Below are positions 1-62,499 of a DNA stretch of 62,499 bases, one piece after another. How positions within the stretch are numbered: position 1 is the first letter of the stretch; every line of letters starts with the position of its first letter. The translations under genes were made by a program, and so were the position numbers. Source of the stretch: an uncultured Candidatus Poseidoniales archaeon (lineage in GTDB: Archaea > Thermoplasmatota > Poseidoniia > Poseidoniales > Poseidoniaceae); assembly GCA_964637985.1 (NCBI GenBank), contig CAZWXR010000001.1, positions 1-62,499 of the forward strand, in the 5' to 3' direction. The notes below the pieces were generated by a model. That model saw nothing but the letters and a program-made list of their open reading frames with translations, was not told where the DNA came from and did not search any database.

Positions 1-52
1 TATCGTCCCTTTCCACTTTTATTGACTCTTTGAGTATTGTCATTGATTTCAT

Positions 53-373
53 TCAGTTTTTGTAAAAAACACATACATTTCCACGTGACAAAACCAAGAC
101 TGAATCTGAAACATTCGCAAGATGTGTCCAAACTTCGATGAGTTGACTTTTGTCAAAAAGACCTTTGTTCACCTTAACCTTGACGATTTTTTTCGTCTTC
201 AATTGATCTTGAAGTTCTTTTTCAACCATCTCAGATAAACCGGATTTACCAATTCGAACTGTTGGTTGAAAGTCTCTTGATTTTGCTTTTTGCAAAACCC
301 AGTCCGGTAATTTACTCAGTTTTCTCCCTCCTGTGACTCTTTGGGCCTCCGCCAGCTCGGCGTTGATAACCAC
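53..373 (-). CDS. YhbY/CRM-domain RNA-binding protein
   Basis: RIGKSGLSEMVEKELQDQLKTKKIVKVKV matches the YhbY/CRS1 signature (IGKxGl...ELiKVK). The track start at 373 is a GTG (read from sequence) and overlaps rnp4 by 62 nt, so the true start is uncertain. Confidence 0.7.
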   Translation of the reverse strand: MVINAELAEAQRVTGGRKLSKLPDWVLQKAKSRDFQPTVRIGKSGLSEMVEKELQDQLKTKKIVKVKVNKGLFDKSQLIEVWTHLANVSDSVLVLSRGNVCVFYKN

Positions 374-647
374 ACAATTTGCAGGTACGAATGATTTGTC
401 CCGCCCGAATTCTCACCAAATAATTGGTACTCGAAAAATGACTCTTGAAGCACTTCTTGCAATAATGGAGATGTGCTTCTCTTGGCACTCTTAAGCGATG
501 ACGCCTCGATGTCTTTACAAAATGTCGAACGAGGACTTGATGTTGTTCTTGGTTACCCGAGGTGAACATCTGAGCCAAAAGATGCTTTTGAGATTGTAAT
601 GCAGCATCTCTTCTTTGGGATTTTAAACCATGATGTTTTCGAACCAT
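312..647 (-). CDS. rnp4: RNase P protein component 4 (Rpr2/Rpp21 family)
   Basis: Basic helical N-terminal half followed by a CxxC...CxxC zinc ribbon (YCKKC ... VRIRAGQIIRTCKLCG). The 111 aa size and layout are typical of archaeal Rpp21. ATG at 647. Confidence 0.75.
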   Translation of the reverse strand: MVRKHHGLKSQRRDAALQSQKHLLAQMFTSGNQEQHQVLVRHFVKTSRRHRLRVPREAHLHYCKKCFKSHFSSTNYLVRIRAGQIIRTCKLCGYQRRAGGGPKSHRREKTE

Positions 648-656
648 ACGTTCAAC

Positions 657-1283
657 TCAGGACAATACACGGAGAATATCTTTGGTGATGTCATCGATGT
701 CCCTATGCCCATCAATCCTAAAGAAAATCCCTTTTTCTTCGTAGAATCTTGCTAAAGGTGAGGTTTGTTGGTGATATGTTTCTAGTCGTGAACGTACGAC
801 ATCTTCGTTGTCGTCACTTCGGCGATGTTCTTCGAATGCTCCACAAGAGCAGCCTTCGACGGGCACAGGTTGGAAGGAATCGTGATACACCGTCCCACAA
901 TGACCACAGGTATACCTGCCACAAATTCGTTCAACGATGGCATTATCTGGCACCTCGATAGCAATGACATGCGTAATGGGAGTGATGCTGGCTAAGGCCT
1001 CTGCTTGAGGGACAGTTCGAGGAAATCCATCAAACATCACACCATGGAGGGCATCATCCTGTTGAAGTCGGTCTGCGATTAACGCAATGATGACACCGTC
1101 CGGTACCAAAGCACCTTGTTCCATGTATTCTTTTGCTTGGAGGCCTACTTGTGTTCTGGCTGCTACAGCAGCTCGAAGCATATCTCCCGTTGAAATTTGA
1201 GGCAAACCCGTTTGCGTTGTAATTCGTTGGGCTTGCGTACCTTTACCGGCTCCAGGGGGGCCAAACAAAACAATACTGCTCAT
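657..1283 (-). CDS. adk: adenylate kinase, long form with Cys4 zinc lid
   Basis: P-loop GPPGAGKGTQ at the N-terminus, ISTGDMLR motif, and lid with CGRYTCGHCG...CSCG. ATG confirmed at 1283. Confidence 0.95.
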   Translation of the reverse strand: MSSIVLFGPPGAGKGTQAQRITTQTGLPQISTGDMLRAAVAARTQVGLQAKEYMEQGALVPDGVIIALIADRLQQDDALHGVMFDGFPRTVPQAEALASITPITHVIAIEVPDNAIVERICGRYTCGHCGTVYHDSFQPVPVEGCSCGAFEEHRRSDDNEDVVRSRLETYHQQTSPLARFYEEKGIFFRIDGHRDIDDITKDILRVLS

Positions 1284-1319
1284 GGATGGGCTATGACATT
1301 CTCTTTTTGAATACTGGTG

Positions 1320-1814
1320 TTAATTTTGTCTTTCGAGCCATTGGTCACCGTAATGAATCCATTGTTCCATCGTCCAACCTGCAGGAAGACCTCCTGGTGG
1401 AAGTGGTGGCCCTGCCTTTGCTTGTGACAATTGAGGAGTTGGAATCTGAGGGATTCCCTTTCCTGCCGGAGGAGGCATACCGCCAGGTAATGCTGCTGGA
1501 GGCATTCCTGCTGGTGGGAGACCTTTCGGCACTTGGAAGGCAGGTGGAGGCATAGAAGCGGGAAGCGAAGCCATGCCAGGCGGGAGATTTTTGGGCACGC
1601 TCGATGGAACAACGGGAGTATCCATTGATTGGAGAATTGCTTGAGCAATTTCGTCTTTACTTACCTCTGCACTTGCTGTTTTGTTGATTGCATGGTCAAT
1701 GTCAAGTGCTTCCTCTCGTCGTGTATCGAGATGGTCGGGGTGTCCGTGCATGTCCGGTAACCCAAGAGCCGAATCATCTGAAGTCAATTCTCCAGATTGC
1801 TTCATTCTACGGGC
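1320..1814 (-). other. predicted cytoplasmic tail module: acidic linker + Pro-rich region + terminal LPAGWTMEQWIHYGDQWL motif
   Basis: The last 164 aa after the TM helix contain a long P/G/A-rich stretch (PPGMASLPASMPPPAFQVPKGLPPAGMPPAALPGGMPPPAG...) and end in GWTMEQWIHYGDQWLERQN. It is homologous to the tail at 31917-32180. Confidence 0.7.
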
Positions 1815-4800
1815 CAAGATAACAACGACGCCAAGGAAAATTACAGCGATAGGAACGCTCACATACACTGGTAAATCTTGGAAGAATCCGCTATCACCAC
1901 CGGCTCCATCTGTGGTCAATTCGAGAGTCAATGTCATTATTTCATTCGATTGAGTTGTGAGATTGATGAGCAAATATCCTTTGGCGATAGACGCACCCTG
2001 CTTTGGAGAAACTGTCAATTCAAATTCTAATTCTTGTCCAATTGCTAAATTTTCGACTGAAGATTCTGATAATGATACAGTCCAATCCGTCCTTACCTCG
2101 TCATCTTTATCTACAACCACGAGTGATAAGTCTCCGAATAAAGGAACATTACCATCATTGCGTAGAATAATTTTTGTTGACTCTGAGTCATCTGCATTCA
2201 TGAGTTGGAACGGTTTATTTTCAGGTTGTTCTAAAGACAAATTCCCATACATCGAACTCAATACACCAACAGTTGTGTTCACGGAACTCATGGTTGTACG
2301 ACCCAAACTTGTTCCTGTGACAAAGACTTGCAAATTGAATGATTCATCGCCGATACTTGCTCCGGCTGGTGGCGAAATCCCAATTCTAACGGTACCAGAA
2401 TCCCTTGGTTCCAAGTAATTTATTGGGTTTGAAAAACCGATTGTCCAGCCATCCGGCGCGACGTTATTTGACCATTCCAAATTCAGAGGTGTATTTCCAA
2501 TATTCTTGACAGTGTACTCTCCAAATGTGTAACCGTCAGAAATTTTCGTCATGATTTTTCCACTTGTTGGGCCGTTTAAATCTAAGGCAAGTTCATCTTT
2601 GACGACCAGTTTCGTCGAATTGCTTCGGTAATTTGATGACGATTTCTCAGTTCGTATAGTGAAGGTGTTTTCATCACCTTCGTCAGCGGCCTCAGGAACG
2701 CCAAAAAGGAGCTGGACTACTTTTGTTTCGCCCGCTGCAATGTTGAGCGATAATTGTCGGGTATCAACTCGATCATTTTCCGACAACTGGGCAATCCATG
2801 ATTCAAATGCAGAAATAACCCTGACGGTGAGAGCAATATCGCGGTTGCCCAAATTTTCAACTGTCAAATTCATGTAAATAAATTGACCAGAATCAACGGC
2901 GATATCATCTTCTAAGGTCGAAGGGCCGAAGTATCCATCATCATCGCTTAACCTCACTTTGTAATCGTCGAATGGGTCAACAGTGACCTGAACAACTTCA
3001 GTGTGATTCATTGAAGCATCAGTCAGTGAAGTAACATAGCATGTCACGCTGTCAATGAATCCAGCGGTTGGCAACCCATTTGCTACCGGGGGGACGACGA
3101 TACGAATTGCCATTGGTAAGAACTCATGGAGGTCGAGAGGTTCGAAATCAAGCCGGGAAGAATTTGAATTTCCGAGCATAATCTGCCAACGGTTTTCTGA
3201 TTCGCATAGAACTGAATACTGTGCTGGTGAATTCCCGATATTTTTTACTGAAACTGAAAACATGACAGAATTTCCTGGTACTGCTCGAAGGTCACTTGTT
3301 CCCGCTGAGGCGATAAGCACATCGTGGAATGTAGGCACTTCAAGCACTACCCGTTGAGTATGTGCTACTGTTGGTTGGAATTCGTATCGCACAGAAATGT
3401 CAATGACATATGTTCCTGCACGGATGTATCTTGGCGACTCAGGGTCTGTAAAATCAGCATCTACATCAAGGAGTTCAAGATCGACAAAATAGGTGTCATT
3501 CTCAGTACCTTGTGCAGACATCAAAACATTATCTCCTTTCGAAAATGTTCGTTGCCACGCATCGATTGACGGCTCGAGCAAATCAGGACGTTCAGCATTT
3601 GGCATTTGAACCATTGAAGCCGATATGTCAACGGATTGATTTCCAGTCCCCTCGTGTAAGACGACAAGTGGCAAGGTCACCACAGCTCCATCAGTAACAT
3701 CGACAGTTATTTTGGAATTATTTTCTCGTTCACTTTGGGTCTGAGGAATTGTTCCATCATCATTTGCAATCAGCACACGAACGCCAAGGGCCATCACCTC
3801 AACATCGACATCGAAAACATTGTTGTTTGTGCCATTTGATTCATCATTGATTTCGTCCACCTGACCCATAAGATCAACCGATAAGCGAAGAGAATGAACA
3901 CCAGTTGTCGAAAACGAATGGTAAATCGTCATCGAATCAAGTCCACCAGGAGATAGAGAGGACCTGTTTGCCTGTAACAATGTTTGACCAGTTGTGAGGT
4001 CTTCGAATTTAATCATGTGCGTACCTGTTTCTGCCGTACCTTGATTACTATACGCAACTGTGATGGATATGACATCGTTTCGAAGTGGATTTGTCGAAGA
4101 CAGAACAACACTTCCGTCATATGTCACGAGGTCGGCGATGGCGATGGGCGATGCAATTGCACTCATCACAAGAGAGAATTTTTGTGTCATTCCACCCTTG
4201 TGTTCGACACGTAGTACCCAGTTATCTTGACCTGAAAGAACGCCGGGCTTAATTTTGATTCGTTCAACGTTGTTGAGTGAGTCAGCGGAGCCACCTGTTG
4301 TTGATACACCATTTTGGAACACGTTGCCAAGATAAACTTGCCCAGAAGGTCCTTCGAGAATTAAATCAAGGTCGTTGACAAGTCGTGATTGCGTTTGTGC
4401 AGTGTTCGAACTACCCGCCTCATCAGACCATGCTAAGGTGATGTCAATCCCTTCATTCATATCAATAATGAATGGATACGAAAGGGAAAAACCGGGACGA
4501 ATCGTCTGTTTATCATCATAATATTGGTCAAGAATTGTTGAGCCGGAAGTAGGCATGATGGATTGTTCGAGATTAATTTGTCCCCAGCCTTCGTTTTCGT
4601 TAGGAATATCCTGCGTTCCCAAATCTGTTGCCCCATTGATGAGCACAGCCTTCACCAATGAACCAGAAGGTGTGAAAATGCTTTGTTGTTCTCGGAGATA
4701 TTCGCGAACCAATGCACCAACACCTGATGCAACAGCAGTTGCTTGAGAGGTTCCCGACAATGTCATGTAAAGTGGAGCCCCATTCGAATGGAATCCAGTT

Positions 4801-6290
4801 CCACAAGAAGTACCTGAAACGATGCTCGATTCCTCTGGCCGACCGGAGCAAATATTCACTCCTGGGGCAACCAAATCAGGTTTGATGCGCCCGTCCAAGG
4901 TTGGGCCTTCACTCGAGAATGAAGCAACATCGCCCTCAGCAGCACTTCCGCCAGCACCGGTTGTAGAGGCACCAATAGAAATTACATTTTTGGCAGTGCC
5001 CGGTGATGTCACCTGTGAGGCTCCCTGACCACCTCGATCTCCAACTGAGAAAAAGGGAATCATTTCAGGATAATCGTTCATGAAAAGGTCAACACTACGG
5101 GCGTCAGCGGTGTACTGTCCGTAATTTCCATTGATTCCCCATGCGTTGACTGCAACTCTTGCTGTTGCCGTTTCTGCATCTTTGAGCATGTCGTAAATTG
5201 AACCTAATCGGCCGAAAACACCTGTGGGGTCATGCTCTAAGGCGTACATCACAAGTTGTGCTCCAGGGGCGACGCCCTTGACCGAGGAATCGTTGGTCCC
5301 GTCACCAAGCACCGTGAGAGCGATATGTGTACCATGGCCTGTGTTTTTATCGGCGGGCGAAGAATCAAGACCAAATTGAGTGTATATAGCAACCACACGC
5401 CCATCGATGTCAGGATGGTCACGGTCGAGTCCGGTGTCTGTGATTGCAATTGTTTCACCAGTCCCATCTAAGGTAAACGTGGCGTTGTTTATGACGCCTT
5501 GAACACCTGCTATGCTTACTGCATTGGCATTATGAACTTCGAGGTTGAAACCCGGCTCCGTCCATATGATTCGTCCATCGTATGCAATTCTCTTCAGCAC
5601 TTGGTGATAGGAGGTTGTCTCGGTTGAAAGTGTACAAAATGTGGTCCCGCACATGACTGCTGTAGCACCACTCGAAAGAAGGTCAACGACCAGCCCATTC
5701 ATTCCCGCATCTGAAACATCAGGTGCAGGAATAAAATTGAGGACCTCGAGAGAGGACGATTGAGTATCCAAAACATCTGGATGGAGCCTCCATTCTGGTT
5801 GCATTGAGCCAATCCACCGAACATTTTCATCGCTTGAAATGTCATCGACAAAGGTTGTCGACCCTTGTGGTGCTCGAATTAGCCAAACTTCATTTGATAT
5901 GAATTCTAGAGGTGTAAATTCATGCGTAACCTGCAATCGTTCAAGAATCTCACCATTTCGTTGATTGAGTTGAAGAAGATACATGCCCGTGATTTCTCCG
6001 TCATTTATTCTTGAAAATGTTGTCGCCGTTGGTTCGATTTGATGCATTGGGTCAAATTGAACGGAAGCCAACGAAATTAATCCATTCGGCTCAATGAAGG
6101 TAGTTTTCCCCTCAATTGGTTCTTGAAACAAGGTCCAAGGCTTCGCATCTTCGATCGAACGAGGAGCATTGTAAACATCGACTTCTTGTGAAATCTCTTC
6201 CGGATGTTCAAAAGAAATAGAAGCGTATGGCTGGAGGAGAAACAAAATCGAGAAGAACAACACTACGCCTCTCAAACGATGCATATGCAT
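1320..6290 (-). CDS. giant (1656 aa) membrane-tethered subtilisin-like S8 serine protease with CARDB-like repeats
   Basis: N-terminal signal peptide (VVLFFSILFLLQPYASI). S8 triad motifs are AITDTGLD (Asp about aa 285, codon at 5436-5438), HGTHIA and SGTSQATAVASG. Several V-x-N-x-G-N CARDB-like strands follow (VKNIGNSPAQY, VENLGNRDIAL, VKNIGNTPLNL, LRNDGNVPLFG). A single C-terminal TM helix (VPIAVIFLGVVVILA) precedes a 164-aa tail. Confidence 0.9.
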   Translation of the reverse strand: MHMHRLRGVVLFFSILFLLQPYASISFEHPEEISQEVDVYNAPRSIEDAKPWTLFQEPIEGKTTFIEPNGLISLASVQFDPMHQIEPTATTFSRINDGEITGMYLLQLNQRNGEILERLQVTHEFTPLEFISNEVWLIRAPQGSTTFVDDISSDENVRWIGSMQPEWRLHPDVLDTQSSSLEVLNFIPAPDVSDAGMNGLVVDLLSSGATAVMCGTTFCTLSTETTSYHQVLKRIAYDGRIIWTEPGFNLEVHNANAVSIAGVQGVINNATFTLDGTGETIAITDTGLDRDHPDIDGRVVAIYTQFGLDSSPADKNTGHGTHIALTVLGDGTNDSSVKGVAPGAQLVMYALEHDPTGVFGRLGSIYDMLKDAETATARVAVNAWGINGNYGQYTADARSVDLFMNDYPEMIPFFSVGDRGGQGASQVTSPGTAKNVISIGASTTGAGGSAAEGDVASFSSEGPTLDGRIKPDLVAPGVNICSGRPEESSIVSGTSCGTGFHSNGAPLYMTLSGTSQATAVASGVGALVREYLREQQSIFTPSGSLVKAVLINGATDLGTQDIPNENEGWGQINLEQSIMPTSGSTILDQYYDDKQTIRPGFSLSYPFIIDMNEGIDITLAWSDEAGSSNTAQTQSRLVNDLDLILEGPSGQVYLGNVFQNGVSTTGGSADSLNNVERIKIKPGVLSGQDNWVLRVEHKGGMTQKFSLVMSAIASPIAIADLVTYDGSVVLSSTNPLRNDVISITVAYSNQGTAETGTHMIKFEDLTTGQTLLQANRSSLSPGGLDSMTIYHSFSTTGVHSLRLSVDLMGQVDEINDESNGTNNNVFDVDVEVMALGVRVLIANDDGTIPQTQSERENNSKITVDVTDGAVVTLPLVVLHEGTGNQSVDISASMVQMPNAERPDLLEPSIDAWQRTFSKGDNVLMSAQGTENDTYFVDLELLDVDADFTDPESPRYIRAGTYVIDISVRYEFQPTVAHTQRVVLEVPTFHDVLIASAGTSDLRAVPGNSVMFSVSVKNIGNSPAQYSVLCESENRWQIMLGNSNSSRLDFEPLDLHEFLPMAIRIVVPPVANGLPTAGFIDSVTCYVTSLTDASMNHTEVVQVTVDPFDDYKVRLSDDDGYFGPSTLEDDIAVDSGQFIYMNLTVENLGNRDIALTVRVISAFESWIAQLSENDRVDTRQLSLNIAAGETKVVQLLFGVPEAADEGDENTFTIRTEKSSSNYRSNSTKLVVKDELALDLNGPTSGKIMTKISDGYTFGEYTVKNIGNTPLNLEWSNNVAPDGWTIGFSNPINYLEPRDSGTVRIGISPPAGASIGDESFNLQVFVTGTSLGRTTMSSVNTTVGVLSSMYGNLSLEQPENKPFQLMNADDSESTKIILRNDGNVPLFGDLSLVVVDKDDEVRTDWTVSLSESSVENLAIGQELEFELTVSPKQGASIAKGYLLINLTTQSNEIMTLTLELTTDGAGGDSGFFQDLPVYVSVPIAVIFLGVVVILARRMKQSGELTSDDSALGLPDMHGHPDHLDTRREEALDIDHAINKTASAEVSKDEIAQAILQSMDTPVVPSSVPKNLPPGMASLPASMPPPAFQVPKGLPPAGMPPAALPGGMPPPAGKGIPQIPTPQLSQAKAGPPLPPGGLPAGWTMEQWIHYGDQWLERQN

Positions 6291-6354
6291 ACCGAATTTG
6301 AATCGACTTTTGAAAACAACCCTAAGTTGAATCGAATATGATGAAAATTAATCG

Positions 6355-7392
6355 TTAAATTCCATTATATCTCGAAATTGCAGCATCTGTTTTTTCGACT
6401 GATGTTTTCCAATCTGCCTCAATCCCCATGAGTGCTCTAATGGCGTCGACGTTTTCAGGTATGACATCAGATTCTTGGTGAATGGCCTGGAAATAGTACA
6501 ATGTATTTCCTGTTAATTTCACACCATCTGTCCATACAAAAATCTCATGCAAATCACCCCATTTCCGACCAATGTCTCGTGCAAATTCCATCACTTCAGC
6601 GGTGGACGTAATGCCGGTGTCCGCTCCACTCATGAGAATGATTCTTGGTTGAGATGCCCACAGATCAATGACTGATTCTGTTGTTAATCCATGTCCTTCA
6701 GGTAACGTGACCACAATCGAGTGGCAATGCATGATGGTAGTTGGAACGGCAACGGCCATCGAATTAATCTCAATTTCAGGACGAACTGTCATCACATCAG
6801 GACCGTGATGACTTGGGACTTTGAGCACAGGAGTAATCGCATTTATTGGTCCCTTTTTGGAATCCCCTGGGTCTGCAGCCCTTCGAATCATTGTGCATTC
6901 TACTTTTAGCGATTGGCATTGGTTATACAACGGAACGAGTGTTCTCGATAACCCTGTTGTGTTACATGATACAACTCTAGTGCCTTCGATGTTCAAATTT
7001 TCAGCGTGATTTGCCGAGGAAGTGTACGACATTTCAGTCATAGCATGTTTTTCTCCGCCTTGGAAAATCCATTTGACCCCCGCATGTTGATACAGTGCTT
7101 TGTTGGCCTCACCGACTTTCCCGGGCGAACAGTCGATAACGATGTCTGCAACAGAAAGCAAGTCGCTAAGGCCTCCATGACAAGTGTACCCTGCTTTTGA
7201 AAAGGCTTCAATCTTATCATTATCATCATATGTGCAATACAACGGATACCCTTTCCTGACGGCCAAGTCGCATCCAAATGAGGGTCGAGTCTTGGTTACA
7301 CCGATGATTTCCATGTCATCTTGAGCATCCACTGCATCTGCAACTCGCTTTCCAATTGTACCGTATCCATTGATTGCCACTTTAACGACCAT
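6355..7392 (-). CDS. gap: glyceraldehyde-3-phosphate dehydrogenase, archaeal type II
   Basis: N-terminal Rossmann motif VAINGYGTIGKRVADAV, catalytic VSCNTTGL, and a 345 aa length typical of archaeal GAPDH. Confidence 0.95.
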   Translation of the reverse strand: MVVKVAINGYGTIGKRVADAVDAQDDMEIIGVTKTRPSFGCDLAVRKGYPLYCTYDDNDKIEAFSKAGYTCHGGLSDLLSVADIVIDCSPGKVGEANKALYQHAGVKWIFQGGEKHAMTEMSYTSSANHAENLNIEGTRVVSCNTTGLSRTLVPLYNQCQSLKVECTMIRRAADPGDSKKGPINAITPVLKVPSHHGPDVMTVRPEIEINSMAVAVPTTIMHCHSIVVTLPEGHGLTTESVIDLWASQPRIILMSGADTGITSTAEVMEFARDIGRKWGDLHEIFVWTDGVKLTGNTLYYFQAIHQESDVIPENVDAIRALMGIEADWKTSVEKTDAAISRYNGI

Positions 7393-7529
7393 CGTTGCTT
7401 CCCGATGTAAAGGCCTTGCGTGATGTCAATAAACAATTCCCTACGGAAAGATTGTATCTTCTCATAAATTTTACACGATTATTGATAAATTGAAGGAGAG
7501 TATTTGACTAAGATGTGCGAGGGATTTGT

Positions 7530-9104
7530 ATGGCGGATGTATCAGATGTGGTGCAACGTTCGATGAGCATTAATGAAAAATTGCATCCTCGACTTGCTAC
7601 TGCTGCCGAACAGAATGCTATTCTCCGCATAGGCTGGACCAACGCTGGCGACCCAGTTCCAAAAAACGGCGAGTTGGGTCTTTGTCCAGGATTGCCAGAA
7701 GGTGCACGAATTAGAGCACTCGGCAAACTTGGTTCATGGATTGCTACCTTTGGTAAAGGTGGAAGTTTTACAATTCAAGGCAGTGCTGAGAACTTTCTCG
7801 GAGCAGGGAATCGTGGCTGTGCAATAACCTGTGAACAGTTCGCTGGAAACTATGCCGGATTTATGATGTTCGATGGCGTCATCAAAATTTTGGAAGGCGT
7901 TGGTGATGACGCAGGAAGCTCAATGCATGGAGGCACACTATTCATCCGAGGTTCTGCAGGGAAGCGTCTTGGAGGTGGAATGAGTGACGGCCTTATCGTT
8001 GTGCATGGCGATGTCGGTGATGAACCGGGTCTCGGAATGACCGGCGGTCAAATCATCATCAATGGACGATGCCCTCAACCACCTGAGGGTGTTGTTCTGC
8101 GTCCACTCACTGACAAGGAAATAAAGGCCATCAACAAAAAACTTGATGATGATATGGAAATTCCTGTAGACGCAGTTTGTTTGGAGGTCGAAGAAGATTA
8201 TCGACAACATTCACATCAAATTTATTCAGCATCGGGAGATTTGAGCACCGTTGGACTGGTTCCAGCAGACCATCCTCCACTTGAACCGTATGCATCTGTT
8301 GACACGGTCGCTTTACTCGGCGATCAAGAAGGCGTTGAAGCAATAGTTTTGCCGCTACCAATACTGCCAATGATTCAATCCGGAAATACCATGAAACCGA
8401 GCAATGATTTACCAATGCAACTCAAACACTTGCTCAACAGTCAACCTGCAATTGTTTGTGAACAACCTCGTGCAATTGACCTCGCATATGTCTGCAAAGA
8501 TACGATGGCTAATATGACGGAATTATTGGCCAATGTTTCTGGATTTGTCATTGACTTTGATTCATTCCCAAGTATGACCGCTGAGGAAATTGACGGTCTT
8601 CTCGTTGCACTCAAGGGACTTTCAAAAACAAACATCCCTGTCATTTCAATTCAATCGTTATCATTTGTACAATCTCAGCATCAACGTAGTGTGAGCCACG
8701 ATATCCATCTTGCATTGAGTCGATTGGAAGATGGAAGTGGCTCGCCATATGTCGCAGCACTGCCAATGATTGGCAGGTCATCGAAATCCAACTTATCATC
8801 ATCCTCACACTTGCCAGGAGCGTGCAGCGAACTTGCCCTTCACGGCCACGACCTTGCAGTTCTGATTGCAAGTGGCATGCCGATATCATCATGCACATGC
8901 CCTGTCGAACAATCAGAAGATATTGCAGTTTGGCTTCACGACATACAATCCGACCTCGCAAATAATTTGAGAAGAATAGGTGTTTCAACAATTGATGCCC
9001 TGTCTCGAGCGCACCTTCGTGCCCTCGATTATGAAACGGCTGCACTCAGTGGGTTGCGATTAGCAGGATATGAACGCCCACTTCCGCATTGGTTCTCGAG
9101 TTGA
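7530..9104 (+). CDS. GXGXG-domain (glutamate synthase alpha C-terminal / FwdC-like) protein fused to a divergent about 300-aa C-terminal domain
   Basis: Repeated beta-helix glycine pattern (GSAENFLGAGNRGC...GDDAGSSMHGGTLFIRGSAGKRLGGGMSDGLIVVHGDVGDEPGLGMTGGQIIINGRCP). The track start at 7515 is GTG. The ATG at 7530 (MADVSDV) is preceded by GAGGG at about -7. Confidence 0.7.
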   Translation: MADVSDVVQRSMSINEKLHPRLATAAEQNAILRIGWTNAGDPVPKNGELGLCPGLPEGARIRALGKLGSWIATFGKGGSFTIQGSAENFLGAGNRGCAITCEQFAGNYAGFMMFDGVIKILEGVGDDAGSSMHGGTLFIRGSAGKRLGGGMSDGLIVVHGDVGDEPGLGMTGGQIIINGRCPQPPEGVVLRPLTDKEIKAINKKLDDDMEIPVDAVCLEVEEDYRQHSHQIYSASGDLSTVGLVPADHPPLEPYASVDTVALLGDQEGVEAIVLPLPILPMIQSGNTMKPSNDLPMQLKHLLNSQPAIVCEQPRAIDLAYVCKDTMANMTELLANVSGFVIDFDSFPSMTAEEIDGLLVALKGLSKTNIPVISIQSLSFVQSQHQRSVSHDIHLALSRLEDGSGSPYVAALPMIGRSSKSNLSSSSHLPGACSELALHGHDLAVLIASGMPISSCTCPVEQSEDIAVWLHDIQSDLANNLRRIGVSTIDALSRAHLRALDYETAALSGLRLAGYERPLPHWFSS

Positions 9105-9108
9105 TAGT

Positions 9109-10800
9109 ATGCCAACCATTACCGTCCAACAGACACTTCTAAAACAGTTCCTTGAGGCACAAGGCATTCAACTAGAACATCAACAAATCATTGATGAATT
9201 ACCTCTATTGGGCACGGATGTCGACCGCTGCGATGATGATGAATTGGTTGTTGAAATTTTTCCTGACCGCCCGGATTTGCTCTCGGGTGAAACCCTATCC
9301 TATGCTCTCGGTCCATTTTTATGCAACAAGCAAGCAAATCCGTCTCTCGATATACGAGAGTCTGATGTGTCGATGACCGCTGACCCTTCGCTTGAACATG
9401 TGCGGCCACTGGTTTACGGTGCGATCGTTCGAGATGTACATGTCGACGAATCACAAGCCGACGATTTCATCAAACTCTTGATGGACCATCAAGAAAAATT
9501 GCATTTTGCCATCGGAAGAGGTCGTCGAAGAGCATCCATTGGCGTTCATGATTACGACACACTCAAGCCCCCCTTCCACGTGACAACCGTGAACAGAGAC
9601 TACAAATTTACGCCACTCGGACACGATCAAGATATGACTATTGAGCAAATTCTCGACACACATCCAAAGGGTATTGAATATGCTCATTTACTAAAAGACA
9701 ACGAAATGGTTCCAATTATACTTGATGATGGGAACAGGGTTCTTTCGTTTCCACCTGTCATCAACGGCAGCCATACAACCGTGACAAAAAACACGAAGAA
9801 TTTCTTCATTGATGTCACTGGTTGGGATGCAAAAGCATGTGAATGCTCGGTGTTGCTCATAGCGTTGCAACTACAGGCGTGGGGTGGCACAATCGAAAGC
9901 ATTCGATTGACGGATATTAGTGGCAATGAGAGGATGTTTCCAATACACACACCCGAACGTCATACAATCAAACGCACATTGGTTCAATCCTTCCTCGGCC
10001 GAGACTTTACAGATGATGAATTATCTTTCGCCCTCAACCGAATGGGTGGCAGATACATTGCTTCGGACAAAGACGATTCAATTGTTGTCGATATGCCGCG
10101 ATGGAGGTATGACTTACTCCATCCAGTGGATATTGTTGAGGACATTGCCATTGGCCATGGCTATGAAGACTTAGGCGTCCAACAACCCACAATAGCGATG
10201 ACCGGAGAGCCACGAAAAGATGCACATCTCCGAAGAAGAATCCGTAATTCAATGCAAGGGATGGGCTTCATGCAAGTGCAATCATTGACCCTGTCAAACG
10301 AAGATGACCAATTCATGAAAATGCGTTGGCAGCAGACTCACGATGTCACATCGATCGCCAACCCTATCACCACTGAACATACAATGCTCAGGCAATTTAT
10401 CCTTCCCAGTTTGATGAAACTTCTATCATCAAACAAGCATCACGACTTGCCTCAGCAAGTCTATGAACTTGGAACCGTTGTACGAAACCACAAAAATTCC
10501 ACGAGGTTATCTTTCCTTTCCGCTGAAAGGAGCGGCGGATTTGCTTCGTTACGTGGAAGAATTCAAGCCTTCTGTAGGGACCTCGGTATTACAGAATGGC
10601 ATCTTGAACCTCTCGAAGCAGGCGATGGTCCTTTTCTTGCTGGACGAAGTGCAAAGTTGTTGGTCCGAGGGACATGGGTCGGTTGTGTTGGTGAACTTGA
10701 CCCACAAGTTTCGATGTCTTTTGATTTGAGAGTCCCAATTTCAGGGGCTGATATCGATATCGATGAACTTGAATCACTCATTGAAGACCCCGTTGGATGA
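9109..10800 (+). CDS. pheT: phenylalanine--tRNA ligase beta subunit, archaeal type
   Basis: MPTITV... N-terminus typical of archaeal PheT, with B3/4 and B5-like regions, about 560 aa. The ATG at 9109 lies 4 nt after the upstream stop, whereas the 9070 start would overlap the preceding gene. Confidence 0.9.
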   Translation: MPTITVQQTLLKQFLEAQGIQLEHQQIIDELPLLGTDVDRCDDDELVVEIFPDRPDLLSGETLSYALGPFLCNKQANPSLDIRESDVSMTADPSLEHVRPLVYGAIVRDVHVDESQADDFIKLLMDHQEKLHFAIGRGRRRASIGVHDYDTLKPPFHVTTVNRDYKFTPLGHDQDMTIEQILDTHPKGIEYAHLLKDNEMVPIILDDGNRVLSFPPVINGSHTTVTKNTKNFFIDVTGWDAKACECSVLLIALQLQAWGGTIESIRLTDISGNERMFPIHTPERHTIKRTLVQSFLGRDFTDDELSFALNRMGGRYIASDKDDSIVVDMPRWRYDLLHPVDIVEDIAIGHGYEDLGVQQPTIAMTGEPRKDAHLRRRIRNSMQGMGFMQVQSLTLSNEDDQFMKMRWQQTHDVTSIANPITTEHTMLRQFILPSLMKLLSSNKHHDLPQQVYELGTVVRNHKNSTRLSFLSAERSGGFASLRGRIQAFCRDLGITEWHLEPLEAGDGPFLAGRSAKLLVRGTWVGCVGELDPQVSMSFDLRVPISGADIDIDELESLIEDPVG

Positions 10801-10806
10801 TTGAGA

Positions 10807-11478
10807 ATGTGCGGGCGTTTTGCACTGGCAAATCAATTAAGCAGTCTTGCAGATATAATCGAGGACCAACCCTCGACAGAATTCATTGATTCCATTGAAC
10901 CATCATGGAACATCGCTCCCAAGCAAAATGTTCCAACAGTGATGTTTGATTCAACTTCAAATCAAGTCACCATTGGCCTTGCTTCGTGGGGTTTTCGACC
11001 TTCATGGTCCAGTCCATCAAAAATTGAACCGATCAATGCTCAAATAGAAACCGCAGCATCAAAACCAATGTTTCGACAAGCCTGGGCAACCAAACGTTGT
11101 GCCGTTCCATTCGATGGGTGGTATGAATGGAAATCGACACCTCTAGGGAAACAGCCATTCTTTCTTCATGTTCAATCAAAAGAACCAGTGTACTTTGCAG
11201 GTCTTTGGGATACCTGGCATGGCGAAACGCAAAACGATGTGATCACATCAACCGTAATTTTGACAACCGAAGCTGTTCTATCTTTACAGGGTATTCATCA
11301 CAGAATGCCTGTCTTGATAAGCAAATCTCACCTTGATTCATGGCTCAAGTTTGGACAGGTTGAGCGTGATGATTCCATCGCCTTCAAATTTCATGCAGTA
11401 TCAAAAAAAGTGAATTCGGTACAAAACAATGGACTTGACCTCGTTGAGCGAATTGCAAGTTTAACAGATTACTGGTAA
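10807..11478 (+). CDS. SRAP-domain (YedK/HMCES-like) abasic-site processing protein
   Basis: Begins MCGRFAL, with the catalytic Cys2 directly after Met. Also has WNIAPKQ, INAQIETAASKPMFRQAW, CAVPFDGWYEW and GIHHRMPVLI. The track start at 10801 is TTG and the ATG is at 10807. Confidence 0.9.
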   Translation: MCGRFALANQLSSLADIIEDQPSTEFIDSIEPSWNIAPKQNVPTVMFDSTSNQVTIGLASWGFRPSWSSPSKIEPINAQIETAASKPMFRQAWATKRCAVPFDGWYEWKSTPLGKQPFFLHVQSKEPVYFAGLWDTWHGETQNDVITSTVILTTEAVLSLQGIHHRMPVLISKSHLDSWLKFGQVERDDSIAFKFHAVSKKVNSVQNNGLDLVERIASLTDYW

Positions 11479-11903
11479 GGTTTGTAGGAACCATCGGGAT
11501 TTTTCACATATGGTGTCGATTCATAGCCACCGCCTACTTTTTCTTTGTAGTGATAACCATCGGTGTGGTGCAGATATTTTGCTTCAATTTGGGGTGGAGG
11601 AGTCGGTTCGGGTTCGGGGGAGGCTTCGGGTACAACAATGTCAACCTGTTCTGGTTCGGCCGGCTTTCCCATGGCATTGACAACACCCTCGTAATGATCG
11701 CTTTGGTTTTCGGAGGCGACAACTTCGGTCGTACCACCACCAAAAAGTGCGAGGGCATCTTTGTATGCTTGGTCATCCACTCGATGCTGTGAATCTCGTG
11801 CAAACGGGTCTTCTCCTTTGCTGTACACGACCTTCTGAGGTTGTTCTTCAGGTAGTCGGTCAATAGTTTCCTTGGACTTCTTGAACGGCCAAATTGGTGC
11901 CAT
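11469..11903 (-). CDS. hypothetical soluble protein, Pro/Glu-rich centre and Tyr/Gly-rich C-terminus
   Basis: This ORF fills the gap between the SRAP gene and the 835-aa gene. ATG at 11903 with GGAG just upstream. No TM segment. Contains PEASPEPEPTPPPQ followed by DGYHYKEKVGGGYESTPYVKNPDGSYKPYQ. Confidence 0.5.
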   Translation of the reverse strand: MAPIWPFKKSKETIDRLPEEQPQKVVYSKGEDPFARDSQHRVDDQAYKDALALFGGGTTEVVASENQSDHYEGVVNAMGKPAEPEQVDIVVPEASPEPEPTPPPQIEAKYLHHTDGYHYKEKVGGGYESTPYVKNPDGSYKPYQ

Positions 11904-11945
11904 GCTCCTTTGGAGAGATAAGGATTACATCAAATCTCCCCAAGC

Positions 11946-14453
11946 ATGCGAACATCCATAGGCATGGTTCAAAATCTAAATGTTTGTCGCAAACTCATGC
12001 GGTGTAGAATTATTTTTGTTTTCATCGCCATTCTATCCTGCACAATTCCAATCCAAAACAATGTATTTGTCGAAGGTGAAAGCATTGATTTTTCATTACT
12101 GGGCCCGAATTCAATGGTCATGCATCAGGACGAGGAAAAATACAGTTATGTCACGATTCACAACACTCGTGATGAATTTCAAAACTTTACAATCGAGTTG
12201 TATTCGATAGATGAACCGCTTGAAGTCGTCAATCTGCCCTTATCAGAAGTCCTTGTCAACAACCATCTTAGACAATTTCAAATCGGATTCTATGCACCTG
12301 CCAATGCTTCATTTGGCATGTACAGTGCCGTTCTTCAAATTTCAAGCAGCATATCATCTGTTACACCTCAACTCTTCCATCTCAACATCACAGTATCGCC
12401 GTATTCAAATCTTGAATTTTGGGCAGGTGATGAATCAGATTTATTGGTCGAAGGTGGCACTCGAACCAGTGTGGCAGTGAATATTACCAACAATGCATCC
12501 CTCCAAGATGTAGTATCATTCGACCTTGGTGCAAATGCTAATTGGGAATGGGGATGGGTGATGTCAACTGTCGAAAACAGTTCGGCACGAATAACAATGG
12601 AACCCGGAACATTGCATTATGTGTATTTTTGGATTGATGTCCCCATGGTCGTGGATGCAATGCCTCTTTCAGGAACAGGGCCAAAATTCACGCTAACTGC
12701 AACTTCAAGTTTAGATATGGAAACGACAACATGGAACTTGAATTTGAAAATGAGTACCTTCCGAAACGTAAGTATCGACCGAAGCGATGAAGATATCATT
12801 CTTGCACCTGGACAAGATGGTCGTTTGAAAATCGATATACGAAACAATGGAAATATTGCGAATAAAATGAACATCACTCTGCAAGCAGTCGATGAAGATG
12901 GAAACGACATTTCGGAAATTCCAGCTTCAGACAGATTCAATGTCGATGGCTGGACGATTGCATTGTTTGGTGGCCTCGAAGATGTGGAGGTTCAACCGAA
13001 CCAAACCAGAGTGTTGGAAATTGGCTTCCAGTCCCCGTATGCTTTCGATGGTGACGTTCATGTTCAATTACAAATTTTCCCAAGCGGGGCAAAAGAAAGA
13101 AAACAAACCATCGATGTGGCAGCAACGATTGAAAGGATAAAAGGTCTTGAAAGCACATATTCTTCAAGTGGTTGTTTGAATATCCTCCCTTCAGAATCCT
13201 GTACGAGCAGTATTTCGATGACCAATCTCGGAAATGCAAGAGACACCTATGTTCTTCGACAATCTGAACCGGATGATATCATCGAGGTTTCTCTACCAAA
13301 TGAATCTCTTACCATCGAGAATGGATTCAGTGATTCATTTGAAAACATTATATTTACCGCAAAAAATGATTCTATTGCATTTGTCCAGGGTGAAATCGAA
13401 ATTGAAATTCTTGACGATGCTTTTGAAATTTCGAATGTGGTCCGGATACCGTACAAAATTGGACCAAAGGTGCTCTGGAATTTTTCCAATGTAACAGAAT
13501 CTATCGATGAGAAAGGGATTATGAGCATCCAAATGAATGTAAGAAATGATGGAAATGCAATCGATGGACTGATGGTCCAACTACGTTCAAGTCATCTTAC
13601 TGAAATGGCCTTTATTCCTCCATTTATTGCTGAAGTTGAGGAGGGTGTTGAAAATCCGCGATCATTTGAAGTCAATGAAATCCCATTGGGATACAATTTC
13701 ACAATCAAGGCATGGGTGCAATTACCTATGGACCAATCCTCGAATGGTACCGTTTACATCAACACATCAATTCGCTCTAAATTTGCTCCAGAAATTGAAT
13801 TTGTCCACATGAGCACAGGAGATTATCTTGGTATACCTTGGCAGCCCGATCCAGAAGAGGAAGACAAATTTTCACTTCCAGAATTTTTCTCAACTTCTCT
13901 CATGTATCTCAAAGCATGGTCAAGCTTCATTGTTACCGTACTGGTCTCTGGCCTCATTATCTACAAGGCAGTACTGGACCGAAATAAGCGAGTTGAAGAA
14001 CAAAAAGCACTTGAAGTTCCAGTTGAAGAAAAGTCCACGGAGACGGATACAGATTGGCTAGCTAAATTCCAACGAAAGGAGGAACAAACAGATGAATCTC
14101 AACAAATTGAAGTTCCAAAAGATGCATTTGAGACAATGTTTCGCATGAGGGCCCAACCCAAGGAGGTGGCTCAACCAATTGACAAGGCCGTCAAGGAACA
14201 ATCAACTTCGGTGTTACAGCAAGGGGAACTTGAACGTAGTAAGCATCAAGCAAACCAGTTACTTGATTCGATTCAACAACAAGGCGTTGCCATGCCACAT
14301 CCTAGCAATAAAGATTTGAATGTCAAGGAATTGAATCAAGACCGAACGCAACGTCATGATAAGCAAAACTTGCTTCAGCCGAGTGGACATTCAAGCGAAT
14401 CTCAAGAAGATGGATCGAAATTGCCCGAAATGATTGACCTCGACGAATTATGA
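11946..14453 (+). CDS. bitopic surface protein (835 aa) with CARDB-like repeats and a long charged cytoplasmic tail
   Basis: Signal/anchor IIFVFIAILSCTIPI. Repeated x-N-x-G-N strands (IRNNGNIANK, MTNLGNARDTY, VRNDGNAIDGL) and many N-x-S/T sequons. TM helix SSFIVTVLVSGLIIY followed by an about 190-aa K/E/Q-rich tail ending IDLDEL. The start could instead be the ATG at 11997. Confidence 0.75.
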   Translation: MRTSIGMVQNLNVCRKLMRCRIIFVFIAILSCTIPIQNNVFVEGESIDFSLLGPNSMVMHQDEEKYSYVTIHNTRDEFQNFTIELYSIDEPLEVVNLPLSEVLVNNHLRQFQIGFYAPANASFGMYSAVLQISSSISSVTPQLFHLNITVSPYSNLEFWAGDESDLLVEGGTRTSVAVNITNNASLQDVVSFDLGANANWEWGWVMSTVENSSARITMEPGTLHYVYFWIDVPMVVDAMPLSGTGPKFTLTATSSLDMETTTWNLNLKMSTFRNVSIDRSDEDIILAPGQDGRLKIDIRNNGNIANKMNITLQAVDEDGNDISEIPASDRFNVDGWTIALFGGLEDVEVQPNQTRVLEIGFQSPYAFDGDVHVQLQIFPSGAKERKQTIDVAATIERIKGLESTYSSSGCLNILPSESCTSSISMTNLGNARDTYVLRQSEPDDIIEVSLPNESLTIENGFSDSFENIIFTAKNDSIAFVQGEIEIEILDDAFEISNVVRIPYKIGPKVLWNFSNVTESIDEKGIMSIQMNVRNDGNAIDGLMVQLRSSHLTEMAFIPPFIAEVEEGVENPRSFEVNEIPLGYNFTIKAWVQLPMDQSSNGTVYINTSIRSKFAPEIEFVHMSTGDYLGIPWQPDPEEEDKFSLPEFFSTSLMYLKAWSSFIVTVLVSGLIIYKAVLDRNKRVEEQKALEVPVEEKSTETDTDWLAKFQRKEEQTDESQQIEVPKDAFETMFRMRAQPKEVAQPIDKAVKEQSTSVLQQGELERSKHQANQLLDSIQQQGVAMPHPSNKDLNVKELNQDRTQRHDKQNLLQPSGHSSESQEDGSKLPEMIDLDEL

Positions 14454-14462
14454 GGTGCTCGT

Positions 14463-15182
14463 ATGTGGTTATGTGGAATCGATGAAGCGGGCAGAGGTCC
14501 GGTTCTAGGGCCACTTGTCATTGCGATATGCTCGATTCCAAGTGTGGATGCTCACATGTTGGAAGAACAGGATGTTGATGATTCAAAGAAACTGTCCTTT
14601 GCACGCAGAAATGAATTAGTTGAATGGTTTAATCGGCAAAAAGAGGAAAGACATTGGCAGAGTTTTGTCATTGTCTGTTCGCCTGAAGAAATTGATTGTG
14701 CAGTGTACGATAAAAAATTAAATCTCCTAGAAGCTAAAAAATTCGCTGAAGCAATTGATAAAGGATTACTCGCAAAACCGTCGTTGATTTTTGCCGATGC
14801 ATGTGATACGAGCACATCTCGATTCACCCAAAGAATCATCCAGCACTCTACAACGTGGAACGAGAAATTGTACTCCTTAACAAGCGAACATAAAGCAGAC
14901 CAAAATCACAGAATTGTCAGCATGGCAAGTATTCTAGCAAAATTCCACAGAGATACGGCAATGTTGGAGTTACAACACAGCATAGATGTTGAAATTGGCT
15001 CCGGCTATCCAAGTGACCCTAAAACTAGATTGGCATTGAAGGAATTAATTCAACCACCTCACCCTCATCAATCTCTTCGTTGGTCATGGAAGACAGTTGA
15101 AACCTACTGGAATGAGCACTATTCAACACCTCTACCGATTCGCAATTCGTATCATTCAACACAACAATCTACGCTCTTTTGA
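14463..15182 (+). CDS. rnhB: ribonuclease HII
   Basis: GIDEAGRGPVLGPLVIA N-terminal catalytic motif and DSKKL; 239 aa. Confidence 0.9.
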   Translation: MWLCGIDEAGRGPVLGPLVIAICSIPSVDAHMLEEQDVDDSKKLSFARRNELVEWFNRQKEERHWQSFVIVCSPEEIDCAVYDKKLNLLEAKKFAEAIDKGLLAKPSLIFADACDTSTSRFTQRIIQHSTTWNEKLYSLTSEHKADQNHRIVSMASILAKFHRDTAMLELQHSIDVEIGSGYPSDPKTRLALKELIQPPHPHQSLRWSWKTVETYWNEHYSTPLPIRNSYHSTQQSTLF

Positions 15183-15236
15183 ATATTGTAAGGAATGGAA
15201 CATTGATGAAGAAGGGCATCTCCGCATAGAACGCTT

Positions 15237-16958
15237 ATGTCTTGGATACCCGACGAGAAGACCAAAAATGAGTTGCGTCATTATGCAATTCAAAACGCAA
15301 TTGAGTATAACGGCAAAGCAAGTGCTAAATCTGTTATTGGAAGGGTGTTGTCATCAAGAGCAGATTTGAGGCCCCACGCTAAAGATATTCAAAACATCAT
15401 CCATGGAGAAGTGGATGCTGCGAACCAACACGCTGCTCAAAACGGTCTTGAGTTTCTCGTTGAAATCTTAGAGAACGAAGCCCCACATTTGTTGGAAACT
15501 CGAGAAAAGAAAGAGAAGAAAGTCGGTTTAACAGAATTGCAAAATGCAAAAAAAGGTAAGGTCGTACTCCGTTTCGCACCAAATCCAAATGGCCCATTAT
15601 CGATTGGCCACTCAAGAGGTCTGGTCATCAACAATGAATATAGAGAAATGTATGATGGGGAACTTATTCTTCGATTTGACGATACAGATACAGCAATCAA
15701 GCCTGCATTACTCGAGGCATATGAACAAATTGTTGAGGAAGCAACGTGGTTAACTGGCAAAAAACCAGACCGTATCATCATAGCGAGCGATCGTATTGAG
15801 ACGTATTATCAATATGCAGAACAAATGATTCGTGAAGATTTTGGTTATGTTTGTCAATGCTCAGGAGAGGCGTTTAAGGAATTCCGAGTGAACAAGATTG
15901 AATGCCCTTGTCGCTCTAATTCATCCGAAATGAATCTTGAACTTTGGGGGATGATGTTGAATGGAAGATTTAAGCCCGGAGATGTTGTTGTTCGTGTCAA
16001 AACAAATATGCAACTAAAAAATCCAGCACTAAGAGACTGGCCGGCATTACGACTGCAAGATACGACAGCACACCCTCATCCAAGACCAGAAATAGGCTCC
16101 AAGTATGTTGTATGGCCACTCTTAGATTTCCAAAGTGCTGTTGAGGACCATCTTCAAGGAGTCACCCATATCATTCGAGGAAAAGACCTGATGGATTCAA
16201 CTCGAAAACAAATCTTGCTTTACGAGCATTTTGGGTGGGTATATCCTGAAACCATGTACTGGGGAAGGGTGAAAATACACGAATGGGGAGGATTTTCAAC
16301 ATCATCAATCCGAAAATCAATCGAGAGTGGCACTTATTCATCATGGGATGATGTTCGTTTGCCGACATTATCAGGAATAAAAAACAGAGGAATTACAGCA
16401 GAAGCAATTCGTTCGTTTTGGCTTGAATTGGGTATCTCTCAAAAGGACATATCAGTTCCCCTATCCACACTGTTCGCACACAACACCAAAGCCGTTGACT
16501 CGAATGCACCAAGATTAGCATTCATTCGGAATCCAAAGAAATTTGAATTTGATTCAATATTTGAGCCTCTTGTTCTGCAAAATCATCCGAACAATATCGA
16601 ACTTGGTAGCAAGACTTGGGCGTGCGATAGTAAAATCATCTATCTCGAAGCAGAGGATGTTGAACATTCAGAGAGGTTGAGATTGAAAGAATGTGCTGAC
16701 ATCGAGGTGGAAGATGACAAACTGAGATTTCTTTCAATTGAACGTGGTGAAGAAAAATTACCGATTGTTCATTGGCTACCTTCAGATATGAGTCAAATTG
16801 GAGAACTTAAATTCACAAAAGATGATGAAATTTTCACGATTCAAGGTCGGGTGGAGCAACATCACCTACCCCCTGGAACGATTGTTCAATTAGAACGAAT
16901 TGGGTACGCAAAGGTCGTGAATGACACAACCTTGTTTTTATCGTATGAAAATTCTTGA
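15237..16958 (+). CDS. gltX: glutamate--tRNA ligase, archaeal type
   Basis: Class I HIGH region FAPNPNGPLSIGHSRG, THIIRGKD, and a 573 aa archaeal/eukaryal-type length. Confidence 0.95.
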   Translation: MSWIPDEKTKNELRHYAIQNAIEYNGKASAKSVIGRVLSSRADLRPHAKDIQNIIHGEVDAANQHAAQNGLEFLVEILENEAPHLLETREKKEKKVGLTELQNAKKGKVVLRFAPNPNGPLSIGHSRGLVINNEYREMYDGELILRFDDTDTAIKPALLEAYEQIVEEATWLTGKKPDRIIIASDRIETYYQYAEQMIREDFGYVCQCSGEAFKEFRVNKIECPCRSNSSEMNLELWGMMLNGRFKPGDVVVRVKTNMQLKNPALRDWPALRLQDTTAHPHPRPEIGSKYVVWPLLDFQSAVEDHLQGVTHIIRGKDLMDSTRKQILLYEHFGWVYPETMYWGRVKIHEWGGFSTSSIRKSIESGTYSSWDDVRLPTLSGIKNRGITAEAIRSFWLELGISQKDISVPLSTLFAHNTKAVDSNAPRLAFIRNPKKFEFDSIFEPLVLQNHPNNIELGSKTWACDSKIIYLEAEDVEHSERLRLKECADIEVEDDKLRFLSIERGEEKLPIVHWLPSDMSQIGELKFTKDDEIFTIQGRVEQHHLPPGTIVQLERIGYAKVVNDTTLFLSYENS

Positions 16959-16995
16959 AATGAAACCTCATTAACAACAAAGGGTTTCGCACATC

Positions 16996-17406
16996 ATGGC
17001 AAAGACAGTGGGTGACCTGAAACTCGATGATGAACATTCAACAATTGGATTGGATGATACGCTCCAAGAAGGGGCAAAGAGGCTTATCACAGTTCAAAAT
17101 GGCATCCTTGTGGTGCTCGATGATGACCAACAGGTGAAAGGAGTCTTAGGAACAAAACAATTTCTGAAAGCATTCGCTGATGGAAAAGATTCCAAAAATG
17201 AGCATTGCAAAGACCACATGGAAATGGACTTTCTTTTGGTTCATATTTCTGAAAAACTTGACGCAGTCCTTGAAAAAATAAAAAATCGACAGCCACAAGC
17301 CGTCGTAGCAGTTGATGATGCCGATACATTTGTGGGTTACTTCTCTCCGAATGATTATCAAGAGGCCCAAAATTTAGTATCAAATTTGAAAAATTTGAAA
17401 TTGTAA
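16996..17406 (+). CDS. CBS-domain pair protein
   Basis: Two CBS-like units (ILVVLDDDQQVKGVLGTKQFLKAF and AVVAVDDADTFVGYFSPNDY); 136 aa. Confidence 0.8.
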   Translation: MAKTVGDLKLDDEHSTIGLDDTLQEGAKRLITVQNGILVVLDDDQQVKGVLGTKQFLKAFADGKDSKNEHCKDHMEMDFLLVHISEKLDAVLEKIKNRQPQAVVAVDDADTFVGYFSPNDYQEAQNLVSNLKNLKL

Positions 17407-19431
17407 TTAAGCTACCAATTTGATGGTCTTTTGACAACCATTACAGGCAAATCGATGAGGTCGTTCATCTGTTGTGACTGCGTTGAGTGTCTGGCATGCT
17501 GGACATGGTATCTTAGGATAGGTGGCTGCCGCTTGGATGAGCGATGCATCTCTCGGGCTGAATATTGCTGTTATCCACCATATCAAGACGATAAATGCGA
17601 CACTCACGCCGATGAAGAGCGGTGGATATGCGAAAATGTACACCAAAAGTGCAACTGGCATCAGTGCCAACTCCAACATGAGAACATTTTTCTTACGATA
17701 GGCCGAAATTTTCAGTGCAATGTAAAATGCACCTATGAACGAAACAAGGAGGGCAAGACCAAGAATTAATGGTGAATATCCAATCGAAGTCGTTGGGATT
17801 GACGATAATGTGAAACTCTCGTCTTGTTCGATATCTTGGCCTTTCAAGATAATCGTGTCATAGAAAGGTGTTCGTATTGTTTGCAACTCAAAGGCATCTG
17901 ACTCGGATAACTTTGTGCTGGTTAAACCGGTCATCATCGAAGTTGTAATTTCGAGTTGTAGGTCGAATGTACTCCATATTTTTGCAGGCTGAACAACAAC
18001 AAAATCACGAATGAAATCGAATCGCTCTTGGTCTTCAATATGCTCAACCGTTGTGAAAATAAGTGTGATAGGATGTGGTTTTACAGCTGTTTCACCATGT
18101 AAGTCAACTGTAACATCGATTGCATCAAAGTCATTGAAATCGCCTACGATTTCCTTCGCATCTAAGCCTAGGCCTTGTGTAATGTACAATGTTCCTAATT
18201 TGACGAGTTGGCGTTCAAATTCTCCAATTTCAACTGGTTCGATAAATCTGCTTACACGATCATCGTCTGTGACACTACCTGCATTAAACGCCCTTAGAGC
18301 CGAGGAATGAGCAGGATTGTCGTCACCAATATGGTCAAGACCCCACCTCATCCAAAATGCCATTTCATCTTGGATTGTGAGAACTGTGGATTTTTCCATC
18401 ACAATGCCATTGGAGTCCGAAGAAATATCTGCTTGGATATCAATATTCAATCGACTTCCGACACCGTTTGTTCGCAGGGGTTCATCCGGTGGGTAATACG
18501 TACCCGTACCACCGCCAGTGTCTGAAGTAGTCACTTCAACTGATGTAGAGCCTTGCATTGCAGGGCGACCTTGTTGAAAGACCAACCGAACTTCGACATT
18601 GATCATTTCTGAACCACCCTTTGCATCAGTCCATGTCCATGTGACTCGAATGAGGTCGCCACTTCCTGTTTCAATTGGGTCACCTGTTACTAAGACACCG
18701 TTGACATACAAATCAAGCGATTCAGTGAGGGCAAGAGTCGACATACCCCACGGTGATTCCAATGAAAGTGGGATGTAGACATCCTTACCTTCGATTTCTG
18801 GTTCAATGAGACGAATGTCAACAAGGGGGATTGTCACTTCGAGCGACGAGTCGTATTCATCAGTTCCCCATCGAAATTCTAGAGCCGAATCACTTGTTGG
18901 CACTTGAAAGACGATTGCCTGAGCAGCAAGTTCAATCTCAATTGTATTCGACGCTGAAATAATAAAAGAATCAACTGGAATGTCGAAGTTCAGCACGCCT
19001 TCTCCTTGAGATAAGAATGAGTTGCCAGGTGACGTTACACCGCTGAAACTTTTAGAACCAATTCGGACTGTAGCCGTGGCATTAATTTGAGCACCTGCGG
19101 CTTCTGATAGATCGTAATGGATGCCAAATGACCATGTTGAATCGGGTACTGTTCCTGCCCAAACTGAGTTTAATTCCCAAATACCAATGGACTCTTGAGA
19201 GGCGATTGTCGATGAGATAGGGATTGATTGCACATCATCTCCCAACTCTTGCAGAAACGGAGTCAATTTTTTGTTGCTTTGGCTACCGATGAGGTACAAA
19301 TCGACTTCAGATGCATCACAACAGATGAGGACATCCTCCTCGCTTTGTGCGGCAACATTGTTGGGTAGCGGCATCATGACCAAGAGGAATAAAGCAAAGA
19401 TGAAGAGTGCTCTTTTCTTCATAATTCCCAA
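17407..19431 (-). CDS. membrane protein (674 aa): signal peptide, large ectodomain, three C-terminal TM helices and a terminal zinc ribbon
   Basis: Signal peptide ALFIFALFLLVMMPLPNNVAA. C-terminal hydrophobic helices LILGLALLVSFIGAFYIAL, LALMPVALLVYIFAY and IGVSVAFIVLIWWITAIF. Ends CPACQTLNAV...FACNGCQKTIKLVA. Confidence 0.7.
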   Translation of the reverse strand: MGIMKKRALFIFALFLLVMMPLPNNVAAQSEEDVLICCDASEVDLYLIGSQSNKKLTPFLQELGDDVQSIPISSTIASQESIGIWELNSVWAGTVPDSTWSFGIHYDLSEAAGAQINATATVRIGSKSFSGVTSPGNSFLSQGEGVLNFDIPVDSFIISASNTIEIELAAQAIVFQVPTSDSALEFRWGTDEYDSSLEVTIPLVDIRLIEPEIEGKDVYIPLSLESPWGMSTLALTESLDLYVNGVLVTGDPIETGSGDLIRVTWTWTDAKGGSEMINVEVRLVFQQGRPAMQGSTSVEVTTSDTGGGTGTYYPPDEPLRTNGVGSRLNIDIQADISSDSNGIVMEKSTVLTIQDEMAFWMRWGLDHIGDDNPAHSSALRAFNAGSVTDDDRVSRFIEPVEIGEFERQLVKLGTLYITQGLGLDAKEIVGDFNDFDAIDVTVDLHGETAVKPHPITLIFTTVEHIEDQERFDFIRDFVVVQPAKIWSTFDLQLEITTSMMTGLTSTKLSESDAFELQTIRTPFYDTIILKGQDIEQDESFTLSSIPTTSIGYSPLILGLALLVSFIGAFYIALKISAYRKKNVLMLELALMPVALLVYIFAYPPLFIGVSVAFIVLIWWITAIFSPRDASLIQAAATYPKIPCPACQTLNAVTTDERPHRFACNGCQKTIKLVA

Positions 19432-19489
19432 ACCACCGATGAAACACTATCACTTAAGGGAAACTGTGCATTGATTGAACAATATGCGA

Positions 19490-19861
19490 TTACAGTGCTT
19501 TTTCAAGTAATGCACCGAGTTCTTTTTCGAACAATGTCACAAGAGCATCGCCAACTTCCCCTTGGAGTTCATCAGGCAACAATCTGAGACCGAGGCGAGT
19601 TGCAGCACGAGTGGCTTTTAATTCAGCGTAAATGCTACGAGCCTTCGAATGGAAGTAATACGCCACTGCTTCTTTAATTTCTTCTCTTAATTCTGGGTCA
19701 GCATCAATTTTCGACCGTACATGGGCTTTGAGTTCATCTTTTACTAAATCTCGAAATGCTTCGATGACGAGGTCTTCAGTTGACAAAAGATCCTTGAGTT
19801 GAGTTTGAATGCTTCCCGTGAGTAAACGTTCAATGGCCATGTTCGCCCGAGGCGATGTCAT
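19490..19861 (-). CDS. hypothetical all-helical protein (123 aa)
   Basis: ORF 16 nt downstream of the 307-aa gene on the same strand, with charged amphipathic composition. No motif recognised. Confidence 0.5.
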   Translation of the reverse strand: MTSPRANMAIERLLTGSIQTQLKDLLSTEDLVIEAFRDLVKDELKAHVRSKIDADPELREEIKEAVAYYFHSKARSIYAELKATRAATRLGLRLLPDELQGEVGDALVTLFEKELGALLEKAL

Positions 19862-19877
19862 GTATCAAACTCACGCA

Positions 19878-20801
19878 TCAAACAATCGGGAGTTTTTGGG
19901 TGGTGAGCATCACATCAGTTGTTTTAGATGCAAAAAGCGCTGCAGATTTCTCTTCGTTTGGCCATGCCGCTTTTAGCAAGTGGATACAACTTGCAAAGTC
20001 CAATTCCTCATCCCCAGAAAGTACTCGATTCCAAATGAGTTCTTCATAGCGTGCTGTCGAAATATTTTGGTTGGACACACCCACGAGTGCTAATTCAGAT
20101 AACGACTGGCAACGTTGGTCAAAATCCATCGCAGACCAACGGCCTGTTAAACGAAGCAGCATGCGAGGCGAAATTTCCGGAATCATATCAATCACGGGCT
20201 TTGGAACTTCTGGAAGAGGGACGACTCGAATAGTACCTTCTTCCTGTAAGTGATTGCGAATCATCGTGTACATTGGGTCAATGGTTTGGTCCATAACACC
20301 TCGACACCACAATCCCAACCCGGAATATTGCCTCATCGCTCTCGAAATTTTTCCATTCGGGGCCAGTAACGAGGCTAGAATACTCGAAATAAAGACGACA
20401 TCCAATGAACCTGTATGTTGTCGATCAGATTGTTTAAACTCAAGATTCACTTCAATGGGTTGTATTCGAATACTCTGCTCATTCATTTCGATGTCTGATA
20501 CAGGAATGTGTTCAGATTCAACGTCAAGAAGGAGGGTCAAACCTTGGAATTGATTCACATTCATGGTTTGCTGGTCTTTTGGAAGGTGATTTTTTGATGG
20601 TGTAAATCGTCGACTAAAAATTTGCTTTGAATCTAAGAATGAAGACTCCAGTTGAATTGTTGCGAGCATGCCTTCAATGGTCGATGGAACCAAGATGCGT
20701 ATGTTTTCAGCCTGTTGAATCAACTGCGAGAGGTTGGTAAACCAAGGCTCCAAATCTCGAAGTGCTAGGAGTTGAAAGAAGGATTTCATGACACTCGTCA
20801 T
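19878..20801 (-). CDS. hypothetical protein (307 aa); possibly a degenerate DHH-fold (RecJ/Cdc45-like) protein
   Basis: Directly downstream of rps15 on the same strand. NIRILVPSTIEGMLATIQL resembles DHH motif I (I-x-x-H-x-D-x-DG-x-x-S) with the catalytic residues replaced, and LLLDVESEHI resembles motif II. No DHH or GGGH motif is present. Weak call. Confidence 0.45.
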   Translation of the reverse strand: MTSVMKSFFQLLALRDLEPWFTNLSQLIQQAENIRILVPSTIEGMLATIQLESSFLDSKQIFSRRFTPSKNHLPKDQQTMNVNQFQGLTLLLDVESEHIPVSDIEMNEQSIRIQPIEVNLEFKQSDRQHTGSLDVVFISSILASLLAPNGKISRAMRQYSGLGLWCRGVMDQTIDPMYTMIRNHLQEEGTIRVVPLPEVPKPVIDMIPEISPRMLLRLTGRWSAMDFDQRCQSLSELALVGVSNQNISTARYEELIWNRVLSGDEELDFASCIHLLKAAWPNEEKSAALFASKTTDVMLTTQKLPIV

Positions 20802-20851
20802 GACCTCAAGACAACTCTACATGAAGTTGACTGTAAGGCGATGATGGGTCT

Positions 20852-21313
20852 TCACTCAACCATCAATCGTAGTTCATCTCTCTTGTATCGCCATTCTTCA
20901 GGAAGTCGGCCTGATTTCTTGTAGTAATTTGCAAGTCGGCGGATTTTCCCTTCGGTTAGTTCGAGAGCACGCTTATTGTGGAGGTCTTTGTGATTGCGTC
21001 CTGTACCAAGGTGGTTGATGATGCGGACGGCTTGTCTCATAAGATTCATCATATCCTCAGGGTATGAACCACGGACACCGTTGTCGTTTAGAATTTGACC
21101 AATTCTTTTTCCAGTGACAAGACGTACACTTGGCACAGCATGTTGGTCACGAAGGATGGTTCCAATCTCTGCTGTGGAATGACCCGCCTTCGCAAGGTCA
21201 AGAATTTTTGATTCAATGGAGGATTTGTCGGTGTTGGACCATTTTGGTGCCTCTGACACATTTGGTCGAGTTGAACCACTTTTTCCTTTTTTAGAGGTAT
21301 ACATTCGTGCCAT
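20852..21313 (-). CDS. rps15: 30S ribosomal protein uS15 (S15P/S13e)
   Basis: MARMYTSKKGKSGSTRP N-terminus and C-terminal KDLHNKRALELTEGKIRRLANYYK. The track start at 21346 is GTG and the ATG is at 21313. Confidence 0.9.
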   Translation of the reverse strand: MARMYTSKKGKSGSTRPNVSEAPKWSNTDKSSIESKILDLAKAGHSTAEIGTILRDQHAVPSVRLVTGKRIGQILNDNGVRGSYPEDMMNLMRQAVRIINHLGTGRNHKDLHNKRALELTEGKIRRLANYYKKSGRLPEEWRYKRDELRLMVE

Positions 21314-21377
21314 AGTAAGTCCCCGAGTAGTTCTCCGAAAAAACACCCCTTCTTAATCACTTTGCTGTTGAATGGAA

Positions 21378-23144
21378 TCATTTCTTCTGATGCAATTTGG
21401 CCAATGCACCAATCCCAGATTGCCATTCCCAACCAGGTGCAAGAATTCTTGCTAAGCCAATTGGCTTACCACTTTGGCATACTAGCACATCATCGTCCTT
21501 CCGAAGATCACCATCATGTGCTTTGATCATGTGAGGGAAAATGTCACCCTTCAATTTGACACCTTCGTGTAACTCAATCGACTGCAATGCTCGATGTGCA
21601 AATAGCCGATCTATTGCGGCTTTAGAAAACGAAAATGCATTTCTATCGATGGACCAAACTGCAATTTGCTCGCCACCGAATTCAATTCTCCATCGGGGTG
21701 GCTTTCCCCGAATATCACAACCCTCTAGCCAAGATGAAGATTTGAGATTCTTCTCCGATATGGATTCAAACCTCTGCATGTTTGAATGACTTGATTTTAT
21801 TCTTTGAATCCCAAATGTTTCAATTGCTTGTTTGATTGACTCATCTAAGTTCCTAAGTGATTCGGAGGTTAGTGCTCCTTGGCCTTTCCTCGTATCGATG
21901 ACATTTTCATGCAGAGCTGAAACATCAATTGTTGAATGATTGATAATTTGTTTAAATTGGTGCCGTTCGAGGAAACATCTCAATGTTTCAATAATACGCG
22001 AAACTTCATCATCTGACCAGACCCCAGTCACAGGAATATCGTAATGTGATGCTGGCCAGACATCTTCTAAATTTCTTGGGACGAGACCCAAAGGAGATGT
22101 GACCATCAATTGTTCAAATCTATGGTTGCCAATAATATCAAGAAACTTTGAATGCGACTTCGAAAGGCGGTATGGCTTCCTATCAGAGCATGGCAACAAT
22201 AGAAGAACATCTTGATGGCTTTCACGACTTCGATATTGATGTTGAATAAATGAAGCCCAATCATGAATTAATGGGTCAGAAAAAGATTGAAACGAATAAC
22301 ACTGAAACGAATGCTTTGCATCAACATTTCTTGCAAGAACACCTTTCTCCTTAGAAACAAGGGTTCTGTGGTGGCGTAGATGCTCGACAAGTCGAGGGCT
22401 ATTCAACGCCTGTTGCTCTGCAAGTTCACGAAGTGTTCCATTCACAAACGAAGAATGAATCAATTTTTTCGATTCTTCCCAATAACGAAGTTGTTCCTCA
22501 AATTGATATGTTTCACCTTGAAGACAAGGACGCAAACCATGAGAAGTCAGGTAAGTTCCTTCAATTTCAGCCTCTCTGCATCTCGCAAGGTCAAAGAGGT
22601 CAACACCAAGCCATGTCAAGACAGCGATATTATCAGGGCCGCCGATTGCAGGTGTCCACAACAAAGCGCCGGGAAATGCCTTCTTAATCGAAAGAATAGC
22701 CTCAACAAGTTTACTACCTTGCTGAGCGAGTTGTAACGCATCAGTAAGTACGACAATTTCTGGTTGAACTTCTAAATCCAACAACTTCGGGTCATGATGT
22801 AACCGCTGCCACGATAGCGGAAGCAGAGATGTGGAAGATGCTTTTTCTCCCGCATCAGCATTATCCAAAGAAGGAGGCAACACATGGCCTATATTTGCCT
22901 CAAACGTCGGTCCCTCTTCATCAAAATGTGGCGGTTCAAGTGGGAGTAGACTACGAATGTGTAATTCTCTAGGAAGGGTGTTTGTGGTTGATGAAGCAAA
23001 AGGAGCAACAGTTGGTCGTAGGTCTTCATGTTCTAATTGAACCAGACAGGGCGTCGTCACAACTGGCTCTTTGCGGTCACCTAGACCAATGCAGCGGGCA
23101 TAGCGGTCACGGTAAAGAACGACCTTTCCAATCACCCCAGCCAT
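21378..23144 (-). CDS. arcS: archaeosine synthase ArcS (TGT-like N-domain, PC-x3-KPY domain, C-terminal PUA)
   Basis: LLLPCSDRKPY matches the PC-x3-KPY motif. PUA-like C-terminus (DLRKDDDVLVCQSGKPIGLARILAPGWEW). The 588 aa length is typical of ArcS. Confidence 0.8.
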   Translation of the reverse strand: MAGVIGKVVLYRDRYARCIGLGDRKEPVVTTPCLVQLEHEDLRPTVAPFASSTTNTLPRELHIRSLLPLEPPHFDEEGPTFEANIGHVLPPSLDNADAGEKASSTSLLPLSWQRLHHDPKLLDLEVQPEIVVLTDALQLAQQGSKLVEAILSIKKAFPGALLWTPAIGGPDNIAVLTWLGVDLFDLARCREAEIEGTYLTSHGLRPCLQGETYQFEEQLRYWEESKKLIHSSFVNGTLRELAEQQALNSPRLVEHLRHHRTLVSKEKGVLARNVDAKHSFQCYSFQSFSDPLIHDWASFIQHQYRSRESHQDVLLLLPCSDRKPYRLSKSHSKFLDIIGNHRFEQLMVTSPLGLVPRNLEDVWPASHYDIPVTGVWSDDEVSRIIETLRCFLERHQFKQIINHSTIDVSALHENVIDTRKGQGALTSESLRNLDESIKQAIETFGIQRIKSSHSNMQRFESISEKNLKSSSWLEGCDIRGKPPRWRIEFGGEQIAVWSIDRNAFSFSKAAIDRLFAHRALQSIELHEGVKLKGDIFPHMIKAHDGDLRKDDDVLVCQSGKPIGLARILAPGWEWQSGIGALAKLHQKK

Positions 23145-23227
23145 GGTATGTCGTCACAACTCGACTTCTTGAACAATTTGAAGAAAATGAGGGCAGATTT
23201 TGAAAACCTTGAACACAAGGCAGGAAC

Positions 23228-25441
23228 ATGCAAGGAGAAAATCGATGGCTTCTCCTTTCAACAATGATGCTCCTCAGCCTCGTTACCGGCGTACAAAACA
23301 CTGCTGCACATTCAGTTGAAATTGACCATCTAACAGGCAATTCGATGCATGAAATCCAAGGAATAGAACAGGAAACGTACCAATTCTCACTTGAGATCAA
23401 CGAAGGCTTGAGCAACATTGTCGATGTATCATGCACTTCGTGCACCGTGAGCATACTTCTCAACGACGAGGAAACACATGGACAGCAGCAAGTCTTCGAA
23501 AGTGATGTGAATACAAGTGCAATGCTTACCATAGATTCCCATGAACGACAATTGATTATACTCAAAACTTTTCTTAGCGTAAGTCATCACGGGCTAACCA
23601 CACGACCATCGCCATCCGAAACCGTTGAGATGCAAAATATATCGCTCTGTGACATTCGTTCTTTCTGTTTTCAACATCATGAACAGTCGCTGCGAAATAT
23701 TCAATTTTTCAATCAACAAGAGGTGGAAATTCATGCTGGAAAAATAGCGGATGGGTTGGATGATTACATCGTATTTCAAGCTACAAAGGGAGCCACAGTT
23801 GAGTTGAATTGGCACCATTTGACTGGTGACATCACGACAACAGCCTATTTTCAACATGGCGGAAGTGAACTTCAATTAATTTCACCAAGGCTTATTCAAC
23901 CCATTCAATTGTTAAAGCAGTTCGGTATTGTATACAACACAATGTATCTTCAAATCCCGGATGATGGTCGAATTATTTTGAAATTCCAAGCCGAAAATCC
24001 AACTGACTATTACGCTCTTTCATTGGTGTCATACGAGAAGATGTCAAACGTCACAACCTCATTTGATGTTGAGGATTCAACGGCCTTTGTCGGTCATGGA
24101 ACACATCAAATTGCATTTGAATGGCCTGTGGCTCATTCAATACTTCTTACCAATGGGCCTCATCAAATTCAAATGAATATTACCTTTTTTGCAGGCGTTG
24201 AATTAAAAGATGAAGGTCAAGTCATTATGCCATACCAGCAAGTAAAAATTTACCCTTACCCGAACACAACGGCTGGGAAATTCAATATTTTTTCAAATCA
24301 GACATTCACGTTTGATGTCGAATTAGCAAACTTTGCTGATGCATCAAGCATGAGGGATGCACAAGGATACGTACCCTCCGGAAATCTTAGCCAATTATCT
24401 TCGAATTGGATTCTTCTCAATGTCACAGAAAATTACAATGCACAACTGACCTTATCAGTTTTTGATACAAGTGATACATATTTGTTTTACATCGATGGCT
24501 GGGAAGAATCAGTTCATTTCGTTGAATTCAAAATCGAGGGAACAATCGAAGGACTTGAAGTCCAACTTTGGGACATTAACCCAAGCACTCATGAGGAAAT
24601 ATTTTCAAGCACTGGGATAAAATCATCAACTGAAATTCGAATAGGCCAACAGGTTGGTCACGGCCACCATATTTTGCAAATACGACATCAAGACCCACTC
24701 AATGTCACACCAGCAGAATTTGGCACGGATACGCCTCCTCTTCTGTACACAATCACTTCGACGTACCAACTCATCGATGAAGGGGAAGAACCATGGTTCC
24801 CACCAGATGATGAGGCGATGGCTTGGGGTGAATTCGTTCGATGGCTGTTAGGATTTCTGTTGATTGTTCCTGCAATCTTCTTATTCATAGCAAAGAAAAG
24901 AAATGATCGCTTCACCACAGAAATTTTGTCAAAAAGGAATCGGCTCGATTGGCTAAAATCTCAACTTGATTCGGGTGAAGTTTCTTCGAGTGGGTCACGT
25001 AAAAATTTGCTTCGAAGTTTAGCAGCCTTGCAATCTGTTACATGGAAAGAAGGTACGAGTTCATGGGGTCCGCCGTCATTACAACACACAACAGAAGGTC
25101 TAGAATTCATGGTTTGGGAACTTGACAAGAGATTATCTACAGATGAAAATGCTTTGCCATATCTCATAGGCGTCTACGCTAAAGAAGGTTCTTGGGACCT
25201 TGCAGTTGTGAGAATCGAAGCACCTGAAGGTTCGCCTTTCAAAATTGTTCAATGTGCTCCAAAATTCCTCTTCCGAGGTGAGGAGGTGTTTATCGATACA
25301 CTTCTGCACGGCCAATTGACATATTTCCAAATTGATGTGCTTGGTTCATCGAAACGGGTTGAATTTGAATTGAATGGTAGACTAGACGGACAGCCATTTG
25401 CCGCAAAAATCCCTCATTCACTCTCGCTAGAGGAAGAATGA
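23228..25441 (+). CDS. bitopic membrane protein (737 aa) with ectodomain and an about 190-aa globular cytoplasmic domain
   Basis: Signal peptide WLLLSTMMLLSLVTGVQNTAA. Single TM helix WLLGFLLIVPAIFLFIA followed by KKRNDR (positive-inside). The C-terminal domain is not low-complexity and ends LSLEEE. Confidence 0.7.
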   Translation: MQGENRWLLLSTMMLLSLVTGVQNTAAHSVEIDHLTGNSMHEIQGIEQETYQFSLEINEGLSNIVDVSCTSCTVSILLNDEETHGQQQVFESDVNTSAMLTIDSHERQLIILKTFLSVSHHGLTTRPSPSETVEMQNISLCDIRSFCFQHHEQSLRNIQFFNQQEVEIHAGKIADGLDDYIVFQATKGATVELNWHHLTGDITTTAYFQHGGSELQLISPRLIQPIQLLKQFGIVYNTMYLQIPDDGRIILKFQAENPTDYYALSLVSYEKMSNVTTSFDVEDSTAFVGHGTHQIAFEWPVAHSILLTNGPHQIQMNITFFAGVELKDEGQVIMPYQQVKIYPYPNTTAGKFNIFSNQTFTFDVELANFADASSMRDAQGYVPSGNLSQLSSNWILLNVTENYNAQLTLSVFDTSDTYLFYIDGWEESVHFVEFKIEGTIEGLEVQLWDINPSTHEEIFSSTGIKSSTEIRIGQQVGHGHHILQIRHQDPLNVTPAEFGTDTPPLLYTITSTYQLIDEGEEPWFPPDDEAMAWGEFVRWLLGFLLIVPAIFLFIAKKRNDRFTTEILSKRNRLDWLKSQLDSGEVSSSGSRKNLLRSLAALQSVTWKEGTSSWGPPSLQHTTEGLEFMVWELDKRLSTDENALPYLIGVYAKEGSWDLAVVRIEAPEGSPFKIVQCAPKFLFRGEEVFIDTLLHGQLTYFQIDVLGSSKRVEFELNGRLDGQPFAAKIPHSLSLEEE

Positions 25442-25444
25442 CAA

Positions 25445-26563
25445 TCAACGACGTCGTTCTTCAGAATCTTCTAAAATTCTCTTCAAGATGTCGTTTGGTG
25501 CAAGTTCTTCCCGAAGTGATGTGAGTGCTTTCTTCGCATCTTTTCCAATTTTTTTGGGCATGTGTAATTTCAATAAAACAACGACATCGCCATTGCGTCC
25601 TGAGCGAGGATGTGGTAAACCACGTTTACGTATGGTCAAGGTTTCCCCTGAATTTGATAGAGGTGGCACCTTAATTTCCAACATTGCACCATCAATGTGC
25701 TCAAGTTCAACCGTCGTTCCCAACGCAAGGTCGCTGTAACCTAAAGGAAGAGACATAATCAAATCAGAACCACTTCGCTCAAACCATGGATGTGGCTCTA
25801 TTTCTATTTCGATGAATAAATCGCCAGGTTCACCATTTGCAAAGGAGGATGGCTCTCCTTTTCCTCTCATTCGTAAGCGAGTTCCATTTTCAGCACCCTT
25901 TGGAACTTGAAAACGCAAGGTTGTCGACTGCAATGTATTGCCTTGACCAGTACAATCATCACAAGATTGAATCGGCGTTGAGCCGAGGCCACTACAATCA
26001 CCGCATGGGCGAACAGTCGATTGTACAAATGGTCCAATTTGTTCACGAACCTGAATTTGTCCTTGTCCGCGACAAGGTTGACACACCTCTAATTTTGCAT
26101 CTTTGGCACCAGTACCATCACAGGATTCACATGCTTGAGGGAGGTCAAGGGTAACTTCTTCTTGTGTTCCGTTATACACATCGGTGTAATCCACAGTGTG
26201 GCGCACAAGAATATCTGAACCCCTTCGTTGCCTTGTGCGACGACGACCTCCTCCAAATAAATTTGAAAACAAATCACCACCAAATAAATCTTCGAGATTG
26301 ATATTGAATCCTCCTTCAAATCCTGAAAATGGATGGCCTGATGGTCCGGAATGCCCAAACCGATCGTATTGGGCACGTTTTTGACTATCTGAAAGTACGG
26401 CATAGGCTTCTTGAATCTCTTTGAATTTCGACTCTGCATCTGGTTCAGTGCTTCTGTCGGGATGATACTTTCGTGCTAACCTGCGGAAGGCGTTTTTGAG
26501 GTCTTTCTCACTCGCATCTTTTCCGACTTCGAGAATTTCATAGTAATCTCGCTTGTCCGACAT
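25445..26563 (-). CDS. dnaJ: chaperone DnaJ (type I)
   Basis: J domain with HPD (KYHPDRS), a G/F region, and four CxxCxGxG repeats (CESCDGTG, CQPCRGQG, CGDCSGLG, CDDCTGQG). The ATG at 26563 is preceded by GGGAGGGTG. The track start at 26569 is GTG. Confidence 0.95.
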   Translation of the reverse strand: MSDKRDYYEILEVGKDASEKDLKNAFRRLARKYHPDRSTEPDAESKFKEIQEAYAVLSDSQKRAQYDRFGHSGPSGHPFSGFEGGFNINLEDLFGGDLFSNLFGGGRRRTRQRRGSDILVRHTVDYTDVYNGTQEEVTLDLPQACESCDGTGAKDAKLEVCQPCRGQGQIQVREQIGPFVQSTVRPCGDCSGLGSTPIQSCDDCTGQGNTLQSTTLRFQVPKGAENGTRLRMRGKGEPSSFANGEPGDLFIEIEIEPHPWFERSGSDLIMSLPLGYSDLALGTTVELEHIDGAMLEIKVPPLSNSGETLTIRKRGLPHPRSGRNGDVVVLLKLHMPKKIGKDAKKALTSLREELAPNDILKRILEDSEERRR

Positions 26564-26624
26564 GAACACCCTCCCTATAATTAGGCGACAAAAACCACTC
26601 TTTGAACATCACGCTTCGATTACT

Positions 26625-27581
26625 CTACAAATCAAGACCGCAAGATTGACAAAATCGTTCACTCGATTGGTTCGAAGTACCACATCCGCGACAGTTGAGT
26701 CCCCCAATTGCCACGGGTTGTTGTTGCGATTGAGGTACTGAATTCATCATTGCCATGGATTCAATACTTTGGCTTTGAGTGACTTGTTGCTGATCCAAAT
26801 TTGCTAGTGGACTCTCGAGCAATTCCCCACTCGAAGATAAACTATCATCGATGCCACCTGTGTCACTGAAACTTGTTATTCGAATCGCTTCATCGTCTGG
26901 TTCTTGGAGTGACTTCAGAGGAGCCACAGGTCGTTGAGCTATGACTGGTTTTGATGATGCCTGAGCATGTAAGGCTGCACTTTTCTTTTGCTGTCGTTCT
27001 TGTTTTGAATCACGCCCAAACCATGAACCAACGAGGTCAAGAAATCGATCCATAGGCGAAGGTTGCCGCACTGCACCAATCGTCCCTATTTGCTGAGAAG
27101 AAGGATTTTGAGATGCTGAGGAGCCAAATCCAGTTGCTTGTCGGACAGTTCTTGATTCTGTTAGCATCGAAACTTCAACTATTTCCTCGCTATCCAATTC
27201 AATTTCTTGTGGCTCACTTGTTAACGACCCCACTTGACCCGCATATGATGTTGGTGTCGATAGTGTTTCATTTAGCGAAACCTCTCTATCCCACACGCCT
27301 TCTTCTTCCGCTTTATACACTTCTTTGATTTTCTTCATGGCTTTCGACCGATGATATTCATGATCTTTCACAACATTCAATTTTCGTCGAAGGACAAGAA
27401 AAATCACCAGACAAATTGAGTAATATAGAGCCAAACCTATCCAAGAATACTCAATCGTCGCTTTGAGAGGTGGCACACTCAAGTGAAACGAAATGAAGAT
27501 GATGAATGGTGACACACTGAGCAGAAGATTCGTCACGCCCTTTGCCATAACCCCACCCTTGTCATACCAACCATCAATCAT
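26625..27581 (-). CDS. membrane protein with two N-terminal TM helices, a disordered S/Q-rich region and a C-terminal zinc ribbon
   Basis: TM helices LLLSVSPFIIFISFHL and WIGLALYYSICLVIFLVL. Ends LNCRGCGTSNQSSERFCQSCGLDL. Confidence 0.6.
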   Translation of the reverse strand: MIDGWYDKGGVMAKGVTNLLLSVSPFIIFISFHLSVPPLKATIEYSWIGLALYYSICLVIFLVLRRKLNVVKDHEYHRSKAMKKIKEVYKAEEEGVWDREVSLNETLSTPTSYAGQVGSLTSEPQEIELDSEEIVEVSMLTESRTVRQATGFGSSASQNPSSQQIGTIGAVRQPSPMDRFLDLVGSWFGRDSKQERQQKKSAALHAQASSKPVIAQRPVAPLKSLQEPDDEAIRITSFSDTGGIDDSLSSSGELLESPLANLDQQQVTQSQSIESMAMMNSVPQSQQQPVAIGGLNCRGCGTSNQSSERFCQSCGLDL

Positions 27582-27610
27582 TTTAATTGAAAGTATGCTT
27601 TTCTTGTTTA

Positions 27611-28681
27611 TCAGCGGTCACGTGCAAACGACCCTTTTCGAATCAAACCATCAATGAGTCCGATAGTAAAACTCGTATGCAGAAGCACAAGGCAAAGTGG
27701 GCAGCCAAGAAACACTGAGAGTGAACGGAAGCGTATTGATTGAGATAGACCTTCGATAATTAAAACGCTAAAATAGGACACTATTGGTAGCATTGAATAG
27801 TTATTATTTGTTAGAAAAAGTGCAATCGTGAGGAAGAGCCCTATGAGTGGTAAAAACTCAGCAAACCTGGCACGAGAGGGGTATTTTTGAATCAATTTTG
27901 TTCTCCAAAAACCGTACCTGTGACCCATTCTCCACCATTGCGATAGCGTCGACCTCTTCTTCATTTGAATCATAGTCATGGGTGACCTCGCCAAAATATA
28001 ACCTGCATTGAGAATTCGCATTGAGAATTCACTATCTTGGCTCGTGATGAATCGGGTATCCCAACCACCCAATTCTTCGATACACGCCCTTCTGTGTAAA
28101 ACGAAAGCGGGGGTCTTTGTTGTCTCAAGTTTGTCAAATTTCGCAAATTGACCATCGCTATGACCAAGCCAAGAATTGATAGCAGATTCAATCCATACTT
28201 CTCTTCGATTTGAAGGAGACGAATCAGGCAAAACTTTGGCCCCTAGACCAGCAAGTTTCTCCCCAAATATTTCTTCAGCATCTTTCCATGCTTTCAGTCG
28301 TAATTCAAGGTAATCTTCTTTCACAAATGCATGACCAATATGCTCCAGAACAAATCGAACAGAGTCTGGCAATGCACCCATTGCTATGTTCCTTGCATGA
28401 GGGACTGAACGTTTTGGATTATGGAGTAAAATTATTTCGGGCATGTTATCGGTGTGTTGCGTCATGAATTTTCGAAGAATTTCAAGTGTTCTGTCCGTCG
28501 ACCCGCCATCGACAACGATGATCGAGTATTGTTTTGAGTCAACGGTTTGATTGGATAATGCTGCCAAACATCGTTCAATATGTTCTTCCTCATTGTAAAC
28601 GGGGACGACCACAGCGAGTTCGGGTTGTGTTCCATTCACATGGCGGGTTCTGTTGAAATGCTTTTGATTCTTATGTTTCAT
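27611..28681 (-). CDS. family 2 glycosyltransferase with C-terminal membrane helices
   Basis: VVVPVYNEEEHIERCLAALSNQT and IIVVDGGSTDRT (GT-A fold, DxD-like region). Hydrophobic C-terminus LPLIGLFLTIALFL... Confidence 0.85.
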   Translation of the reverse strand: MKHKNQKHFNRTRHVNGTQPELAVVVPVYNEEEHIERCLAALSNQTVDSKQYSIIVVDGGSTDRTLEILRKFMTQHTDNMPEIILLHNPKRSVPHARNIAMGALPDSVRFVLEHIGHAFVKEDYLELRLKAWKDAEEIFGEKLAGLGAKVLPDSSPSNRREVWIESAINSWLGHSDGQFAKFDKLETTKTPAFVLHRRACIEELGGWDTRFITSQDSEFSMRILNAGYILARSPMTMIQMKKRSTLSQWWRMGHRYGFWRTKLIQKYPSRARFAEFLPLIGLFLTIALFLTNNNYSMLPIVSYFSVLIIEGLSQSIRFRSLSVFLGCPLCLVLLHTSFTIGLIDGLIRKGSFARDR

Positions 28682-28717
28682 TCATTCCAACGCAACAGTT
28701 TCTTGAGGCGTTTCGGT

Positions 28718-29263
28718 ATGGCTACGATGATGTCAAGTCCTCGAATCGCTCTTACAGGCATCAACGAAGGCATAGAAGTTCATGTGAAAACCACAACGAA
28801 AGGTGCTGAATCACCGTTAAAAATTCAAGAAGCAATAAAATACATTTTTCCTGATGCGAAAAATCTTGAAATCGGAGAACCAACCTTCGGAGAAAAAAAC
28901 AATAACACACTTGAATGGGAGGGCGTGTCAATGGAAACATTCCTCAAAAAGATTCACGAACAGCGAATACTCGATACCGCTTTGGACATGATGGTTCGAG
29001 AAATTGACGGTAACTCGACAACATTTGAGATCTCACGTCAATCTGCATCCGTTGGTAAAATTTCGTTTCCAATACCAAACGAATATCCTTTTGGAGGTGT
29101 TATTGAAATCTCCTTATCTGGCGACCACCTCATCGACTGGATTCAATCAGCAACATGGCATTCTGGCAGAGAACGATTTCCAAGATTCGCTGGTGACGAC
29201 TTCGAAATGTACAATGATGGGGAATCAAAAGTTTGGCATGATTCTCGCGAGGTATCTCGCTAA
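28718..29263 (+). CDS. UPF0201/COG1931-like predicted RNA-binding protein
   Basis: IEVHVKTTTKGAESPLKIQEAIKYIFPDA resembles the N-terminal signature of archaeal UPF0201 proteins (v.a.v.PTED.eKV..ai.niFP). The ATG at 28718 avoids the 100-nt overlap with the GT2 gene implied by the track start at 28580. Confidence 0.55.
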   Translation: MATMMSSPRIALTGINEGIEVHVKTTTKGAESPLKIQEAIKYIFPDAKNLEIGEPTFGEKNNNTLEWEGVSMETFLKKIHEQRILDTALDMMVREIDGNSTTFEISRQSASVGKISFPIPNEYPFGGVIEISLSGDHLIDWIQSATWHSGRERFPRFAGDDFEMYNDGESKVWHDSREVSR

Positions 29264-30196
29264 ATCTATGTCATGTGGCATCCAATTTATTTGGTGCAGC
29301 TCATCGATTGGAATCCATTGATATTCTGCATGCTCAAATAATTCGATTCTCTCTATTGCTTCATGCGTCGCTGTCGCAGATGTCAAAAAAAGAGCATACC
29401 AACGTTCTTTAATTTTATAGTCCCACCGACCAAGTGTCTTCAATGGGACGACATCAAGATTCAATTCTTCTAAACATTCCCTTTGCAAGGCATGTTGAAC
29501 AGATTCACCAGTCTCTAACTTTCCTCCAGGAAATTCCCACCCAGATACAGTATCCTCCGTTCGAAAAGCTGCAAAAATTTCATTCCCTTCAGACTTCAAA
29601 GCGAGCGCAGCGACATAGATGGGCTCAACTTTTAGTGATTTTACAATTGAACTCAAAATTTGAATGGTCGTATCGGTTAACTCATCGATTGGGATGGTAT
29701 CTTCTGAGGGTAAGTGCACGAAGACACAATTTTTCCGATGGGTATTTTGTTCGAGAGCCAACAATGTATACCTGTAGGTTTCGTTACAGACAAACGAACC
29801 TGCATCAATAGATTCTTCTACATTCTTTACTTGTTCAAATACACGATTGAACGGAATTTCTGAATACACTGGACCATAATCATCGATGGAACAAGAACGA
29901 ATTTGTCGCCCTTCGTTATCTGGTATCCGCATGTCAATCCAATTTATTGCACGTGTTTCAATGCGCACTTGGGTACATGATTCGCACAATCCCAAATGAA
30001 TGATGAGGTCAAATTTCACACCTGATTCAATCTTTTGTTTTGCATATTTTGCTCCGCTCTCTGAAACTGGTAATATTTTAAATTCAAAATTTACATCTAA
30101 ATTGAATGTATGTTTCATTAACTTCTGTACAACGAGCATGCTTGAATTAGTTATTGAATTTCCGAAGGGCTCAAAACCAGTCACAAGTATTCGCAT
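29225..30196 (-). CDS. fusion protein: pyroglutamyl-peptidase I (C15) N-domain + NUDIX (MutT-like) C-domain
   Basis: MRILVTGFEPFG start. The C15 triad context is conserved (VRIETRAIN Glu, GSFVCNETYRY Cys, VFVHLP His). NUDIX box GGKLETGESVQHALQRECLEELNL. ATG at 30196 chosen over the track start at 30265. Confidence 0.8.
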   Translation of the reverse strand: MRILVTGFEPFGNSITNSSMLVVQKLMKHTFNLDVNFEFKILPVSESGAKYAKQKIESGVKFDLIIHLGLCESCTQVRIETRAINWIDMRIPDNEGRQIRSCSIDDYGPVYSEIPFNRVFEQVKNVEESIDAGSFVCNETYRYTLLALEQNTHRKNCVFVHLPSEDTIPIDELTDTTIQILSSIVKSLKVEPIYVAALALKSEGNEIFAAFRTEDTVSGWEFPGGKLETGESVQHALQRECLEELNLDVVPLKTLGRWDYKIKERWYALFLTSATATHEAIERIELFEHAEYQWIPIDELHQINWMPHDIDLARYLARIMPNF

Positions 30197-30291
30197 GGGT
30201 TCCACGAGTGAAGTGATGAAAACAAGAATTTGATTTCTTCGGTAGAAATTCATCGGCACATTCACAAAGAAGATATGTTGAACAAAAAAAC

Positions 30292-30636
30292 ATGAGCGAC
30301 CAAGACGATGAGCAAGAATTGGTTGTTCAATTTCCTACAAAGGAAAAAAAACCTCTCATCCATAGAATGGTTTCGACGATCAAAACCATTTTCCATGAAA
30401 TCACATTTGGCGTAGGGACTTGGGGTGCCATGAGACCAATGTTTACTGCCCTGTTGGCCGGCGTGCCATTCCTTTTCCTCGGACAACACTTCAACAAAGA
30501 GCACGGCAAGGCAAGGGATTGGACTCTTTTGCAAATTCCGCTTGCACTCACCGTAGTCCTTTGGGTTGGACTTTGGCTTTTCTCCATATTTGATGCATGG
30601 AAAACGGCGACAGGTGTTGTTGCGAATTCAAATTAA
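30292..30636 (+). CDS. small membrane protein (114 aa, two TM helices)
   Basis: Acidic N-terminus followed by MFTALLAGVPFLFLG and IPLALTVVLWVGLWLFSIF. Preferred over the overlapping minus-strand ORFs, which lack any features. Confidence 0.5.
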   Translation: MSDQDDEQELVVQFPTKEKKPLIHRMVSTIKTIFHEITFGVGTWGAMRPMFTALLAGVPFLFLGQHFNKEHGKARDWTLLQIPLALTVVLWVGLWLFSIFDAWKTATGVVANSN

Positions 30637-31427
30637 GGCTGCCATAGTTGGTCGGTTGGTTTGATTTTCTCATTCTTCATATCGCTCAGGTCTGCAAGGT
30701 CATCCGAATCAAATTCGTTGGGCAAATCACCAGTAATGAAATTCATGAGTGAGGTCGATTCGATAGCCCAATACATGACTGAATCTTCGTTGTTTGAATG
30801 ACCTGGATGGCTTGAATCTTCATGAGGTCTTGGGGATTGGTAAACGAGATTGACCAAACCTAGAAGATGACCAACCTCGTGCACAACAACGCTGTTCTCA
30901 ACATCCTCAGCGGAAGGTCTTCCAAAGAAACCCTCTGCTTCCTCGATGCTGTCTTTGAAAATGGCGATTGTTGAACCATCCACAGCTACACCTAAAACAG
31001 AATCATCGACATATGACCCTGATGGGAAAATCAGTTGCCAGTACAATGTTGAAGTGCTATGTGGGTGTTCTTCTTTCAATTTCCAGCCCTGTTCCCTTAC
31101 ATCGTCTGCACTCCAAGAATCGATTGAGAATGTTGACTCGATATAATTGAATGTGATGCCTGATGGCTTATCACAAACCTCCATAATTCTGTCTTCAAGC
31201 ATGGTTATACTCGATGTCTCCGGCCGATAACCTGATTCGAATACAATCTCAAATTCGAGACTTTTATGCTGATCGGCACGTAAGCAGGCCATCGTTAAAG
31301 AACCTGGAACTCCATGATTTTCTATGTTAAGAACCTCTTTGATTGAATCCGACAGACAACCTGATGTATTCATTGAGACGATGAAGAGAGACATCAAAAC
31401 AGCGGTTGATAGCCTCTTCATAGACAA
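30633..31427 (-). CDS. secreted/lipoprotein-like HEXXH zinc metalloprotease (metzincin-like)
   Basis: Signal peptide ending in a possible lipobox (IVSMNTSGC). VVHEVGHLLGL zinc-binding motif with downstream His residues and a candidate Met-turn (DSVMY). Confidence 0.7.
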   Translation of the reverse strand: MSMKRLSTAVLMSLFIVSMNTSGCLSDSIKEVLNIENHGVPGSLTMACLRADQHKSLEFEIVFESGYRPETSSITMLEDRIMEVCDKPSGITFNYIESTFSIDSWSADDVREQGWKLKEEHPHSTSTLYWQLIFPSGSYVDDSVLGVAVDGSTIAIFKDSIEEAEGFFGRPSAEDVENSVVVHEVGHLLGLVNLVYQSPRPHEDSSHPGHSNNEDSVMYWAIESTSLMNFITGDLPNEFDSDDLADLSDMKNEKIKPTDQLWQP

Positions 31428-31457
31428 CGGTGCATACTGGTCTTAGAAAAATCTTCG

Positions 31458-31904
31458 TTACCAATCATCGGGAATCTCCAAGGGTGAAAACAATTGGCCT
31501 GGACTTTGTACATTCGATAACTGCGTACGAATAACTTGTTCCCATTGCCGAAGCATCAATAGAGCACGGTCCAGTTCAATATTGATTTCAACAAGTGTTA
31601 CACGAATCAGCGTGTCGAGAATATCCATTCGTTGGGCGTCGGACATCTCCAATAACTTGTCGAGAGAAAATTGCTGAGGATTGTTGGTGGAGACTTCGCC
31701 AATTTCCCAAGGCTCTGTCAATTCATTTGGAAGTTGTTGATTGGATGATGAAGCGTATTCTTGAAGTGAAGAAAGCAATTGTTTAATGTGCTTTTGAAAA
31801 ACGAGAGAGACCTCAAATAACGGCATCTTGAGTTGTTGGAGGAGGTTAACAACCCGTTCTTGAAAAACCACCATTCCATCAATAGTGGACGTGTCATTGG
31901 TCAA
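31458..31904 (-). CDS. hypothetical helical cytoplasmic protein (148 aa)
   Basis: Starts 12 nt after the stop of the 1788-aa gene on the same strand. No TM or signal sequence. Ends LEIPDDW. Confidence 0.5.
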   Translation of the reverse strand: MTNDTSTIDGMVVFQERVVNLLQQLKMPLFEVSLVFQKHIKQLLSSLQEYASSSNQQLPNELTEPWEIGEVSTNNPQQFSLDKLLEMSDAQRMDILDTLIRVTLVEINIELDRALLMLRQWEQVIRTQLSNVQSPGQLFSPLEIPDDW

Positions 31905-31916
31905 AGGATGACCTCA

Positions 31917-32180
31917 CTACTTTTTCGAATTGAGGTATTGCCAACCATATGCATTCCATTGCTCCATTGTCCACCCTTCAGGAAGACCTGTTGGTGGAAC
32001 AGGTGGTGCAGCAGGCATCGGTGCAGGTACTACAGGAGCGGTTTGTGGAGGAGGAATGGTAGGAGGTTGTGGTGCATTCTCGATTTCTGGGACGATCTTG
32101 TCGTTGTCTTCCATCGCATCAACAACATCAGCTGTTTGGTCAGATTCATCTTCGAAGGATTCGGCAATGAGTCTTCGACG
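31917..32180 (-). other. predicted cytoplasmic tail module: acidic linker + polyproline + terminal LPEGWTMEQWNAYGWQYL motif
   Basis: ESFEDESDQTADVVDAMEDND, then PQPPTIPPPQTAPVVPAPMPAAPPVPPTG, then LPEGWTMEQWNAYGWQYLNSKK followed by the stop. The DNA at 31956-31999 is 38/44 identical to 1359-1402 by manual alignment. Confidence 0.7.
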
Positions 32181-35100
32181 CATCACCATTGACCACACGC
32201 CAAATGAAATCGACCCCAATGCAATAATGAAGAGAACGATGCTAAATGTCCCTTCTGATGCTTGTTGTGAGAGTGCATCCCCATCACGAATTGTTTGTTC
32301 TTTGACAATGAGTGGGTCAACGGTTACTCGATCCATCTCGACACCATCGACAAGAACGAGAACACGATACTGGATGCTTTCACCAGCAGCAACATCAGCA
32401 ATATCGGATAACGTTGCGATGAAATCTTGATTGGTTGTCACATCGAGAGAAATCACATCGGTTTCAGACCAAAAGCCACCTTCAATCAGGCGTTGTAATG
32501 AAAATTCTATTTGCCCTGAACCTCCAAGATTCGTTCCCTTGACAATCATACTCGATAATTGGCCTTGAGTCGGGCTTGGATTCGACCATTTTAGTGATGT
32601 ACTTTCGGCTTGAAGGTCGACCTTTGGTCCTATTAGAGCCAACGGCCATGACGCAAATGGTTCAATCATCGAATTACCACTTGTATCGAATGGATTTCCT
32701 GCTTCGTCCGACCCCGATATCCAAACATCAACCATGTATGATTGAAGTAATGTGGTCGCACCAGCGTCCGTCAAATCAAGATATCCTGTCCAAAAGAATT
32801 GGTCACCGAACGGTGTGATTTCAGGTAATAGAACGCTACCTCTCGAAATCTCTGCTTCCCCTGCTTTTACTCTATAATGAAGTACTGCAGGTTTATCAAA
32901 GTCAAATCCATTATCATCCCTCGTCTCAAGTTGAACAAGCAAATTGTCTGCATTTCCGATGGAGAGTGGCATATTCGGGTCAACACCGCCAAGTGAGATA
33001 CTGCCAATCGTCGGTCTGTCACTGTCGACTGCTAGGCGAACTCTTGGAACAAATGGTGATTGGTCTTCTGCTAAACCAGGTAAGTCGTCCAACTTCAATC
33101 GTAGGTCGAGGTGCCCTGAACGCACAGACGGTACGAGCAAATCAAGAGAAAACTCCCCATCTAATCTTGTCGAGGTTTCCCAAAGGAATTCAAAGTCTCC
33201 AAATGTAACATCAAAGGCACCTGCTGGAGCAGGAGTTTCATCTTCCGAGAACAGAACTCGACCTGAAACTCGTAGTGCTTGCCCTGCACCAATGATGGTC
33301 TCAAAGTTCTCGTCATTGTAGTGATTCAAACCATTTCGAAGTTCAACTGCACGGATGTGGCCGCTTTCTGTATCGAATCTGAAGTCATTATCAAGGCTCC
33401 ACCAATCTTCACCCAATCCGTATTCAAGTTCGTAACATGGTGTATCTTCACCTACATTGCATGGTCTGTCTGTAATGAGTATTTTTGGAATGAAGTGTGA
33501 TTCACCGTTTGTGTCAAATATTTCGGGGAAGGTCCATGTCAATTGGAATCTTGCTTGAATCAAAATTTTACTCTCGTTTACGGGGTCAATTTCGACTGTT
33601 GAGTAAATGTTTGATACTGCAATATGGGTTGAACCGGACGCCATAACCGCTCGTGGTTGACCGTTTTCATCTTCTTCCATGCTGATGAAAATTGAAGATT
33701 CGTCATCTTCCAAATCCCCACTTAGAGAGAGTTGAATGTATTGAATATCTCTCCAAGTATTGCGATCACTCACAACGAGTTGTGCTGTGTAAAGGATGCC
33801 GGGATGGAGAGGCTGGTAATCATCATGTCCTACGATTGTTGAATTGCCAATATCAACACTAGGTTGGAACTCTTGACGAATCACATATGTTACGAGATCT
33901 GCATCCCAGTCTGGAACCGTCTCACCAGGCCTATATCCACATGATACACTACTCTGCGGACATACAGGGCCACCACCCATTGCCACCTGATTGTTTTGAC
34001 CATCTTTTCCAGAGACATAGAAGGAAACCTTCTGTCCATGCAACAACATTGAATCATCAAGCATGCCCTCAAAAATATTCAAACCGCCCACTTGCGTATC
34101 TGGTGAACCTATACTCATAAGTTCATATTCGTCTGCATTTGGCAAGCCATCAAAGTTGTAGTCAGTGCATCCGATTGCATCGCTTGCCCTACAACCAATC
34201 CAATAGTGGAGGGATATCGTATTTGGTGGGTCAACGGAGTCTTGAATCGTAATTGATATGGGTTTGCCACCACCTGTTGCTGCTGCGTGTTGCTCTGAAC
34301 GATCTATAGGAGTAGCTTGGATGACAAGAGGCGAATTTCCATCGAGAACGAGACGTATTGAATTATAGGAGGGATTAGAAAAAGTCGAACCATTGACGAG
34401 GTCAACCGCTTGAACATAGAATACCATTCCACCGGGGTGAGATTCTGTTGGTGATGTAAAAGTGAAATTATATTCACCAAAGGCAGGATTAACCTCTTCG
34501 AGGAGGACCACAGGTTCCCCAACGGGGTCGCCATCATACGTCACGTTTTGACCAATAATGCGAATAGAAAAGGACCCTGCTTCCGGCATAAGTTGAGAAC
34601 TTTCAAAGTAAATACCTCCGACAAAAGTCAAGTTGTATCCTCCACGCACCCAATCAAAAGAGTACAATTCTCGGCCTGTTTCCTCAAAGACTCGTAATCC
34701 ATCAAGTTGGATGTCGTTCTCAATCACAAGGTCCATATCGGAGGTTTGCCATCCATTCACCGCAATACCTAGACTATCTTCGACTGTAACAACTGCTTCG
34801 GCATCAGACTCATCGTTCCAACTCCAGTTGACTTTCGTTGGTATGCGAATCACTAATTCACCTTTCGAATTGATAGAAGAAGTACAATTTGTTGTATCAA
34901 ATTGGATAATACCTCCGGCATTCGATATTGTGCTGCACGAATTACCCAATTGCCACATGAATGAAGGTGTTGGTCCATGTGAGTTAAGAATGCCAATTGT
35001 TGCTTTCGTGACCCTATCAACATCATCCCCGTGAGCTACTGTTGCGATTAAATTTCGATAGATGCCATCGGGTGCTGTAAGACCCCCTTCGAATTCAACG

Positions 35101-37283
35101 CTCACAGCACGAGTTTGCATTTTGTAAGCGACATCAATATTCGAAATTTTCACTCGACCTGAAGTAGCGGCTTTTATCGCAATTGGAACATTTACTGTAC
35201 CCTCTCCGTTTTCAGGTATGAAATCGTTGAATGCATCGATGAGCGTTGGTGCATCTCGCACCACGGTACCGACAGCGGATTCATCATTTGCAACGATTGA
35301 AGATTCATTGAGGAATAACAACGAACGCCAGTCCCATGTCCCGTCGTTTCCGACATCGATTTCTGGTCTATCCGGATATCCCTCTTCAAAATTCAATGTA
35401 AATTTGTCAATCTTTGGAGTTATTGTTGCATCATTGGTGGTGAAGAATATAGCATACTTGAGTGTGTTTCCCGCACCCTCAGTTGAGAAACTTGATTCTT
35501 GGTTATTCGGAGCTTGTACCCAATTTGTGCCATTATCATTTGAAACCATCACTGAAATTGAGGTGCCTGCAGGTTCATCTGCAACCCATACTGGACGAAC
35601 TTTGCCAACTTTTGTACCTGTATTGAAATGTGGACTTGTCCAGTCTCCAGATGGCTGGTATTCAGTTGCATACTCAAGTTCAACCCACCATGAAACTGCG
35701 GTTGAACCAATAAGTTGTGCCTTCCAAACAAGTTCTTTACCGGGGTAAGCAAAATGTATTGTTTCATTGCTCACAACAGGCTCCCAATGGGTTCCATTGT
35801 CCGCAGAGATCCAATAGTCAACCCGGTCGCCTATTGATGACGCTGACCAGTATGCCTTCATGTTGGCTGAAAGAATGTCATCCCCGCTATTCACGACAGG
35901 CCCGTACCACGTGGTCGTTCCTGGAGCAGGTGTCGTCTTGTACGTCCAACCCGTTCCAAATTCTCTGTAATACAATGTCGAGCCCGACCATGTTGAATAG
36001 CCTGAGTCAACGGTAACGAATCGCTTTCCATCAAATTGCAGACCGTAACCAAGTGGAGATATCTGGCGAACACCTTGTTGTGGTACGAGAGAAGATGATT
36101 GACCTGAAATTGACCACGCTTCTAATTGGTCTCTATCGTTGTAATACTGGTCTTTTTGGCATCGCATAAAGAATGTTGATTGGTTCACTTCGAGACCGCG
36201 AACAAGTTGTCCCGTTCTTCCACAGTCCCAACTTGAACCTGATGATGAAGAGAAGGTATACATTGTATCACCACGCTGATATTGACCAGTTCCGTCGCCG
36301 CTGAATGTGTATGGAACAATGGATCGAGCAGAGTTGTGAACAATCCACACGACATCTCTTGAATGGTCGTAAGCAATGGCAACATAGTCTTGCAATTGGG
36401 GTGAAACATCGTAGGAATCTATGCATGTCCAAACATCATCTCTAGAGACATCCATTTCGACGACCCTATGGTACATGACTGGAGCTGTTGAACCATAGGG
36501 GTATTTGTAGCCCGATAAAATACCAAATAATCGTTCATCATCGGTAAGAGTCCAATCTCTAAACCCATACATTCCATAGTAACTGCTGGAATGTTTTTGT
36601 GGCAAGGTACACTGTGCTTTATCGAGTGTGATGGTCGATTCGATGGTTGCATTATTTGGATACAACCTCTTGACAACATTGTGGAATGACGACGAGGACC
36701 ATGTTGACAAAAACAACCAATCATGATGCTTGAGAATTGCTCCTTGTCCTTGAGCCATGAATGTCGTGGCAGTCTTACTCACTTGTTGAGAGAACCTCGA
36801 TTCGGTTGCGTTGGATGTATGGGGCTGTCTCAACGAAAAAGAGCCGTTGTCCAACCAAGCATCCGAGTTTGGGTCCTCTACTGCATCGTTCCCGTGAGGG
36901 TCAAACAAAATCGTTGTATTGCTCATTGCAAGTGTGAGGTCATCGCTTCTGTCATCAATAAGTGATTCGAGTCCCTTTACCCAATCTTTGCGTTCGTCCG
37001 TCACGATTTGCGACCAACCTGTGGCGGATGCTCCTGATAATGTCAAACTAACGTCAGTAACCAAAGCACCTTTGGGTATTTGGATTTCAGCACCAACATC
37101 AGGATTCCCTCCCTGGTAGAGTGCAATGTACTCTGATGAGCCATCTTTGAAATCATAGATGTGTCGAGCCACGCCTGCTGCTTGAACATCATCAACAACG
37201 TTGGAAAAAACAGGCGACCATGGCGTGAATATCATAATAAAAATGATGAAAATTGCCGCTCGGCTCGACCGAATTGAGTCCAT
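31917..37283 (-). CDS. giant (1788 aa) type I membrane-anchored surface protein, ectodomain of unknown family
   Basis: Signal peptide AAIFIIFIMIFTPWSPVFS. A long beta-rich ectodomain with many N-x-S/T sequons. C-terminal TM helix FSIVLFIIALGSISFGVWSMVM followed by RRR and an 87-aa tail. GAGGGG lies about 8 nt upstream of the ATG at 37283. Confidence 0.85.
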   Translation of the reverse strand: MDSIRSSRAAIFIIFIMIFTPWSPVFSNVVDDVQAAGVARHIYDFKDGSSEYIALYQGGNPDVGAEIQIPKGALVTDVSLTLSGASATGWSQIVTDERKDWVKGLESLIDDRSDDLTLAMSNTTILFDPHGNDAVEDPNSDAWLDNGSFSLRQPHTSNATESRFSQQVSKTATTFMAQGQGAILKHHDWLFLSTWSSSSFHNVVKRLYPNNATIESTITLDKAQCTLPQKHSSSYYGMYGFRDWTLTDDERLFGILSGYKYPYGSTAPVMYHRVVEMDVSRDDVWTCIDSYDVSPQLQDYVAIAYDHSRDVVWIVHNSARSIVPYTFSGDGTGQYQRGDTMYTFSSSSGSSWDCGRTGQLVRGLEVNQSTFFMRCQKDQYYNDRDQLEAWSISGQSSSLVPQQGVRQISPLGYGLQFDGKRFVTVDSGYSTWSGSTLYYREFGTGWTYKTTPAPGTTTWYGPVVNSGDDILSANMKAYWSASSIGDRVDYWISADNGTHWEPVVSNETIHFAYPGKELVWKAQLIGSTAVSWWVELEYATEYQPSGDWTSPHFNTGTKVGKVRPVWVADEPAGTSISVMVSNDNGTNWVQAPNNQESSFSTEGAGNTLKYAIFFTTNDATITPKIDKFTLNFEEGYPDRPEIDVGNDGTWDWRSLLFLNESSIVANDESAVGTVVRDAPTLIDAFNDFIPENGEGTVNVPIAIKAATSGRVKISNIDVAYKMQTRAVSVEFEGGLTAPDGIYRNLIATVAHGDDVDRVTKATIGILNSHGPTPSFMWQLGNSCSTISNAGGIIQFDTTNCTSSINSKGELVIRIPTKVNWSWNDESDAEAVVTVEDSLGIAVNGWQTSDMDLVIENDIQLDGLRVFEETGRELYSFDWVRGGYNLTFVGGIYFESSQLMPEAGSFSIRIIGQNVTYDGDPVGEPVVLLEEVNPAFGEYNFTFTSPTESHPGGMVFYVQAVDLVNGSTFSNPSYNSIRLVLDGNSPLVIQATPIDRSEQHAAATGGGKPISITIQDSVDPPNTISLHYWIGCRASDAIGCTDYNFDGLPNADEYELMSIGSPDTQVGGLNIFEGMLDDSMLLHGQKVSFYVSGKDGQNNQVAMGGGPVCPQSSVSCGYRPGETVPDWDADLVTYVIRQEFQPSVDIGNSTIVGHDDYQPLHPGILYTAQLVVSDRNTWRDIQYIQLSLSGDLEDDESSIFISMEEDENGQPRAVMASGSTHIAVSNIYSTVEIDPVNESKILIQARFQLTWTFPEIFDTNGESHFIPKILITDRPCNVGEDTPCYELEYGLGEDWWSLDNDFRFDTESGHIRAVELRNGLNHYNDENFETIIGAGQALRVSGRVLFSEDETPAPAGAFDVTFGDFEFLWETSTRLDGEFSLDLLVPSVRSGHLDLRLKLDDLPGLAEDQSPFVPRVRLAVDSDRPTIGSISLGGVDPNMPLSIGNADNLLVQLETRDDNGFDFDKPAVLHYRVKAGEAEISRGSVLLPEITPFGDQFFWTGYLDLTDAGATTLLQSYMVDVWISGSDEAGNPFDTSGNSMIEPFASWPLALIGPKVDLQAESTSLKWSNPSPTQGQLSSMIVKGTNLGGSGQIEFSLQRLIEGGFWSETDVISLDVTTNQDFIATLSDIADVAAGESIQYRVLVLVDGVEMDRVTVDPLIVKEQTIRDGDALSQQASEGTFSIVLFIIALGSISFGVWSMVMRRRLIAESFEDESDQTADVVDAMEDNDKIVPEIENAPQPPTIPPPQTAPVVPAPMPAAPPVPPTGLPEGWTMEQWNAYGWQYLNSKK

Positions 37284-37361
37284 GGCATAGCCCCTCTTGC
37301 CAATGCATTAAACTCATAGCCTTTGAAGAATACGGTTTGAAGTCACAAGCAACACATTTGT

Positions 37362-40300
37362 TCAAGTTTCTCGTGAATCGTAACGAATTGGTGAGGATTG
37401 CCCTCGAACACCATCTTCTTCATCGTCCCGTACCTCAAACCAATCAACGAGCCAATCACCATCGGTGTCCCAGTTCATTGGACTACTGCCCTCAGCGAGA
37501 TGGTCATCGTCAAAATCAAGTATGTACCATCCAAATTCGTGCTCGCCAACATTTCGTTCGGGAGCGGTATTTGGTGAGAACTGATAATATATCTCCCATG
37601 TATCTGTCCTATTACCTGCAAGAAGTATTTCGTCATCAGAAGCATTGAGTTCAAAGAAATTTACATCATGATCGTTAACGATGTACCCATATTGGAAATC
37701 TGGCCCCGCAAATTTATCCATCTTGAGATAGTTCAACACAAGTTCATTCGACTGGCCAATACCAAGCACTGCTTTTCTCAATTGCCACCATTCGGTGACT
37801 ACGTTTCCGTCGACAGTCAAACCAGATAATCTCACAGCATTAGGTGAGGAGTATTCCTGAAGCGTAAACGCAAAGAATTCTTGGAAATTTGTATACGGTT
37901 CGTATGTACAACCAGCCCCAGTACAGTCCCAGTTTCCATCCTGGTCTGGATCTTGATTCGCATCGTTCGAGTCTGCAGGGTCGAGTGTAAACCATGTGTA
38001 CTCCAAATCTGGCCTTTGAAGTTCTCCAGTCTGTGAATTAAGCGACAATGGCAGGCAAGAAGAAGTCGATGTGGTGCAAGCACCTCCTGTGCCAGGGTCA
38101 ATCCATTGAACTTGAATTTCTAAGAAGGAACTGAAATTGTCATTTGATTCATTCCAACCTAATTTGTATTCGTACCAATCCGGCAACATATCTCCATCAG
38201 TATCATTATCGCTTGGATTGCTTCCATACTTGAAGACTTCACGACCGTCTGAATAATTGTAATCTCGGACGTGTGAAATAACAACGCCGTTTTCTACAGT
38301 TGTGATGAATGTGACGCTGTCTCCATCGGAATCATTGAGGTCTGGTCTCGTGTCATTCATCCATTCCATCAGATTTGTGAAAGGAAGGTCCCCGATTCCC
38401 TGTTGAATTTGTTGTGAAGAAGGCGTGAACACCCGATTGTTCCAAACACCTTGAGTCGCTGGTTGGTCAAAGGTGGTTCGCCCATACCAACCATCATGGT
38501 CACCATCATAATTGATGTCGAATGGATTAAGTGGGTTGGAAGACCAGTGGTTTATTGTCGTCGTATCATTCATTCCAAACATGGCGTAGCAATATTCCCA
38601 TCCATCCGGAATGCCATCACTGTCTGAGTCAGGGTGTGTTGGGTCAGCAACACCTCTCAATGAGCGATTGAAATTGCCGGGGTCGAGTGAATTGATTTTT
38701 TCCATTCGCTCGAGTGAATCTGGCCCTTTCGCAATAAAGTCTTGATAGAGAGCAAGTTGAGCTTGCAAAATCGAATATCCGAGTTCTTCCTGATAGGCGA
38801 GCATAGCATCCTCACCAAAATCGATGATGCCGAGTTCGATGGGCACTGTTGCCCTCATGTCGAATTTACCCCAAGTCCTCGATTCCCACTCGCGTAAGTT
38901 GGAAAACCGTTCGTCAAGAGAAATATCTCCGTCACCGTTGCAATCATAACTATCATCGTCAGAATCAAGGTCCACATCCCCATCAATGAGAGGATTCATA
39001 CTCCATCTGTTTTCATCCAAATCCCAAGATGTGAACCAGTATTCGAATCCATCGTACATTCCGTCACCATCGGTATCGCTAGATGTTGGGTCGGTCATCC
39101 CCTGTAGAACTGAGATGAATGCGTTCGGAGGCTCACCAGATTGCCATGCATTGAAATCATCGAGCAGGCGTTTTCCACGAGTATTCTTTGAGATCAGCAT
39201 GTTGAAAATTCGTTGAGCTTTTTCAGTCGGCTGTTGAAGGTCTCCATCGATGTGAAGGAGAGGGGCATCGCTCGGATGTTCGATTCCATTGTCTGGCTGC
39301 ATTGTCGCAAGTGCAAACTCTTGTTTATCGATTAGACCGTCCTCATCCCCATCGAAGTTCCCATCGTCAGGCACGAGGGGGTTAAGTGTCCAAACTTCAG
39401 CTGATGAATTCCATGCCGTGAAGAGCAACTCTAAACCATCGAGCATACCGTCACCATCAGTGTCGATGTTGTTTGGGTCCGTTGTTCGACCCGATAAGTT
39501 ACGAATGTCATCATCGATAAAACTACCAAATGAGGCAGATGTTGGAATACCCGGCCATTGTTGTAAGGCGTACGCTGTTCCAACGGTTGTTACAAACCAT
39601 TGTGGTGAACTCCTGTTGTTTTGAATCTCGGAGAAGTTTGGATCAATCGAATTATACTCCTCCCAATTTGTCATTCCATCATCATCAGCATCTTCCCAGC
39701 GATCTTTCGAATCGAGTGGATTTAACGTCCAACCATCTTCAAGTAGATTCCATCGAGCAAACCAAATTTCCCACCCGTCAGGCATGCCATCTGTATCGGA
39801 ATCTGCATCCCATGGATTTGCAGCTCCAACGCTGTAGGTTGTTTGACTGTTGTACAATTCACTAAATGCTCTGTCTGCAAATGTGTCTTCAGGTTCGCCG
39901 AAGTCGTAGATATTGTCAAACAAGTTCGTTTCAAATTCGATAGGAAACTCTTCCCCGTCAAATGTACCATTATTCACAAACAAATCACTTCGGAGATGGT
40001 ACTCAAGATAATTGACAAATTGTTCATTCAATGTCAGCACGCCATCATGGTTAATGTCGTATCCATCACCATCGGGGTTGCTAAGCACATCGGTTGAGTT
40101 GAGTGGATTGACGCCGTTGTATTCTGGCGACCATGTACAACGACCATCAGATTCCCAACCATCTGGAAGTGAATCTCCGTCTGAATCGATAGAATTCGGA
40201 TCTGCTACACTCCAATTTGCTACTGCTTCGGGAACTTCGCCGAAATTCTCTATCAATTCACCCTCTAGGCCTGCAAGCCTTACAAGTGACCATTGATATT

Positions 40301-43103
40301 CACAAAGATTAGCTAACCCGTCGCTATCTGCATCCCAATTTGCATCTTCTGGCCGATGAGGGTCAAGCGTCCAATTATTTCCGCCGGTGAATGTGGTTCC
40401 AATCCAACGACGATGTTCAATTTCCCAACCGTCGGGCATACCATCCCCATCCGAATCTATGTTCGTTGGGTCAGTTCCAAAATCGATGTTCATTTGATTG
40501 AGATATGTCGCATTTGCTTGCTGACCCACTTGACTGTCGCATTGATACACCATTTGAATGGTGTAATAGCACCAGAGCGTGCTCTCCTTGTAGTAGAAGC
40601 CATAATATTCAGCACCGTCTGATAAACCGTCGCCATCGGTGTCGCCTTCTTGTGGATTTGTTGAATTAAATCCTCCTAAGGTTCGTTGAACGTATCTGTA
40701 TTCATCAAGATTGACCCACAATCGTTCAAGGACACCATCACCGGACGCATCGAGGTCGATACCGTCGCCGTCAAAATCGAATTGAGCATCCCATGGGTCA
40801 GTGGGGTCAAGGCCATGCTCGTACTCCCAGCCATCAGGCATTCCATCAGCATCAGAATCGTTTGAGAGAGGGTTGATGAGTTTGAGGTTTGAAAATTGGC
40901 CTGGTGATGCAGCTGCAAAGACAATTGTTTGACCTTCTTGATTGACCGATATCACTGAAGAAATCTCTCCCGGAATCCGAGTTTGGTCTTGCAAACCGTA
41001 GACCGCAGCATAATCACCTGCAATGGCCCAAACACCCCATTCAGAACCAATCAAAATCTCATCGCCGGTTGGATAAATTGAGTGAATGCTATTGGTTTCA
41101 CGTATTGTCTTCCCTTCAACCCCTGGATGTGCAAAAAGTCCGCTGTGCGTTATCTGACCTGAACCTGTGTCCATTCGATGAACACCAGCTGGTGTCCCGA
41201 ACCACAAAACTTGGCTATTTGTTGAAGATGGTCCATCAAAAACCAGTGTTCGAATTTCCGCAGGATTTCCTTGAGAACCGATAGCCATTGGTCGTATATT
41301 GTCGACTTGTGGGCCAAAATTCGATTGTTCAGGGTCGTAATACGCCACCCAGTCACCTGTAGATTCATCTCGACCTGTCGCTGTTTCAAAGATGACCAGA
41401 CCAACATTCGTACCAACTGCAAGCAATGATTCACCGTTGGAATTTATGCCATGTGCAATTGCATTGACGCTAGCATTGCGCTCAAACAGTGAAGTTACAA
41501 TTCCTGAACCAAGTTCATGCGTCGCTTCGATGTCGAAACCTGAAGATAACTCTACGATGAGACCCGTCCCTATTGAACCTAGACCGATTAATGTGGGCAA
41601 ACCATCTTGAGATGCTAACAACGTGATGGCGTTCAATTCACCTGATGTAACATGGGTCCATAAATCGAGGGAAGCAAACGAACCATCTGCCAAAAGAGGT
41701 ACGATGGACATCCCCTTTGACGTCGCTAATGCAATTGCAAAGATTTCACCATCGTCCATGACATACACTGCATCATGAGCTTTCATACCTTGTGGGAACC
41801 ATTGATGGGTTGATTGGTTTGAGTCAAGATTAATCGAAGTCAAACCGTAAGTTGCCACCACATGTAGTGTTTGTTCAAAGGAAAGAAGAGATTGAATATC
41901 GTGATGTATCGATTCAATACCCCCTTGTTGCTCAAGCATCAACGGATATCTTACAACGGTTGACTCATTGAGGAGTAACGCTGACTTGAGGCCTGGATAA
42001 ATCGTATTTCCATCATCAAAATGTATGTTGTATTCTTGAATATTTGATAGGGCTTCCCCAACCTCTAAAGCCGTCAAAGTTCTCGATAAATCTTCAGTGA
42101 CAATACCATCTCGATTCCTATCCCAACCATCCTTATCTTCATCGATGAGAGAATTGGATTTGTTCAAGGGGTCAAGGCCAAAATGGACTTCCCAACCATC
42201 GGTCATACCGTCCCCAAATGATGGGAATAGAGGTCGAATTCTGCCAACCCACTCATATCGGTCAGAGTCGTCGAGGAGAGGGTCTGTGCCTAACCACATA
42301 TCATCACCGATCATACCAGTTGCATTCGTGGTACAGGCTTCGAGAATATTCACAAATGAAGCATTTGAATTTGTTCCAATATACGGCCAAGAGTTCCTGA
42401 TTGCACCGTCAGGCAGGCTTGCTTGACACCACAATCCATCGAGTTCGGTGACAAATGATGAATTGGCTCCGTAAATGTATTCTTCAGAAGAGGTAAACCG
42501 TTCAGGTATAGACAAATCGCCATCGCGGTTGATGTCAAAGCCGTCTTGGTCAGGGTCGTCTGTTAAATCGCTTGCATTGAGGGGGTCGAAGCGCAAACAA
42601 TTATACCGCATCTGGATGACATTGTACCCTCCAATTCGATCGCACATGTATGCCTCAAATCCATCAGGAAGACCATCACCATCTGTATCTGCTTTTCTCG
42701 GGTCAAGATACATCCGATTACCCTCCTCGTCTGTTTTCCCTGTTAAACCACGAGGGAACCCGGGCGCAGTGCAATTCGCTGGATAGGGCCAGCAATATTC
42801 TTCTGTGCTGTTTAAGCCGTCACGGTCAAAGTCCAGTGCTGCATCAGTCGCATCATTTTTGTCAAGCCCTTTGATTGAAATTTCCCTTCCGTCGACATTC
42901 GTCCAATTCAACCATTCTTCAAAAAGTGATTCGTGAACATCAGGAATAAGATCTCCATCTGAGTCTGTATTTTTTGGAGGCTCTTGAGTTGTGTCGTCTG
43001 GGTGAACGTTTGCCACAGGCGAAACAGCAGGAAATTGTGACATGAACAAAAGGCTAGAGATGACGGCAAGTGTCGTCAAAATCGTTGTCTGACTTCGCCT
43101 CAT
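37362..43103 (-). CDS. giant (1913 aa) secreted Ca-binding protein with more than 20 thrombospondin type 3-like repeats and a central non-repeat (possibly beta-propeller) region; no membrane anchor
   Basis: Signal peptide ILTTLAVISSLLFMSQFPAVSP. Recurrent D-x-D-x-DG-x-x-D-x-x-E units (DTDGDGLPDGFE, DSDADGMPDGWEYE, DSDGDGMPDGWEIE, DTDGDGMYDGFEYW, DSDSDGIPDGWEY and others). No hydrophobic C-terminal segment. GGTGA lies 5 nt upstream of the ATG at 43103. Confidence 0.9.
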   Translation of the reverse strand: MRRSQTTILTTLAVISSLLFMSQFPAVSPVANVHPDDTTQEPPKNTDSDGDLIPDVHESLFEEWLNWTNVDGREISIKGLDKNDATDAALDFDRDGLNSTEEYCWPYPANCTAPGFPRGLTGKTDEEGNRMYLDPRKADTDGDGLPDGFEAYMCDRIGGYNVIQMRYNCLRFDPLNASDLTDDPDQDGFDINRDGDLSIPERFTSSEEYIYGANSSFVTELDGLWCQASLPDGAIRNSWPYIGTNSNASFVNILEACTTNATGMIGDDMWLGTDPLLDDSDRYEWVGRIRPLFPSFGDGMTDGWEVHFGLDPLNKSNSLIDEDKDGWDRNRDGIVTEDLSRTLTALEVGEALSNIQEYNIHFDDGNTIYPGLKSALLLNESTVVRYPLMLEQQGGIESIHHDIQSLLSFEQTLHVVATYGLTSINLDSNQSTHQWFPQGMKAHDAVYVMDDGEIFAIALATSKGMSIVPLLADGSFASLDLWTHVTSGELNAITLLASQDGLPTLIGLGSIGTGLIVELSSGFDIEATHELGSGIVTSLFERNASVNAIAHGINSNGESLLAVGTNVGLVIFETATGRDESTGDWVAYYDPEQSNFGPQVDNIRPMAIGSQGNPAEIRTLVFDGPSSTNSQVLWFGTPAGVHRMDTGSGQITHSGLFAHPGVEGKTIRETNSIHSIYPTGDEILIGSEWGVWAIAGDYAAVYGLQDQTRIPGEISSVISVNQEGQTIVFAAASPGQFSNLKLINPLSNDSDADGMPDGWEYEHGLDPTDPWDAQFDFDGDGIDLDASGDGVLERLWVNLDEYRYVQRTLGGFNSTNPQEGDTDGDGLSDGAEYYGFYYKESTLWCYYTIQMVYQCDSQVGQQANATYLNQMNIDFGTDPTNIDSDGDGMPDGWEIEHRRWIGTTFTGGNNWTLDPHRPEDANWDADSDGLANLCEYQWSLVRLAGLEGELIENFGEVPEAVANWSVADPNSIDSDGDSLPDGWESDGRCTWSPEYNGVNPLNSTDVLSNPDGDGYDINHDGVLTLNEQFVNYLEYHLRSDLFVNNGTFDGEEFPIEFETNLFDNIYDFGEPEDTFADRAFSELYNSQTTYSVGAANPWDADSDTDGMPDGWEIWFARWNLLEDGWTLNPLDSKDRWEDADDDGMTNWEEYNSIDPNFSEIQNNRSSPQWFVTTVGTAYALQQWPGIPTSASFGSFIDDDIRNLSGRTTDPNNIDTDGDGMLDGLELLFTAWNSSAEVWTLNPLVPDDGNFDGDEDGLIDKQEFALATMQPDNGIEHPSDAPLLHIDGDLQQPTEKAQRIFNMLISKNTRGKRLLDDFNAWQSGEPPNAFISVLQGMTDPTSSDTDGDGMYDGFEYWFTSWDLDENRWSMNPLIDGDVDLDSDDDSYDCNGDGDISLDERFSNLREWESRTWGKFDMRATVPIELGIIDFGEDAMLAYQEELGYSILQAQLALYQDFIAKGPDSLERMEKINSLDPGNFNRSLRGVADPTHPDSDSDGIPDGWEYCYAMFGMNDTTTINHWSSNPLNPFDINYDGDHDGWYGRTTFDQPATQGVWNNRVFTPSSQQIQQGIGDLPFTNLMEWMNDTRPDLNDSDGDSVTFITTVENGVVISHVRDYNYSDGREVFKYGSNPSDNDTDGDMLPDWYEYKLGWNESNDNFSSFLEIQVQWIDPGTGGACTTSTSSCLPLSLNSQTGELQRPDLEYTWFTLDPADSNDANQDPDQDGNWDCTGAGCTYEPYTNFQEFFAFTLQEYSSPNAVRLSGLTVDGNVVTEWWQLRKAVLGIGQSNELVLNYLKMDKFAGPDFQYGYIVNDHDVNFFELNASDDEILLAGNRTDTWEIYYQFSPNTAPERNVGEHEFGWYILDFDDDHLAEGSSPMNWDTDGDWLVDWFEVRDDEEDGVRGQSSPIRYDSRET

Positions 43104-43197
43104 AAACTCACCTTCGGCATGGTGCTACCTGCCGCTATCCAAAACTCCACGCGCTTACCTTATGAGGGTGATGGAACATTGTTCCGACACGACATCA

Positions 43198-43244
43198 ACA
43201 AAAATACATTGAATACGACAAAAATACATCGAAAATAGTATTTT
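43198..43244. promoter_or_regulatory. tandem 16-nt direct repeat (ACAAAAATACAT[T/C]GAA x2, 20-nt register) plus adjacent AAAATA-g-TATTTT palindrome in a divergent intergenic region
   Basis: Read directly: 43198-43213 acaaaaatacattgaa and 43218-43233 acaaaaatacatcgaa (15/16 identical). The palindrome lies at 43232-43244. The element sits between the divergent starts at 43103 (-) and 43303 (+). Confidence 0.6.
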
Positions 43245-43302
43245 TCCGATCTGCAACAGCGGTGTATTCAAGTTCCGTACGCGAATCGATACGAATGTTA
43301 GC

Positions 43303-44127
43303 ATGACGATGAGTATCACCCATCTCGGAACAGGAAGCAGTGGCAACTCCACATTGCTTGCTACCGAAGATACAAAATTGCTCATTGACCAGGGATTTAG
43401 CGGCAGAAAACTTACCCAACGATTATCCCAAATAGGATTGGAACCAACGGATATTGACGCCATCCTCATCACACACCATCATGGTGACCACGGGGGTGGT
43501 GCGAAATTGTGTCAAACTCGATGGGGCATTCAAATCTATGCAAATGAACGGACTGCACTTGAACTTGACCTTTTACCCGACCACACCACATATTTTGAAA
43601 ATCTAGAATTGCTCGAATTTGGCTCCGATATTCGAATTCTTCCGGTACCAGTACCACATGATGGAGCGGACAATGTAGCATTCATCGTTAGTTTCCAACA
43701 AGAACGTGCTGCAATCATAACAGATTTAGGCTCATGGACTGATGAATTGGTACAACATGTTCATGGATGTGAACACATTGCAGTCGAAGCGAACTATGAT
43801 TCAAAACGACTTCTTCGCGGCCCATACCATAGGAAATTGAAAGACCGAATAACAGGTCGAGGCGGGCACTTATCAAATGAACAAACAGGATCATTTCTCG
43901 CACAAGTTTGTACAGCATCAACCCGCAGCATCACACTGCTTCACTTGAGCGGCGAGAATAATCGGCCGCATCTCGCTGAATCAACAGTACTCTACCATAT
44001 TGACGAAATTTTTTCGGGAGATTTGAGAATATCCACTCAAGATGGGCCAGAATTTTCGACATACATCGGTCAGCAATCTGAAGAAGGGCAACAAAGCAAA
44101 ATCCATCGATTCAAGGTGAATGCATAA
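43303..44127 (+). CDS. MBL-fold metallo-hydrolase (YycJ/WalJ- or PhnP-like)
   Basis: ITHLGTGSSGNS, LLIDQG and the HxHxDH motif ILITHHHGDHGGG, with downstream His/Asp ligands. 274 aa. Confidence 0.85.
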   Translation: MTMSITHLGTGSSGNSTLLATEDTKLLIDQGFSGRKLTQRLSQIGLEPTDIDAILITHHHGDHGGGAKLCQTRWGIQIYANERTALELDLLPDHTTYFENLELLEFGSDIRILPVPVPHDGADNVAFIVSFQQERAAIITDLGSWTDELVQHVHGCEHIAVEANYDSKRLLRGPYHRKLKDRITGRGGHLSNEQTGSFLAQVCTASTRSITLLHLSGENNRPHLAESTVLYHIDEIFSGDLRISTQDGPEFSTYIGQQSEEGQQSKIHRFKVNA

Positions 44128-44151
44128 ATCCAACGAAGGATTGGCGAGATT

Positions 44152-45213
44152 ATGGAAGCCAAGAGAGGCAAAATATTCTCGGCTTCTTCATCCAGAGATG
44201 AGCATGGTGTAAGTGAAGTTCTCGGTGTTGTGATGCTTCTGGCGATGGTCATCACCATTATGGGAGGCGTCTGGGTTTTTCTCAACCCGTACATGAGTGA
44301 CTTTGAAGACAACACAAACTGGAAATCAGCCACTGGTATAACTGAACGAATCGACGATCGCATCAGTGTGGCAGGCAATTCGCCAAATGGAACCGGTTTC
44401 AAAAATTCAATGTCGCTGATTTCAACCTCCATACAAACCATGAAGGGCATAGAATATTGGACTTTGGCTGCTGATTTAACCACTCGAGATGTCGTCAAGG
44501 TCAAACACATGAATGATTCAGCAATTGAAGTGACATCAATCAATGAGCGAATTGTATCCATCGATATTCAAAACCACATCGAAACGTTATCGCTCGATGT
44601 CAATGACGGCGAAAACCGATATGTCATCAGCCACAATCTTTCTCGTCAAAAATGGTTCATGGTCACTGCTTATGATGCACAGGGACAGACACTCCACAGA
44701 CATGTCGATGTCATTCTTTCAGGATTAAAAGTCACCACGAGCCTCGGGATGGGTGACCATCAAATCGCCCTCATCAACAACGCTGTTATCGAGAAATTTC
44801 CAAATGACCCTTGGACCATTGCCTCAATGCCCACCTTGTCGTTCACGCACCTCGCAAATGGCGATGTGAGACTAGCCATCCTCCTTACAGATGCCCATTC
44901 AATTCGTTCATTTGGTGGTGCAGGGAAAACAAGCGTCGAATTTTTGTCTCTTGGCCCAATGAATTTATTTTCTGGACCGGCTTACAACATTCACTTCTCT
45001 GCTCACAGTGAACTCCACCCAGTCGTTAGTCCACAGTACCACGATAATTGGTTGCAGGACTATTATCTCCATCGCTCATCTGCCACATTGACAACATATG
45101 ACGGCTTAGCACCATTTGAGCGAGCGAGTGGTGCCGATGGTTTTACTGTGATGACGACGAGTCCAGTTGTACATTTTGAAGTTGACCTTCAACGAGTTGA
45201 GGTGAACACATGA
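44152..45213 (+). CDS. archaeal type IV pilin-like protein (class III signal peptide, DUF1628-like N-terminus), 353 aa
   Basis: N-terminus MEAKRGKIFSASSSRDEHG-VSEVLGVVMLLAMVITIMGGVWVFL: a short charged leader followed by the typical VSxVxGvvLlla hydrophobic helix. Confidence 0.75.
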   Translation: MEAKRGKIFSASSSRDEHGVSEVLGVVMLLAMVITIMGGVWVFLNPYMSDFEDNTNWKSATGITERIDDRISVAGNSPNGTGFKNSMSLISTSIQTMKGIEYWTLAADLTTRDVVKVKHMNDSAIEVTSINERIVSIDIQNHIETLSLDVNDGENRYVISHNLSRQKWFMVTAYDAQGQTLHRHVDVILSGLKVTTSLGMGDHQIALINNAVIEKFPNDPWTIASMPTLSFTHLANGDVRLAILLTDAHSIRSFGGAGKTSVEFLSLGPMNLFSGPAYNIHFSAHSELHPVVSPQYHDNWLQDYYLHRSSATLTTYDGLAPFERASGADGFTVMTTSPVVHFEVDLQRVEVNT

Positions 45214-47459
45214 AGACAACCAGCAGACTTTGCAGAGACGAGGATTCAGTTTCAGCTGCTGTTGCAACCGTCCTTCTCTTTGGTGGTGTTCTCTCAATTA
45301 TCGGCATGATGATGGTGTCCATGGTCCCTGTCATCGAGGAACTTGAAGGGGCAGTTGAACGACATGATATGTCAGCACAAATGGCACTTCTCGCACACAA
45401 AACATCACAACTCAGCGAGACTGGAATGCCAGGAGATTCCACATCAGCAGAATTGATTCCAGTCGATGGGAATCTCGTTTGGGATCGGCTTCGCGGTGGC
45501 ATGTGGTACTCTGCTACTTGGGGAGAAGACATGAGTTTGCGTGCAAAAAACGTTGTAGACTTTGATGACGAGTTCGAAATTCGCCACCCAGAAACCGAAA
45601 CTGCAGTGGTATGCACGACCGATTTACGGCTTGGCATCAACCGACCATATTATTACGATATACCAGAGCATACTGAAACACTTCTCATCACAGCAAAGCC
45701 AGGCATTGCATTACCCCTAGGTCCCATTGGAATCACAATGTTGGGCGATAACGGTTACGAATTTTCTAGTGAACTCCTCGTGGATGATGTTTTCTCAACC
45801 AATTTCATTGTTCCAGTTGAACATCTCACAATAAAATCAACGCATGAACTCAACATATTAGCCCTCGCTGGTGAAGAGGGTGCCACCTATATTCCTCCAA
45901 ATCAACCCGACGCCGCAAATAAACTGGGGCGTTCTTGGTCAATCCCATTACCAACTGGGCTTTCGAAAGTGTATGTAACAAGCAAAGATGCAAATGAAGT
46001 GTCGGTGATTTTGGGTGAACAATCCTCAACGTACTTTGGAATTCCTGATGAGATTGCACGAACGGGAACAAGTGTCGAAGTGAGTTTCAATCAATCGACT
46101 GAATCGGTTGCACATATCTTTACCAGTTCTCTTTCTCAGGTTGTTTTCCGATATGGAGAGACATCTGGTGAAGGACTTACATACATCCCCTCAACAACCG
46201 GTTCATACCATGGACAAGAGTTCATCCCTCCCAAAACAAATAGCACACTTCGATTATCGAATCCGGGAGACGCCGCATTGACTGTGACATGGCGAGGTGG
46301 GGGAATTACCGTTGCTGCGAATGACGTTGAAGATATTTCATGGCCCCCATCCACAACATACACTGCTCCTCTTATCCTAGAATCGGACGCACCATTCTCC
46401 GTCCTTTGGTCCTCATTCGATCAAAATCAACCCGTCGACCTTCGAAATGGATTAGTTCACCTCATTGCAAAGGACACTGGATTTTGGACCGGACATCACT
46501 TCAATTATACCTCAAGCCAGGATATTGGGCAAGAAATCGAAGCATCACTTCGTGGCTATAGAACTGAAATTTATTGGGAACAAGGTGGAGTGAATGGAAC
46601 GAGTATACTGATTCAAGATGGTACAACATCTAAACTATTTTCTCTGGCTTCAGAGTCATTGAATATTGAAGTCAACAATACACATCCTATCTCACTCCTA
46701 AGAGCAGCAGGCGATAGCGGTGCACTTCACATACCTCATTCTGGCACCGAGCGATGTGAATCCGTGGGAACGTTAGCGAGTGGATGGATTCCATTACAAC
46801 TTGCTTGGCAATCCATGGGTGGACGTAGTGATACAGATGTGGAAAATGCATGGATTGATGGTCGACACCCTTCAAGCGTTCAAATCGATGTTTTTGGAAC
46901 AATTGACAGAGATTTCAATGCAAACATCGGGACCATCTGGGCTTTCCACCTCTCACGCTTGTCGTACCAATTCAAAACCTCAGTTGAAGGTATGGAAGTA
47001 GCATACTCAGGAGGGGCTGTGATGACCAACCATCCTGAATTCAATCCGTACATTGTAGTCCCGCCATCCGACAGGGGTGGGCCAGGGCCACGATTTGCTG
47101 CAACTATTCCCGCCTTACATCCATCGTCGAACAGCGTCATTGGCGGAGGTAAACTCTCAATTGACATTGAGTTAAATTTGCGAACATCTCTCGCATCTAC
47201 AGATGCATATGAAATTCGAAGAGGTTGGAACGAGCCATATGGGGCTGCCATCGCAGAAAATGCTGGTGAGGGGCTTGGGGGAAGTGAAGACTGGACTGTA
47301 TATCCTGGAAGGCTAGACCTCCTCACAGACTATGTCGGTTGGGTTCCCGACCCGAGTTTCGGGACGAGTGAAACCGTATGGCATACAAATGGAGAAGTCA
47401 TCAAATTTAGCCTGCAACTGAGTGCTTTAGAAGTCACACTAAGGGAGGCAAACCGATGA
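45210..47459 (+). CDS. large type IV pilin-like protein, 749 aa
   Basis: ATGA start/stop overlap with the upstream gene, with GGTG 6 nt upstream. N-terminus MKTTSRLCRDEDS-VSAAVATVLLFGGVLSIIGMMMVSMV. Confidence 0.65.
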   Translation: MKTTSRLCRDEDSVSAAVATVLLFGGVLSIIGMMMVSMVPVIEELEGAVERHDMSAQMALLAHKTSQLSETGMPGDSTSAELIPVDGNLVWDRLRGGMWYSATWGEDMSLRAKNVVDFDDEFEIRHPETETAVVCTTDLRLGINRPYYYDIPEHTETLLITAKPGIALPLGPIGITMLGDNGYEFSSELLVDDVFSTNFIVPVEHLTIKSTHELNILALAGEEGATYIPPNQPDAANKLGRSWSIPLPTGLSKVYVTSKDANEVSVILGEQSSTYFGIPDEIARTGTSVEVSFNQSTESVAHIFTSSLSQVVFRYGETSGEGLTYIPSTTGSYHGQEFIPPKTNSTLRLSNPGDAALTVTWRGGGITVAANDVEDISWPPSTTYTAPLILESDAPFSVLWSSFDQNQPVDLRNGLVHLIAKDTGFWTGHHFNYTSSQDIGQEIEASLRGYRTEIYWEQGGVNGTSILIQDGTTSKLFSLASESLNIEVNNTHPISLLRAAGDSGALHIPHSGTERCESVGTLASGWIPLQLAWQSMGGRSDTDVENAWIDGRHPSSVQIDVFGTIDRDFNANIGTIWAFHLSRLSYQFKTSVEGMEVAYSGGAVMTNHPEFNPYIVVPPSDRGGPGPRFAATIPALHPSSNSVIGGGKLSIDIELNLRTSLASTDAYEIRRGWNEPYGAAIAENAGEGLGGSEDWTVYPGRLDLLTDYVGWVPDPSFGTSETVWHTNGEVIKFSLQLSALEVTLREANR

Positions 47460-47932
47460 ACGCACATTCAAATTTTACTCAAGATGAGTCAGGTGCAGCA
47501 ACAGAACTCGGCTATATCTTCACCTTTCTTCTCGGTGTACTCCTCATGACAATGTTCAGCATTTGGGCATGGGGCATCGAAACATCTACTCGAGAGCGTT
47601 GGAACGATGAAGCGATTATAGCCAATATGGACGATATCGTTGAAGCAGTTGAGCGTGCGAATGAAGCTAGCCGAATTGATAATTCAACATATGCCGAATG
47701 GGTTTCGTGGAGACCAACGGAAGCAGATGAATCATTGATGACACTTATTTTGGAAACAGATACAATTGAATTGGTCGATGAATCTGAAAGAGAAGGTTAC
47801 ACTGTGCATCACTCTGGAACAGGGAATGCAGAAAATAATGGCACGCTTGCGTTAGCAGGAATCACTACAATTTGGATTGTCCTCGAAGATGGCCAAATCT
47901 ATCTATCAGCAGATAGACCATACTTTTCCTAG
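47456..47932 (+). CDS. small type IV pilin-like protein, 158 aa
   Basis: ATGA overlap with the upstream gene, with GGGAGG about 8 nt upstream. N-terminus MNAHSNFTQDESG-AATELGYIFTFLLGVLLMTMFSIWAW. Confidence 0.65.
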   Translation: MNAHSNFTQDESGAATELGYIFTFLLGVLLMTMFSIWAWGIETSTRERWNDEAIIANMDDIVEAVERANEASRIDNSTYAEWVSWRPTEADESLMTLILETDTIELVDESEREGYTVHHSGTGNAENNGTLALAGITTIWIVLEDGQIYLSADRPYFS

Positions 47933-50448
47933 CGGCCCATGACCGCTCTGTGAACAAGGGCTTGAACCTCTTTCATCTTGTTGCTCGCACCGAGTTCACG
48001 GTACACTGCCAATGCCCGTTGTAAATACTCCATCCTACGTTGGCGGTCAGGTGTAACGCCCCCCAAGCGAGTCAATAATTCTCCAATTTGCATTCGAAGA
48101 TCGTTGGCTTCTGCCACAACGAGTGCTTCACGATACTGTTCCATTGCTTCTTCTTTTCGACCAGCATCCTGCAACACTTCGCCAAGAAGGATGGTAATAT
48201 CAACCAATGTAACAACATCCCCAGTTGTGTGCATTGTTTCAAGTGAGGAGGTATAATGGTGCAGTGCCAATTTGGAATCACCAATCTTTGCATAATATCG
48301 ACCAAGAACTGATTGAGCCCGTGCGTGTAACTTTTCATCCTCAATCTCTTGTGTACGTTCATAACAATTCAGTGCATGGTCTCTTGCTCGTTCAATCTCA
48401 TCGAGGTCAATCAAAGCCCGAGTCAACGTAAGGCGGTGTGATAGAAGGGATTCATCATCTGAGTCAGAGACAATCTTTTCGACTTCAGCATATGCTTCGA
48501 GTGCTGTGCTTCTGTCATTTTTTCTTCGATACAAATATCCAAGATTGTTGTACGTCCTCGCTGCTAATTTATCGTTTTTTAACTTGATATAATGTTCTAA
48601 TGCTTCAGTGTGACGTTCCATTGCAAGGTCCAAATCACCTTGTTTTCTGGCCACATCTGCTAGTGAAGACAAGATATTTGCTTGTGACTCAATACTCTTT
48701 GAATCACACAACGAGATGGCATAATCGAATGCAGCTTCCGCTTCATCAAGACGCCCAAGGAGGGAAAATAAGTCTCCCTGAAGTTGGAGAATTTGTACCC
48801 TTGATGCGACATCAATGCTGTCAAAATCAATTTTGTTGATATGGGCATGGAGTTCCATATAGCCTTGAGAAATAAGCTCCTTTCCATGGTCGATGATATA
48901 TTGAGATGCATCTTCGTACTGGTCTGAATTAATGGCGTGATAAATCGTTTCAATGACATTATGTAATTCATCGGATTGTGTCCTGTACCATTCAAGGCAC
49001 TTTAGATGATATTCCGTTTTGAGTGTTGTAGGCATGCTTTGGAGCAAAAATTCACGGATGAGGTCGTGAACATCGTACAATTCTTTGTCGACTCGGCGTG
49101 CTAACCCAGAATCAACCAAAGCATCGAGTTCATCCGTATCCAGTCCTTGTTGGGCAAGTTGACCTAACGTTGCAGGATTTCGATAAATTGCAATCGCAGA
49201 AAGAACTCGTTTTTGTTCTGCACTAAGTTTGGAAAAAATTTCAACTGTGACATAATTTTCCAACGTTTCGTGGAAGGTACCTGCTGATGCACCACGATTG
49301 ATCAGTTCGAGAACCAGTGGATGGCCTCTCGATAGACCGTGAATATACAACCATTGTTCATCCTCCATACTGTCATAACTGCTCAACAATTTACGGCCTG
49401 AATCAGAATCTAGACCTTCAAGAGGTAAAAACAAACTCGCAATACGCCCTTCAGCATCCTTTGCAGGTACAACTGGTTTAAACGAGCGTGAGAACAATAC
49501 AAGTCCTATTTTTTCTTCTGATTCGAGGAGGGCAAGTGTGATTGCTTGCAATGTTTGATGAAGCAACATATCGGAAACCTTGTGCAAATCGTCGATGACG
49601 ATAAGCGATTGTACACCTTCAATGCCATCAATAATCATCCTTGCAGCATCTGCAGGGGATGGATGCGGATTTGCCATGAGGAAATCTGCAAAGGACGAAT
49701 CGCCTATTGACGAAAGCCAATCAGCAACTGATTCAAAAAATGGTCTTGACCCCTCCCATTCTTGGCATCGGTGATACAACAAATTTCGTCGATGCATGAA
49801 ACGCTCAATCAATTTAGCAGCAACTGAGGTTTTTCCAATACCTGCGATGCCAGGCACAAGCAAGGTCGTTGCACGTGCATCGAGTAAACTTTCCATGTTG
49901 TCCAATTCTCGATTTCGACCAAAGAAATGCCTCACACGTGGCAAATCTGTTAAGGAAGTAACAAGCTGCTTTTCAACATGTTTTGAAAGGTCACGTTCAA
50001 CCAAATCTGCTGAAAGTGTACGTGTGTCCAGTATCCCGTTGTCATCCAAATAACGTATCACATCGACTGGCCGCATTTCAAACGGAAGGGAGGATTTTAT
50101 TGTTCCTAATGTTGTCGACACTGAACCTCCGTCGTTTAGGATACAGCGAAGAGGGTACACTTGCAATCTCGTCCAGGTTTCCCCTGCTAATTTAATTCCT
50201 ATATCGGTCAGAAAATATGCTTTACGTTTTCTTGATACGCCCTTGACATGTGCTTGCCGTTCAATGAGAAGGCCGTCGTCCTTCAAACCTGCAATTGCTC
50301 TGGGGACATTCGACCTAGCGATAGCAACTGCGTTTGCAATGCCCATTTGTGACAGTGCAAATGGTACTTCGATACTCGATTTGAAATCTGCGTAATCAAA
50401 CAGATGTAGCAAAATCCTCTCTTGCACGCTAGGCTTTGCAATGCTCAT
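47929..50448 (-). CDS. STAND NTPase: N-terminal winged-helix DNA-binding domain + NB-ARC-like ATPase + C-terminal TPR array (839 aa)
   Basis: wHTH-like N-terminus (ALSQMGIANAVAIARSNVPRAIAGLKDDGLLIERQ). Walker A LLVPGIAGIGKTSVA and Walker B SLIVIDDLH. The C-terminal half has repeated TPR-like A/Y/L patterns (AARTYNNLGYLYRRKND, ALEAY... and others). GGTGA lies 5 nt upstream of the ATG at 50448. Confidence 0.85.
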   Translation of the reverse strand: MSIAKPSVQERILLHLFDYADFKSSIEVPFALSQMGIANAVAIARSNVPRAIAGLKDDGLLIERQAHVKGVSRKRKAYFLTDIGIKLAGETWTRLQVYPLRCILNDGGSVSTTLGTIKSSLPFEMRPVDVIRYLDDNGILDTRTLSADLVERDLSKHVEKQLVTSLTDLPRVRHFFGRNRELDNMESLLDARATTLLVPGIAGIGKTSVAAKLIERFMHRRNLLYHRCQEWEGSRPFFESVADWLSSIGDSSFADFLMANPHPSPADAARMIIDGIEGVQSLIVIDDLHKVSDMLLHQTLQAITLALLESEEKIGLVLFSRSFKPVVPAKDAEGRIASLFLPLEGLDSDSGRKLLSSYDSMEDEQWLYIHGLSRGHPLVLELINRGASAGTFHETLENYVTVEIFSKLSAEQKRVLSAIAIYRNPATLGQLAQQGLDTDELDALVDSGLARRVDKELYDVHDLIREFLLQSMPTTLKTEYHLKCLEWYRTQSDELHNVIETIYHAINSDQYEDASQYIIDHGKELISQGYMELHAHINKIDFDSIDVASRVQILQLQGDLFSLLGRLDEAEAAFDYAISLCDSKSIESQANILSSLADVARKQGDLDLAMERHTEALEHYIKLKNDKLAARTYNNLGYLYRRKNDRSTALEAYAEVEKIVSDSDDESLLSHRLTLTRALIDLDEIERARDHALNCYERTQEIEDEKLHARAQSVLGRYYAKIGDSKLALHHYTSSLETMHTTGDVVTLVDITILLGEVLQDAGRKEEAMEQYREALVVAEANDLRMQIGELLTRLGGVTPDRQRRMEYLQRALAVYRELGASNKMKEVQALVHRAVMGR

Positions 50449-50469
50449 TCAGGTCACCGTGGTTGAGAA

Positions 50470-50718
50470 TTACTGCTGTGGTTGTTGATAGTTGGGGTCA
50501 GGAACCCATTGATTGTTAGCAGCATCCCAAAGCCATCCGGGATGTTGAGAGACTTGTTGAGGCTGTTGTTCTTGCTGAACCTGTGGTTCTTGTGCAGTCC
50601 CTGCGGGAGGAATTTCTACAGCATCGTATTGTTTCTTCTTTGCCCAAGCATACGGATCTTCTTCGACTTCTTGCCCACCATTCTGTAAGACCTCCTCGTC
50701 AAATTCTTCTTCAAATTC
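50470..50718 (-). other. predicted cytoplasmic tail: acidic linker + P/Q-rich region + terminal Trp-rich motif HPGWLWDAANNQWVPDPNY
   Basis: The layout after the TM helix matches the tails at 1320-1814 and 31917-32180 (EFEEEFDEEV..., then PPAGTAQEPQVQQEQQPQQ, then GWLWDAANNQWVPDPNYQQPQQ and the stop). The terminal motif differs. Confidence 0.6.
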
Positions 50719-53700
50719 GATAAAGAAATATGCACCAATGCCAAGAAGCACGATGACACCAAGGATAATCAAGATAATCATCATCACAGAAGAACCTGCC
50801 TCAGCCCCCGTCGATACGCTTAGGCCGAAATCAGCAACCTGAGATTCACCTTCAAATTTGAATTCTTGGTCATCCATCTCAAAGTAAATTTCTTTCTTCC
50901 CGTCGACACCAAGTTGTTGACTTGAAACTTCCATTCGCCATGTGCCATCAGGCCCAACAACAGTTGCATTTACTCGAAGATCACCATTGGTGAATCGTGC
51001 TACAACCGTACTTCCCGGGAGACCTTCACCGATAAATACTGCGTTATCATCTTCAGTCACTAATCCAGAATCTTCACGTTCAACTTTGAATGAGATTGCA
51101 CGTACGAGGAAATCGACTCTGTTGGAATAGACTTTCGCCTCATGCTTATCCTCAGCAACAAAGATGACAGAATCAAGAGACCAATCTGCAATGACCGAAG
51201 TTGTTGACGCGATAGAAGATGCAGGGTTGTATGTTGCGTACCCATTGGCATCGATGATAACATATGCATAGTACAAGTCATCCTCCGATGTAGATGCATC
51301 GTCGTAAACATCGAATTCTAGGGCTTCAACAGAGGTCCCTATACCATCTGGGTCACTAAAGAACTGAGCGAGATTAATTCTTGCTCCTCCACCACATCGA
51401 TCAAAGCTCTTTGATTTTTCATCACAGAAGATGGTAATCGTATTCTTCCAACCTGTTTCGTTAAACACTGGGTCAATGTTACTCGCATCTGCTGGATTAT
51501 TGATGATAATTCGCAATCGCTCTTCTTTGGAATATTTGTCGCTGTCGTATGCTTTCACTACAACTTCATACTGTTGGTCGTGAATCAAGCGGGAAGTGTC
51601 CCAAACTGCTGACCATGCTCCATTCGGTGCAAATGAGGTGACCGGCAATGGGCCGTTATTCATAGGGAAAGCACTTCCACTTGCGAGGTCATACACTTCG
51701 ATGTCTACTCGCGAGACTGCTCCATCATTGTCGACGGCAACCCCTTGAATGACTGTATCTTGACTTGCCCGAATGACACCCATATTGAGACCACCAGTTG
51801 ACATATCTTGTGCACCAATCCATGTCACTTGAACGAACGGTGCTTGGTTTTCGTTGATGATATTTAGCGTACGTGTTTCGGGCATACATGGACCGGGATC
51901 ATCTATACAGAAATCTGAATCAGCAGCCCATATTTTGAAGTCATATGAACCACTTGGTAACTCGTTGAAATCCCAATCATACTCCCAACTTGGTCCACCC
52001 TCTGAGAAGAAGTGACTTTGGTAATCGTTAGGTCCTGTGATGTCAAACCAAATCTGTTGAATATCGTTTCCTTGAACACCAGAATATGGATCGAAAGATG
52101 TACCGGTAAACGTCACAACACCGCTGTCATGGGTTGATCCATCGTTTGGTGTTTCAACAAGAATTGTTGGAGGTACGAGATTTAATTTGAAATCACGTAC
52201 TTGCACAGGTGAATATTCTAGGCCATCGAAAGAACGAATCCTAAATGTGACATCTTCTTCACCACCAGGATGAGCAGATAAGTCCCAATCAAATGACCAT
52301 GTTTTGAATGGATGGTTTTCTTGAGTGATTTCGGAAACACCTGAAGTATCGATTGCCGAGTACCAATCTTGCGAATCAGGTGGTTGGATTTCGATGTCAT
52401 GGATGAGTCCAAACTGCTTTTCATATGCTGTATTGTCATTAGCATATGGCCATTTTACTCCATCCCATGACTCTCCTGTAATTGTAGCAATTGTTGCAAA
52501 TGAAGTTCCATCGGCTTGGTCAACCGACACACCTGGGCGGAGATTATCGAGGTTGATGACATCATCAACGGGTCCCGAAAGAATGTAACTAAAGCTCTTG
52601 CGTCCTTTTTCAAATTTGAATGCCTCAACCGAGTAAAATGGTTTTTCTCTACCGTTGAGACAATCAGGGTCGGCTTCATCGATAACTGTATCACCATCAT
52701 TATCGATACCATCTGCACAAGAGTTCTCAGCGTCACCGGTTTGAGGGGGACTTGTCCCAGGAATGACGTAATTCACGTCACCGACGACGTGATTCCAATT
52801 TCTGTCAAGGAGGAAGTCCGAAGGAAGTGAGACTTGAGGTGTGAATCCGAACACGTCTGTTTGCATGTTAAAGATAGGAAGTCCAGTGGCGTCTTTAATG
52901 ACCACGGTTGCATCGTAAACATTGCTGTTTTTCGCCTTCACTTGATATCGAACCAATTCACCTTTCTGAATTTGTGTGCCCCATTCAGTATTTTGGTTTT
53001 GTACATGAATCATTGTTTCATCGAAATTTTGGACATCAGCGAATGCAAACACAGATGCATTGTTGAGAAGTTCAAGTGCGAGTGGCATATATTTCGGAGG
53101 CATATTAGCAGTCAGTGGTACATTCAAGCATTCATTCTGAACATAAGGACACTCAGCACCAAGCCATTGAACCATGACAGGATATTGTGCACCGAAGCCA
53201 GGTGATGGCATTTGTTCGGATTGAACAGTGACACGGGATTGTGTGACGTTGTAAACTTGAGATACATTGGACCATGAATTGCCAGAGAAGTATGCAATTG
53301 AACCGTACTTCATGCCGTTGTTGTCATCGTAATGGGATATGTTTCCAGCATATCCTCCGCTCGATACACCGGTGTTATCCTGTACATTGACAATACCGCC
53401 TCTTGAGCGAATAATATCACCATTGCTGTTCGAAATTGTGTTGCCCATTATGGTTGCGGATGACATGAATACGTGAACGGCAGGGCATGCGAAATCTCCG
53501 TCGTATTCGACTGAGTTACAAGTTCCGGTGTTGTTTGATATGACGTTATTTGCAAGGTACAACCGTGCTTCTGTAGGTCGTGGCACACTCCAACCTTGGT
53601 CGTTAAAGTGGTATTCCCCAATCAAAACTGGTTCTTTTGCAGTATCTTGAATGGTATTGTTCTCTGCTACAACATCAGATTCGCCGTAGACCCAAATACC

Positions 53701-54852
53701 ATTCCAACCACCGATGGGACCAATTGTGTTGCGTTCAAGTGTGACCTCAGATGAACGGATACCAACACCAGAACCTTGTTCAGCACCGGAAATTGTATTG
53801 CCGACGGCGAGAACATTTGCACCATCATATGCTGTGAGACCAGCTCCTTCCGTTGTTGTAATTGTGTTGTCATACAAGCGAAGTCGGTGTCTCACTTCTC
53901 CCGTTGTCTTCACATCATTGGTGTCGATTGCATTGCATTTCGTGACAATTGATGAATTACCTAACACGCCAGACGTTCTCTTGAGGAATATACCATATGT
54001 GTTCGAGCCAATGTCAAGATTATCCATAGAGACATAAGAGTCTTCGATGAAGACGAGCGAACGGCCACCACCTTGTGTTCCACAGTCTTTTGATGGGTCC
54101 CCTGTGAATTGTGAATTGAAAACGTTGATCGTATTTTGAATGCTAATTCCTGCTGAGTATGCACGCACGGCAGCAGCATCATATCCTCGTCCGTCGATTC
54201 CGATGGTGAATTGTGAATTATCAAGAGTTGGTGCAGCACCGTTGACTGCCAGTACATTCGAAGTGTTGACATCTGTGAATGAGAGTCCCGAAGCGGTTAC
54301 ACGAGACCCATCAAAAACCAGTACACCGTATTGGATAGATTGCAATGATTGAATGTAAATTGGGTAGCCATAGGCCTTCTCAAAGTGTGCATTGTTGATC
54401 GATGTAATTGCTTCATCGATCGTGCTACGGATGATCATTCCTGAGCCACATGCCGTATCTCCATTGTTAAGAGGGCTTCCTGTTTGATTGGAATAGCATC
54501 GGCCAAGTTTAGTGTAATCGGTTGGTTGCTGCCAGATAAAGCGTGCCTTGCTCGTTCCAGCTGATGCACCACAATTGCTGTCACCAATGCAAATGGCACC
54601 ACGAACATCAATGAATTTGCCATAGGGTATGTTGATTGTTGTACCTGAGTTGATAATGAGTTTAGACCCCTCGGCAACTTCAATATCTCCAACAAGATTC
54701 ATTGTGCCTGTCCATGTTTCGGTACCAGAAATGGTCCCGGATGTTGTCTCATTAACCGCCATTGCTGATGGTATGTTGACAATACCGATCATTGTCGACA
54801 TGACCATGAGGAACACGAGCATTAGACTTTTTGTTGTTGTTTTTGTGCGCAT
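50470..54852 (-). CDS. giant (about 1460 aa) type I membrane-anchored surface protein with right-handed parallel beta-helix (PbH1/NosD-like) repeats and Ig-like domains
   Basis: Signal peptide LMLVFLMVMSTMIGIVNIPSAMA. PbH1-like repeats (NTISGAEQGSGVGIRSSEVTLERNTI, NNTIQD, NNVISNN, GNTISNSNGDIIRS). C-terminal TM helix VMMIILIILGVIVLLGIGAYFFI followed by an 82-aa tail. The ATG at 54852 (MRTKTT) is preceded by GGTG and is preferred over 54903. Confidence 0.85.
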   Translation of the reverse strand: MRTKTTTKSLMLVFLMVMSTMIGIVNIPSAMAVNETTSGTISGTETWTGTMNLVGDIEVAEGSKLIINSGTTINIPYGKFIDVRGAICIGDSNCGASAGTSKARFIWQQPTDYTKLGRCYSNQTGSPLNNGDTACGSGMIIRSTIDEAITSINNAHFEKAYGYPIYIQSLQSIQYGVLVFDGSRVTASGLSFTDVNTSNVLAVNGAAPTLDNSQFTIGIDGRGYDAAAVRAYSAGISIQNTINVFNSQFTGDPSKDCGTQGGGRSLVFIEDSYVSMDNLDIGSNTYGIFLKRTSGVLGNSSIVTKCNAIDTNDVKTTGEVRHRLRLYDNTITTTEGAGLTAYDGANVLAVGNTISGAEQGSGVGIRSSEVTLERNTIGPIGGWNGIWVYGESDVVAENNTIQDTAKEPVLIGEYHFNDQGWSVPRPTEARLYLANNVISNNTGTCNSVEYDGDFACPAVHVFMSSATIMGNTISNSNGDIIRSRGGIVNVQDNTGVSSGGYAGNISHYDDNNGMKYGSIAYFSGNSWSNVSQVYNVTQSRVTVQSEQMPSPGFGAQYPVMVQWLGAECPYVQNECLNVPLTANMPPKYMPLALELLNNASVFAFADVQNFDETMIHVQNQNTEWGTQIQKGELVRYQVKAKNSNVYDATVVIKDATGLPIFNMQTDVFGFTPQVSLPSDFLLDRNWNHVVGDVNYVIPGTSPPQTGDAENSCADGIDNDGDTVIDEADPDCLNGREKPFYSVEAFKFEKGRKSFSYILSGPVDDVINLDNLRPGVSVDQADGTSFATIATITGESWDGVKWPYANDNTAYEKQFGLIHDIEIQPPDSQDWYSAIDTSGVSEITQENHPFKTWSFDWDLSAHPGGEEDVTFRIRSFDGLEYSPVQVRDFKLNLVPPTILVETPNDGSTHDSGVVTFTGTSFDPYSGVQGNDIQQIWFDITGPNDYQSHFFSEGGPSWEYDWDFNELPSGSYDFKIWAADSDFCIDDPGPCMPETRTLNIINENQAPFVQVTWIGAQDMSTGGLNMGVIRASQDTVIQGVAVDNDGAVSRVDIEVYDLASGSAFPMNNGPLPVTSFAPNGAWSAVWDTSRLIHDQQYEVVVKAYDSDKYSKEERLRIIINNPADASNIDPVFNETGWKNTITIFCDEKSKSFDRCGGGARINLAQFFSDPDGIGTSVEALEFDVYDDASTSEDDLYYAYVIIDANGYATYNPASSIASTTSVIADWSLDSVIFVAEDKHEAKVYSNRVDFLVRAISFKVEREDSGLVTEDDNAVFIGEGLPGSTVVARFTNGDLRVNATVVGPDGTWRMEVSSQQLGVDGKKEIYFEMDDQEFKFEGESQVADFGLSVSTGAEAGSSVMMIILIILGVIVLLGIGAYFFIEFEEEFDEEVLQNGGQEVEEDPYAWAKKKQYDAVEIPPAGTAQEPQVQQEQQPQQVSQHPGWLWDAANNQWVPDPNYQQPQQ

Positions 54853-54992
54853 ACTTACACCTAACTCTGCCATACCAATAGAGAATATAATACTGTGCCT
54901 CATTTGTCAAATTAAGAATATCAAAATGAGTTTAAAATATCATTATAATTGCAGGAAAGCAGTAATAACTTTCCAAGAAAACGCCACATGTA

Positions 54993-55016
54993 GTCAAAAA
55001 ATTGTCAAAAATCGTT
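54993..55016 (-). terminator. oligo-T tracts (T5 and T6 on the coding strand) immediately after the subtilase stop codon
   Basis: The minus strand reads TGA-aacgaTTTTTgacaaTTTTTTgacta. Oligo-T runs are the usual archaeal intrinsic termination signal. An AT-rich TATA-like stretch for the next gene follows (54920-54950). Confidence 0.5.
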
Positions 55017-56234
55017 TCAACAATCCCCTATTTTGCTCACTTCTTGGTACCACATTTCAGCATTGAGAACTCCATATCCTTTCTTCGAATCATGATTTGA
55101 GGCTGCATTTTGAGTTGATGTTGAATCCATAAGTGCCTTTTTTACTGCGTCAATACAAGAACCGTTCGAATTACTTGATGGTTTGAATTGAGGATATTCC
55201 TGTAAAATTAACGCAAGTGCACCTGCTACAAATACAGTAGAGTCTGATGTACCACTGCTGGAATACCATGCATTTTGTTCACCAGAACTTATGATTTGCA
55301 CACCGGGTGCTAAAATTTCAGGTTTCATGTTCGGATGCTGCCTTGATTGGTCCATATTAAGTGAAATATTTCCAATTGATGAATTGCTCCAAACTTCTCC
55401 GAATCGATCGTGAGAACCAACTGTGATGACTCTCGGAACATTCCCTGGCGAAGAAACGTCACCATCATCATCAGGCCCACCGTCGTTTCCTGCAGCAGCA
55501 ACCACAAAGATGCCCTTATCGGTAACTTGCCTTGTGGCGGAAACTGATTTACTTTCAGTTTCTTCTTCACCAGGTGCCATTCCTCCTAGAGATAATGAAA
55601 TTATGTCAGCATTGAACACTTGGTCACACCAACGAATTGCATCCGCAACAAGGGATTCATCGCCTGTGTTCATTCCATTTTCATCCTCTTGAAGCGTTGC
55701 AACCATTGCAAATGTTACATTCGGCGCCACACCAATTTGGTGTTCTTGAGATAACAGGAGCCCGGCCATGAGTGTACCATGGGCTATTGCACCATATTCT
55801 ACTGGGGAAGAACTTCCTCCAATATAGTCCTTGAAAACAATAGTTCGCCCATTAAATGCAGAATGTGACAAATCAATACCAGTATCAACCATACATACAT
55901 GCACTCCTGAACCATCAAGCCCCATAGCCTGCAAGTCTCGAATCCCTGAATCTTCAAAGGCCCATTCTGAATCGGGAAGTGGCAATTCGATAATCAGCCA
56001 CTCGAATCTCCAAACAAGGACGATGATGGCTGCTAAGAGGGCTAGAGCAATACTCCGTGAAACGAGGAAATATGGCCGAGACACTCGCTTAATTGGTTGA
56101 GCAATTGCTGGAAACCACCCAGTTACTTCAGAGCGCCATTCATCCTCAAATCCAGACACTGAGGGGTCAACTGCGGAAACAACTCGTGGTTCATTCGGCT
56201 CAGGCAAATACTCGATACCCCGAAGTTCATCCAT
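55017..56234 (-). CDS. membrane-anchored (type II) subtilisin-like S8 serine protease, 405 aa
   Basis: N-terminal cytoplasmic segment followed by TM helix SIALALLAAIIVLVW. S8 motifs VCMVDTGIDLSH, HGTLMAG, AAAGNDG and SGTSDSTVFVAGALAL. GAGGT lies about 8 nt upstream of the ATG at 56234, 21 nt after the upstream stop. Confidence 0.9.
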   Translation of the reverse strand: MDELRGIEYLPEPNEPRVVSAVDPSVSGFEDEWRSEVTGWFPAIAQPIKRVSRPYFLVSRSIALALLAAIIVLVWRFEWLIIELPLPDSEWAFEDSGIRDLQAMGLDGSGVHVCMVDTGIDLSHSAFNGRTIVFKDYIGGSSSPVEYGAIAHGTLMAGLLLSQEHQIGVAPNVTFAMVATLQEDENGMNTGDESLVADAIRWCDQVFNADIISLSLGGMAPGEEETESKSVSATRQVTDKGIFVVAAAGNDGGPDDDGDVSSPGNVPRVITVGSHDRFGEVWSNSSIGNISLNMDQSRQHPNMKPEILAPGVQIISSGEQNAWYSSSGTSDSTVFVAGALALILQEYPQFKPSSNSNGSCIDAVKKALMDSTSTQNAASNHDSKKGYGVLNAEMWYQEVSKIGDC

Positions 56235-56255
56235 GAACTTCGACCTCGTTGTACA

Positions 56256-59200
56256 TCAGAATCGAGAGCTGGTGCGTCCACTTCGTACTGCTTTGAATCC
56301 TGCATAGATGACAAGACACATGAGTAAGAAGATGACAAGAGTGACCCAGATTGAGTTACCCTCTCCTGTACTGCCTGCATAGAAATCGACTGAGAAGTCG
56401 AAGTCTTCGACCTGAACATCGACATAGTCTGCATCTTCGCCGATGACATCAACGCGTACGTCGTAACGGTGATTGCCTGCTGTTGTTGCATTGAGCGTGA
56501 AGTCAGCAAATACAATCTCTTCAGCAGGTACTGAAATTGTTGTTTGGAGTTCCTCTCCTTCATCAGTTGTGAGATACACAATCACACTGCTCGCATCAAG
56601 CATTCCATAATTTTCAACAGGAATGCTCAGAACAGTTTCAACATCTGCATCTGCAGATTTGGAGATCAAACTTTGGTCAACTTTCAGCTTAATACGGGCT
56701 GCTTGAACTGTGACATCAACCGTTTGAGTCGTTACTGCTTCACCTTCGCTTGAAACAATGACAGAAAGTTCTTTTGTTCCATCTGTGAAATTATCTCCGG
56801 CAAGAATTGTAAATGACATTTGTCGTGAGTCATCTTTTGAGATGGTCACGGTTGTGAACATCGGAGTGACTGACCAACCTTCTGGAATATTATCTACAAC
56901 TTCAAGCGTAAATGTATCATCACCATTACCCAAATTTTCGATGGTGAATGACATTTGTCTTGATATTGATGGTGATAATCCAACGACCTCAGTTTCATCA
57001 ACGATATCAAAACCATAGACTTGTGGAACAAATACATTCAGAGAGATTTCACTTGTCTCAGCGAGTTGAGTTCTCATATTGAGAAGAATTCGGTGTCCTT
57101 CGTCGAGATGCCATGTTGTGTTTTGAGGTGGAAGGGTGATTCTTACAGAAACTGTTGATGATTGTGTCACACTTGTATCACTAGCGTTTTCACCGATACC
57201 AAGTTGGACTTGGAGTTCATCAACATATTCAGTTCCATTGAAAAATTCAACAATCCAATCGGTCGAATCCGGTGCAGCAATAACTGAACCTGTGAGGGTG
57301 AAGAGATCATTCACTTCAGTACCGTCATAATCAAGGTCGATGTCAAATGTAATTTGTTCGTATTCAGTTTCAGATGGAATTGCATCCATTCGTTGTGAAT
57401 CATCGACATCATAGTTTGCACCGACGACAGAGGTGTTCACAATTGTCATTGTTGTGTCTGAATTAATTCGACGGTTGTACTCAAGAGTGAGTGGTTGGGA
57501 GCCGCTTGTAGGCACCGTTCCAGCAGCACCACCGTTGTACTCCATTTCAAGTTCAAAGTCGTGTTGTATGGTGATGAATTCGGAATCCATTGAGACCGAT
57601 CCTGCTGGTGCAAGGAAGAAGATGGTTCCATTTGCTGGGGCGGTTTGAATAAATTCAACGCCATCTCCGAAGTCAAATTCAATTTCAACTTCCTCGGTAA
57701 TGAGGTCGTAGCCAACATCTTCACTACCAACATGGTGGGCATCACCTTGGATGTCAGTCCATGAAGTGCTAAGGAGAATATATCCTCCATTTCTCATTTC
57801 AAGGTCGAGTGATCCACCATTCGAAACTGTTGCATCGAGCAAACCTATGGCCACACCTCCACCATTTTCATCGAGGTTTTGTGAAGTAACATATACAACC
57901 CACTCACCAGGTTGTACTTCAGCATCCCATTCAAGGACTTCTCCGCTCATCGAACCAACGATTTCGATTGGATCACGGTCATACGTTGAAGTTGGATACA
58001 GCATGATTGTAGCACCGACATTATCTTCACCAACTAAATCAACGATAGTTCCACTAACTTGAACTGTGATTGCCTCAACTTCAATATCATGAGTTTCTGA
58101 AGCATTTTCAACCACGTAGCCTATGCTATCATTCGTAGTTTCGTAATATACGGTGCTGTATCCATCTTTTGAAACTGTAACATTGTACACATCTTGTATA
58201 GGAACAAAGAGACGCCATACTCCGAATTCATCTGTTTCAATGGTTTCATTGACCGAAAGTTCATCTGAACTCAAAATTGTAACATTCATTCCTTGAATTC
58301 CTTTTTGATTGTCAGAACGAATTTGCCAGTACACCTTACCACCGATTTGAACTTCTAAGTCGGCTTCTAATGTTCCAAGATCGAGATTAAACTCACCATC
58401 GTGGTCATCGGTATTGAATGGTGCATCTGAGGTGTTTAGCGTCCAATGCTTTGTCGATGTTGAATAGTTCAACTCAAGACTCCATTGCCCTGGCATGAGG
58501 AGTTCAGTCGTATACCCTGATTCATTGGTCTTTTCAAATGTTATTTGTCCAAGACCGTCTTGGCTGATTGCTTTGACTCGCTGTTCGGAGAGGTTGTTGA
58601 GTGTTAGACCCTCTTGAAGTTGGAAACTGACATTTACTCCCTGAACGGTTTGTAAACTCAACGATGAACGCAAACCAGCATCATCATTAATCGTTACAGG
58701 GCTTCTGAGAACCTCTGTAATCTCGCCTGAGGAATATGGTGCAACAATGAATAGCCAATCACCAGATGGAACGTATGCAGCAAATGTACCGTTCTCATCT
58801 GAAGCGATATTGAAATAATCATCTTTTTCTTCGTTGTACATCAAGAAACTATTCTCAATTCCATCACCAGTTGAGTTGGAAAGAGTTCCATTGACTCGAT
58901 ATGTTTCTTTGAACACAAGGTCGATGACATCATCTGGACCATTCAACCCTATATCGATGAGGTCGAAGAAGGAAAACGCTACCAAGTCGTAATCAGTTGC
59001 ATTTTCATCACCTGCAGAAGTTCTGTTGAGAACAACTTGATAACTTCCTGGAGTTAACGAAACAACAAGTTCGCCAACATCATCGTAATCATCTTCTGTG
59101 ATGTTTACTTGAGTTCCAACACCCATTGGTTGAAGGATGAAACTTGGTGAAATCATTGTTCCATTGGTGGAGTCAACATCAGCATTTGATGCCATGAATA

Positions 59201-62200
59201 CATTCAATGTCACTTCAATTTCCTCTGGATAAACATAGAATTCGAGGAACGAATTCTGCAAAGTTGTCGAAGTATTCACGATGACGCCCTCGATAGATGT
59301 GGCGTTGAGCAATTCATTTTCAAATTCGAAGTCATAAACGCCATCTGGCAACTGAGTGAAGAATCGACCTTCACTTGAAACAGTTGTATTCCAAGTTAGA
59401 CCTGTTTCATCAGTTGCGAACAGATTCTCTGATTCCCATCCAGGAATGGTGGAATCCCAAAATGTTGCATTATCATAGAGGTAGACGAAACCTTCGATGG
59501 TTGAGGTTGGTTCAAGGTAAATTGTTCCAAGGTCAATATCTTCATCACCACTAACTTCGAGCAACTCACCGTATGCCATCGCTCTGGTCAAAGAGAAAAT
59601 TGTAAAATGATAATCGTGACCACTAGGTACTCGGATTGAGAAATTACCTGAGTCGGACGAAGTCGTTGTACTAAACTCGAGGTCTCCTGAAACCATAGTG
59701 ATTGGCGTATCTTTCACTGTTTCCGTGTTAATGATGAGGAGATCAGGATTGTCTTGTGTTTCCAAATACCATTGATGATATTCATTGAGAGCTCCATTAT
59801 ACGAACGAAGAGAACCATTGAGGACCACAGAAATTGAATAAGCGAATTCTTCAGATAGTTCATCGTTCGGTTCGATGGTTATTTTCTCGTACAAAACCAT
59901 TGACTCGTCGAGATTATCGATAATTGTATATTCACCTGCAAGTAATTCGACATAGATCATTCCATCTTCATCCGACGTTGCTTCAATAGGCTTAGCAAAT
60001 CCAAGTCCATCATCAAAGATGAGTGTTCTGTTGTTTACATCGATGAGAGGTTCATTTGTTTCGGCATCGAGCGGAGAAACAAGTGGAAGTGTGAGGTGAC
60101 CTGTTGGTGGAACATTGAAACCAAGTGTAAGATTCTCTGATTCATCTGAAACAAATAATGTTTGGTTGAGGTCATACCAACCATCTCCATCGACGTCAAC
60201 TCTGTAATAATACTCACCAAAGGTGATAGGGCCATGTGCAAAAGAACCATTTTCGTCTGTGATGATCTCAATCAACGAATCCTCGCCGAGCACAACATCA
60301 ACAAATTCAATCGTTGCATTAGCGAGAGGATTGTTTTCAATATCGATGAGCGTATCACTGAAATGGGATGCTGGAATTGTCATATCAAGGTCATAACTAG
60401 GTGTTATTCCTACAACGACTGGTTCAGGGAGGAGAACTTCTTTCCCATTTTCCATCTGTGCAATCATATTGTATGTTCCTGGGAGGAGTCCAGTTTTGTA
60501 GAATGAACCCGGCTCAACCATCGGTCCAGAGAATGTACCGTTACCGATGAACAAACCAGTTCCGTTGAAAATGCCAGTTCCAAAGAAACTACCAATACCC
60601 TCAAACGTGACACCGTCTTCATATTCTTGGACAAATGTGGTGATTCCATCTGAGGTGAGCATACCCTTTCCAACAAATTCTCCATCGAAGAGATACTCTT
60701 GACTGCCTTCACCAAGTTGACAAATGGTTTGGTTTGCAGGCAATGCAAATTCAGTTGAATTTTCAATAGGCTCACATTGGCTCATATTTGTTGTATTTTC
60801 AAGCCATGATGCTTTAAACGTCCCTTTTCCATTCCAAGTTCCGTTGCCAAAGTACATCACTTTGTCCGTAATTTCTCGTGTATATGTTCCTACGAACTCC
60901 TTGACAAATGCAACGCCATCACTTTCAAAGGTTCCATTGTACATGAATTCAACTTCACCAGTTCCTTGAAGGATACGCGATTCTTCTGAAGTAAATGTAC
61001 CACTTGTTGTCGTCACAGTGTAATTATCAGTCATCGACCAAATATTTCGAAGAATGAAAGTGGTTTCTTCGACTGCTTCGCCCTCGAAACTTTCGTGGCC
61101 TGTCCACTTGATTGTCCCTGAAACACCACTTGAACCCACGCTAATATCAAGAGATTCTGTGATATCTGTCACTCTATTCGCTTGGTCACCAGTGATGTTC
61201 ATTTCAGCTTCTCCTAGCCATGTCATGTTTGAGACTTGACCCAAAATAGCTGTAATTTCATTCACAGTACGGTTTTCATTGGATTCTTGAAGGAGATCTT
61301 GGATTTTACTCACATATGATCCATCTCGTATGTTGTCTTGGTCGAAGACAGGGTTGTATGTTCCTGCAAATGCAGATACACGAATGCGTCCTGCTGGAGC
61401 AATGAATGAATAGCGACCCTCTTCATCAGCATCTACCGAACCAATTGGTATCCAATAAGTGTCTGCATCATCATCTTCGATACCTTCGCCTGAGAATGCA
61501 TCTCTTTCAACGAGCACACGTGCATTCGGGATACCAACACCATCGTCCTCGGTCACGACTTGTCCAGATAGTTCGCCACCTGGATAATATTTGAGAATCT
61601 TCACGAGCGTATTCGCATCTGCAAGACTCTTGGTTGAATCATTGCTATACCAATTTGCGAGAACGAAATGATTCATCATTGCACCCGGTAGAGGAACAGC
61701 CTGTTGCAGTATGCTTCCAGGGGAACCAGATTGACCGAAGTGTTGAGATGGCTGAGGATTTGATGAATCTGTATCCAATCCGAGTGAAGACGCACCATAT
61801 CCGACATATGTACGAGCAACCATTGTGTCGAAGAACGCTGGTTGATGGTCAATTCGAACGTCTTCAAGAGCAATCAAGTCGATATCTGCACCTGCTTGGT
61901 TGTTCAGGAAATCCTTCTTGACCGCTTCCTCATACTCTGCGGCAGTCATTTCGTCCTTGAACTCACCACGTACGGTTTCATAGGTTTCAGACATGAATGC
62001 TTGAATGTCTTGTCCTGAGAGAATTGTTGGTGCTCCAAAAATACCCATTGGTTGACCCGAATTGTATTGAGCATCAGCTGTATATCGGCCCGCACGTGGG
62101 TAAAGTCTGTTGTCGACGGCGAAGTAACGAATTTCGTGATTACGGTCTATTGTTTCACCTGGTCCTCCGTCGTAGTCTTGAACTGTGTAATATCCTTCCA

Positions 62201-62499
62201 TATTGATGATATCATTGTACAAATCGTGAATAGTCGCTGTAGGATGAGCCTCAAATACCGCATCGAGCAATTGAACTGTCAATGCTAATCGTGAATTCAA
62301 TCGGTGGATATTCGTAGAAACTGAGAGGTATTCCTCAACCAAGTCTGCAGTGTACCAATATTCACCAATGACGTAATGTGTCGTTTCTTTCACTGTATCT
62401 TGACCACTACGAATATTATTTGTAAAGGTGATATTTGCTTGACTCTGGTCAAGCCAGTCGCCGTTTGAACACTCTGTTCCAGAGGTATCTTCACAAAGG
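56256..62499 (-). CDS. giant surface protein (more than 2080 aa, 5' end beyond the window edge) with CarboxypepD_reg/prealbumin-like and CARDB-like repeats and a C-terminal TM anchor
   Basis: The track 'M' at 62393 is a GTG, and I translated the frame upstream to position 62499 without meeting a stop, so the gene is truncated by the window. There are at least 8 repeats of the G-x-V-x...D-x-x-G-x-[FY]-x-[FL]...G-x-Y type (DADEEGRYSFIAPAGRIRV, DENGSFAHGPITFGEYYYRV, DEDGMIYVELLAGEYTI, SEGRFFTQLPDGVYDFEF, DENGTFAAYVPSGDWLF). CARDB-like IENLGNGDDTF. The C-terminus has IWVTLVIFLLMCLVIYAGF followed by KAVRSGRTSSRF. Confidence 0.85.
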   Translation of the reverse strand, partial: LCEDTSGTECSNGDWLDQSQANITFTNNIRSGQDTVKETTHYVIGEYWYTADLVEEYLSVSTNIHRLNSRLALTVQLLDAVFEAHPTATIHDLYNDIINMEGYYTVQDYDGGPGETIDRNHEIRYFAVDNRLYPRAGRYTADAQYNSGQPMGIFGAPTILSGQDIQAFMSETYETVRGEFKDEMTAAEYEEAVKKDFLNNQAGADIDLIALEDVRIDHQPAFFDTMVARTYVGYGASSLGLDTDSSNPQPSQHFGQSGSPGSILQQAVPLPGAMMNHFVLANWYSNDSTKSLADANTLVKILKYYPGGELSGQVVTEDDGVGIPNARVLVERDAFSGEGIEDDDADTYWIPIGSVDADEEGRYSFIAPAGRIRVSAFAGTYNPVFDQDNIRDGSYVSKIQDLLQESNENRTVNEITAILGQVSNMTWLGEAEMNITGDQANRVTDITESLDISVGSSGVSGTIKWTGHESFEGEAVEETTFILRNIWSMTDNYTVTTTSGTFTSEESRILQGTGEVEFMYNGTFESDGVAFVKEFVGTYTREITDKVMYFGNGTWNGKGTFKASWLENTTNMSQCEPIENSTEFALPANQTICQLGEGSQEYLFDGEFVGKGMLTSDGITTFVQEYEDGVTFEGIGSFFGTGIFNGTGLFIGNGTFSGPMVEPGSFYKTGLLPGTYNMIAQMENGKEVLLPEPVVVGITPSYDLDMTIPASHFSDTLIDIENNPLANATIEFVDVVLGEDSLIEIITDENGSFAHGPITFGEYYYRVDVDGDGWYDLNQTLFVSDESENLTLGFNVPPTGHLTLPLVSPLDAETNEPLIDVNNRTLIFDDGLGFAKPIEATSDEDGMIYVELLAGEYTIIDNLDESMVLYEKITIEPNDELSEEFAYSISVVLNGSLRSYNGALNEYHQWYLETQDNPDLLIINTETVKDTPITMVSGDLEFSTTTSSDSGNFSIRVPSGHDYHFTIFSLTRAMAYGELLEVSGDEDIDLGTIYLEPTSTIEGFVYLYDNATFWDSTIPGWESENLFATDETGLTWNTTVSSEGRFFTQLPDGVYDFEFENELLNATSIEGVIVNTSTTLQNSFLEFYVYPEEIEVTLNVFMASNADVDSTNGTMISPSFILQPMGVGTQVNITEDDYDDVGELVVSLTPGSYQVVLNRTSAGDENATDYDLVAFSFFDLIDIGLNGPDDVIDLVFKETYRVNGTLSNSTGDGIENSFLMYNEEKDDYFNIASDENGTFAAYVPSGDWLFIVAPYSSGEITEVLRSPVTINDDAGLRSSLSLQTVQGVNVSFQLQEGLTLNNLSEQRVKAISQDGLGQITFEKTNESGYTTELLMPGQWSLELNYSTSTKHWTLNTSDAPFNTDDHDGEFNLDLGTLEADLEVQIGGKVYWQIRSDNQKGIQGMNVTILSSDELSVNETIETDEFGVWRLFVPIQDVYNVTVSKDGYSTVYYETTNDSIGYVVENASETHDIEVEAITVQVSGTIVDLVGEDNVGATIMLYPTSTYDRDPIEIVGSMSGEVLEWDAEVQPGEWVVYVTSQNLDENGGGVAIGLLDATVSNGGSLDLEMRNGGYILLSTSWTDIQGDAHHVGSEDVGYDLITEEVEIEFDFGDGVEFIQTAPANGTIFFLAPAGSVSMDSEFITIQHDFELEMEYNGGAAGTVPTSGSQPLTLEYNRRINSDTTMTIVNTSVVGANYDVDDSQRMDAIPSETEYEQITFDIDLDYDGTEVNDLFTLTGSVIAAPDSTDWIVEFFNGTEYVDELQVQLGIGENASDTSVTQSSTVSVRITLPPQNTTWHLDEGHRILLNMRTQLAETSEISLNVFVPQVYGFDIVDETEVVGLSPSISRQMSFTIENLGNGDDTFTLEVVDNIPEGWSVTPMFTTVTISKDDSRQMSFTILAGDNFTDGTKELSVIVSSEGEAVTTQTVDVTVQAARIKLKVDQSLISKSADADVETVLSIPVENYGMLDASSVIVYLTTDEGEELQTTISVPAEEIVFADFTLNATTAGNHRYDVRVDVIGEDADYVDVQVEDFDFSVDFYAGSTGEGNSIWVTLVIFLLMCLVIYAGFKAVRSGRTSSRF

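Follow-up and report, generated by a model that had tools for sequence, protein, structure and literature searches.

A conserved Poseidoniales locus encodes a giant TSP3-repeat protein and a small cytoplasmic protein, accompanied in some lineages by a membrane-anchored giant and a metzincin-like lipoprotein

Results

Four same-strand genes encode two giants, a small protein and a putative protease

The stretch of DNA analysed here (the window; 62,499 nucleotides) derives from a member of the Poseidoniales (Marine Group II), the most abundant planktonic archaea of surface oceans, which are uncultured. Four ORFs lie in series on its minus strand, separated by gaps of 78, 12 and 30 nt (Table 1). 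An earlier description of these genes from the letters of the window alone (the sequence-only reading) was borne out by the ORFs and their translations, and the localisations it predicted for all four products held. All four are real genes under selection, each with many orthologues whose lengths hardly vary. Searches with the PADLOC defence-protein models found no match among the cluster products except for a spurious 17-bit hit to REase_II on the small protein. For the convergent ORF that bounds the cluster downstream, Pfam and PADLOC searches returned no match; relatives have a gene call of 107-114 aa on the opposite strand at this position. Other giant surface proteins are encoded in the window (Table 1), and any of these could equally be the main envelope protein. 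Neither giant of the cluster is paralogous to the other or to the window's remaining giants.

Table 1 Positions of the cluster genes, their motifs and neighbouring genes within the window
Feature	Position	Strand	Description
Other giant surface protein	1320-6290		S8 protease giant, 1656 aa
Convergent ORF	30292..30636	+	114 aa; overlaps protease stop codon; downstream boundary of cluster
Metalloprotease ORF	30633..31427	-	264 aa; ATG at 31421 is the likely true start
Metalloprotease from ATG	30633..31421	-	262 aa; metzincin-like zinc metallopeptidase with lipoprotein-type signal
HEVGH zinc-binding motif of protease	30867..30881	-	Orthologue alignment; coordinates checked
Small protein	31458..31904	-	148 aa; acidic cytoplasmic helical bundle (predicted)
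Anchored giant	31917..37283	-	1788 aa; membrane-anchored, all-beta (predicted)
Cytoplasmic tail motif of anchored giant	31920..32006	-	PPVPPTGLPEGWTMEQWNAYGWQYLNSKK; conserved
Transmembrane segment of anchored giant	32178..32261	-	ASEGTFSIVLFIIALGSISFGVWSMVMR, then RRR; hydropathy windows and translation check
TTCAAA hexamer	37322..37327	-	39-44 nt upstream of anchored-giant ATG; promoter-like (TATA-like)
TSP3 giant	37362..43103	-	1913 aa; secreted Ca-binding TSP3-repeat protein; ORF and translation
Metallo-beta-lactamase-fold (MBL) gene	43303..44127	+	Divergent; Pfam Lactamase_B; upstream boundary of cluster
Other giant surface protein	50470-54903		
Other giant surface protein	56256-62393		

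The TSP3 giant begins with an N-terminal Sec-type signal peptide and contains no further hydrophobic stretch of anchoring length. It has a pI of 4.05, 32 N-glycosylation sequons, 11 strict DxDxDGxxDxxE motifs and 29 loose DxDxDG loops, and it ends in ...SSPIRYDSRET, the conserved form of which among relatives is GSPIRYDDRT. The Pfam model TSP3_bac (PF18884) matched 19 of 20 orthologues (best E 6.7e-7). The window's own protein scored 20.4 bits, below the gathering threshold of 25, and its assignment therefore depends on the motif counts together with the matches of its orthologues.

The anchored giant is predicted to comprise a signal peptide, an ectodomain of ~1650 aa, a single C-terminal transmembrane segment and a cytoplasmic tail. 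The tail that follows the RRR is acidic and proline-rich and terminates in the motif PPVPPTGLPEGWTMEQWNAYGWQYLNSKK, which is near-invariant across all Poseidoniaceae orthologues, takes the form GW[ST]xxQ[WI] in lineages L088, L091, L092, L174 and L175, and was not found on the anchored giant of L087. The same GW tail terminates the S8 protease giant encoded 30 kb away, indicating that it is a shared module rather than one peculiar to the cluster. No Pfam domain was detected in 20 orthologues of the anchored giant, and a sequence search of the PDB returned no match. AlphaFold2 modelled residues 28-1227 entirely as beta-strand (pLDDT 79.7), and Foldseek matched this model to generic multi-beta-sandwich proteins only (TM about 0.1), including a 1.5-MDa ice-binding adhesin and the biofilm-associated protein Bap. 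The protein has 171 homologues; among the 120 matches listed, the 118 that are full-length span 1754-1835 aa.

The small gene starts with a TTG codon 12 nt past the stop codon of the anchored giant, with a GAGGT 7 nt upstream of the start. Its product is acidic, has no signal peptide or transmembrane segment, and ends in PDDW. AlphaFold2 predicts a helical bundle (pLDDT 84.7, pTM 0.80), for which Foldseek searches of the PDB and BFVD found no match. Homologues of 146-153 aa fall into 420 clusters, only 130 representatives were found among 1.84 billion proteins, and the small protein is, to judge from these searches, confined to Poseidoniales.

In the protease, an N-terminal hydrophobic stretch is followed by a lipobox-like TSGC (Cys at 31356-31358). 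Among orthologues the lipobox reads L-[SA]-G-C, LSGC in most, with the G and C invariant; a predicted signal peptide that ends, as here, in a lipobox with an invariant Cys is the mark of an archaeal lipoprotein. The zinc-binding motif lies in the invariant context HEvGHLLGLVN...HE...GHS.N..SVMYW. The likeness of the protein to metzincins (matrixins, M10, and reprolysins, M12B) lies in the HExxHxxG portion of their motif; an invariant SVMYW, 30 residues downstream of the zinc site, is a candidate Met-turn. Unlike metzincins, however, the protein has an invariant Asn (HEVGHLLGLVN, 18 orthologues) at the third-ligand position of the extended motif HExxHxxGxxH/D, and all of its Pfam matches are sub-threshold. 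In particular, Peptidase_M10 scored 19 bits against a threshold of 24 and also matched 18 of 18 orthologues (best 2e-4), and some orthologues also matched Reprolysin_2/3/4, Zincin_1 or DUF4953 below threshold; a PDB sequence search returned no match. We refer to the protease as a metzincin-like lipoprotein, with sub-threshold profile support.

Promoter-like motifs suggest more than one transcription unit

The TTCAAA hexamer upstream of the anchored giant sits in a conserved intergenic element, ACCG(C/T)AT..TTCAAA, in the gap between the two giants. When we scored TT[CGT]AAA at -45 to -22 of start codons as a promoter-like motif, it was present upstream of the anchored giant at 64 of 76 loci and of the protease at 81 of 86, as it was upstream of the independent DnaJ gene (69 of 70 loci), compared with 3.2% of background windows. 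Upstream of the small gene it occurred at only 3 of 86 loci. T5+ runs are rare in the intergenic gaps of the cluster. That the anchored giant and the protease each have such a motif makes a single operon unlikely and suggests that these two genes are separate transcription units. More generally, TTCAAA about 30-45 nt 5' of start codons is a candidate promoter motif for Poseidoniales.

The small gene alone appears to be tied to a neighbour. In every lineage in which it was found, it adjoins the end of the giant gene before it: where that is the anchored giant, it starts 3-12 nt past the stop codon or overlaps it (median gap 9 nt in Poseidoniaceae), and where it is the TSP3 giant, it adjoins or overlaps the stop codon, its first possible start lying a median of 4 nt inside. 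We infer that the small gene is translationally or transcriptionally coupled to the preceding giant.

The TSP3 giant and the small protein form an invariant core

Of the Poseidoniaceae loci that we compared, 80 are GTDB species representatives, and genera L1 and M are included (assigned by matching names to Table S1 of PMC9723583). At 76 of the 76 loci long enough to judge, the same four genes occur in the same order, and they remain intact where 1.2-5.9 kb has been inserted downstream of the protease (L068, L080 and L086). The conserved gene order expected under the sequence-only reading thus held throughout Poseidoniaceae as well as in L092 and L174, which are more divergent, but it is broken in other divergent lineages. 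Poseidoniaceae and several deep lineages have the anchored giant, but one large and diverse clade, consisting of L089 and 78 of 80 metagenome loci (GC 35-61%), lacks it at this locus; there the TSP3 giant is followed directly by the small gene, and the protease is missing from the locus as well (the two-gene clade). The protease was not found at the locus in L087, L088, L089, L091 or L175, nor at any of the 80 metagenome loci; its loss in L087, L088, L091 and L175 as well as in the whole two-gene clade marks it as an accessory gene rather than a fixed part of the cluster. By contrast, the TSP3 giant was found at every related locus examined, the two-gene clade included, and it and the small protein are kept together at the locus in every lineage found. 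These are the two invariant core genes.

This distribution bears on the model of the sequence-only reading, in which the anchored giant tethers the TSP3 giant, the protease matures or sheds the TSP3 giant, and the small protein binds the tail of the anchored giant, the whole forming one operon-encoded machine. The four genes are indeed co-directional with short gaps, their order is kept in the lineages named above, and L087 gives a faint sign of co-variation: its anchored giant lacks the GW tail and its small protein lacks the PGQLFSP...W ending. However, an obligatory adjacent tether is at odds with the two-gene clade, which has neither an adjacent anchored giant nor a protease and nonetheless keeps the TSP3 giant and the small protein, the latter with its canonical C-terminal motif, so that the tail of the anchored giant is not its specific partner. 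The C-terminal motif was modelled with a pLDDT of about 86 and may be packed on its own bundle rather than being a free ligand. Loss of the protease in four further lineages, the promoter-like motifs and the presence of the tail on the unlinked S8 protease also count against the model. Because only the TSP3 giant and the small protein always occur together, a tether-and-protease machine would at best be a lineage-specific elaboration, and the full model is improbable. Likewise, the absences of the anchored giant and the protease indicate that a two-component arrangement is not general, unless a substitute is encoded elsewhere.

Synteny extends well beyond the cluster, for at least 20 kb, out to DUF5591 and, where the flank is available, upstream to the TPR-ATPase and MBL genes. 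Across lineages the neighbours are TPR-ATPase, MBL, C15-NUDIX, GT2, DnaJ, DUF5591 and S15, and the divergent MBL gene also lies upstream of the TSP3 giant in L089 and at the metagenome loci. Given the synteny of the whole region throughout the order, the mere adjacency of genes says little about a functional link. The four genes might therefore be functionally independent neighbours held together by inheritance, with only the small gene coupled to a giant, as would befit synteny that reaches from TPR-ATPase/MBL to S15 in all lineages and an anchored giant and protease that have their own promoter-like motifs and were lost independently. Nevertheless, three of the four genes encode surface proteins located outside the cytoplasm, which would be improbable for random neighbours; both giants evolve at similar, unusually slow rates; and the flanks have changed (insertions of 5.9 kb following the protease and, in some lineages, loss of GT2 and C15-NUDIX) without any change falling between giant and small gene. 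We thus doubt that inheritance alone accounts for the arrangement.

In their degree of conservation both giants resemble the nearby DnaJ. Among L1 and M orthologues (excluding L001, a close relative of the window), identity to the window is 65-69% for the anchored giant and 63-71% for the TSP3 giant, compared with 61-70% for DnaJ, 31-36% for C15-NUDIX and 40-51% for GT2. This DnaJ-like conservation, together with near-constant length, points to a constrained structural component, and suits a core part of the envelope more than it does a variable adhesin. In the literature we found these genes only as "thrombospondin genes"; Rinke et al. cite their wide occurrence as a sign of cell adhesion in Poseidoniales (PMC6461757). 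Consistent with a role of the giants as adhesins for particles or phytoplankton rather than as building blocks of the envelope, TSP3 repeats are typical of adhesins, as are multi-beta-sandwich giants, and the Foldseek matches described above include the ice-binding adhesin and Bap. The number of repeats in adhesins usually varies, however, and their distribution tends to be patchy, whereas here length is near-constant across the full-length homologues listed and the locus is a fixed feature of every genome compared. We consider adhesion as the main function of the giants quite unlikely, although it does not exclude an envelope role.

Discussion

We tentatively propose that the locus is a core-genome cell-surface module (envelope or surface coat) of Poseidoniales, made up of a core pair with add-ons, a reading that is entirely plausible yet falls a little short of probable. 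The functions and interactions that follow are inferred from anatomy, predicted localisation, conservation, motifs and fold class. The invariant core would consist of a Sec-exported, strongly acidic, Ca2+-binding TSP3 giant and a small cytoplasmic helical-bundle protein. In Poseidoniaceae and several deep lineages, an anchored all-beta giant with a GW..QW..YGWQY tail would be added between the core genes, and in a subset of lineages a metzincin-like lipoprotein would be added as the last gene. Both giants would serve as structural proteins of the surface. In lineages that have the two, the anchored giant may form a stalk or base in the membrane and the Ca-binding giant its outer, Ca-bridged partner, following the logic of two-component archaeal S-layers. 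The small protein, whose role in the cytoplasm is a guess, might serve the cytoplasmic biogenesis of the giants as a chaperone, export helper or coupling factor, and the lipoprotein protease, where present, might process or trim surface proteins.

A bolder possibility, which we regard as unlikely, is that the TSP3 giant and its small partner constitute the main envelope system of Poseidoniales. The small protein would then be a new kind of helper, a cytoplasmic adaptor or export chaperone dedicated to the giant proteins of archaeal surfaces, and the add-ons would amount to an envelope difference between families, Poseidoniaceae on the one hand and probably Thalassarchaeaceae on the other. If so, this difference could underlie the particle-associated versus free-living lifestyles of the two families. 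With its fixed conserved position, two-gene core and clade-level pattern of presence and absence, the locus supplies candidates for envelope studies, among them a wholly unannotated 1800-aa anchored protein and a Poseidoniales-specific cytoplasmic partner with an unmatched fold.

The sequence-only reading held that no described archaeal system has such a composition, which is too strong, as SlaA/SlaB and tetrabrachion/STABLE share its logic (PMC5744192). Like bacterial TSP3 surface proteins (for instance Myxococcus CglD, NF033765), the TSP3 giant is secreted with Ca-binding DxDxDGxxDxxE arrays, and it matches NF033765 weakly in NCBIfam (9e-13, 46.9 bits), over the repeat region only. We rejected its identification as a CglD gliding-motility lipoprotein since that score compares with an equivalog cut-off of 400; unlike CglD, it lacks a lipoprotein signal, and we detected no VWA domain in it. 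A colossal Ig-domain S-layer protein of Pyrobaculum (292 kDa) is described as having a membrane-proximal stalk and numerous beta-sandwich domains (bioRxiv 10.64898/2026.08.21.746120). It resembles our giants as a very large archaeal surface protein of beta-sandwich domains, but it belongs to another phylum and is single-component, and its abstract mentions no counterpart of the TSP3 or small protein.

Tetrabrachion, the S-layer protein of Staphylothermus marinus, is a giant membrane-anchored glycoprotein with a bound protease, STABLE, its proposed processor (PMC5744192), and our locus likewise combines a giant membrane-anchored surface protein with an associated protease gene. However, STABLE is a subtilisin whereas the protease here is a metzincin-like lipoprotein that is dispensable in many lineages, and in contrast to the coiled-coil stalk of tetrabrachion the 1200 modelled residues of the anchored giant are predicted to be all beta. 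In Sulfolobales, neighbouring genes on one strand encode SlaA, a large outer protein that lacks an anchor, and SlaB, a stalk protein held by a single C-terminal transmembrane helix (PMC5744192); a conserved intergenic region separates the two genes, and both products are beta-rich glycoproteins (PMC5744192; PMC10903991). Searches of Pfam, NCBIfam and PDB sequences revealed no homology to SlaA/SlaB or any known S-layer protein. The organisation is nonetheless alike, in that adjacent genes encode a large unanchored protein and a partner with one C-terminal transmembrane helix, a pairing that Poseidoniaceae and several deep lineages show and the two-gene clade does not. Unlike in SlaA/SlaB, the anchored partner here is as large as the outer protein and is missing from the locus throughout one clade, the outer protein is a TSP3 Ca-binding repeat protein, and the conserved core includes a small cytoplasmic protein.

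Anatomy and setting of the cluster

ORF calls and translations bore out the components described in the sequence-only reading, namely four minus-strand ORFs separated by 78, 12 and 30 nt that encode, in order of transcription, an unanchored calcium-binding giant with a signal peptide (the TSP3 giant; translation and motif count), a TM-anchored giant, a cytoplasmic helical protein (the small protein) and an HEXXH lipoprotein-like protease. The organisms from which homologues come mark the source as a Poseidoniales (Marine Group II) archaeon. On one side the cluster ends at a divergent metallo-beta-lactamase-fold gene (MBL), on the other at a convergent ORF. Elsewhere the window holds archaeal housekeeping genes (archaeosine-synthase-like DUF5591, DnaJ, GAPDH and a pyroglutamyl-peptidase/NUDIX fusion, C15-NUDIX) and encodes several further giant surface proteins. 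Scanning the window for Rfam families and tRNAs gave no matches, PADLOC did not link the cluster to a defence system, and PDB sequence searches with all four proteins, single-sequence and profile, returned nothing meaningful.

Features of the window (a dash in the strand column denotes the minus strand)
Feature	Coordinates	Strand	Detail
TSP3 giant	37362-43103	-	ORF and translation, 1913 aa
TSP3 giant, conserved C-terminus	37365-37410	-
Direct repeats	43198-43229	-	two ATGTATTTTTGT copies, 20 nt apart
Anchored giant	31917-37283	-	ORF and translation, 1788 aa
Anchored giant, TM segment	32178-32261	-
Small protein	31458-31904	-	ORF and translation, 148 aa
Protease	30633-31427	-	ORF and translation, 264 aa; likely start ATG at 31421
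MBL	43303-44127	+	divergent, cluster boundary
114-aa ORF	30292-30636	+	convergent, other boundary; overlaps protease stop; also called in relatives
C15-NUDIX	29225-30265	-	Peptidase_C15 (pyroglutamyl peptidase) fused to NUDIX hydrolase, 346 aa
Three-gene set	44152-47932	+	between MBL and TPR-ATPase gene
Beta-helix/Big_7 giant	50470-54903	-	1477 aa
S8 subtilase giant	1320-6290	-	1656 aa; CARDB and NPCBM_assoc domains
TTCAAA/TTGAAA	37322-37327	-
TTCAAA/TTGAAA, further examples	upstream of 657-1283, 21378-23144, 23228-25441, 25445-26569

Three side observations concern the surroundings. The C15-NUDIX fusion is kept across Poseidoniales yet is fast-evolving (31-36% identity where the giants show ~65%). 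The three consecutive genes downstream of MBL encode products with N-terminal hydrophobic segments, two of which (353 and 749 aa) match DUF7289 weakly and the third of which (158 aa) has no Pfam match; they may be archaeal pilin-like proteins, and they represent an insertion or a lineage-specific feature, because MBL and the TPR-ATPase gene are directly adjacent in L089 (a related locus) and in metagenome loci. Finally, the beta-helix/Big_7 giant ends in a differing Trp-rich tail, HPGWLWDAANNQWVPDPNYQQPQQ, and has a TM segment at its C-terminus; a homologue adjoins the TPR-ATPase gene in L089.

The four proteins

The TSP3 giant has a Sec-type signal peptide with, by sequence analysis, no membrane segment after it, a pI of 4.05, 32 N-glycosylation sequons, 11 strict DxDxDGxxDxxE motifs and 29 DxDxDG loops. 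TSP3_bac matched 19 of 20 orthologues (the score of the window's own protein is under threshold), and the Binary_toxB calcium-binding model and EF-hand models matched five each. Judging by these motifs, it is a calcium-binding repeat protein. The NCBIfam match to CglD is confined to the repeats and far under cut-off. The last ~13 residues, G.SSPIRYD[SD]R.T, are kept in every lineage, also in the clade that lacks the anchored giant, and may constitute a docking or sorting motif. The direct repeats listed in the table lie in the 199 nt that separate this gene from the divergent MBL, within an AT-rich stretch ~95-125 nt upstream of the ATG, and may mark a regulatory site.

The anchored giant carries a signal peptide and one C-terminal TM segment, as translation and sequence analysis confirmed, followed by RRR and an acidic, proline-rich tail that terminates in PPVPPTGLPEGWTMEQWNAYGWQYLNSKK. 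All 171 homologues detected are unnamed, and 118 full-length proteins among the 120 homologues listed span 1754-1835 aa. Pfam gave nothing consistent across 20 orthologues, and the PDB gave no match by sequence or profile. An AlphaFold2 model of residues 28-1227 (31 sequences; mean pLDDT 79.7, pTM 0.40) is essentially all beta-strand, and Foldseek matched it to a mastigoneme, PorU, alpha-2-macroglobulin/C3, an ice-binding adhesin and phage tail parts; these matches are generic to multi-beta-sandwich proteins (TM ~0.1), and we did not accept them as a family assignment. The protein is thus a chain of beta-sandwich domains of no assignable family, some possibly propeller-like.

The small protein is acidic, has neither signal peptide nor TM segment, and is modelled by AF2 as a confident helical bundle (pLDDT 84.7, pTM 0.80) for which Foldseek found no match below E 0.9 in PDB and BFVD. 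Its homologues form 420 clusters (146-153 aa), with no more than 130 representatives in a set of 1.84 billion proteins; a homologue search with one divergent member, P0156, returned only itself. At its end, PGQLFSPL.IP..[WFY] varies little or not at all.

The N-terminus of the protease is hydrophobic, and the protein also has TSGC, which resembles a lipobox, and HEVGH. Eighteen orthologues share as invariant elements the G-C of the lipobox, HE.GHLLGLVN, an HE further downstream, GHS and SVMYW; all 18 match Peptidase_M10 under threshold, a few also matching reprolysin or Met-zincin models. Asn occupies the canonical third-ligand position. From these signatures the enzyme appears to be a zincin with metzincin-like features.

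Conservation within Poseidoniaceae

Searching the GTDB species representatives with an alignment of the small protein yielded 80 loci, all named Poseidoniaceae or Poseidonia, to which contig look-ups added six. By tblastn, the same four-gene order was present in 76/76 loci that reach far enough. By name matches to Table S1 of PMC9723583, the loci come from genera L1 and M at least. MAG RS440 also carries the cluster. With the close relative L001 excluded, identities of L1/M orthologues to the window were 63-71% for the TSP3 giant (alignment A5), 65-69% for the anchored giant (A3), 51-59% for the protease (A2) and 49-57% for the small protein (A1), as compared with 61-70% for DnaJ, 40-51% for GT2 and 31-36% for C15-NUDIX. 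The giants' identities approximate that of DnaJ; the giants are thus constrained along their entire length to the degree of a chaperone, and they vary little in size. Three loci contain insertions (1.2-5.9 kb) on the downstream side of the protease, at the protease/C15-NUDIX junction (L068 7025-12933; L080 11251-17169) or the C15-NUDIX/GT2 junction (L086 12722-14489), which leave the four genes intact and the remainder syntenic. (A complete cluster with syntenic neighbours also occurs in NZEQ01000036.1, labelled 'Verrucomicrobiales bacterium isolate ARS100', which is probably a mis-binned or mislabelled MAG.)

The TSP3 giant and the small protein form the invariant core

Distant contexts were reached through divergent small-protein homologues from the representative search. 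All four genes are present in L092 (GC 68%, small protein only 31% identical) and L174, both giants and the small protein without the protease in L087, L088, L091 and L175, and the TSP3 giant followed directly by the small protein in L089. Scanning metagenomes with L089-type small proteins as seeds gave 470 relatives; the 80 best loci (GC 35-61%) contain TPR-ATPase, MBL (opposite strand), the TSP3 giant, the small protein, C15-NUDIX (in most), a 318-aa protein and DnaJ, and in none of the 80 is the anchored giant or the protease at the locus. In this two-gene clade, which probably corresponds to Thalassarchaeaceae (MGIIb), the first possible start of the small gene lies a median of 4 nt inside the TSP3-giant stop codon.

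The full four-gene machine of the sequence-only reading, a rival explanation, has its gene set complete and in order in Poseidoniaceae, L092 and L174, whereas the protease is absent from L087, L088, L091 and L175, and the anchored giant and the protease are both absent from the locus in the two-gene clade. From the two-gene loci and the distant contexts we therefore conclude that the invariant core consists of the TSP3 giant and the small protein. The anchored giant can be dispensed with at this locus, yet it has a wide distribution, and its presence in L087, a lineage at least as divergent, makes it probably ancestral. The distribution of the protease is patchy. A further rival, that adjacency reflects inherited synteny alone, is favoured by the neighbours that recur with the core; the insertions on the flank, which leave the four genes intact, stand against it.

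The GW tail

The tail motif GW..QW..YGWQY is near-invariant among Poseidoniaceae anchored giants, takes variant form in L088, L091, L092, L174 and L175, and is absent from L087. An almost identical tail, LPAGWTMEQWIHYGDQWLERQN, ends the S8 subtilase giant; in both proteins the motif starts exactly 19 residues before the stop, and it is the only similarity between them. The GW tail thus appears to be a cytoplasmic module that some Poseidoniales surface proteins have in common. We considered co-variation of the tail with the small protein's C-terminal motif, both of which are missing in L087. This is one lineage only, and in the two-gene clade the motif persists although no tailed giant is adjacent; L087 is therefore not counted as evidence of contact.

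Candidate transcription signals

TTCAAA/TTGAAA occurs ~24-45 nt upstream of many start codons in the window, at positions fixed across genera, and may serve Poseidoniales as a TATA-like promoter element. We scored TT[CGT]AAA 22-45 nt upstream of start codons against a background of 24-nt windows (3.2%). It precedes the anchored giant in 64/76 loci, the protease in 81/86 (at about -30), and DnaJ, an independent control gene, in 69/70, and it precedes the small gene in 3/86. Independent promoters between all genes, which would speak against the sequence-only reading, are thus suggested at two of the three junctions, but not before the small gene, which has a TTG start with GAGGT 7 nt upstream and begins 12 nt past the anchored giant's stop codon. 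Ahead of the protease, the lineage to which the window belongs has a degenerate form of the motif (GATTTTTCTAAG). T runs of at least 5 are rare in the cluster gaps. Three transcription units are likely, with read-through possible: the TSP3 giant alone, the anchored giant together with the small gene, and the protease alone.

Discussion

These results fit best with the cluster being a module of the core genome that serves the cell surface or envelope. Its constant extracellular component would be the secreted, calcium-binding TSP3 giant, and the small protein, always coupled to the upstream giant, would most plausibly help in biogenesis as a chaperone, export helper or adaptor. The anchored giant, where present, could be a membrane-bound base, like SlaB for SlaA, and the lipoprotein protease may process surface proteins, in the way that STABLE was proposed to process tetrabrachion (PMC5744192). 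A pure adhesin role for the giants is a rival reading: an adhesion reading of 'thrombospondin' comes from Rinke et al. (PMC6461757).

Our literature search found no description of this cluster. The earlier statement that no archaeal system of this composition had been described goes too far: the logic is like that of the known two-component archaeal surface layers, but the parts here show no sequence relationship to those layers and include a new cytoplasmic partner.

What the first reader, a model, noticed from the sequence alone, without database searches (positions are those of the whole stretch)
31917..32180. Portable cytoplasmic tail (acidic linker + polyproline + terminal LPxGWTMEQWxxYGxQ[WY]L) shared by two otherwise unrelated giant surface proteins
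Seen directly. The 1656-aa subtilase (tail at 1320-1814) ends ...GPPLPPGGLPAGWTMEQWIHYGDQWLERQN. The 1788-aa protein ends ...PPVPPTGLPEGWTMEQWNAYGWQYLNSKK. In both proteins the motif is the extreme C-terminus. It is preceded by a Pro-rich stretch, an acidic linker and the single C-terminal TM helix with flanking Arg residues, so the predicted location is cytoplasmic. The DNA encoding PP(G/T)GLP(A/E)GWTMEQW is 38/44 identical (1359-1402 versus 31956-31999), yet I see no similarity between the ectodomains. LPxGW resembles the opening strand of a WW domain, but the rest does not, and I do not recognise this as a named family. Inference: this is a modular intracellular docking or sorting signal. 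It would couple giant extracellular adhesins or proteases to a cytoplasmic partner such as a cytoskeleton, a sorting/secretion machine or a signalling protein, loosely like integrin tails.
Basis: partly seen in the sequence, partly recalled or inferred. Interest (0 to 1): 0.8.

Follow-up and report, generated by a model that had tools for sequence, protein, structure and literature searches.

The report
Shared cytoplasmic tail of archaeal surface proteins
Two unrelated giant surface proteins in this window end in the same ~30-residue intracellular tail, which is an undescribed module on at least ten families of membrane-anchored surface proteins across the abundant marine archaea Poseidoniales (Marine Group II); what it binds is unknown.

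Summary
ORF A (1320-6290, minus strand, S8 subtilase) and ORF B (31917-37283, minus strand, no Pfam domain) share only their last ~25 residues: PP[LV]PPxGLPxGWTMEQWxxYGxQ[WY]L.

The motif is widespread, so it is not a local duplication.
- A 34-column profile finds 642 protein clusters, and the match is almost always at the C-terminus.
117 are real tails; every one whose record title names a lineage is Poseidoniales (Poseidoniaceae or Thalassarchaeaceae), the rest are generically named archaeal MAGs.
- The tail sits on at least 10 ectodomain groups, including subtilase, PKD/CARDB, TSP3, an arylsulfotransferase-like propeller and RCC1 repeats.

The architecture is constant: N-terminal signal-like segment, ectodomain, one TM helix, a basic cluster, an acidic Pro-rich linker of 20-133 aa, then the core. 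This places the tail in the cytoplasm. Synonymous sites are scrambled, so selection acts on the protein.

Pfam, NCBIfam, PDB sequences, Foldseek and the literature give no assignment. Resemblance to the WW domain stops after LPxGW. AlphaFold2 predicts an extended Pro segment followed by an amphipathic aromatic helix (pLDDT 88).

Best reading: a portable cytoplasmic docking minidomain on a flexible leash. The partner is unidentified and the function is inferred, not shown.

The parts
1320..6290 (-). ORF A, 1656 aa, membrane-anchored S8 subtilase that carries the tail
   Evidence: ORF. Peptidase_S8 E = 2.6e-46, CARDB, NPCBM_assoc. Orthologues in 17 loci form group 2. Adenylate kinase and GAPDH flank it here and in its orthologues.
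6210..6266 (-). A: N-terminal signal-like hydrophobic segment (VVLFFSILFLLQPYASISF)
   Evidence: Kyte-Doolittle 1.94.
1812..1868 (-). A: single C-terminal TM helix (VYVSVPIAVIFLGVVVILA), followed by RRMK
   Evidence: Kyte-Doolittle 2.78.
1323..1811 (-). A: cytoplasmic tail of 163 aa. It has a juxtamembrane region conserved within the family, then G[LM]PP repeats, then the shared core.
1335..1409 (-). A: shared core PPLPPGGLPAGWTMEQWIHYGDQWL
31917..37283 (-). ORF B, 1788 aa, surface protein with no Pfam or NCBIfam domain that carries the tail
   Evidence: Orthologues are in L102 and L079.
37203..37259 (-). B: N-terminal signal-like hydrophobic segment (AAIFIIFIMIFTPWSPVFS)
32184..32240 (-). B: single C-terminal TM helix (IVLFIIALGSISFGVWSMV), followed by MRRR
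   Evidence: Kyte-Doolittle 2.28.
31920..32183 (-). B: cytoplasmic tail of 88 aa. It has an acidic linker with the family motif DESDQTA..K[IM]VPEI, then a Pro-rich stretch, then the shared core.
31932..32006 (-). B: shared core PPVPPTGLPEGWTMEQWNAYGWQYL
31923..31967 (-). B: predicted amphipathic aromatic alpha-helix MEQWNAYGWQYLNSK. Thr immediately before it is the likely N-cap.
   Evidence: AF2 helix at residues 19-33 of the 34-mer, pLDDT 93 in that block. Coordinates.

Best explanation
The tail is a lineage-specific, portable cytoplasmic minidomain of Poseidoniales type-I surface proteins.

Shown:
- A ~25-30 residue core, (G/A)PP[LVI]PxxG[LI]PxGW[TS]x[ED]QWx[HYW]YGxx[WY]L, lies 2-10 residues from the C-terminus. 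In one subfamily it lies 30-100 residues from it.
- The core hangs on a 20-133 aa acidic, Pro-rich, poorly conserved leash. The leash follows a single TM helix and a basic cluster.
- The core is attached to at least 10 ectodomain families.
- It is conserved at the protein level across both Poseidoniales families.

Inferred structure: the Pro segment is extended, and the helix starts at a classical capping box with a hydrophobic staple (W-T-x-E-Q-W). The helix presents one invariant aromatic face (M3, W6, Y9, G10, W/Y13, L14) and one variable polar face. The extended Pro segment may pack on that face, as in PP-fold or Trp-cage miniproteins.

Inferred function: the minidomain is a protein-protein docking unit. 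Through it, many different surface proteases and adhesins engage one common cytoplasmic or submembrane partner, which could be a scaffold, a cytoskeletal element or a sorting/positioning factor. The acidic leash keeps the unit off the anionic membrane and lets it reach some nanometres into the cytoplasm. The partner is not encoded next to the tail-bearing genes.
For: Distribution:
- 74 hits, E down to 1.2e-14, all named ones from Poseidoniaceae, Thermoplasmatota or Euryarchaeota MAGs.
- 642 clusters at E <= 1e-3 and 374 at E <= 1e-10, with C-terminal matches.
- 117 of 120 genomic stretches are true tails in Poseidoniales MAGs, including CM001443.1.

Portability: 10 ectodomain groups with different Pfam content.

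Topology:
- A TM helix lies upstream in 114 of 120 copies.
- The first 8 residues after the TM hold 268 K/R against 112 D/E. The rest of the linker holds 213 K/R against 1077 D/E, and 13.6% Pro.
- 52 of 54 full-length proteins have an N-terminal hydrophobic segment.
- P0210 carries two copies after an N-terminal anchor followed by RRRR.

Protein-level selection:
- All synonymous codons are used at the invariant P, G, L and T positions.
- Identity is 0.81 at codon positions 1+2 against 0.41 at position 3.
- In hits that did not depend on exact words, the only common variants are T->S, M->I/E and E->D.

Structure: AF2 with 30 sequences gives pLDDT 87.9, pTM 0.56, a helix at residues 19-33, and pLDDT >90 over the Pro/turn part.

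Against membrane binding: the helix region has net charge -1 to -3 in most copies, and the summed Wimley-White interfacial energy is unfavourable.

Several families carry further conserved linear motifs in the same tail, which suggests a busy cytoplasmic interaction surface. These are ANSMYGGxxxxFQQP, LLDDLDL-COOH, and the juxtamembrane block of the subtilases.
Against: - No partner was found. No neighbouring gene family is shared across ectodomain groups, and the genes next to A and B are housekeeping.
- Foldseek found no analogue.
- Most invariant residues can be explained by folding alone, which leaves the binding surface undefined.
- Other giant anchored proteins in the same window lack the core (ORFs D, E and G). 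It is therefore not needed for anchoring or export as such.
- The organisms are uncultured, so nothing here is experimental.
Confidence: 0.5

Rival explanations
1. Self-association module. The aromatic face of the helix mediates homo- or heterotypic pairing of tails, as PP-fold peptides dimerise. This would cluster the different surface enzymes and adhesins into patches or oligomers without any separate partner.
For: The same invariant aromatic face occurs in all paralogues. No dedicated partner gene lies nearby. One natural protein has two copies in tandem (P0210). The predicted minidomain resembles PP-fold peptides in secondary structure.
Against: AF2 of the natural tandem gave two helices but low confidence (pLDDT 52.6, pTM 0.31), so there is no support for packing. 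That run used a single sequence and is therefore inconclusive. Nothing else bears on it.
Confidence: 0.2
2. Transient recognition signal for a sorting, processing or turnover machine, rather than a stable tether. The tail would be read once, for example for localisation, for shedding of the ectodomain, or for degradation. It would be a cytoplasmic counterpart of the C-terminal sorting tags of prokaryotic surface proteins.
For: It sits at the extreme C-terminus of many unrelated surface proteins, which is the hallmark of sorting tags. It is confined to one lineage.
Against: Known archaeal and bacterial tags (PGF-CTERM, PEP-CTERM, LPXTG) consist of a motif, a TM helix and a short basic end. Here 88-163 aa follow the TM, and NCBIfam tag models do not hit. 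The residues after the core vary in length and sequence, so a free C-terminus is not being read. The ectodomain has already been exported by the time the tail is made.
Confidence: 0.15
3. Interfacial membrane-binding amphipathic helix, or a mechanical stopper. The Trp/Tyr-rich helix would lie back on the inner leaflet and stabilise a single-pass anchor that carries a very large ectodomain.
For: The helix is amphipathic, with W, W, Y, W/Y, M and L on one face. Trp and Tyr favour membrane interfaces (established knowledge).
Against: Net charge of the helix region is -1 to -3 in 91 of 120 copies, with no flanking K/R. The summed Wimley-White interfacial energy is about +2 kcal/mol for the consensus. 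The long acidic leash would be repelled by anionic lipids. ORF E (2045 aa) is anchored with a 12-aa tail. The invariant E, Q and G, and the invariant Pro segment, are not explained.
Confidence: 0.1
4. Recent local duplication or gene conversion between two genes of this genome, with no functional meaning.
For: 38/44 nt identity between the two copies.
Against: Half of the six differences are synonymous, and the identity follows from single-codon W and M plus the amino-acid constraint. The tail is present in orthologues of both genes and in at least 8 other families across Poseidoniaceae and Thalassarchaeaceae. Synonymous sites are saturated.
Confidence: 0.01
5. A degenerate or truncated WW domain.
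For: LPxGW matches the first WW strand. The best PDB sequence hit is the Itch WW domain. The spacing from W to G-x-x-Y equals that of Pin1 (my recollection of the Pin1 sequence).
Against: The PDB hit covers 9 residues at E = 0.71. hhalign against a WW alignment aligns only 9 columns at 50% probability. Pfam WW does not hit at E <= 10. There is no second Trp-x-x-Pro, and the protein ends where strand 3 would be. AF2 predicts a helix, not strands.
Confidence: 0.03

Closest known systems
WW domain (Pfam PF00397)
   Same: It opens with the LPxGW motif, has about the same size, is rich in aromatic residues, and is associated with Pro-rich sequence.
   Different: Similarity ends after 9 residues. 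There is no third strand and no second W-x-x-P. The remainder is predicted helical. There is no HMM hit. It is not a member.
PP-fold (pancreatic polypeptide/NPY/PYY) and Trp-cage miniproteins
   Same: A ~30-residue unit made of a Pro-rich extended segment, a turn and an amphipathic helix with Tyr/Trp on one face. AF2 is confident over both parts.
   Different: There is no sequence homology (no Pfam hit) and no Foldseek hit. Tertiary packing could not be checked. Those are secreted animal hormones or designed peptides, not membrane-protein tails. This is a structural analogy only.
Archaeal and bacterial C-terminal sorting tags (PGF-CTERM/archaeosortase A, PEP-CTERM/exosortase, LPXTG/sortase)
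   Same: A short conserved C-terminal element shared by many otherwise unrelated surface proteins of one lineage.
   Different: In those tags the motif precedes the TM helix on the outside, the protein ends a few basic residues after the TM, and the tag is cleaved. Here the motif lies 50-160 residues beyond the TM, on the cytoplasmic side. NCBIfam models do not match.
Cytoplasmic tails of eukaryotic adhesion receptors (integrin beta NPxY-talin, cadherin-catenin), and the Pro-rich or EAGR-box cytoplasmic regions of Mycoplasma terminal-organelle adhesins
   Same: Type-I topology, with a short conserved cytoplasmic element at the end of large adhesive ectodomains. The mycoplasmas are wall-less cells.
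   Different: There is no sequence relationship and no known partner here. One tail is shared by proteases and adhesins of at least 10 families. This comparison rests on my own knowledge and is an analogy only.

Membership tests
WW domain (PF00397) | Match to the family HMM or profile over the whole ~30-35 residue domain | tested here: not met
   No Pfam hit at E <= 10. hhalign against 9 WW sequences written from memory aligns 9 columns at 50% probability. The best PDB hit, Itch WW, has E = 0.71 over 9 residues.
WW domain (PF00397) | Two signature Trp residues 20-22 residues apart, the second followed by x-x-Pro | tested here: not met
   The Trp residues are at +1, +6 and (+13). The protein ends 16-24 residues after the first Trp, with no W-x-x-P.
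WW domain (PF00397) | Three-stranded antiparallel beta-sheet | tested here: not met
   AF2 predicts an alpha-helix at residues 19-33 and no strands, pLDDT 87.9.
PGF-CTERM / archaeosortase-type sorting signal | Signature motif immediately before a C-terminal TM helix, with the protein ending in a short basic cluster | tested here: not met
   The conserved motif lies 20-133 residues (median 63) beyond the TM helix, measured from the end of the TM to the start of the 14-residue Pro segment. The whole tail is 88 aa in B and 163 aa in A.
PGF-CTERM / archaeosortase-type sorting signal | Match to NCBIfam/TIGRFAM sorting-signal models | tested here: not met
   The NCBIfam scan of A and B at E <= 0.1 returns no C-terminal sorting-signal model.
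PGF-CTERM / archaeosortase-type sorting signal | Co-occurrence with a dedicated archaeosortase gene, and cleavage of the tag | not tested
PP-fold miniprotein (pancreatic polypeptide family, PF00159) | Sequence homology to the hormone family | tested here: not met
   No Pfam hit at E <= 10. The PDB sequence search returns no NPY, PP or PYY entry.
PP-fold miniprotein (pancreatic polypeptide family, PF00159) | N-terminal polyproline-II segment, a turn, then an amphipathic alpha-helix | tested here: inconclusive
   AF2 gives a non-helical but confident Pro segment followed by a helix. PPII geometry itself was not measured.
PP-fold miniprotein (pancreatic polypeptide family, PF00159) | Pro residues interdigitate with aromatic residues of the helix (tertiary contact) | not testable with these tools
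   Model coordinates and PAE are not returned. Foldseek against the PDB found nothing for the 34-mer.

The most novel reading that the evidence does not exclude
Poseidoniales have an order-wide coupling system between the outside and inside of the cell. In it, one folded PPII-helix minidomain on an acidic leash links at least ten families of giant ectoproteins (proteases, adhesins, propellers) to a single, still unknown submembrane scaffold or cytoskeletal element. Further tail signals take part in the same network: LLDDLDL-COOH, ANSMYGG...FQQP, and the Trp-rich HPGWLWD...NQWVPDPNY tail of ORF D. This would be a prokaryotic, independently evolved analogue of adhesion-receptor tails, in one of the most abundant archaeal groups of the ocean.
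Probability: 0.25. Interest if true: 0.85.

Novelty: new variant of a known kind. Interest (0 to 1): 0.66.

Why it matters
Marine Group II archaea are among the most abundant planktonic archaea. They are uncultured, and they are thought to live by degrading proteins and polymers with large cell-surface enzymes. A single, almost invariant cytoplasmic module on most of their large anchored surface proteins implies an unknown piece of cell biology: a shared intracellular partner, or a shared organising principle for the cell surface.

The finding gives a concrete handle for three things:
- a 30-residue peptide that can be synthesised and used as bait;
- a sequence signature for recognising the surface proteome of these organisms in metagenomes and metaproteomes;
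- a new domain family for Pfam or NCBIfam.

If the module tethers ectoproteins to a scaffold, it would be the first such system described in archaea.

Tried and rejected
1. Known-domain assignment gave nothing useful.
   - Pfam at E <= 10 on the tails.
   - NCBIfam.
   - PDB sequence profile search.
   - Foldseek against the PDB.

2. WW-domain idea. I noticed that the spacing LPxGW-8 aa-GxxY equals that of Pin1. However, hhalign aligns only 9 columns and AF2 gives a helix. Rejected.

3. Partner by gene neighbourhood.
   - I clustered 641 ORFs from 120 loci. Every recurrent neighbour family belongs to one ectodomain group only.
   - The window neighbours are adenylate kinase, GAPDH, DnaJ, a GT2 glycosyltransferase and a pyroglutamyl peptidase-NUDIX protein.

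4. Viral mimicry. A pattern scan of IMG/VR gave 6 matches, all chance matches without the flanking motif.

5. Self-association, using a natural tandem (the last 90 aa of P0210) and pTM as a proxy. The single-sequence AF2 run had low confidence (pLDDT 52.6, pTM 0.31), so it is inconclusive.

6. Soluble cytosolic carriers of the tail. Among representative hits of 140 aa or more, those without a TM helix are fragments that begin inside the linker. The exception is P0210: the hydropathy screen found no TM helix in it, and I read its N-terminus as a membrane anchor by eye.

7. Literature. The string 'GWTMEQW' has 0 hits. 'Poseidoniales' + 'cytoplasmic tail' has 0 hits. Other searches returned nothing relevant. 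PMC9258230 lists 199 Poseidoniales-specific families but does not mention the tail.

Full report
**1. The observation**

ORF A (1320-6290, minus strand, 1656 aa) and ORF B (31917-37283, minus strand, 1788 aa) end in ...GPPLPPGGLPAGWTMEQWIHYGDQWLERQN and ...PPVPPTGLPEGWTMEQWNAYGWQYLNSKK respectively.
Three of the six differences are synonymous.
- A six-frame scan finds only these two copies in the window.
- BLASTP of A against B gives a single significant segment, the last 23 residues (E = 5e-5). The ectodomains alone give nothing below E = 0.39.
- A is a Peptidase_S8 subtilase with CARDB and NPCBM_assoc modules. B has no Pfam or NCBIfam domain.

**2. Topology**

Both proteins have an N-terminal signal-like hydrophobic segment and one strong C-terminal TM helix.
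- In A the helix is nt 1812-1868. In B it is nt 32184-32240.
- Each helix is followed by RR/RRR, and then by an acidic, Pro-rich tail of 163 aa (A) or 88 aa (B).

The finding's interval is B's tail. This is a type-I arrangement, so the tail is cytoplasmic.

**3. The motif is a widespread family**

*Word-indexed search.* A search with the two tails returned 74 proteins, with E down to 1.2e-14. All carry the motif. The only source names are Candidatus Poseidoniaceae, Thermoplasmatota and Euryarchaeota MAGs.

*Profile search.* A 34-column profile was searched with HMMER against 1.84 billion representatives.
- It gave 642 clusters at E <= 1e-3 and 374 at E <= 1e-10.
- The match was at or near the C-terminus in nearly all.
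- The full-length members are 1099-1621 aa.

*Genome scan.* The degenerate DNA pattern for GWTMEQW was scanned over one genome per GTDB species.
- 117 are true tails with the full flanking motif. Every one whose record title names a lineage is Poseidoniales, of both families Poseidoniaceae and Thalassarchaeaceae; many others carry only generic MAG names (Methanobacteriota, Euryarchaeota, Thermoplasmatota archaeon). They include the original MG-II genome CM001443.1.
- 3 are chance matches in bacteria that lack the rest of the motif.
- IMG/VR viral contigs hold only chance matches.

**4. Anatomy across 120 copies**

*Core.* The consensus is P-x-(A/G)-G-P-P-L-P-x-x-G-L-P-x-G-W-T-M-E-Q-W-x-(H/Y/W)-Y-G-x-x-(W/Y)-L.
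- The columns GWTMEQW are fixed by the way these copies were found.
- In the profile hits that did not require exact words, 188 of 214 have GWTMEQW. The variants are conservative: GWSMEQW 10, GWTMDQW 4, GWTIEQW 4, GWTEEQW 3.
- The flanking P(-10), P(-9), L(-8), P(-7), G(-4), L(-3), P(-2), Y(+9), G(+10), W/Y(+13) and L(+14) are independent of the search and are 80-100% conserved.

*Position.* The first residue of the GWTMEQW motif lies 16-24 residues from the stop. In one subfamily it lies exactly 50 residues from the stop, and the protein then ends in LLDDLDL/F.

*Linker.*
- A TM helix lies upstream in 114 of 120 copies. The other copies are cut off by locus ends.
- The linker is 20-133 aa long, median 63.
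- The first 8 residues after the TM hold 268 K/R against 112 D/E.
- The rest of the linker holds 213 K/R against 1077 D/E, and is 13.6% Pro.

*N-terminus.* 52 of 54 full-length proteins have an N-terminal hydrophobic segment.

*An exception that fits.* One protein (P0210) has what I read as an N-terminal anchor followed by RRRR, although the hydropathy screen scored no TM helix in it, then a long acidic region with two copies of the motif. This again fits a cytoplasmic location.

**5. Portability**

After removing the last 200 residues, BLASTP clustering gives 10 ectodomain groups. Their Pfam content differs:
- S8 subtilase (A's group);
- PKD/CARDB;
- TSP3;
- an arylsulfotransferase-like propeller;
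- RCC1 repeats with Ephrin_rec_like;
- Ig_VWA7/CARDB;
- several groups with no domain, including B's group.

Each group has its own tail flavour, and often its own extra conserved linker motif.
- The subtilases have a juxtamembrane block followed by G[LM]PP repeats.
- Groups 0 and 1 have LPxxDxxANSMYGGxxxxFQQP.
- B's family has DESDQTA..K[IM]VPEI.

The tail is therefore old in each family and was not recently swapped between them.

**6. Level of selection**

At the invariant Pro, Gly, Thr and Leu positions, all synonymous codons are used. Pairwise identity in the 75-nt core is 0.81 at codon positions 1+2 and 0.41 at position 3. The constraint acts on the protein. The 38/44 identity in the window follows from single-codon Trp and Met plus that constraint.

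**7. Comparison with known families**

- Pfam-A at E <= 10 gives nothing on the tails.
- NCBIfam gives nothing on the tail.
- Foldseek against the PDB gives nothing.
- The best PDB sequence hit is the Itch WW domain, but only over GLPEGWxM, at E = 0.71.
- hhalign against a WW alignment, written from memory, aligns 9 columns at 50% probability.
- Full-text searches found no description.

**8. Structure**

AlphaFold2 on the 34-mer with 30 homologous tails gives mean pLDDT 87.9 and pTM 0.56. It predicts a helix from Met(+3) to the penultimate residues. The Pro/turn part is non-regular but confident, with block means of 93.

The following is my reading of the sequence, based on established helix-capping rules.
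- W-T-x-E-Q-W is a capping box with a hydrophobic staple: N' = W, N-cap = T/S, N4 = W.
- This explains why T->S is the main tolerated change.
- On a helical wheel, M3, W6, Y9, G10, W/Y13 and L14 fall within a ~140 degree arc.
- The variable positions 7, 11, 12, 15 and 16 lie on the opposite face.
- An extended Pro segment preceding such a helix recalls the PP-fold and the Trp-cage.

I could not check contacts, because coordinates are not returned.

**9. Mechanism**

*Shown.* The tail is a portable, cytoplasmic, protein-level-conserved terminal module on a flexible acidic leash, and it is known so far only from Poseidoniales.

*Inferred (confidence about 0.5).* It docks many different surface proteins to one shared cytoplasmic or submembrane protein.

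*Rival: self-association.* This is not excluded. The only test was AF2 on a natural tandem, which was inconclusive.

*Rival: membrane-interface binding.* This is disfavoured for three reasons.
- The helix region has net negative charge in most copies.
- The Wimley-White interfacial energy is unfavourable.
- The leash is acidic.

*Rival: cleaved sorting tag.* This is disfavoured by the geometry, since the motif lies far beyond the TM on the inside, and by the lack of NCBIfam matches. Cleavage itself was not tested.

*Partner by neighbourhood.* No partner emerges from gene neighbourhood.

**10. Verdict**

The 'modular' and 'intracellular' parts of the interpretation are supported. The 'docking/sorting' part remains an inference.

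This is an undescribed domain family. In concept it is a new variant of the shared C-terminal elements of prokaryotic surface proteins, but placed on the cytoplasmic side.

Noticed in passing
window 50473-50730 (-), the tail of ORF D (50470-54903): ORF D (Beta_helix/Big_7 surface protein) has a different conserved cytoplasmic tail. After the TM comes FFIEFEE, an acidic run, EEDPYAWAKAKQ, an A/P/Q-rich spacer, and then SQHPGWLWDxxxNQWVPDPNYQPPxQ. The last element looks like a Trp-zipper or WW-like hairpin. There are 38 database hits with this tail, all short fragments. One (P0250) carries it after a ferredoxin-like PF13370 region, which suggests it is also portable and cytoplasmic. Whether this Trp-rich element binds the PPLP segment of the GWTMEQW tails is pure speculation.
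   Followed up: partly
loci L044, L048, L060, L074, L081, L083, L113, L114, L119 (group 3); window 11946-14453 (+), ORF G: The PKD/CARDB subfamily continues 30-100 residues beyond the GWTMEQW core and ends in [LV]LDDLD[LFI]-COOH. Window ORF G (835 aa, TM helix plus a ~150-aa tail, no GWTMEQW core) ends in ...LPEMIDLDEL-COOH. This may be a second acidic-hydrophobic terminal docking motif.
   Followed up: partly
loci of ectodomain groups 0 and 1 (e.g. L016, L054, L062, L093): A further conserved linear motif, LPxxDxxANSMYGG[AST]xx[IL]F[QE]QP, lies 32-95 residues upstream of the GW core. It occurs in two large families without Pfam domains (27 genuine copies among the 120 tails; a 28th regex hit, in L030, lies inside the TM helix).
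   Followed up: partly
protein P0210 (from the representative search): A 297-aa protein with what looks like an N-terminal membrane anchor followed by RRRR (the hydropathy screen scored no TM helix), then a long acidic region and two copies of the motif (PPNWTDEQWAYYGESWL and GLPPGWTEEQWHHYGHIWM). It has no ectodomain, so it might be a dedicated cytoplasmic-face scaffold or competitor. Single-sequence AF2 gave both copies as helices but with low confidence.
   Followed up: partly
window 1323-1811 (-), the tail of ORF A, and its orthologues: The subtilase family tail contains a ~60-residue juxtamembrane block conserved across Poseidoniales (ARRMKxSGE..LVxP..ERRxxALD..SGxVSxEEIxxAL.QS). It is followed by a variable number of G[LM]PP[AS] repeats, which are absent from one sub-branch (the ...WWEQN.. 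tails).
   Followed up: partly
window 37362-43103 (-), ORF C: A 1913-aa protein with many DSDxDG[MIL]PDGWE repeats of thrombospondin type 3 kind (weak TSP3_bac hit). It has an N-terminal signal-like segment but no C-terminal TM helix or tail. It lies directly upstream of B on the same strand.
   Followed up: no
window 56256-62393 (-), ORF E: A 2045-aa protein (CarboxypepD_reg domain) anchored by a C-terminal TM helix with only a 12-residue basic tail. No N-terminal hydrophobic segment was found from the listed GTG start, so the true start or a frameshift may lie near the window end.
   Followed up: no
window 31458-31904, 30633-31427 (-) and 30292-30636 (+): The three small genes downstream of B (148 aa with no family, 264 aa with a weak Matrixin-like HExxH hit, 114 aa with no family) are syntenic with B orthologues in L102 and L079. 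They are not found near other tail-bearing genes.
   Followed up: yes

Follow-up and report, generated by a model that had tools for sequence, protein, structure and literature searches.

The closest analogues of the locus described here are haloarchaeal multi-gene pilin-like operons of the DUF7287, DUF7288, DUF7261, DUF7266 and DUF7289 families, for which a literature search found no paper and which are uncharacterised. One such operon, on the Salinigranum marinum plasmid NZ_CP100462.1 (L168 4860-12009), comprises six pilin-like genes with start/stop overlaps and mixes small subunits with very large ones (681 aa, DUF7266 with PKD and malectin; 764 aa, DUF7289 with VWA). It has no TFF ATPase within 9 kb and no MBL gene. 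The Pilin_N (PF07790/DUF1628) pilins, among them Haloferax/Natrinema PilA (PDB 8gi2), are a second point of reference. In bacteria, minor pilins are different pilin-fold proteins which are encoded together, join via their N-terminal helices, prime or cap the filament and mediate adhesion, and their genes stand together with, or close to, those of the machinery. Some of these proteins bear grafted functional modules. Streptococcus sanguinis PilB is presented as a modular pilin in PMC8179133.

We analysed a 62.5-kb stretch of DNA (the window) from a Candidatus Poseidoniales (Marine Group II) archaeon of Poseidonia-like lineage, in which three pilin-like genes (P2, P3 and P4, together the trio) follow a gene for an MBL-fold hydrolase. 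Like the haloarchaeal operon, the trio is made up of overlapping genes, combines small and very large subunits and has no TFF ATPase nearby. It differs in having three genes rather than six, in belonging to a different phylum-level lineage, in its neighbours, an upstream MBL gene and a downstream STAND-TPR gene, and in ectodomains with no recognisable PKD, VWA or other domain; the likeness is limited to leader and N-terminal helix. The comparison with Pilin_N pilins is similar, as P2 (...ERA/VSEVLGVVMLLAMVI) can be set beside PilA2 (...ERA/VSPVIGVILMVAITV) at the cleavage motif, and the P3 and P4 models share a long N-terminal helix and beta domain with PilA-type pilins; unlike these, the trio scores below threshold with the HMMs, gave no fold match of significance, and is known from genes rather than from a filament. 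Bacterial minor-pilin/tip complexes (GspI-J-K, PilVWX) offer a functional analogy, drawn from architecture rather than homology.

Locus layout and overlapping reading frames

The four genes are laid out as follows:

43303-44127, plus strand: MBL-fold hydrolase, ORF of 274 aa
44128..44151, plus strand: 24-nt spacer separating the MBL and P2 genes
44152-45213, plus strand: pilin-like P2, ORF of 353 aa
45210-47459, plus strand: pilin-like P3, ORF of 749 aa
47456-47932, plus strand: pilin-like P4, ORF of 158 aa

An earlier reading of the sequence alone had listed these four ORFs, the 24-nt gap, two ATGA overlaps and Shine-Dalgarno (SD) sites, all of which were found again. Both the P2/P3 and P3/P4 junctions are ATGA, with upstream SD sites GAGGTG and GGGAGG, respectively. 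A 4-nt start/stop overlap is present at P2/P3 in ~140 of 155 orthologous loci and at P3/P4 in 134 of 156, and SD-like motifs accompany the junctions in 93/106 and 74/90 loci. Because the overlaps and the motifs are both conserved across orthologous loci, the arrangement is not a matter of chance, and this supports the translational coupling of P2-P3-P4 that had been proposed, with the three proteins made from overlapping frames. The order-wide overlaps and SD sites fit co-ordinated synthesis of complex partners. The trio is annotated as “hypothetical protein” everywhere, and is a previously unremarked candidate for a surface structure.

Pilin-like features of the three proteins

Each of P2, P3 and P4 has exactly one hydrophobic segment, which is N-terminal and lies behind a short polar leader. 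In all three, the leader ends in a small residue and is followed by a hydrophobic stretch of ~20 residues, as in class III leaders. The predicted leaders (a slash marks the leader end) are:

44152-44208, plus strand: P2 class III leader, residues 1-19, ...RDEHG/VSEVLGVVMLLAMVITIMGGVW, ahead of a beta-rich ectodomain
45210-45248, plus strand: P3 leader, residues 1-13, ...RDEDS/VSAAVATVLLFGGVL
47456-47494, plus strand: P4 leader, residues 1-13, ...QDESG/AATELGYIFTFLLGVLL

The residue at -1 is A or G in all 147 P2 orthologues, in all 146 P4 orthologues and in 151 of 156 P3 orthologues (S in the other 5). Directly after the leader follow the invariant motifs VSE(V/I)xG in P2, VSAA(V/I)A in P3 and AATE(L/I)GY in P4 (~150 orthologues, from both families). 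Position -2 is less uniform, being variable in P4, E/D throughout the P3 orthologues, and R in 78/110 of the MGIIa-like and 16/37 of the MGIIb-like P2 orthologues, with H in the window; P3 and the window P2 thus depart from the usual K/R. The FlaFind pattern tolerates acidic residues at -2. Mean column identity in the N-terminal segments is 0.81-0.93, against 0.59-0.71 elsewhere in the proteins, which is what specific helix packing would predict.

Pilin-family profiles gave a split result, in that matches to the trio were consistent and N-terminal, covering only the first 40-70 residues, but none reached the curated cut-off (gathering score). The strongest signals came from P2, whose orthologues matched DUF7289 at the N-terminus in 38/38 cases and Pilin_N in 26/38 (E < 0.01, best 9.7e-5), all under the gathering score. 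For the window P2 the scores were 19.5 bits for Pilin_N (PF07790; cut-off 25.2) and 20.1 bits for DUF7289 (PF23960; profile positions 2-43). P3 matched DUF7289 N-terminally at 20.5 bits (positions 3-71), and DUF7266 matched the N-termini of 10 of 33 P4 orthologues. A full-length DUF7289 match (238 positions, gathering score 27 bits) was not reached by the window P2 or P3, Pilin_N did not match P3 or P4, and Arch_flagellin (PF01917) gave no signal in any of the three. 

Searches beyond Pfam agree on where the P2 similarity lies. The best match of the P2 profile in the PDB was the Natrinema pilin PilA2 (E = 0.31), and archaeal pilins (8gi2, 8fj5, 9myg) were among its seven PDB matches, aligned at the cleavage motif. 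An hhalign comparison of the P2 family with the DUF7289 protein of the haloarchaeal six-gene operon covered 69 columns at 35% identity (E = 3.5e-5). When the P2 N-terminus was searched against 72,556 plasmids (tblastn), only four records matched, all haloarchaeal, three of them with the annotation type IV pilin N-terminal domain protein.

AlphaFold2 (AF2) models of P3 and P4 show the “lollipop” architecture of a long N-terminal helix and a beta-rich domain. P4 (pLDDT 83.8) is modelled as a helix (residues 6-71) and a seven-stranded beta domain. In P3 a helix (11-70) precedes an all-beta region (77-580, pLDDT 80-93), which the model lays out as several beta-sandwich/jelly-roll domains, and a Gly/Pro-rich C-terminal region (580-749) falls below 50. 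In sequence these C-terminal 170 residues are the best conserved, yet model confidence is low, a combination that would fit a partner-dependent fold. Foldseek found no significant similarity of the P3 and P4 globular domains to solved pilins or archaellins: the P3 model gave weak jelly-roll matches only (TM <= 0.13) with no significant pilin or archaellin match, and for P4 the best match in the PDB had E = 0.17, with no pilin among the matches. The P3 family is confined to Poseidoniales, with 133 matches among 1.84 billion (1.84e9) representatives and none beyond the lineage.

Leader and helix, A/G at -1 and sub-threshold but consistent family matches uphold the proposal that all three proteins are type IV pilin-like. 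Two of them (P2 and P3) are indeed far above structural pilin size, being 2-5 times larger.

A conserved envelope gene block and its MBL hydrolase

Every one of the 160+ loci examined carries the trio, whether from Poseidoniaceae or Thalassarchaeaceae, within a surrounding block of ~20 kb which is conserved as a whole. Envelope genes kept in this block order-wide encode proteins of 1788 aa, 1913 aa (TSP3-repeat) and 1477 aa (beta-helix), an S8 peptidase and an STT3 fusion. Two further features flank the operon:

43157..43190, no strand assigned: DNA element conserved in the gap between the divergent genes for the 1913-aa surface protein and the MBL hydrolase
47929-50448, minus strand: wHTH-STAND-TPR protein of 839 aa with MalT-like regulator architecture, convergent with P4

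The intergenic element consists of a TATA-like CTTATGAGG followed by GTGATGGAACATTGTTCCGACA, the latter holding the palindrome GGAACA-T-TGTTCC, and it is conserved at the nucleotide level where the locus proteins share only ~50% identity. We regard it as a putative promoter or operator. The 839-aa gene overlaps the P4 gene tail-to-tail by 4 nt at the P4 stop and is found in the same position in all loci (50-97% identity). Its product matched TPR_12 over the cut-off (2.7e-22, 79 bits), AAA_16 just under threshold (2.3e-7, 31.9 vs 32.6 bits) and, for an N-terminal winged helix, HTH_Crp_2 under threshold (9e-4, 19.6 vs 27 bits). This predicted domain order fits that of regulators combining an HTH, a STAND P-loop NTPase and TPRs. 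The protein is a candidate regulator of the block.

Assignment of the 43303-44127 product to the MBL-fold superfamily is secure, with Pfam matches over the cut-off to Lactamase_B (6e-17, 62.6 bits, cut-off 22.7) and Lactamase_B_2 (4e-16, 59.6 bits, cut-off 27) and an HxHxDH-type metal-binding motif (HHHGDH, residues 58-63) that is invariant across 24 orthologues. PDB and NCBIfam searches returned generic MBL matches only. We take the protein to resemble YycJ. It shares with YycJ/PhnP-type enzymes (COG1235) a length of ~270 aa, solubility, HxHxDH, an N-terminal GTGSxGN and a C-terminal GGHLSN; it differs in reaching no curated model, with only partial matches to generic MBL, PhnP, RNase Z and Apyc1. 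No hydrophobic segment, TM segment or signal peptide was found in it, and given the lack of a signal peptide or TM segment it is predicted to be a soluble cytoplasmic enzyme.

The MBL gene lies upstream of P2 in every locus extending that far, so the linkage noted in the window is conserved in relatives. It is not specific to the trio, however, and says little because the entire 20-kb block is conserved to the same degree. A conserved element, AAGGTGAATGCATAAAT (44114-44130), spans the MBL stop codon in the window, and in other lineages it forms the SD and start codon of P2, preceded by a GC-rich hairpin. Such a hairpin occurs between the two genes in 61 of 151 loci (40%, against 3% of control windows) and was not found in the window's own spacer; in many lineages either the hairpin or a spacer of 160-400 nt separates the MBL gene from P2. 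Membership of the MBL gene in the operon is uncertain, owing to the block-wide synteny, the cytoplasmic location of the enzyme and these hairpins and long spacers, but in the window's lineage it may be co-transcribed with the trio.

Assembly machinery

Pfam scans of all large ORFs bore out the observation that no PilB/FlaI, PilC/FlaJ or PibD/FlaK gene lies in view, as no T2SSE/FlaI, T2SSF/FlaJ or A24 peptidase was detected in the 62.5-kb window. Nor was an assembly ATPase, platform or peptidase gene found within 10 kb of the trio in any of 160+ related loci. To call this unusual would be too strong, since archaeal pilin genes frequently stand alone (Makarova 2016) and the haloarchaeal six-gene operon likewise has no ATPase nearby.

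The literature places FlaK/FlaI/FlaJ and archaellins elsewhere in MGIIa/Poseidoniaceae genomes. FlaB/G/H/I/J loci are reported in all Poseidoniaceae genera, without chemotaxis genes, and an adhesion role has been proposed; published genome data give an archaellum locus elsewhere in all Poseidoniaceae and FlaK in 90%. For Thalassarchaeaceae, published pangenome data put FlaK at only 16% of genomes and FlaB/FlaH at 26-29%. Because the trio is also present in this family, where these genes are scarce, many of its carriers may be without canonical machinery.

A putative heteromeric pilin-type complex

We consider it about an even bet (probability roughly 0.5) that the locus specifies three pilin-like proteins particular to this lineage, P4 of canonical pilin size and the modular P2 and P3 with large all-beta ectodomains, and that these form a heteromeric pilin-type complex. 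The cleavage, heteromer formation, surface display and adhesion that we infer would proceed as follows. A FlaK/PibD-type peptidase encoded elsewhere would cleave all three proteins after A/G, and the three mature N-terminal helices would then pack into a heteromeric complex resembling either a short pseudopilus or the minor-pilin/tip complexes by which type IV filaments are primed or capped. Its beta-sandwich modules would sit on the cell surface and serve in adhesion or bind ligands. The complex could be mounted by the archaellum-type FlaI/FlaJ machinery in Poseidoniaceae, and the MBL hydrolase probably stands outside the mechanism.

The sequence-only reading had also offered a non-filament surface complex with pilin-type N-termini, and this is a live, though somewhat doubtful, rival. 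Here the N-termini would be uncleaved or otherwise processed signal-anchor helices that keep P2-P3-P4 in the membrane as a permanent part of the cell envelope. This machinery-independent complex would work with the giant surface proteins, S8 protease and AglB-fused giant protein of the block. The absence of any TFF gene from the 160+ loci, the position of the trio within an order-wide block of envelope genes, its presence in Thalassarchaeaceae with FlaK/FlaB/FlaH reported in only 16-29% of genomes, and its apparently single-copy and universal occurrence (adhesins are often patchy) all point this way. However, A/G at -1 and the invariant +1 to +6 positions in all three proteins, also in MGIIb-like sequences, resemble a peptidase recognition site more than a generic anchor, and FlaK absence inferred from KEGG and incomplete MAGs is weak evidence of absence. 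A stronger form, which we think unlikely, is that the trio is a universal Poseidoniales envelope component needing no TFF ATPase, platform or FlaK, as would hold for the many Thalassarchaeaceae without archaellum genes, and thus an exapted, membrane-anchored pilin-fold heterotrimer; such a complex might organise or anchor the adjacent giant surface proteins, with STAND-TPR control via the intergenic element conceivable.

Rather improbable is that the three proteins serve the Marine Group II archaellum or adhesion filament, whose fla locus lies elsewhere, as accessory or minor subunits that are built into the filament or prime it. The window lineage is Poseidonia-like, fla loci with a proposed adhesion role occur in all Poseidoniaceae genera and a shared peptidase is likely, but the trio never adjoins fla genes in the loci examined, occurs in Thalassarchaeaceae, mostly without a fla locus, and gives no Arch_flagellin signal in P2-P4. 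The proposal of pilus-linked nucleic-acid uptake or processing, with an MBL nuclease acting on DNA caught by a P2-P4 pseudopilus, fared worst and is very improbable. In its favour are only the conserved position of the MBL gene next to the trio, the nuclease activity of some MBL-fold enzymes, and weak N-terminal matches to RNase Z, beta-CASP and Apyc1 models, far under cut-off. Unlike in ComEC-type competence, though, the MBL protein is soluble, matched MBL domains only and has no TM segment or polytopic channel domain, and no ComEC “Competence” domain, ComEA-like DNA receptor, DNA translocase or assembly ATPase was found among the window ORFs. Furthermore, the adjacency is unspecific, many lineages have a hairpin or long spacer between the MBL and P2 genes, and no MBL gene accompanies the analogous haloarchaeal operon.

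Implications for Poseidoniales

Poseidoniales are the most abundant archaea of the surface ocean and are still uncultured. What is known of their cell envelope and attachment structures comes from gene lists alone, and among type IV filament systems these lists discuss just the archaellum locus. The trio provides a concrete candidate for a surface or adhesion structure, also in the family that is mostly without archaella, and with it a second major lineage joins the haloarchaea in having multi-pilin operons of the uncharacterised DUF7266/DUF7289 type. Its practical value is moderate: several hundred MAGs could be better annotated, and metaproteomics, heterologous cleavage assays and multimer modelling would gain defined targets. 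If it is true that the trio needs no assembly ATPase, this would be a new use of the pilin fold.

Gene organisation of the locus

The locus consists of four forward-strand genes, whose positions match exactly those given by the sequence-only reading:

43303-44127 (+), MBL-fold hydrolase (MBL), 274 aa
44152-45213 (+), pilin-like protein P2, 353 aa
45210-47459 (+), pilin-like protein P3, 749 aa
47456-47932 (+), pilin-like protein P4, 158 aa

The 24-nt spacer between MBL and P2 was borne out, as were the ATGA motifs at the P2/P3 and P3/P4 junctions, which have GAGGTG and GGGAGG upstream of them at Shine-Dalgarno (SD) distance. Among relatives, a start/stop overlap of 4 nt (ATGA, GTGA or TTGA) joins P2 to P3 in ~140 of 155 loci and P3 to P4 in 134 of 156, with an SD-like motif upstream of the overlap in 93/106 and 74/90 loci, respectively. 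The order-wide occurrence of these overlaps and motifs indicates that P2-P3-P4 form a translationally coupled unit across the order. The proposed "tight four-gene operon" goes beyond what is conserved, namely the trio with MBL as a constant upstream neighbour, separated from P2 by 0 to ~400 nt depending on the locus. MBL may be co-transcribed with the trio in the window's lineage. The P4 stop, a detail absent from the earlier description, overlaps by 4 nt the tail of a convergent gene encoding an 839-aa protein of winged-helix, STAND NTPase and TPR architecture (STAND-TPR). The window contains no tRNAs, an Rfam scan of it gave no match, and a sigma-70 promoter/terminator scan gave no more hits than the shuffled expectation, using a model that is inapplicable to archaea.

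Pilin-like character of P2, P3 and P4

Each of the three proteins has exactly one hydrophobic segment, located N-terminally after a short polar leader. Across ~150 orthologues, from the MGIIa-like (Poseidoniaceae side) and MGIIb-like (Thalassarchaeaceae side) groups alike, P2, P3 and P4 have A or G immediately before this segment (S in five P3 sequences). Invariant residues follow, namely VSE(V/I)xG in P2, VSAA(V/I)A in P3 and AATE(L/I)GY in P4. Leader-plus-helix segments have the highest mean column identity, 0.81–0.93 vs 0.59–0.71 elsewhere in P2-P4. The P2 consensus, RxDERA followed by VSEVLGVVMLLAMVI, aligns with DEERA followed by VSPVIGVILMVAITV in PilA2, a Natrinema pilin of solved structure. 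Of the seven PDB sequences matched by the P2 profile, three are archaeal pilins, at E values of 0.3–10 where the ranking is only suggestive. When the P2 N-terminus was searched by tblastn against 72,556 plasmids, four records were returned, all haloarchaeal, and three of these are annotated as "type IV pilin N-terminal domain-containing protein".

Profile searches with pilin-family HMMs matched the DUF7289 N-terminus in 38/38 P2 orthologues, Pilin_N in 26/38, DUF7289 in many P3 orthologues and DUF7266 in 10/33 P4 orthologues, all scoring under the curated cut-offs and covering only the first 40–70 residues. AlphaFold2 models place a long helix ahead of beta-rich domains in both P4 (helix 6-71 and a seven-stranded domain, pLDDT 83.8) and P3 (helix 11-70 and ~500 residues of beta-sandwich/jelly-roll domains, pLDDT 80–93). 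Foldseek searches with these two models returned no solved pilin and no informative structural neighbour. The Gly/Pro-rich P3 residues 580-749 (e.g. GGAVVTNHPEF...PPSDRGGPGPRFAATIP) show the top sequence conservation in the protein and a pLDDT below 50. Paralogy among the three proteins was considered and rejected: P2 and P3 have only their first 46 columns in common (E = 5e-5), and P4 showed no significant similarity to P2.

Against a pilin-like identity stand the sub-threshold HMM scores, the Foldseek outcome and an acidic residue at -2 in P3. Membership of P2-P4 in the broad class of class III signal peptide/pilin-like proteins is well supported, and we regard it as probable that they are pilin-like class III proteins. 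Assignment to any specific Pfam family is not supported.

Distribution and synteny

All P3 homologues belong to Candidatus Poseidoniales (Marine Group II, MGII), the closest named relatives being Poseidonia sp. When each GTDB species was scanned through a single genome, 201 species proved to have a P3 relative. Profile searching was also carried out exhaustively on 1.84 billion representative proteins and gave only 133 matches (~13 full length, the rest fragments), none of them from outside Poseidoniales, which indicates that the P3 family is confined to this lineage. The most divergent branches, with 30–36% identity to the window P3, include sources labelled Candidatus Thalassarchaeaceae archaeon (MGIIb). 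In every source the trio proteins are named "hypothetical".

Synteny was compared in 84 genome/assembly loci, 80 metagenome loci and three look-ups of distant members. One gene order was found in every locus that reaches far enough:

Gene order of the conserved block
First (-), surface proteins of 1788 and 1913 aa
Second (+), MBL, P2, P3, P4
Third (-), STAND-TPR, a ~1500-aa beta-helix protein, S8 peptidase
Last, a giant protein of ~3200 aa with an STT3 (AglB) domain

The neighbours are better kept than the pilin-like genes, with identities across loci of 52–70% for MBL and 50–70% for STAND vs 30–55% for P2 and P3. The linkage of MBL to the trio, previously called unusual, is thus conserved but much less remarkable than supposed: the entire 20-kb block is syntenic and equally well kept, so that the adjacency is unspecific and carries little functional information by itself.

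An apparent loss of MBL in the most divergent locus, L166, proved to be an artefact: in this genome of 66% GC an antisense ORF was called in place of the MBL gene, and tblastn recovers MBL at 58% identity. This locus and L165 represent a divergent 66% GC lineage (44–51% in the others) that keeps the whole block, has one member on a 3.0-Mb contig, above the typical MGII genome size, and has an MBL-P2 spacer of 160–400 nt with CCGTTCAGACCCTCGCCCC-type repeats. Another locus (L021, NZEQ01000036.1), titled "Verrucomicrobiales bacterium isolate ARS100", carries a typical Poseidoniales block with eight of eight genes 51–69% identical to the window; the contig has probably been mis-binned or mislabelled.

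In the window, the last large ORF (56256-62393, -, 2045 aa, CarboxypepD_reg domain) probably encodes just the C-terminal portion of a ~3200-aa protein extending past the window end. Its orthologues carry the STT3 domain of the AglB oligosaccharyltransferase, a giant fusion that is unusual and kept order-wide.

Non-coding elements flanking MBL

In 61/151 loci the MBL-P2 spacer contains a GC-rich hairpin with perfect pairing over at least 6 bp, compared with 3% of same-size coding controls, ~90–110 nt upstream of the VSEV codon (e.g. L057, L066, L100, L167, L116, L089). The stems vary by lineage (e.g. CACCTCA/TGAGGTG, CACCCCCC/GGGGGGGTG, ATCGCC/GGCGAT), the differences between lineages look compensatory, and in several of them TCACCTC, which is anti-SD-like, is paired with GAGGTGA. 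The hairpin could terminate transcription, mark a processing site or sequester the SD. The window's own lineage has no such hairpin.

Upstream of MBL, the intergenic region between the divergent genes contains two elements that are conserved at the nucleotide level in lineages whose proteins share only ~50% identity. They are candidate promoter/operator sites, perhaps bound by the putative regulator encoded by the adjacent STAND-TPR gene:

43157-43190, element 1, YTTATGAGGRTGATGGARCRATGTTCSKACA, TATA-like, with the palindrome GGAACA-T-TGTTCC in the window
43258-43283, element 2, GCGGTGTATTCAAGTTCCGTACGCG, ~20–45 nt ahead of the MBL ATG

The same region (43197-43229) holds a direct repeat, two copies of ACAAAAATACAT 21 nt apart, which is window-specific and not kept in relatives.

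Assembly machinery and a haloarchaeal parallel

Pfam scans of every large window ORF detected no FlaI/PilB, FlaJ/PilC or A24 peptidase, in line with the earlier observation that no assembly genes are in view, and identified housekeeping genes, giant surface proteins and S8 proteases. Several other window ORFs of 700–835 aa have no family assignment (including 11946-14453 and 23228-25441). A 264-aa lipoprotein-like ORF (30633-31427, -) carries a HEVGHLLG zinc-metalloprotease motif and has no Pfam match, and two unannotated membrane/surface proteins (17407-19431, 674 aa; 26625-27581, 318 aa; both -) terminate on the cytoplasmic side in CxxC...CxxC motifs that resemble zinc ribbons.

The absence of nearby machinery is far less remarkable than it might seem; a census of archaeal type IV pili reports that pilin genes are frequently stand-alone (Makarova 2016). 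The best plasmid match, Salinigranum marinum NZ_CP100462.1, contains six consecutive genes with start-stop overlaps, all with pilin-type N-termini, and the genes listed within 9 kb of them include no ATPase:

Pilin-like operon of S. marinum
Gene 1, DUF7287, 167 aa
Gene 2, DUF7288, 214 aa
Gene 3, weak DUF7261, 317 aa
Gene 4, DUF7266+PKD+malectin, 681 aa
Gene 5, DUF7289, 242 aa
Gene 6, DUF7289+VWA, 764 aa

By hhalign (E = 3.5e-5, probability 72%), the P2 family can be aligned with the S. marinum DUF7289 member at 35% identity across 69 columns, through the helix as far as a common AG.SP..TG motif. This parallel makes tight operons that combine small and very large, module-bearing pilin-like genes away from any assembly ATPase a recurrent archaeal arrangement rather than a peculiarity of the window. 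We found no paper on MGII pilins or on the DUF726x-728x families.

Proposed function and alternatives

The trio that is conserved order-wide consists of co-translated proteins, each with an N-terminus of the pilin type; one is pilin-sized and two have large beta ectodomains. We propose that they would be cleaved after A/G and that their N-terminal helices would pack into a heteromeric complex, for which we see even odds, resembling bacterial minor-pilin/tip complexes and modular pilins (concept in PMC8179133). The beta modules would be displayed for adhesion or ligand binding, adhesion being a tentative suggestion. The last 170 residues of P3, most conserved yet modelled with low confidence, may fold only against a partner. 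We give this mechanism as a whole a probability of about 0.5.

The alternatives turn largely on machinery. Published surveys place an archaellum locus (FlaB/G/H/I/J, no chemotaxis genes) in all Poseidoniaceae genera and a minority of Thalassarchaeaceae, and a pangenome table of MGIIa vs MGIIb genomes gives 90% vs 16% for FlaK, 86% vs 26% for FlaB and 86% vs 29% for FlaH; Rinke's supplements hold no FlaK data. The window organism is Poseidonia-like, so FlaK, FlaI and FlaJ are very probably encoded elsewhere in its genome. That P2-P4 are accessory subunits of this archaellum is improbable, and the trio is more widely distributed than the archaellum. This wider range implies either an unrecognised peptidase or machinery in MGIIb, or a trio that works without one. 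The latter would fit an ATPase-independent, membrane-anchored envelope complex, the main rival to a pilin-type complex and a rather unlikely one; the former is favoured by the A/G found strictly at -1 in MGIIb-like sequences.

That the MBL protein serves as the nuclease of a DNA-uptake system is very improbable. The protein is a clear Lactamase_B member (62.6 bits vs a 22.7 cut-off in Pfam) with an HHHGDH motif, and its GTGSxGN and GGHLSN motifs presumably liken it to YycJ/PhnP-type COG1235 enzymes. Beyond Lactamase_B, family searches gave generic, sub-threshold matches only, and the lack of a hydrophobic segment indicates a cytoplasmic location. Nothing supports the nucleic-acid idea, given a soluble, generic MBL protein, no ComEC/ComEA-like domain found and a gene adjacency that is unspecific within the syntenic block. 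Of the original interpretation, the pilin-like nature and the coupling are retained; the absence of machinery and the MBL association prove far less striking, and nucleic-acid processing is unsupported.

The locus represents a lineage-specific archaeal multi-pilin-like gene set, unreported in the ecologically dominant MGII and conserved order-wide. The trio would gain in interest if it worked with no type IV filament machinery at all.
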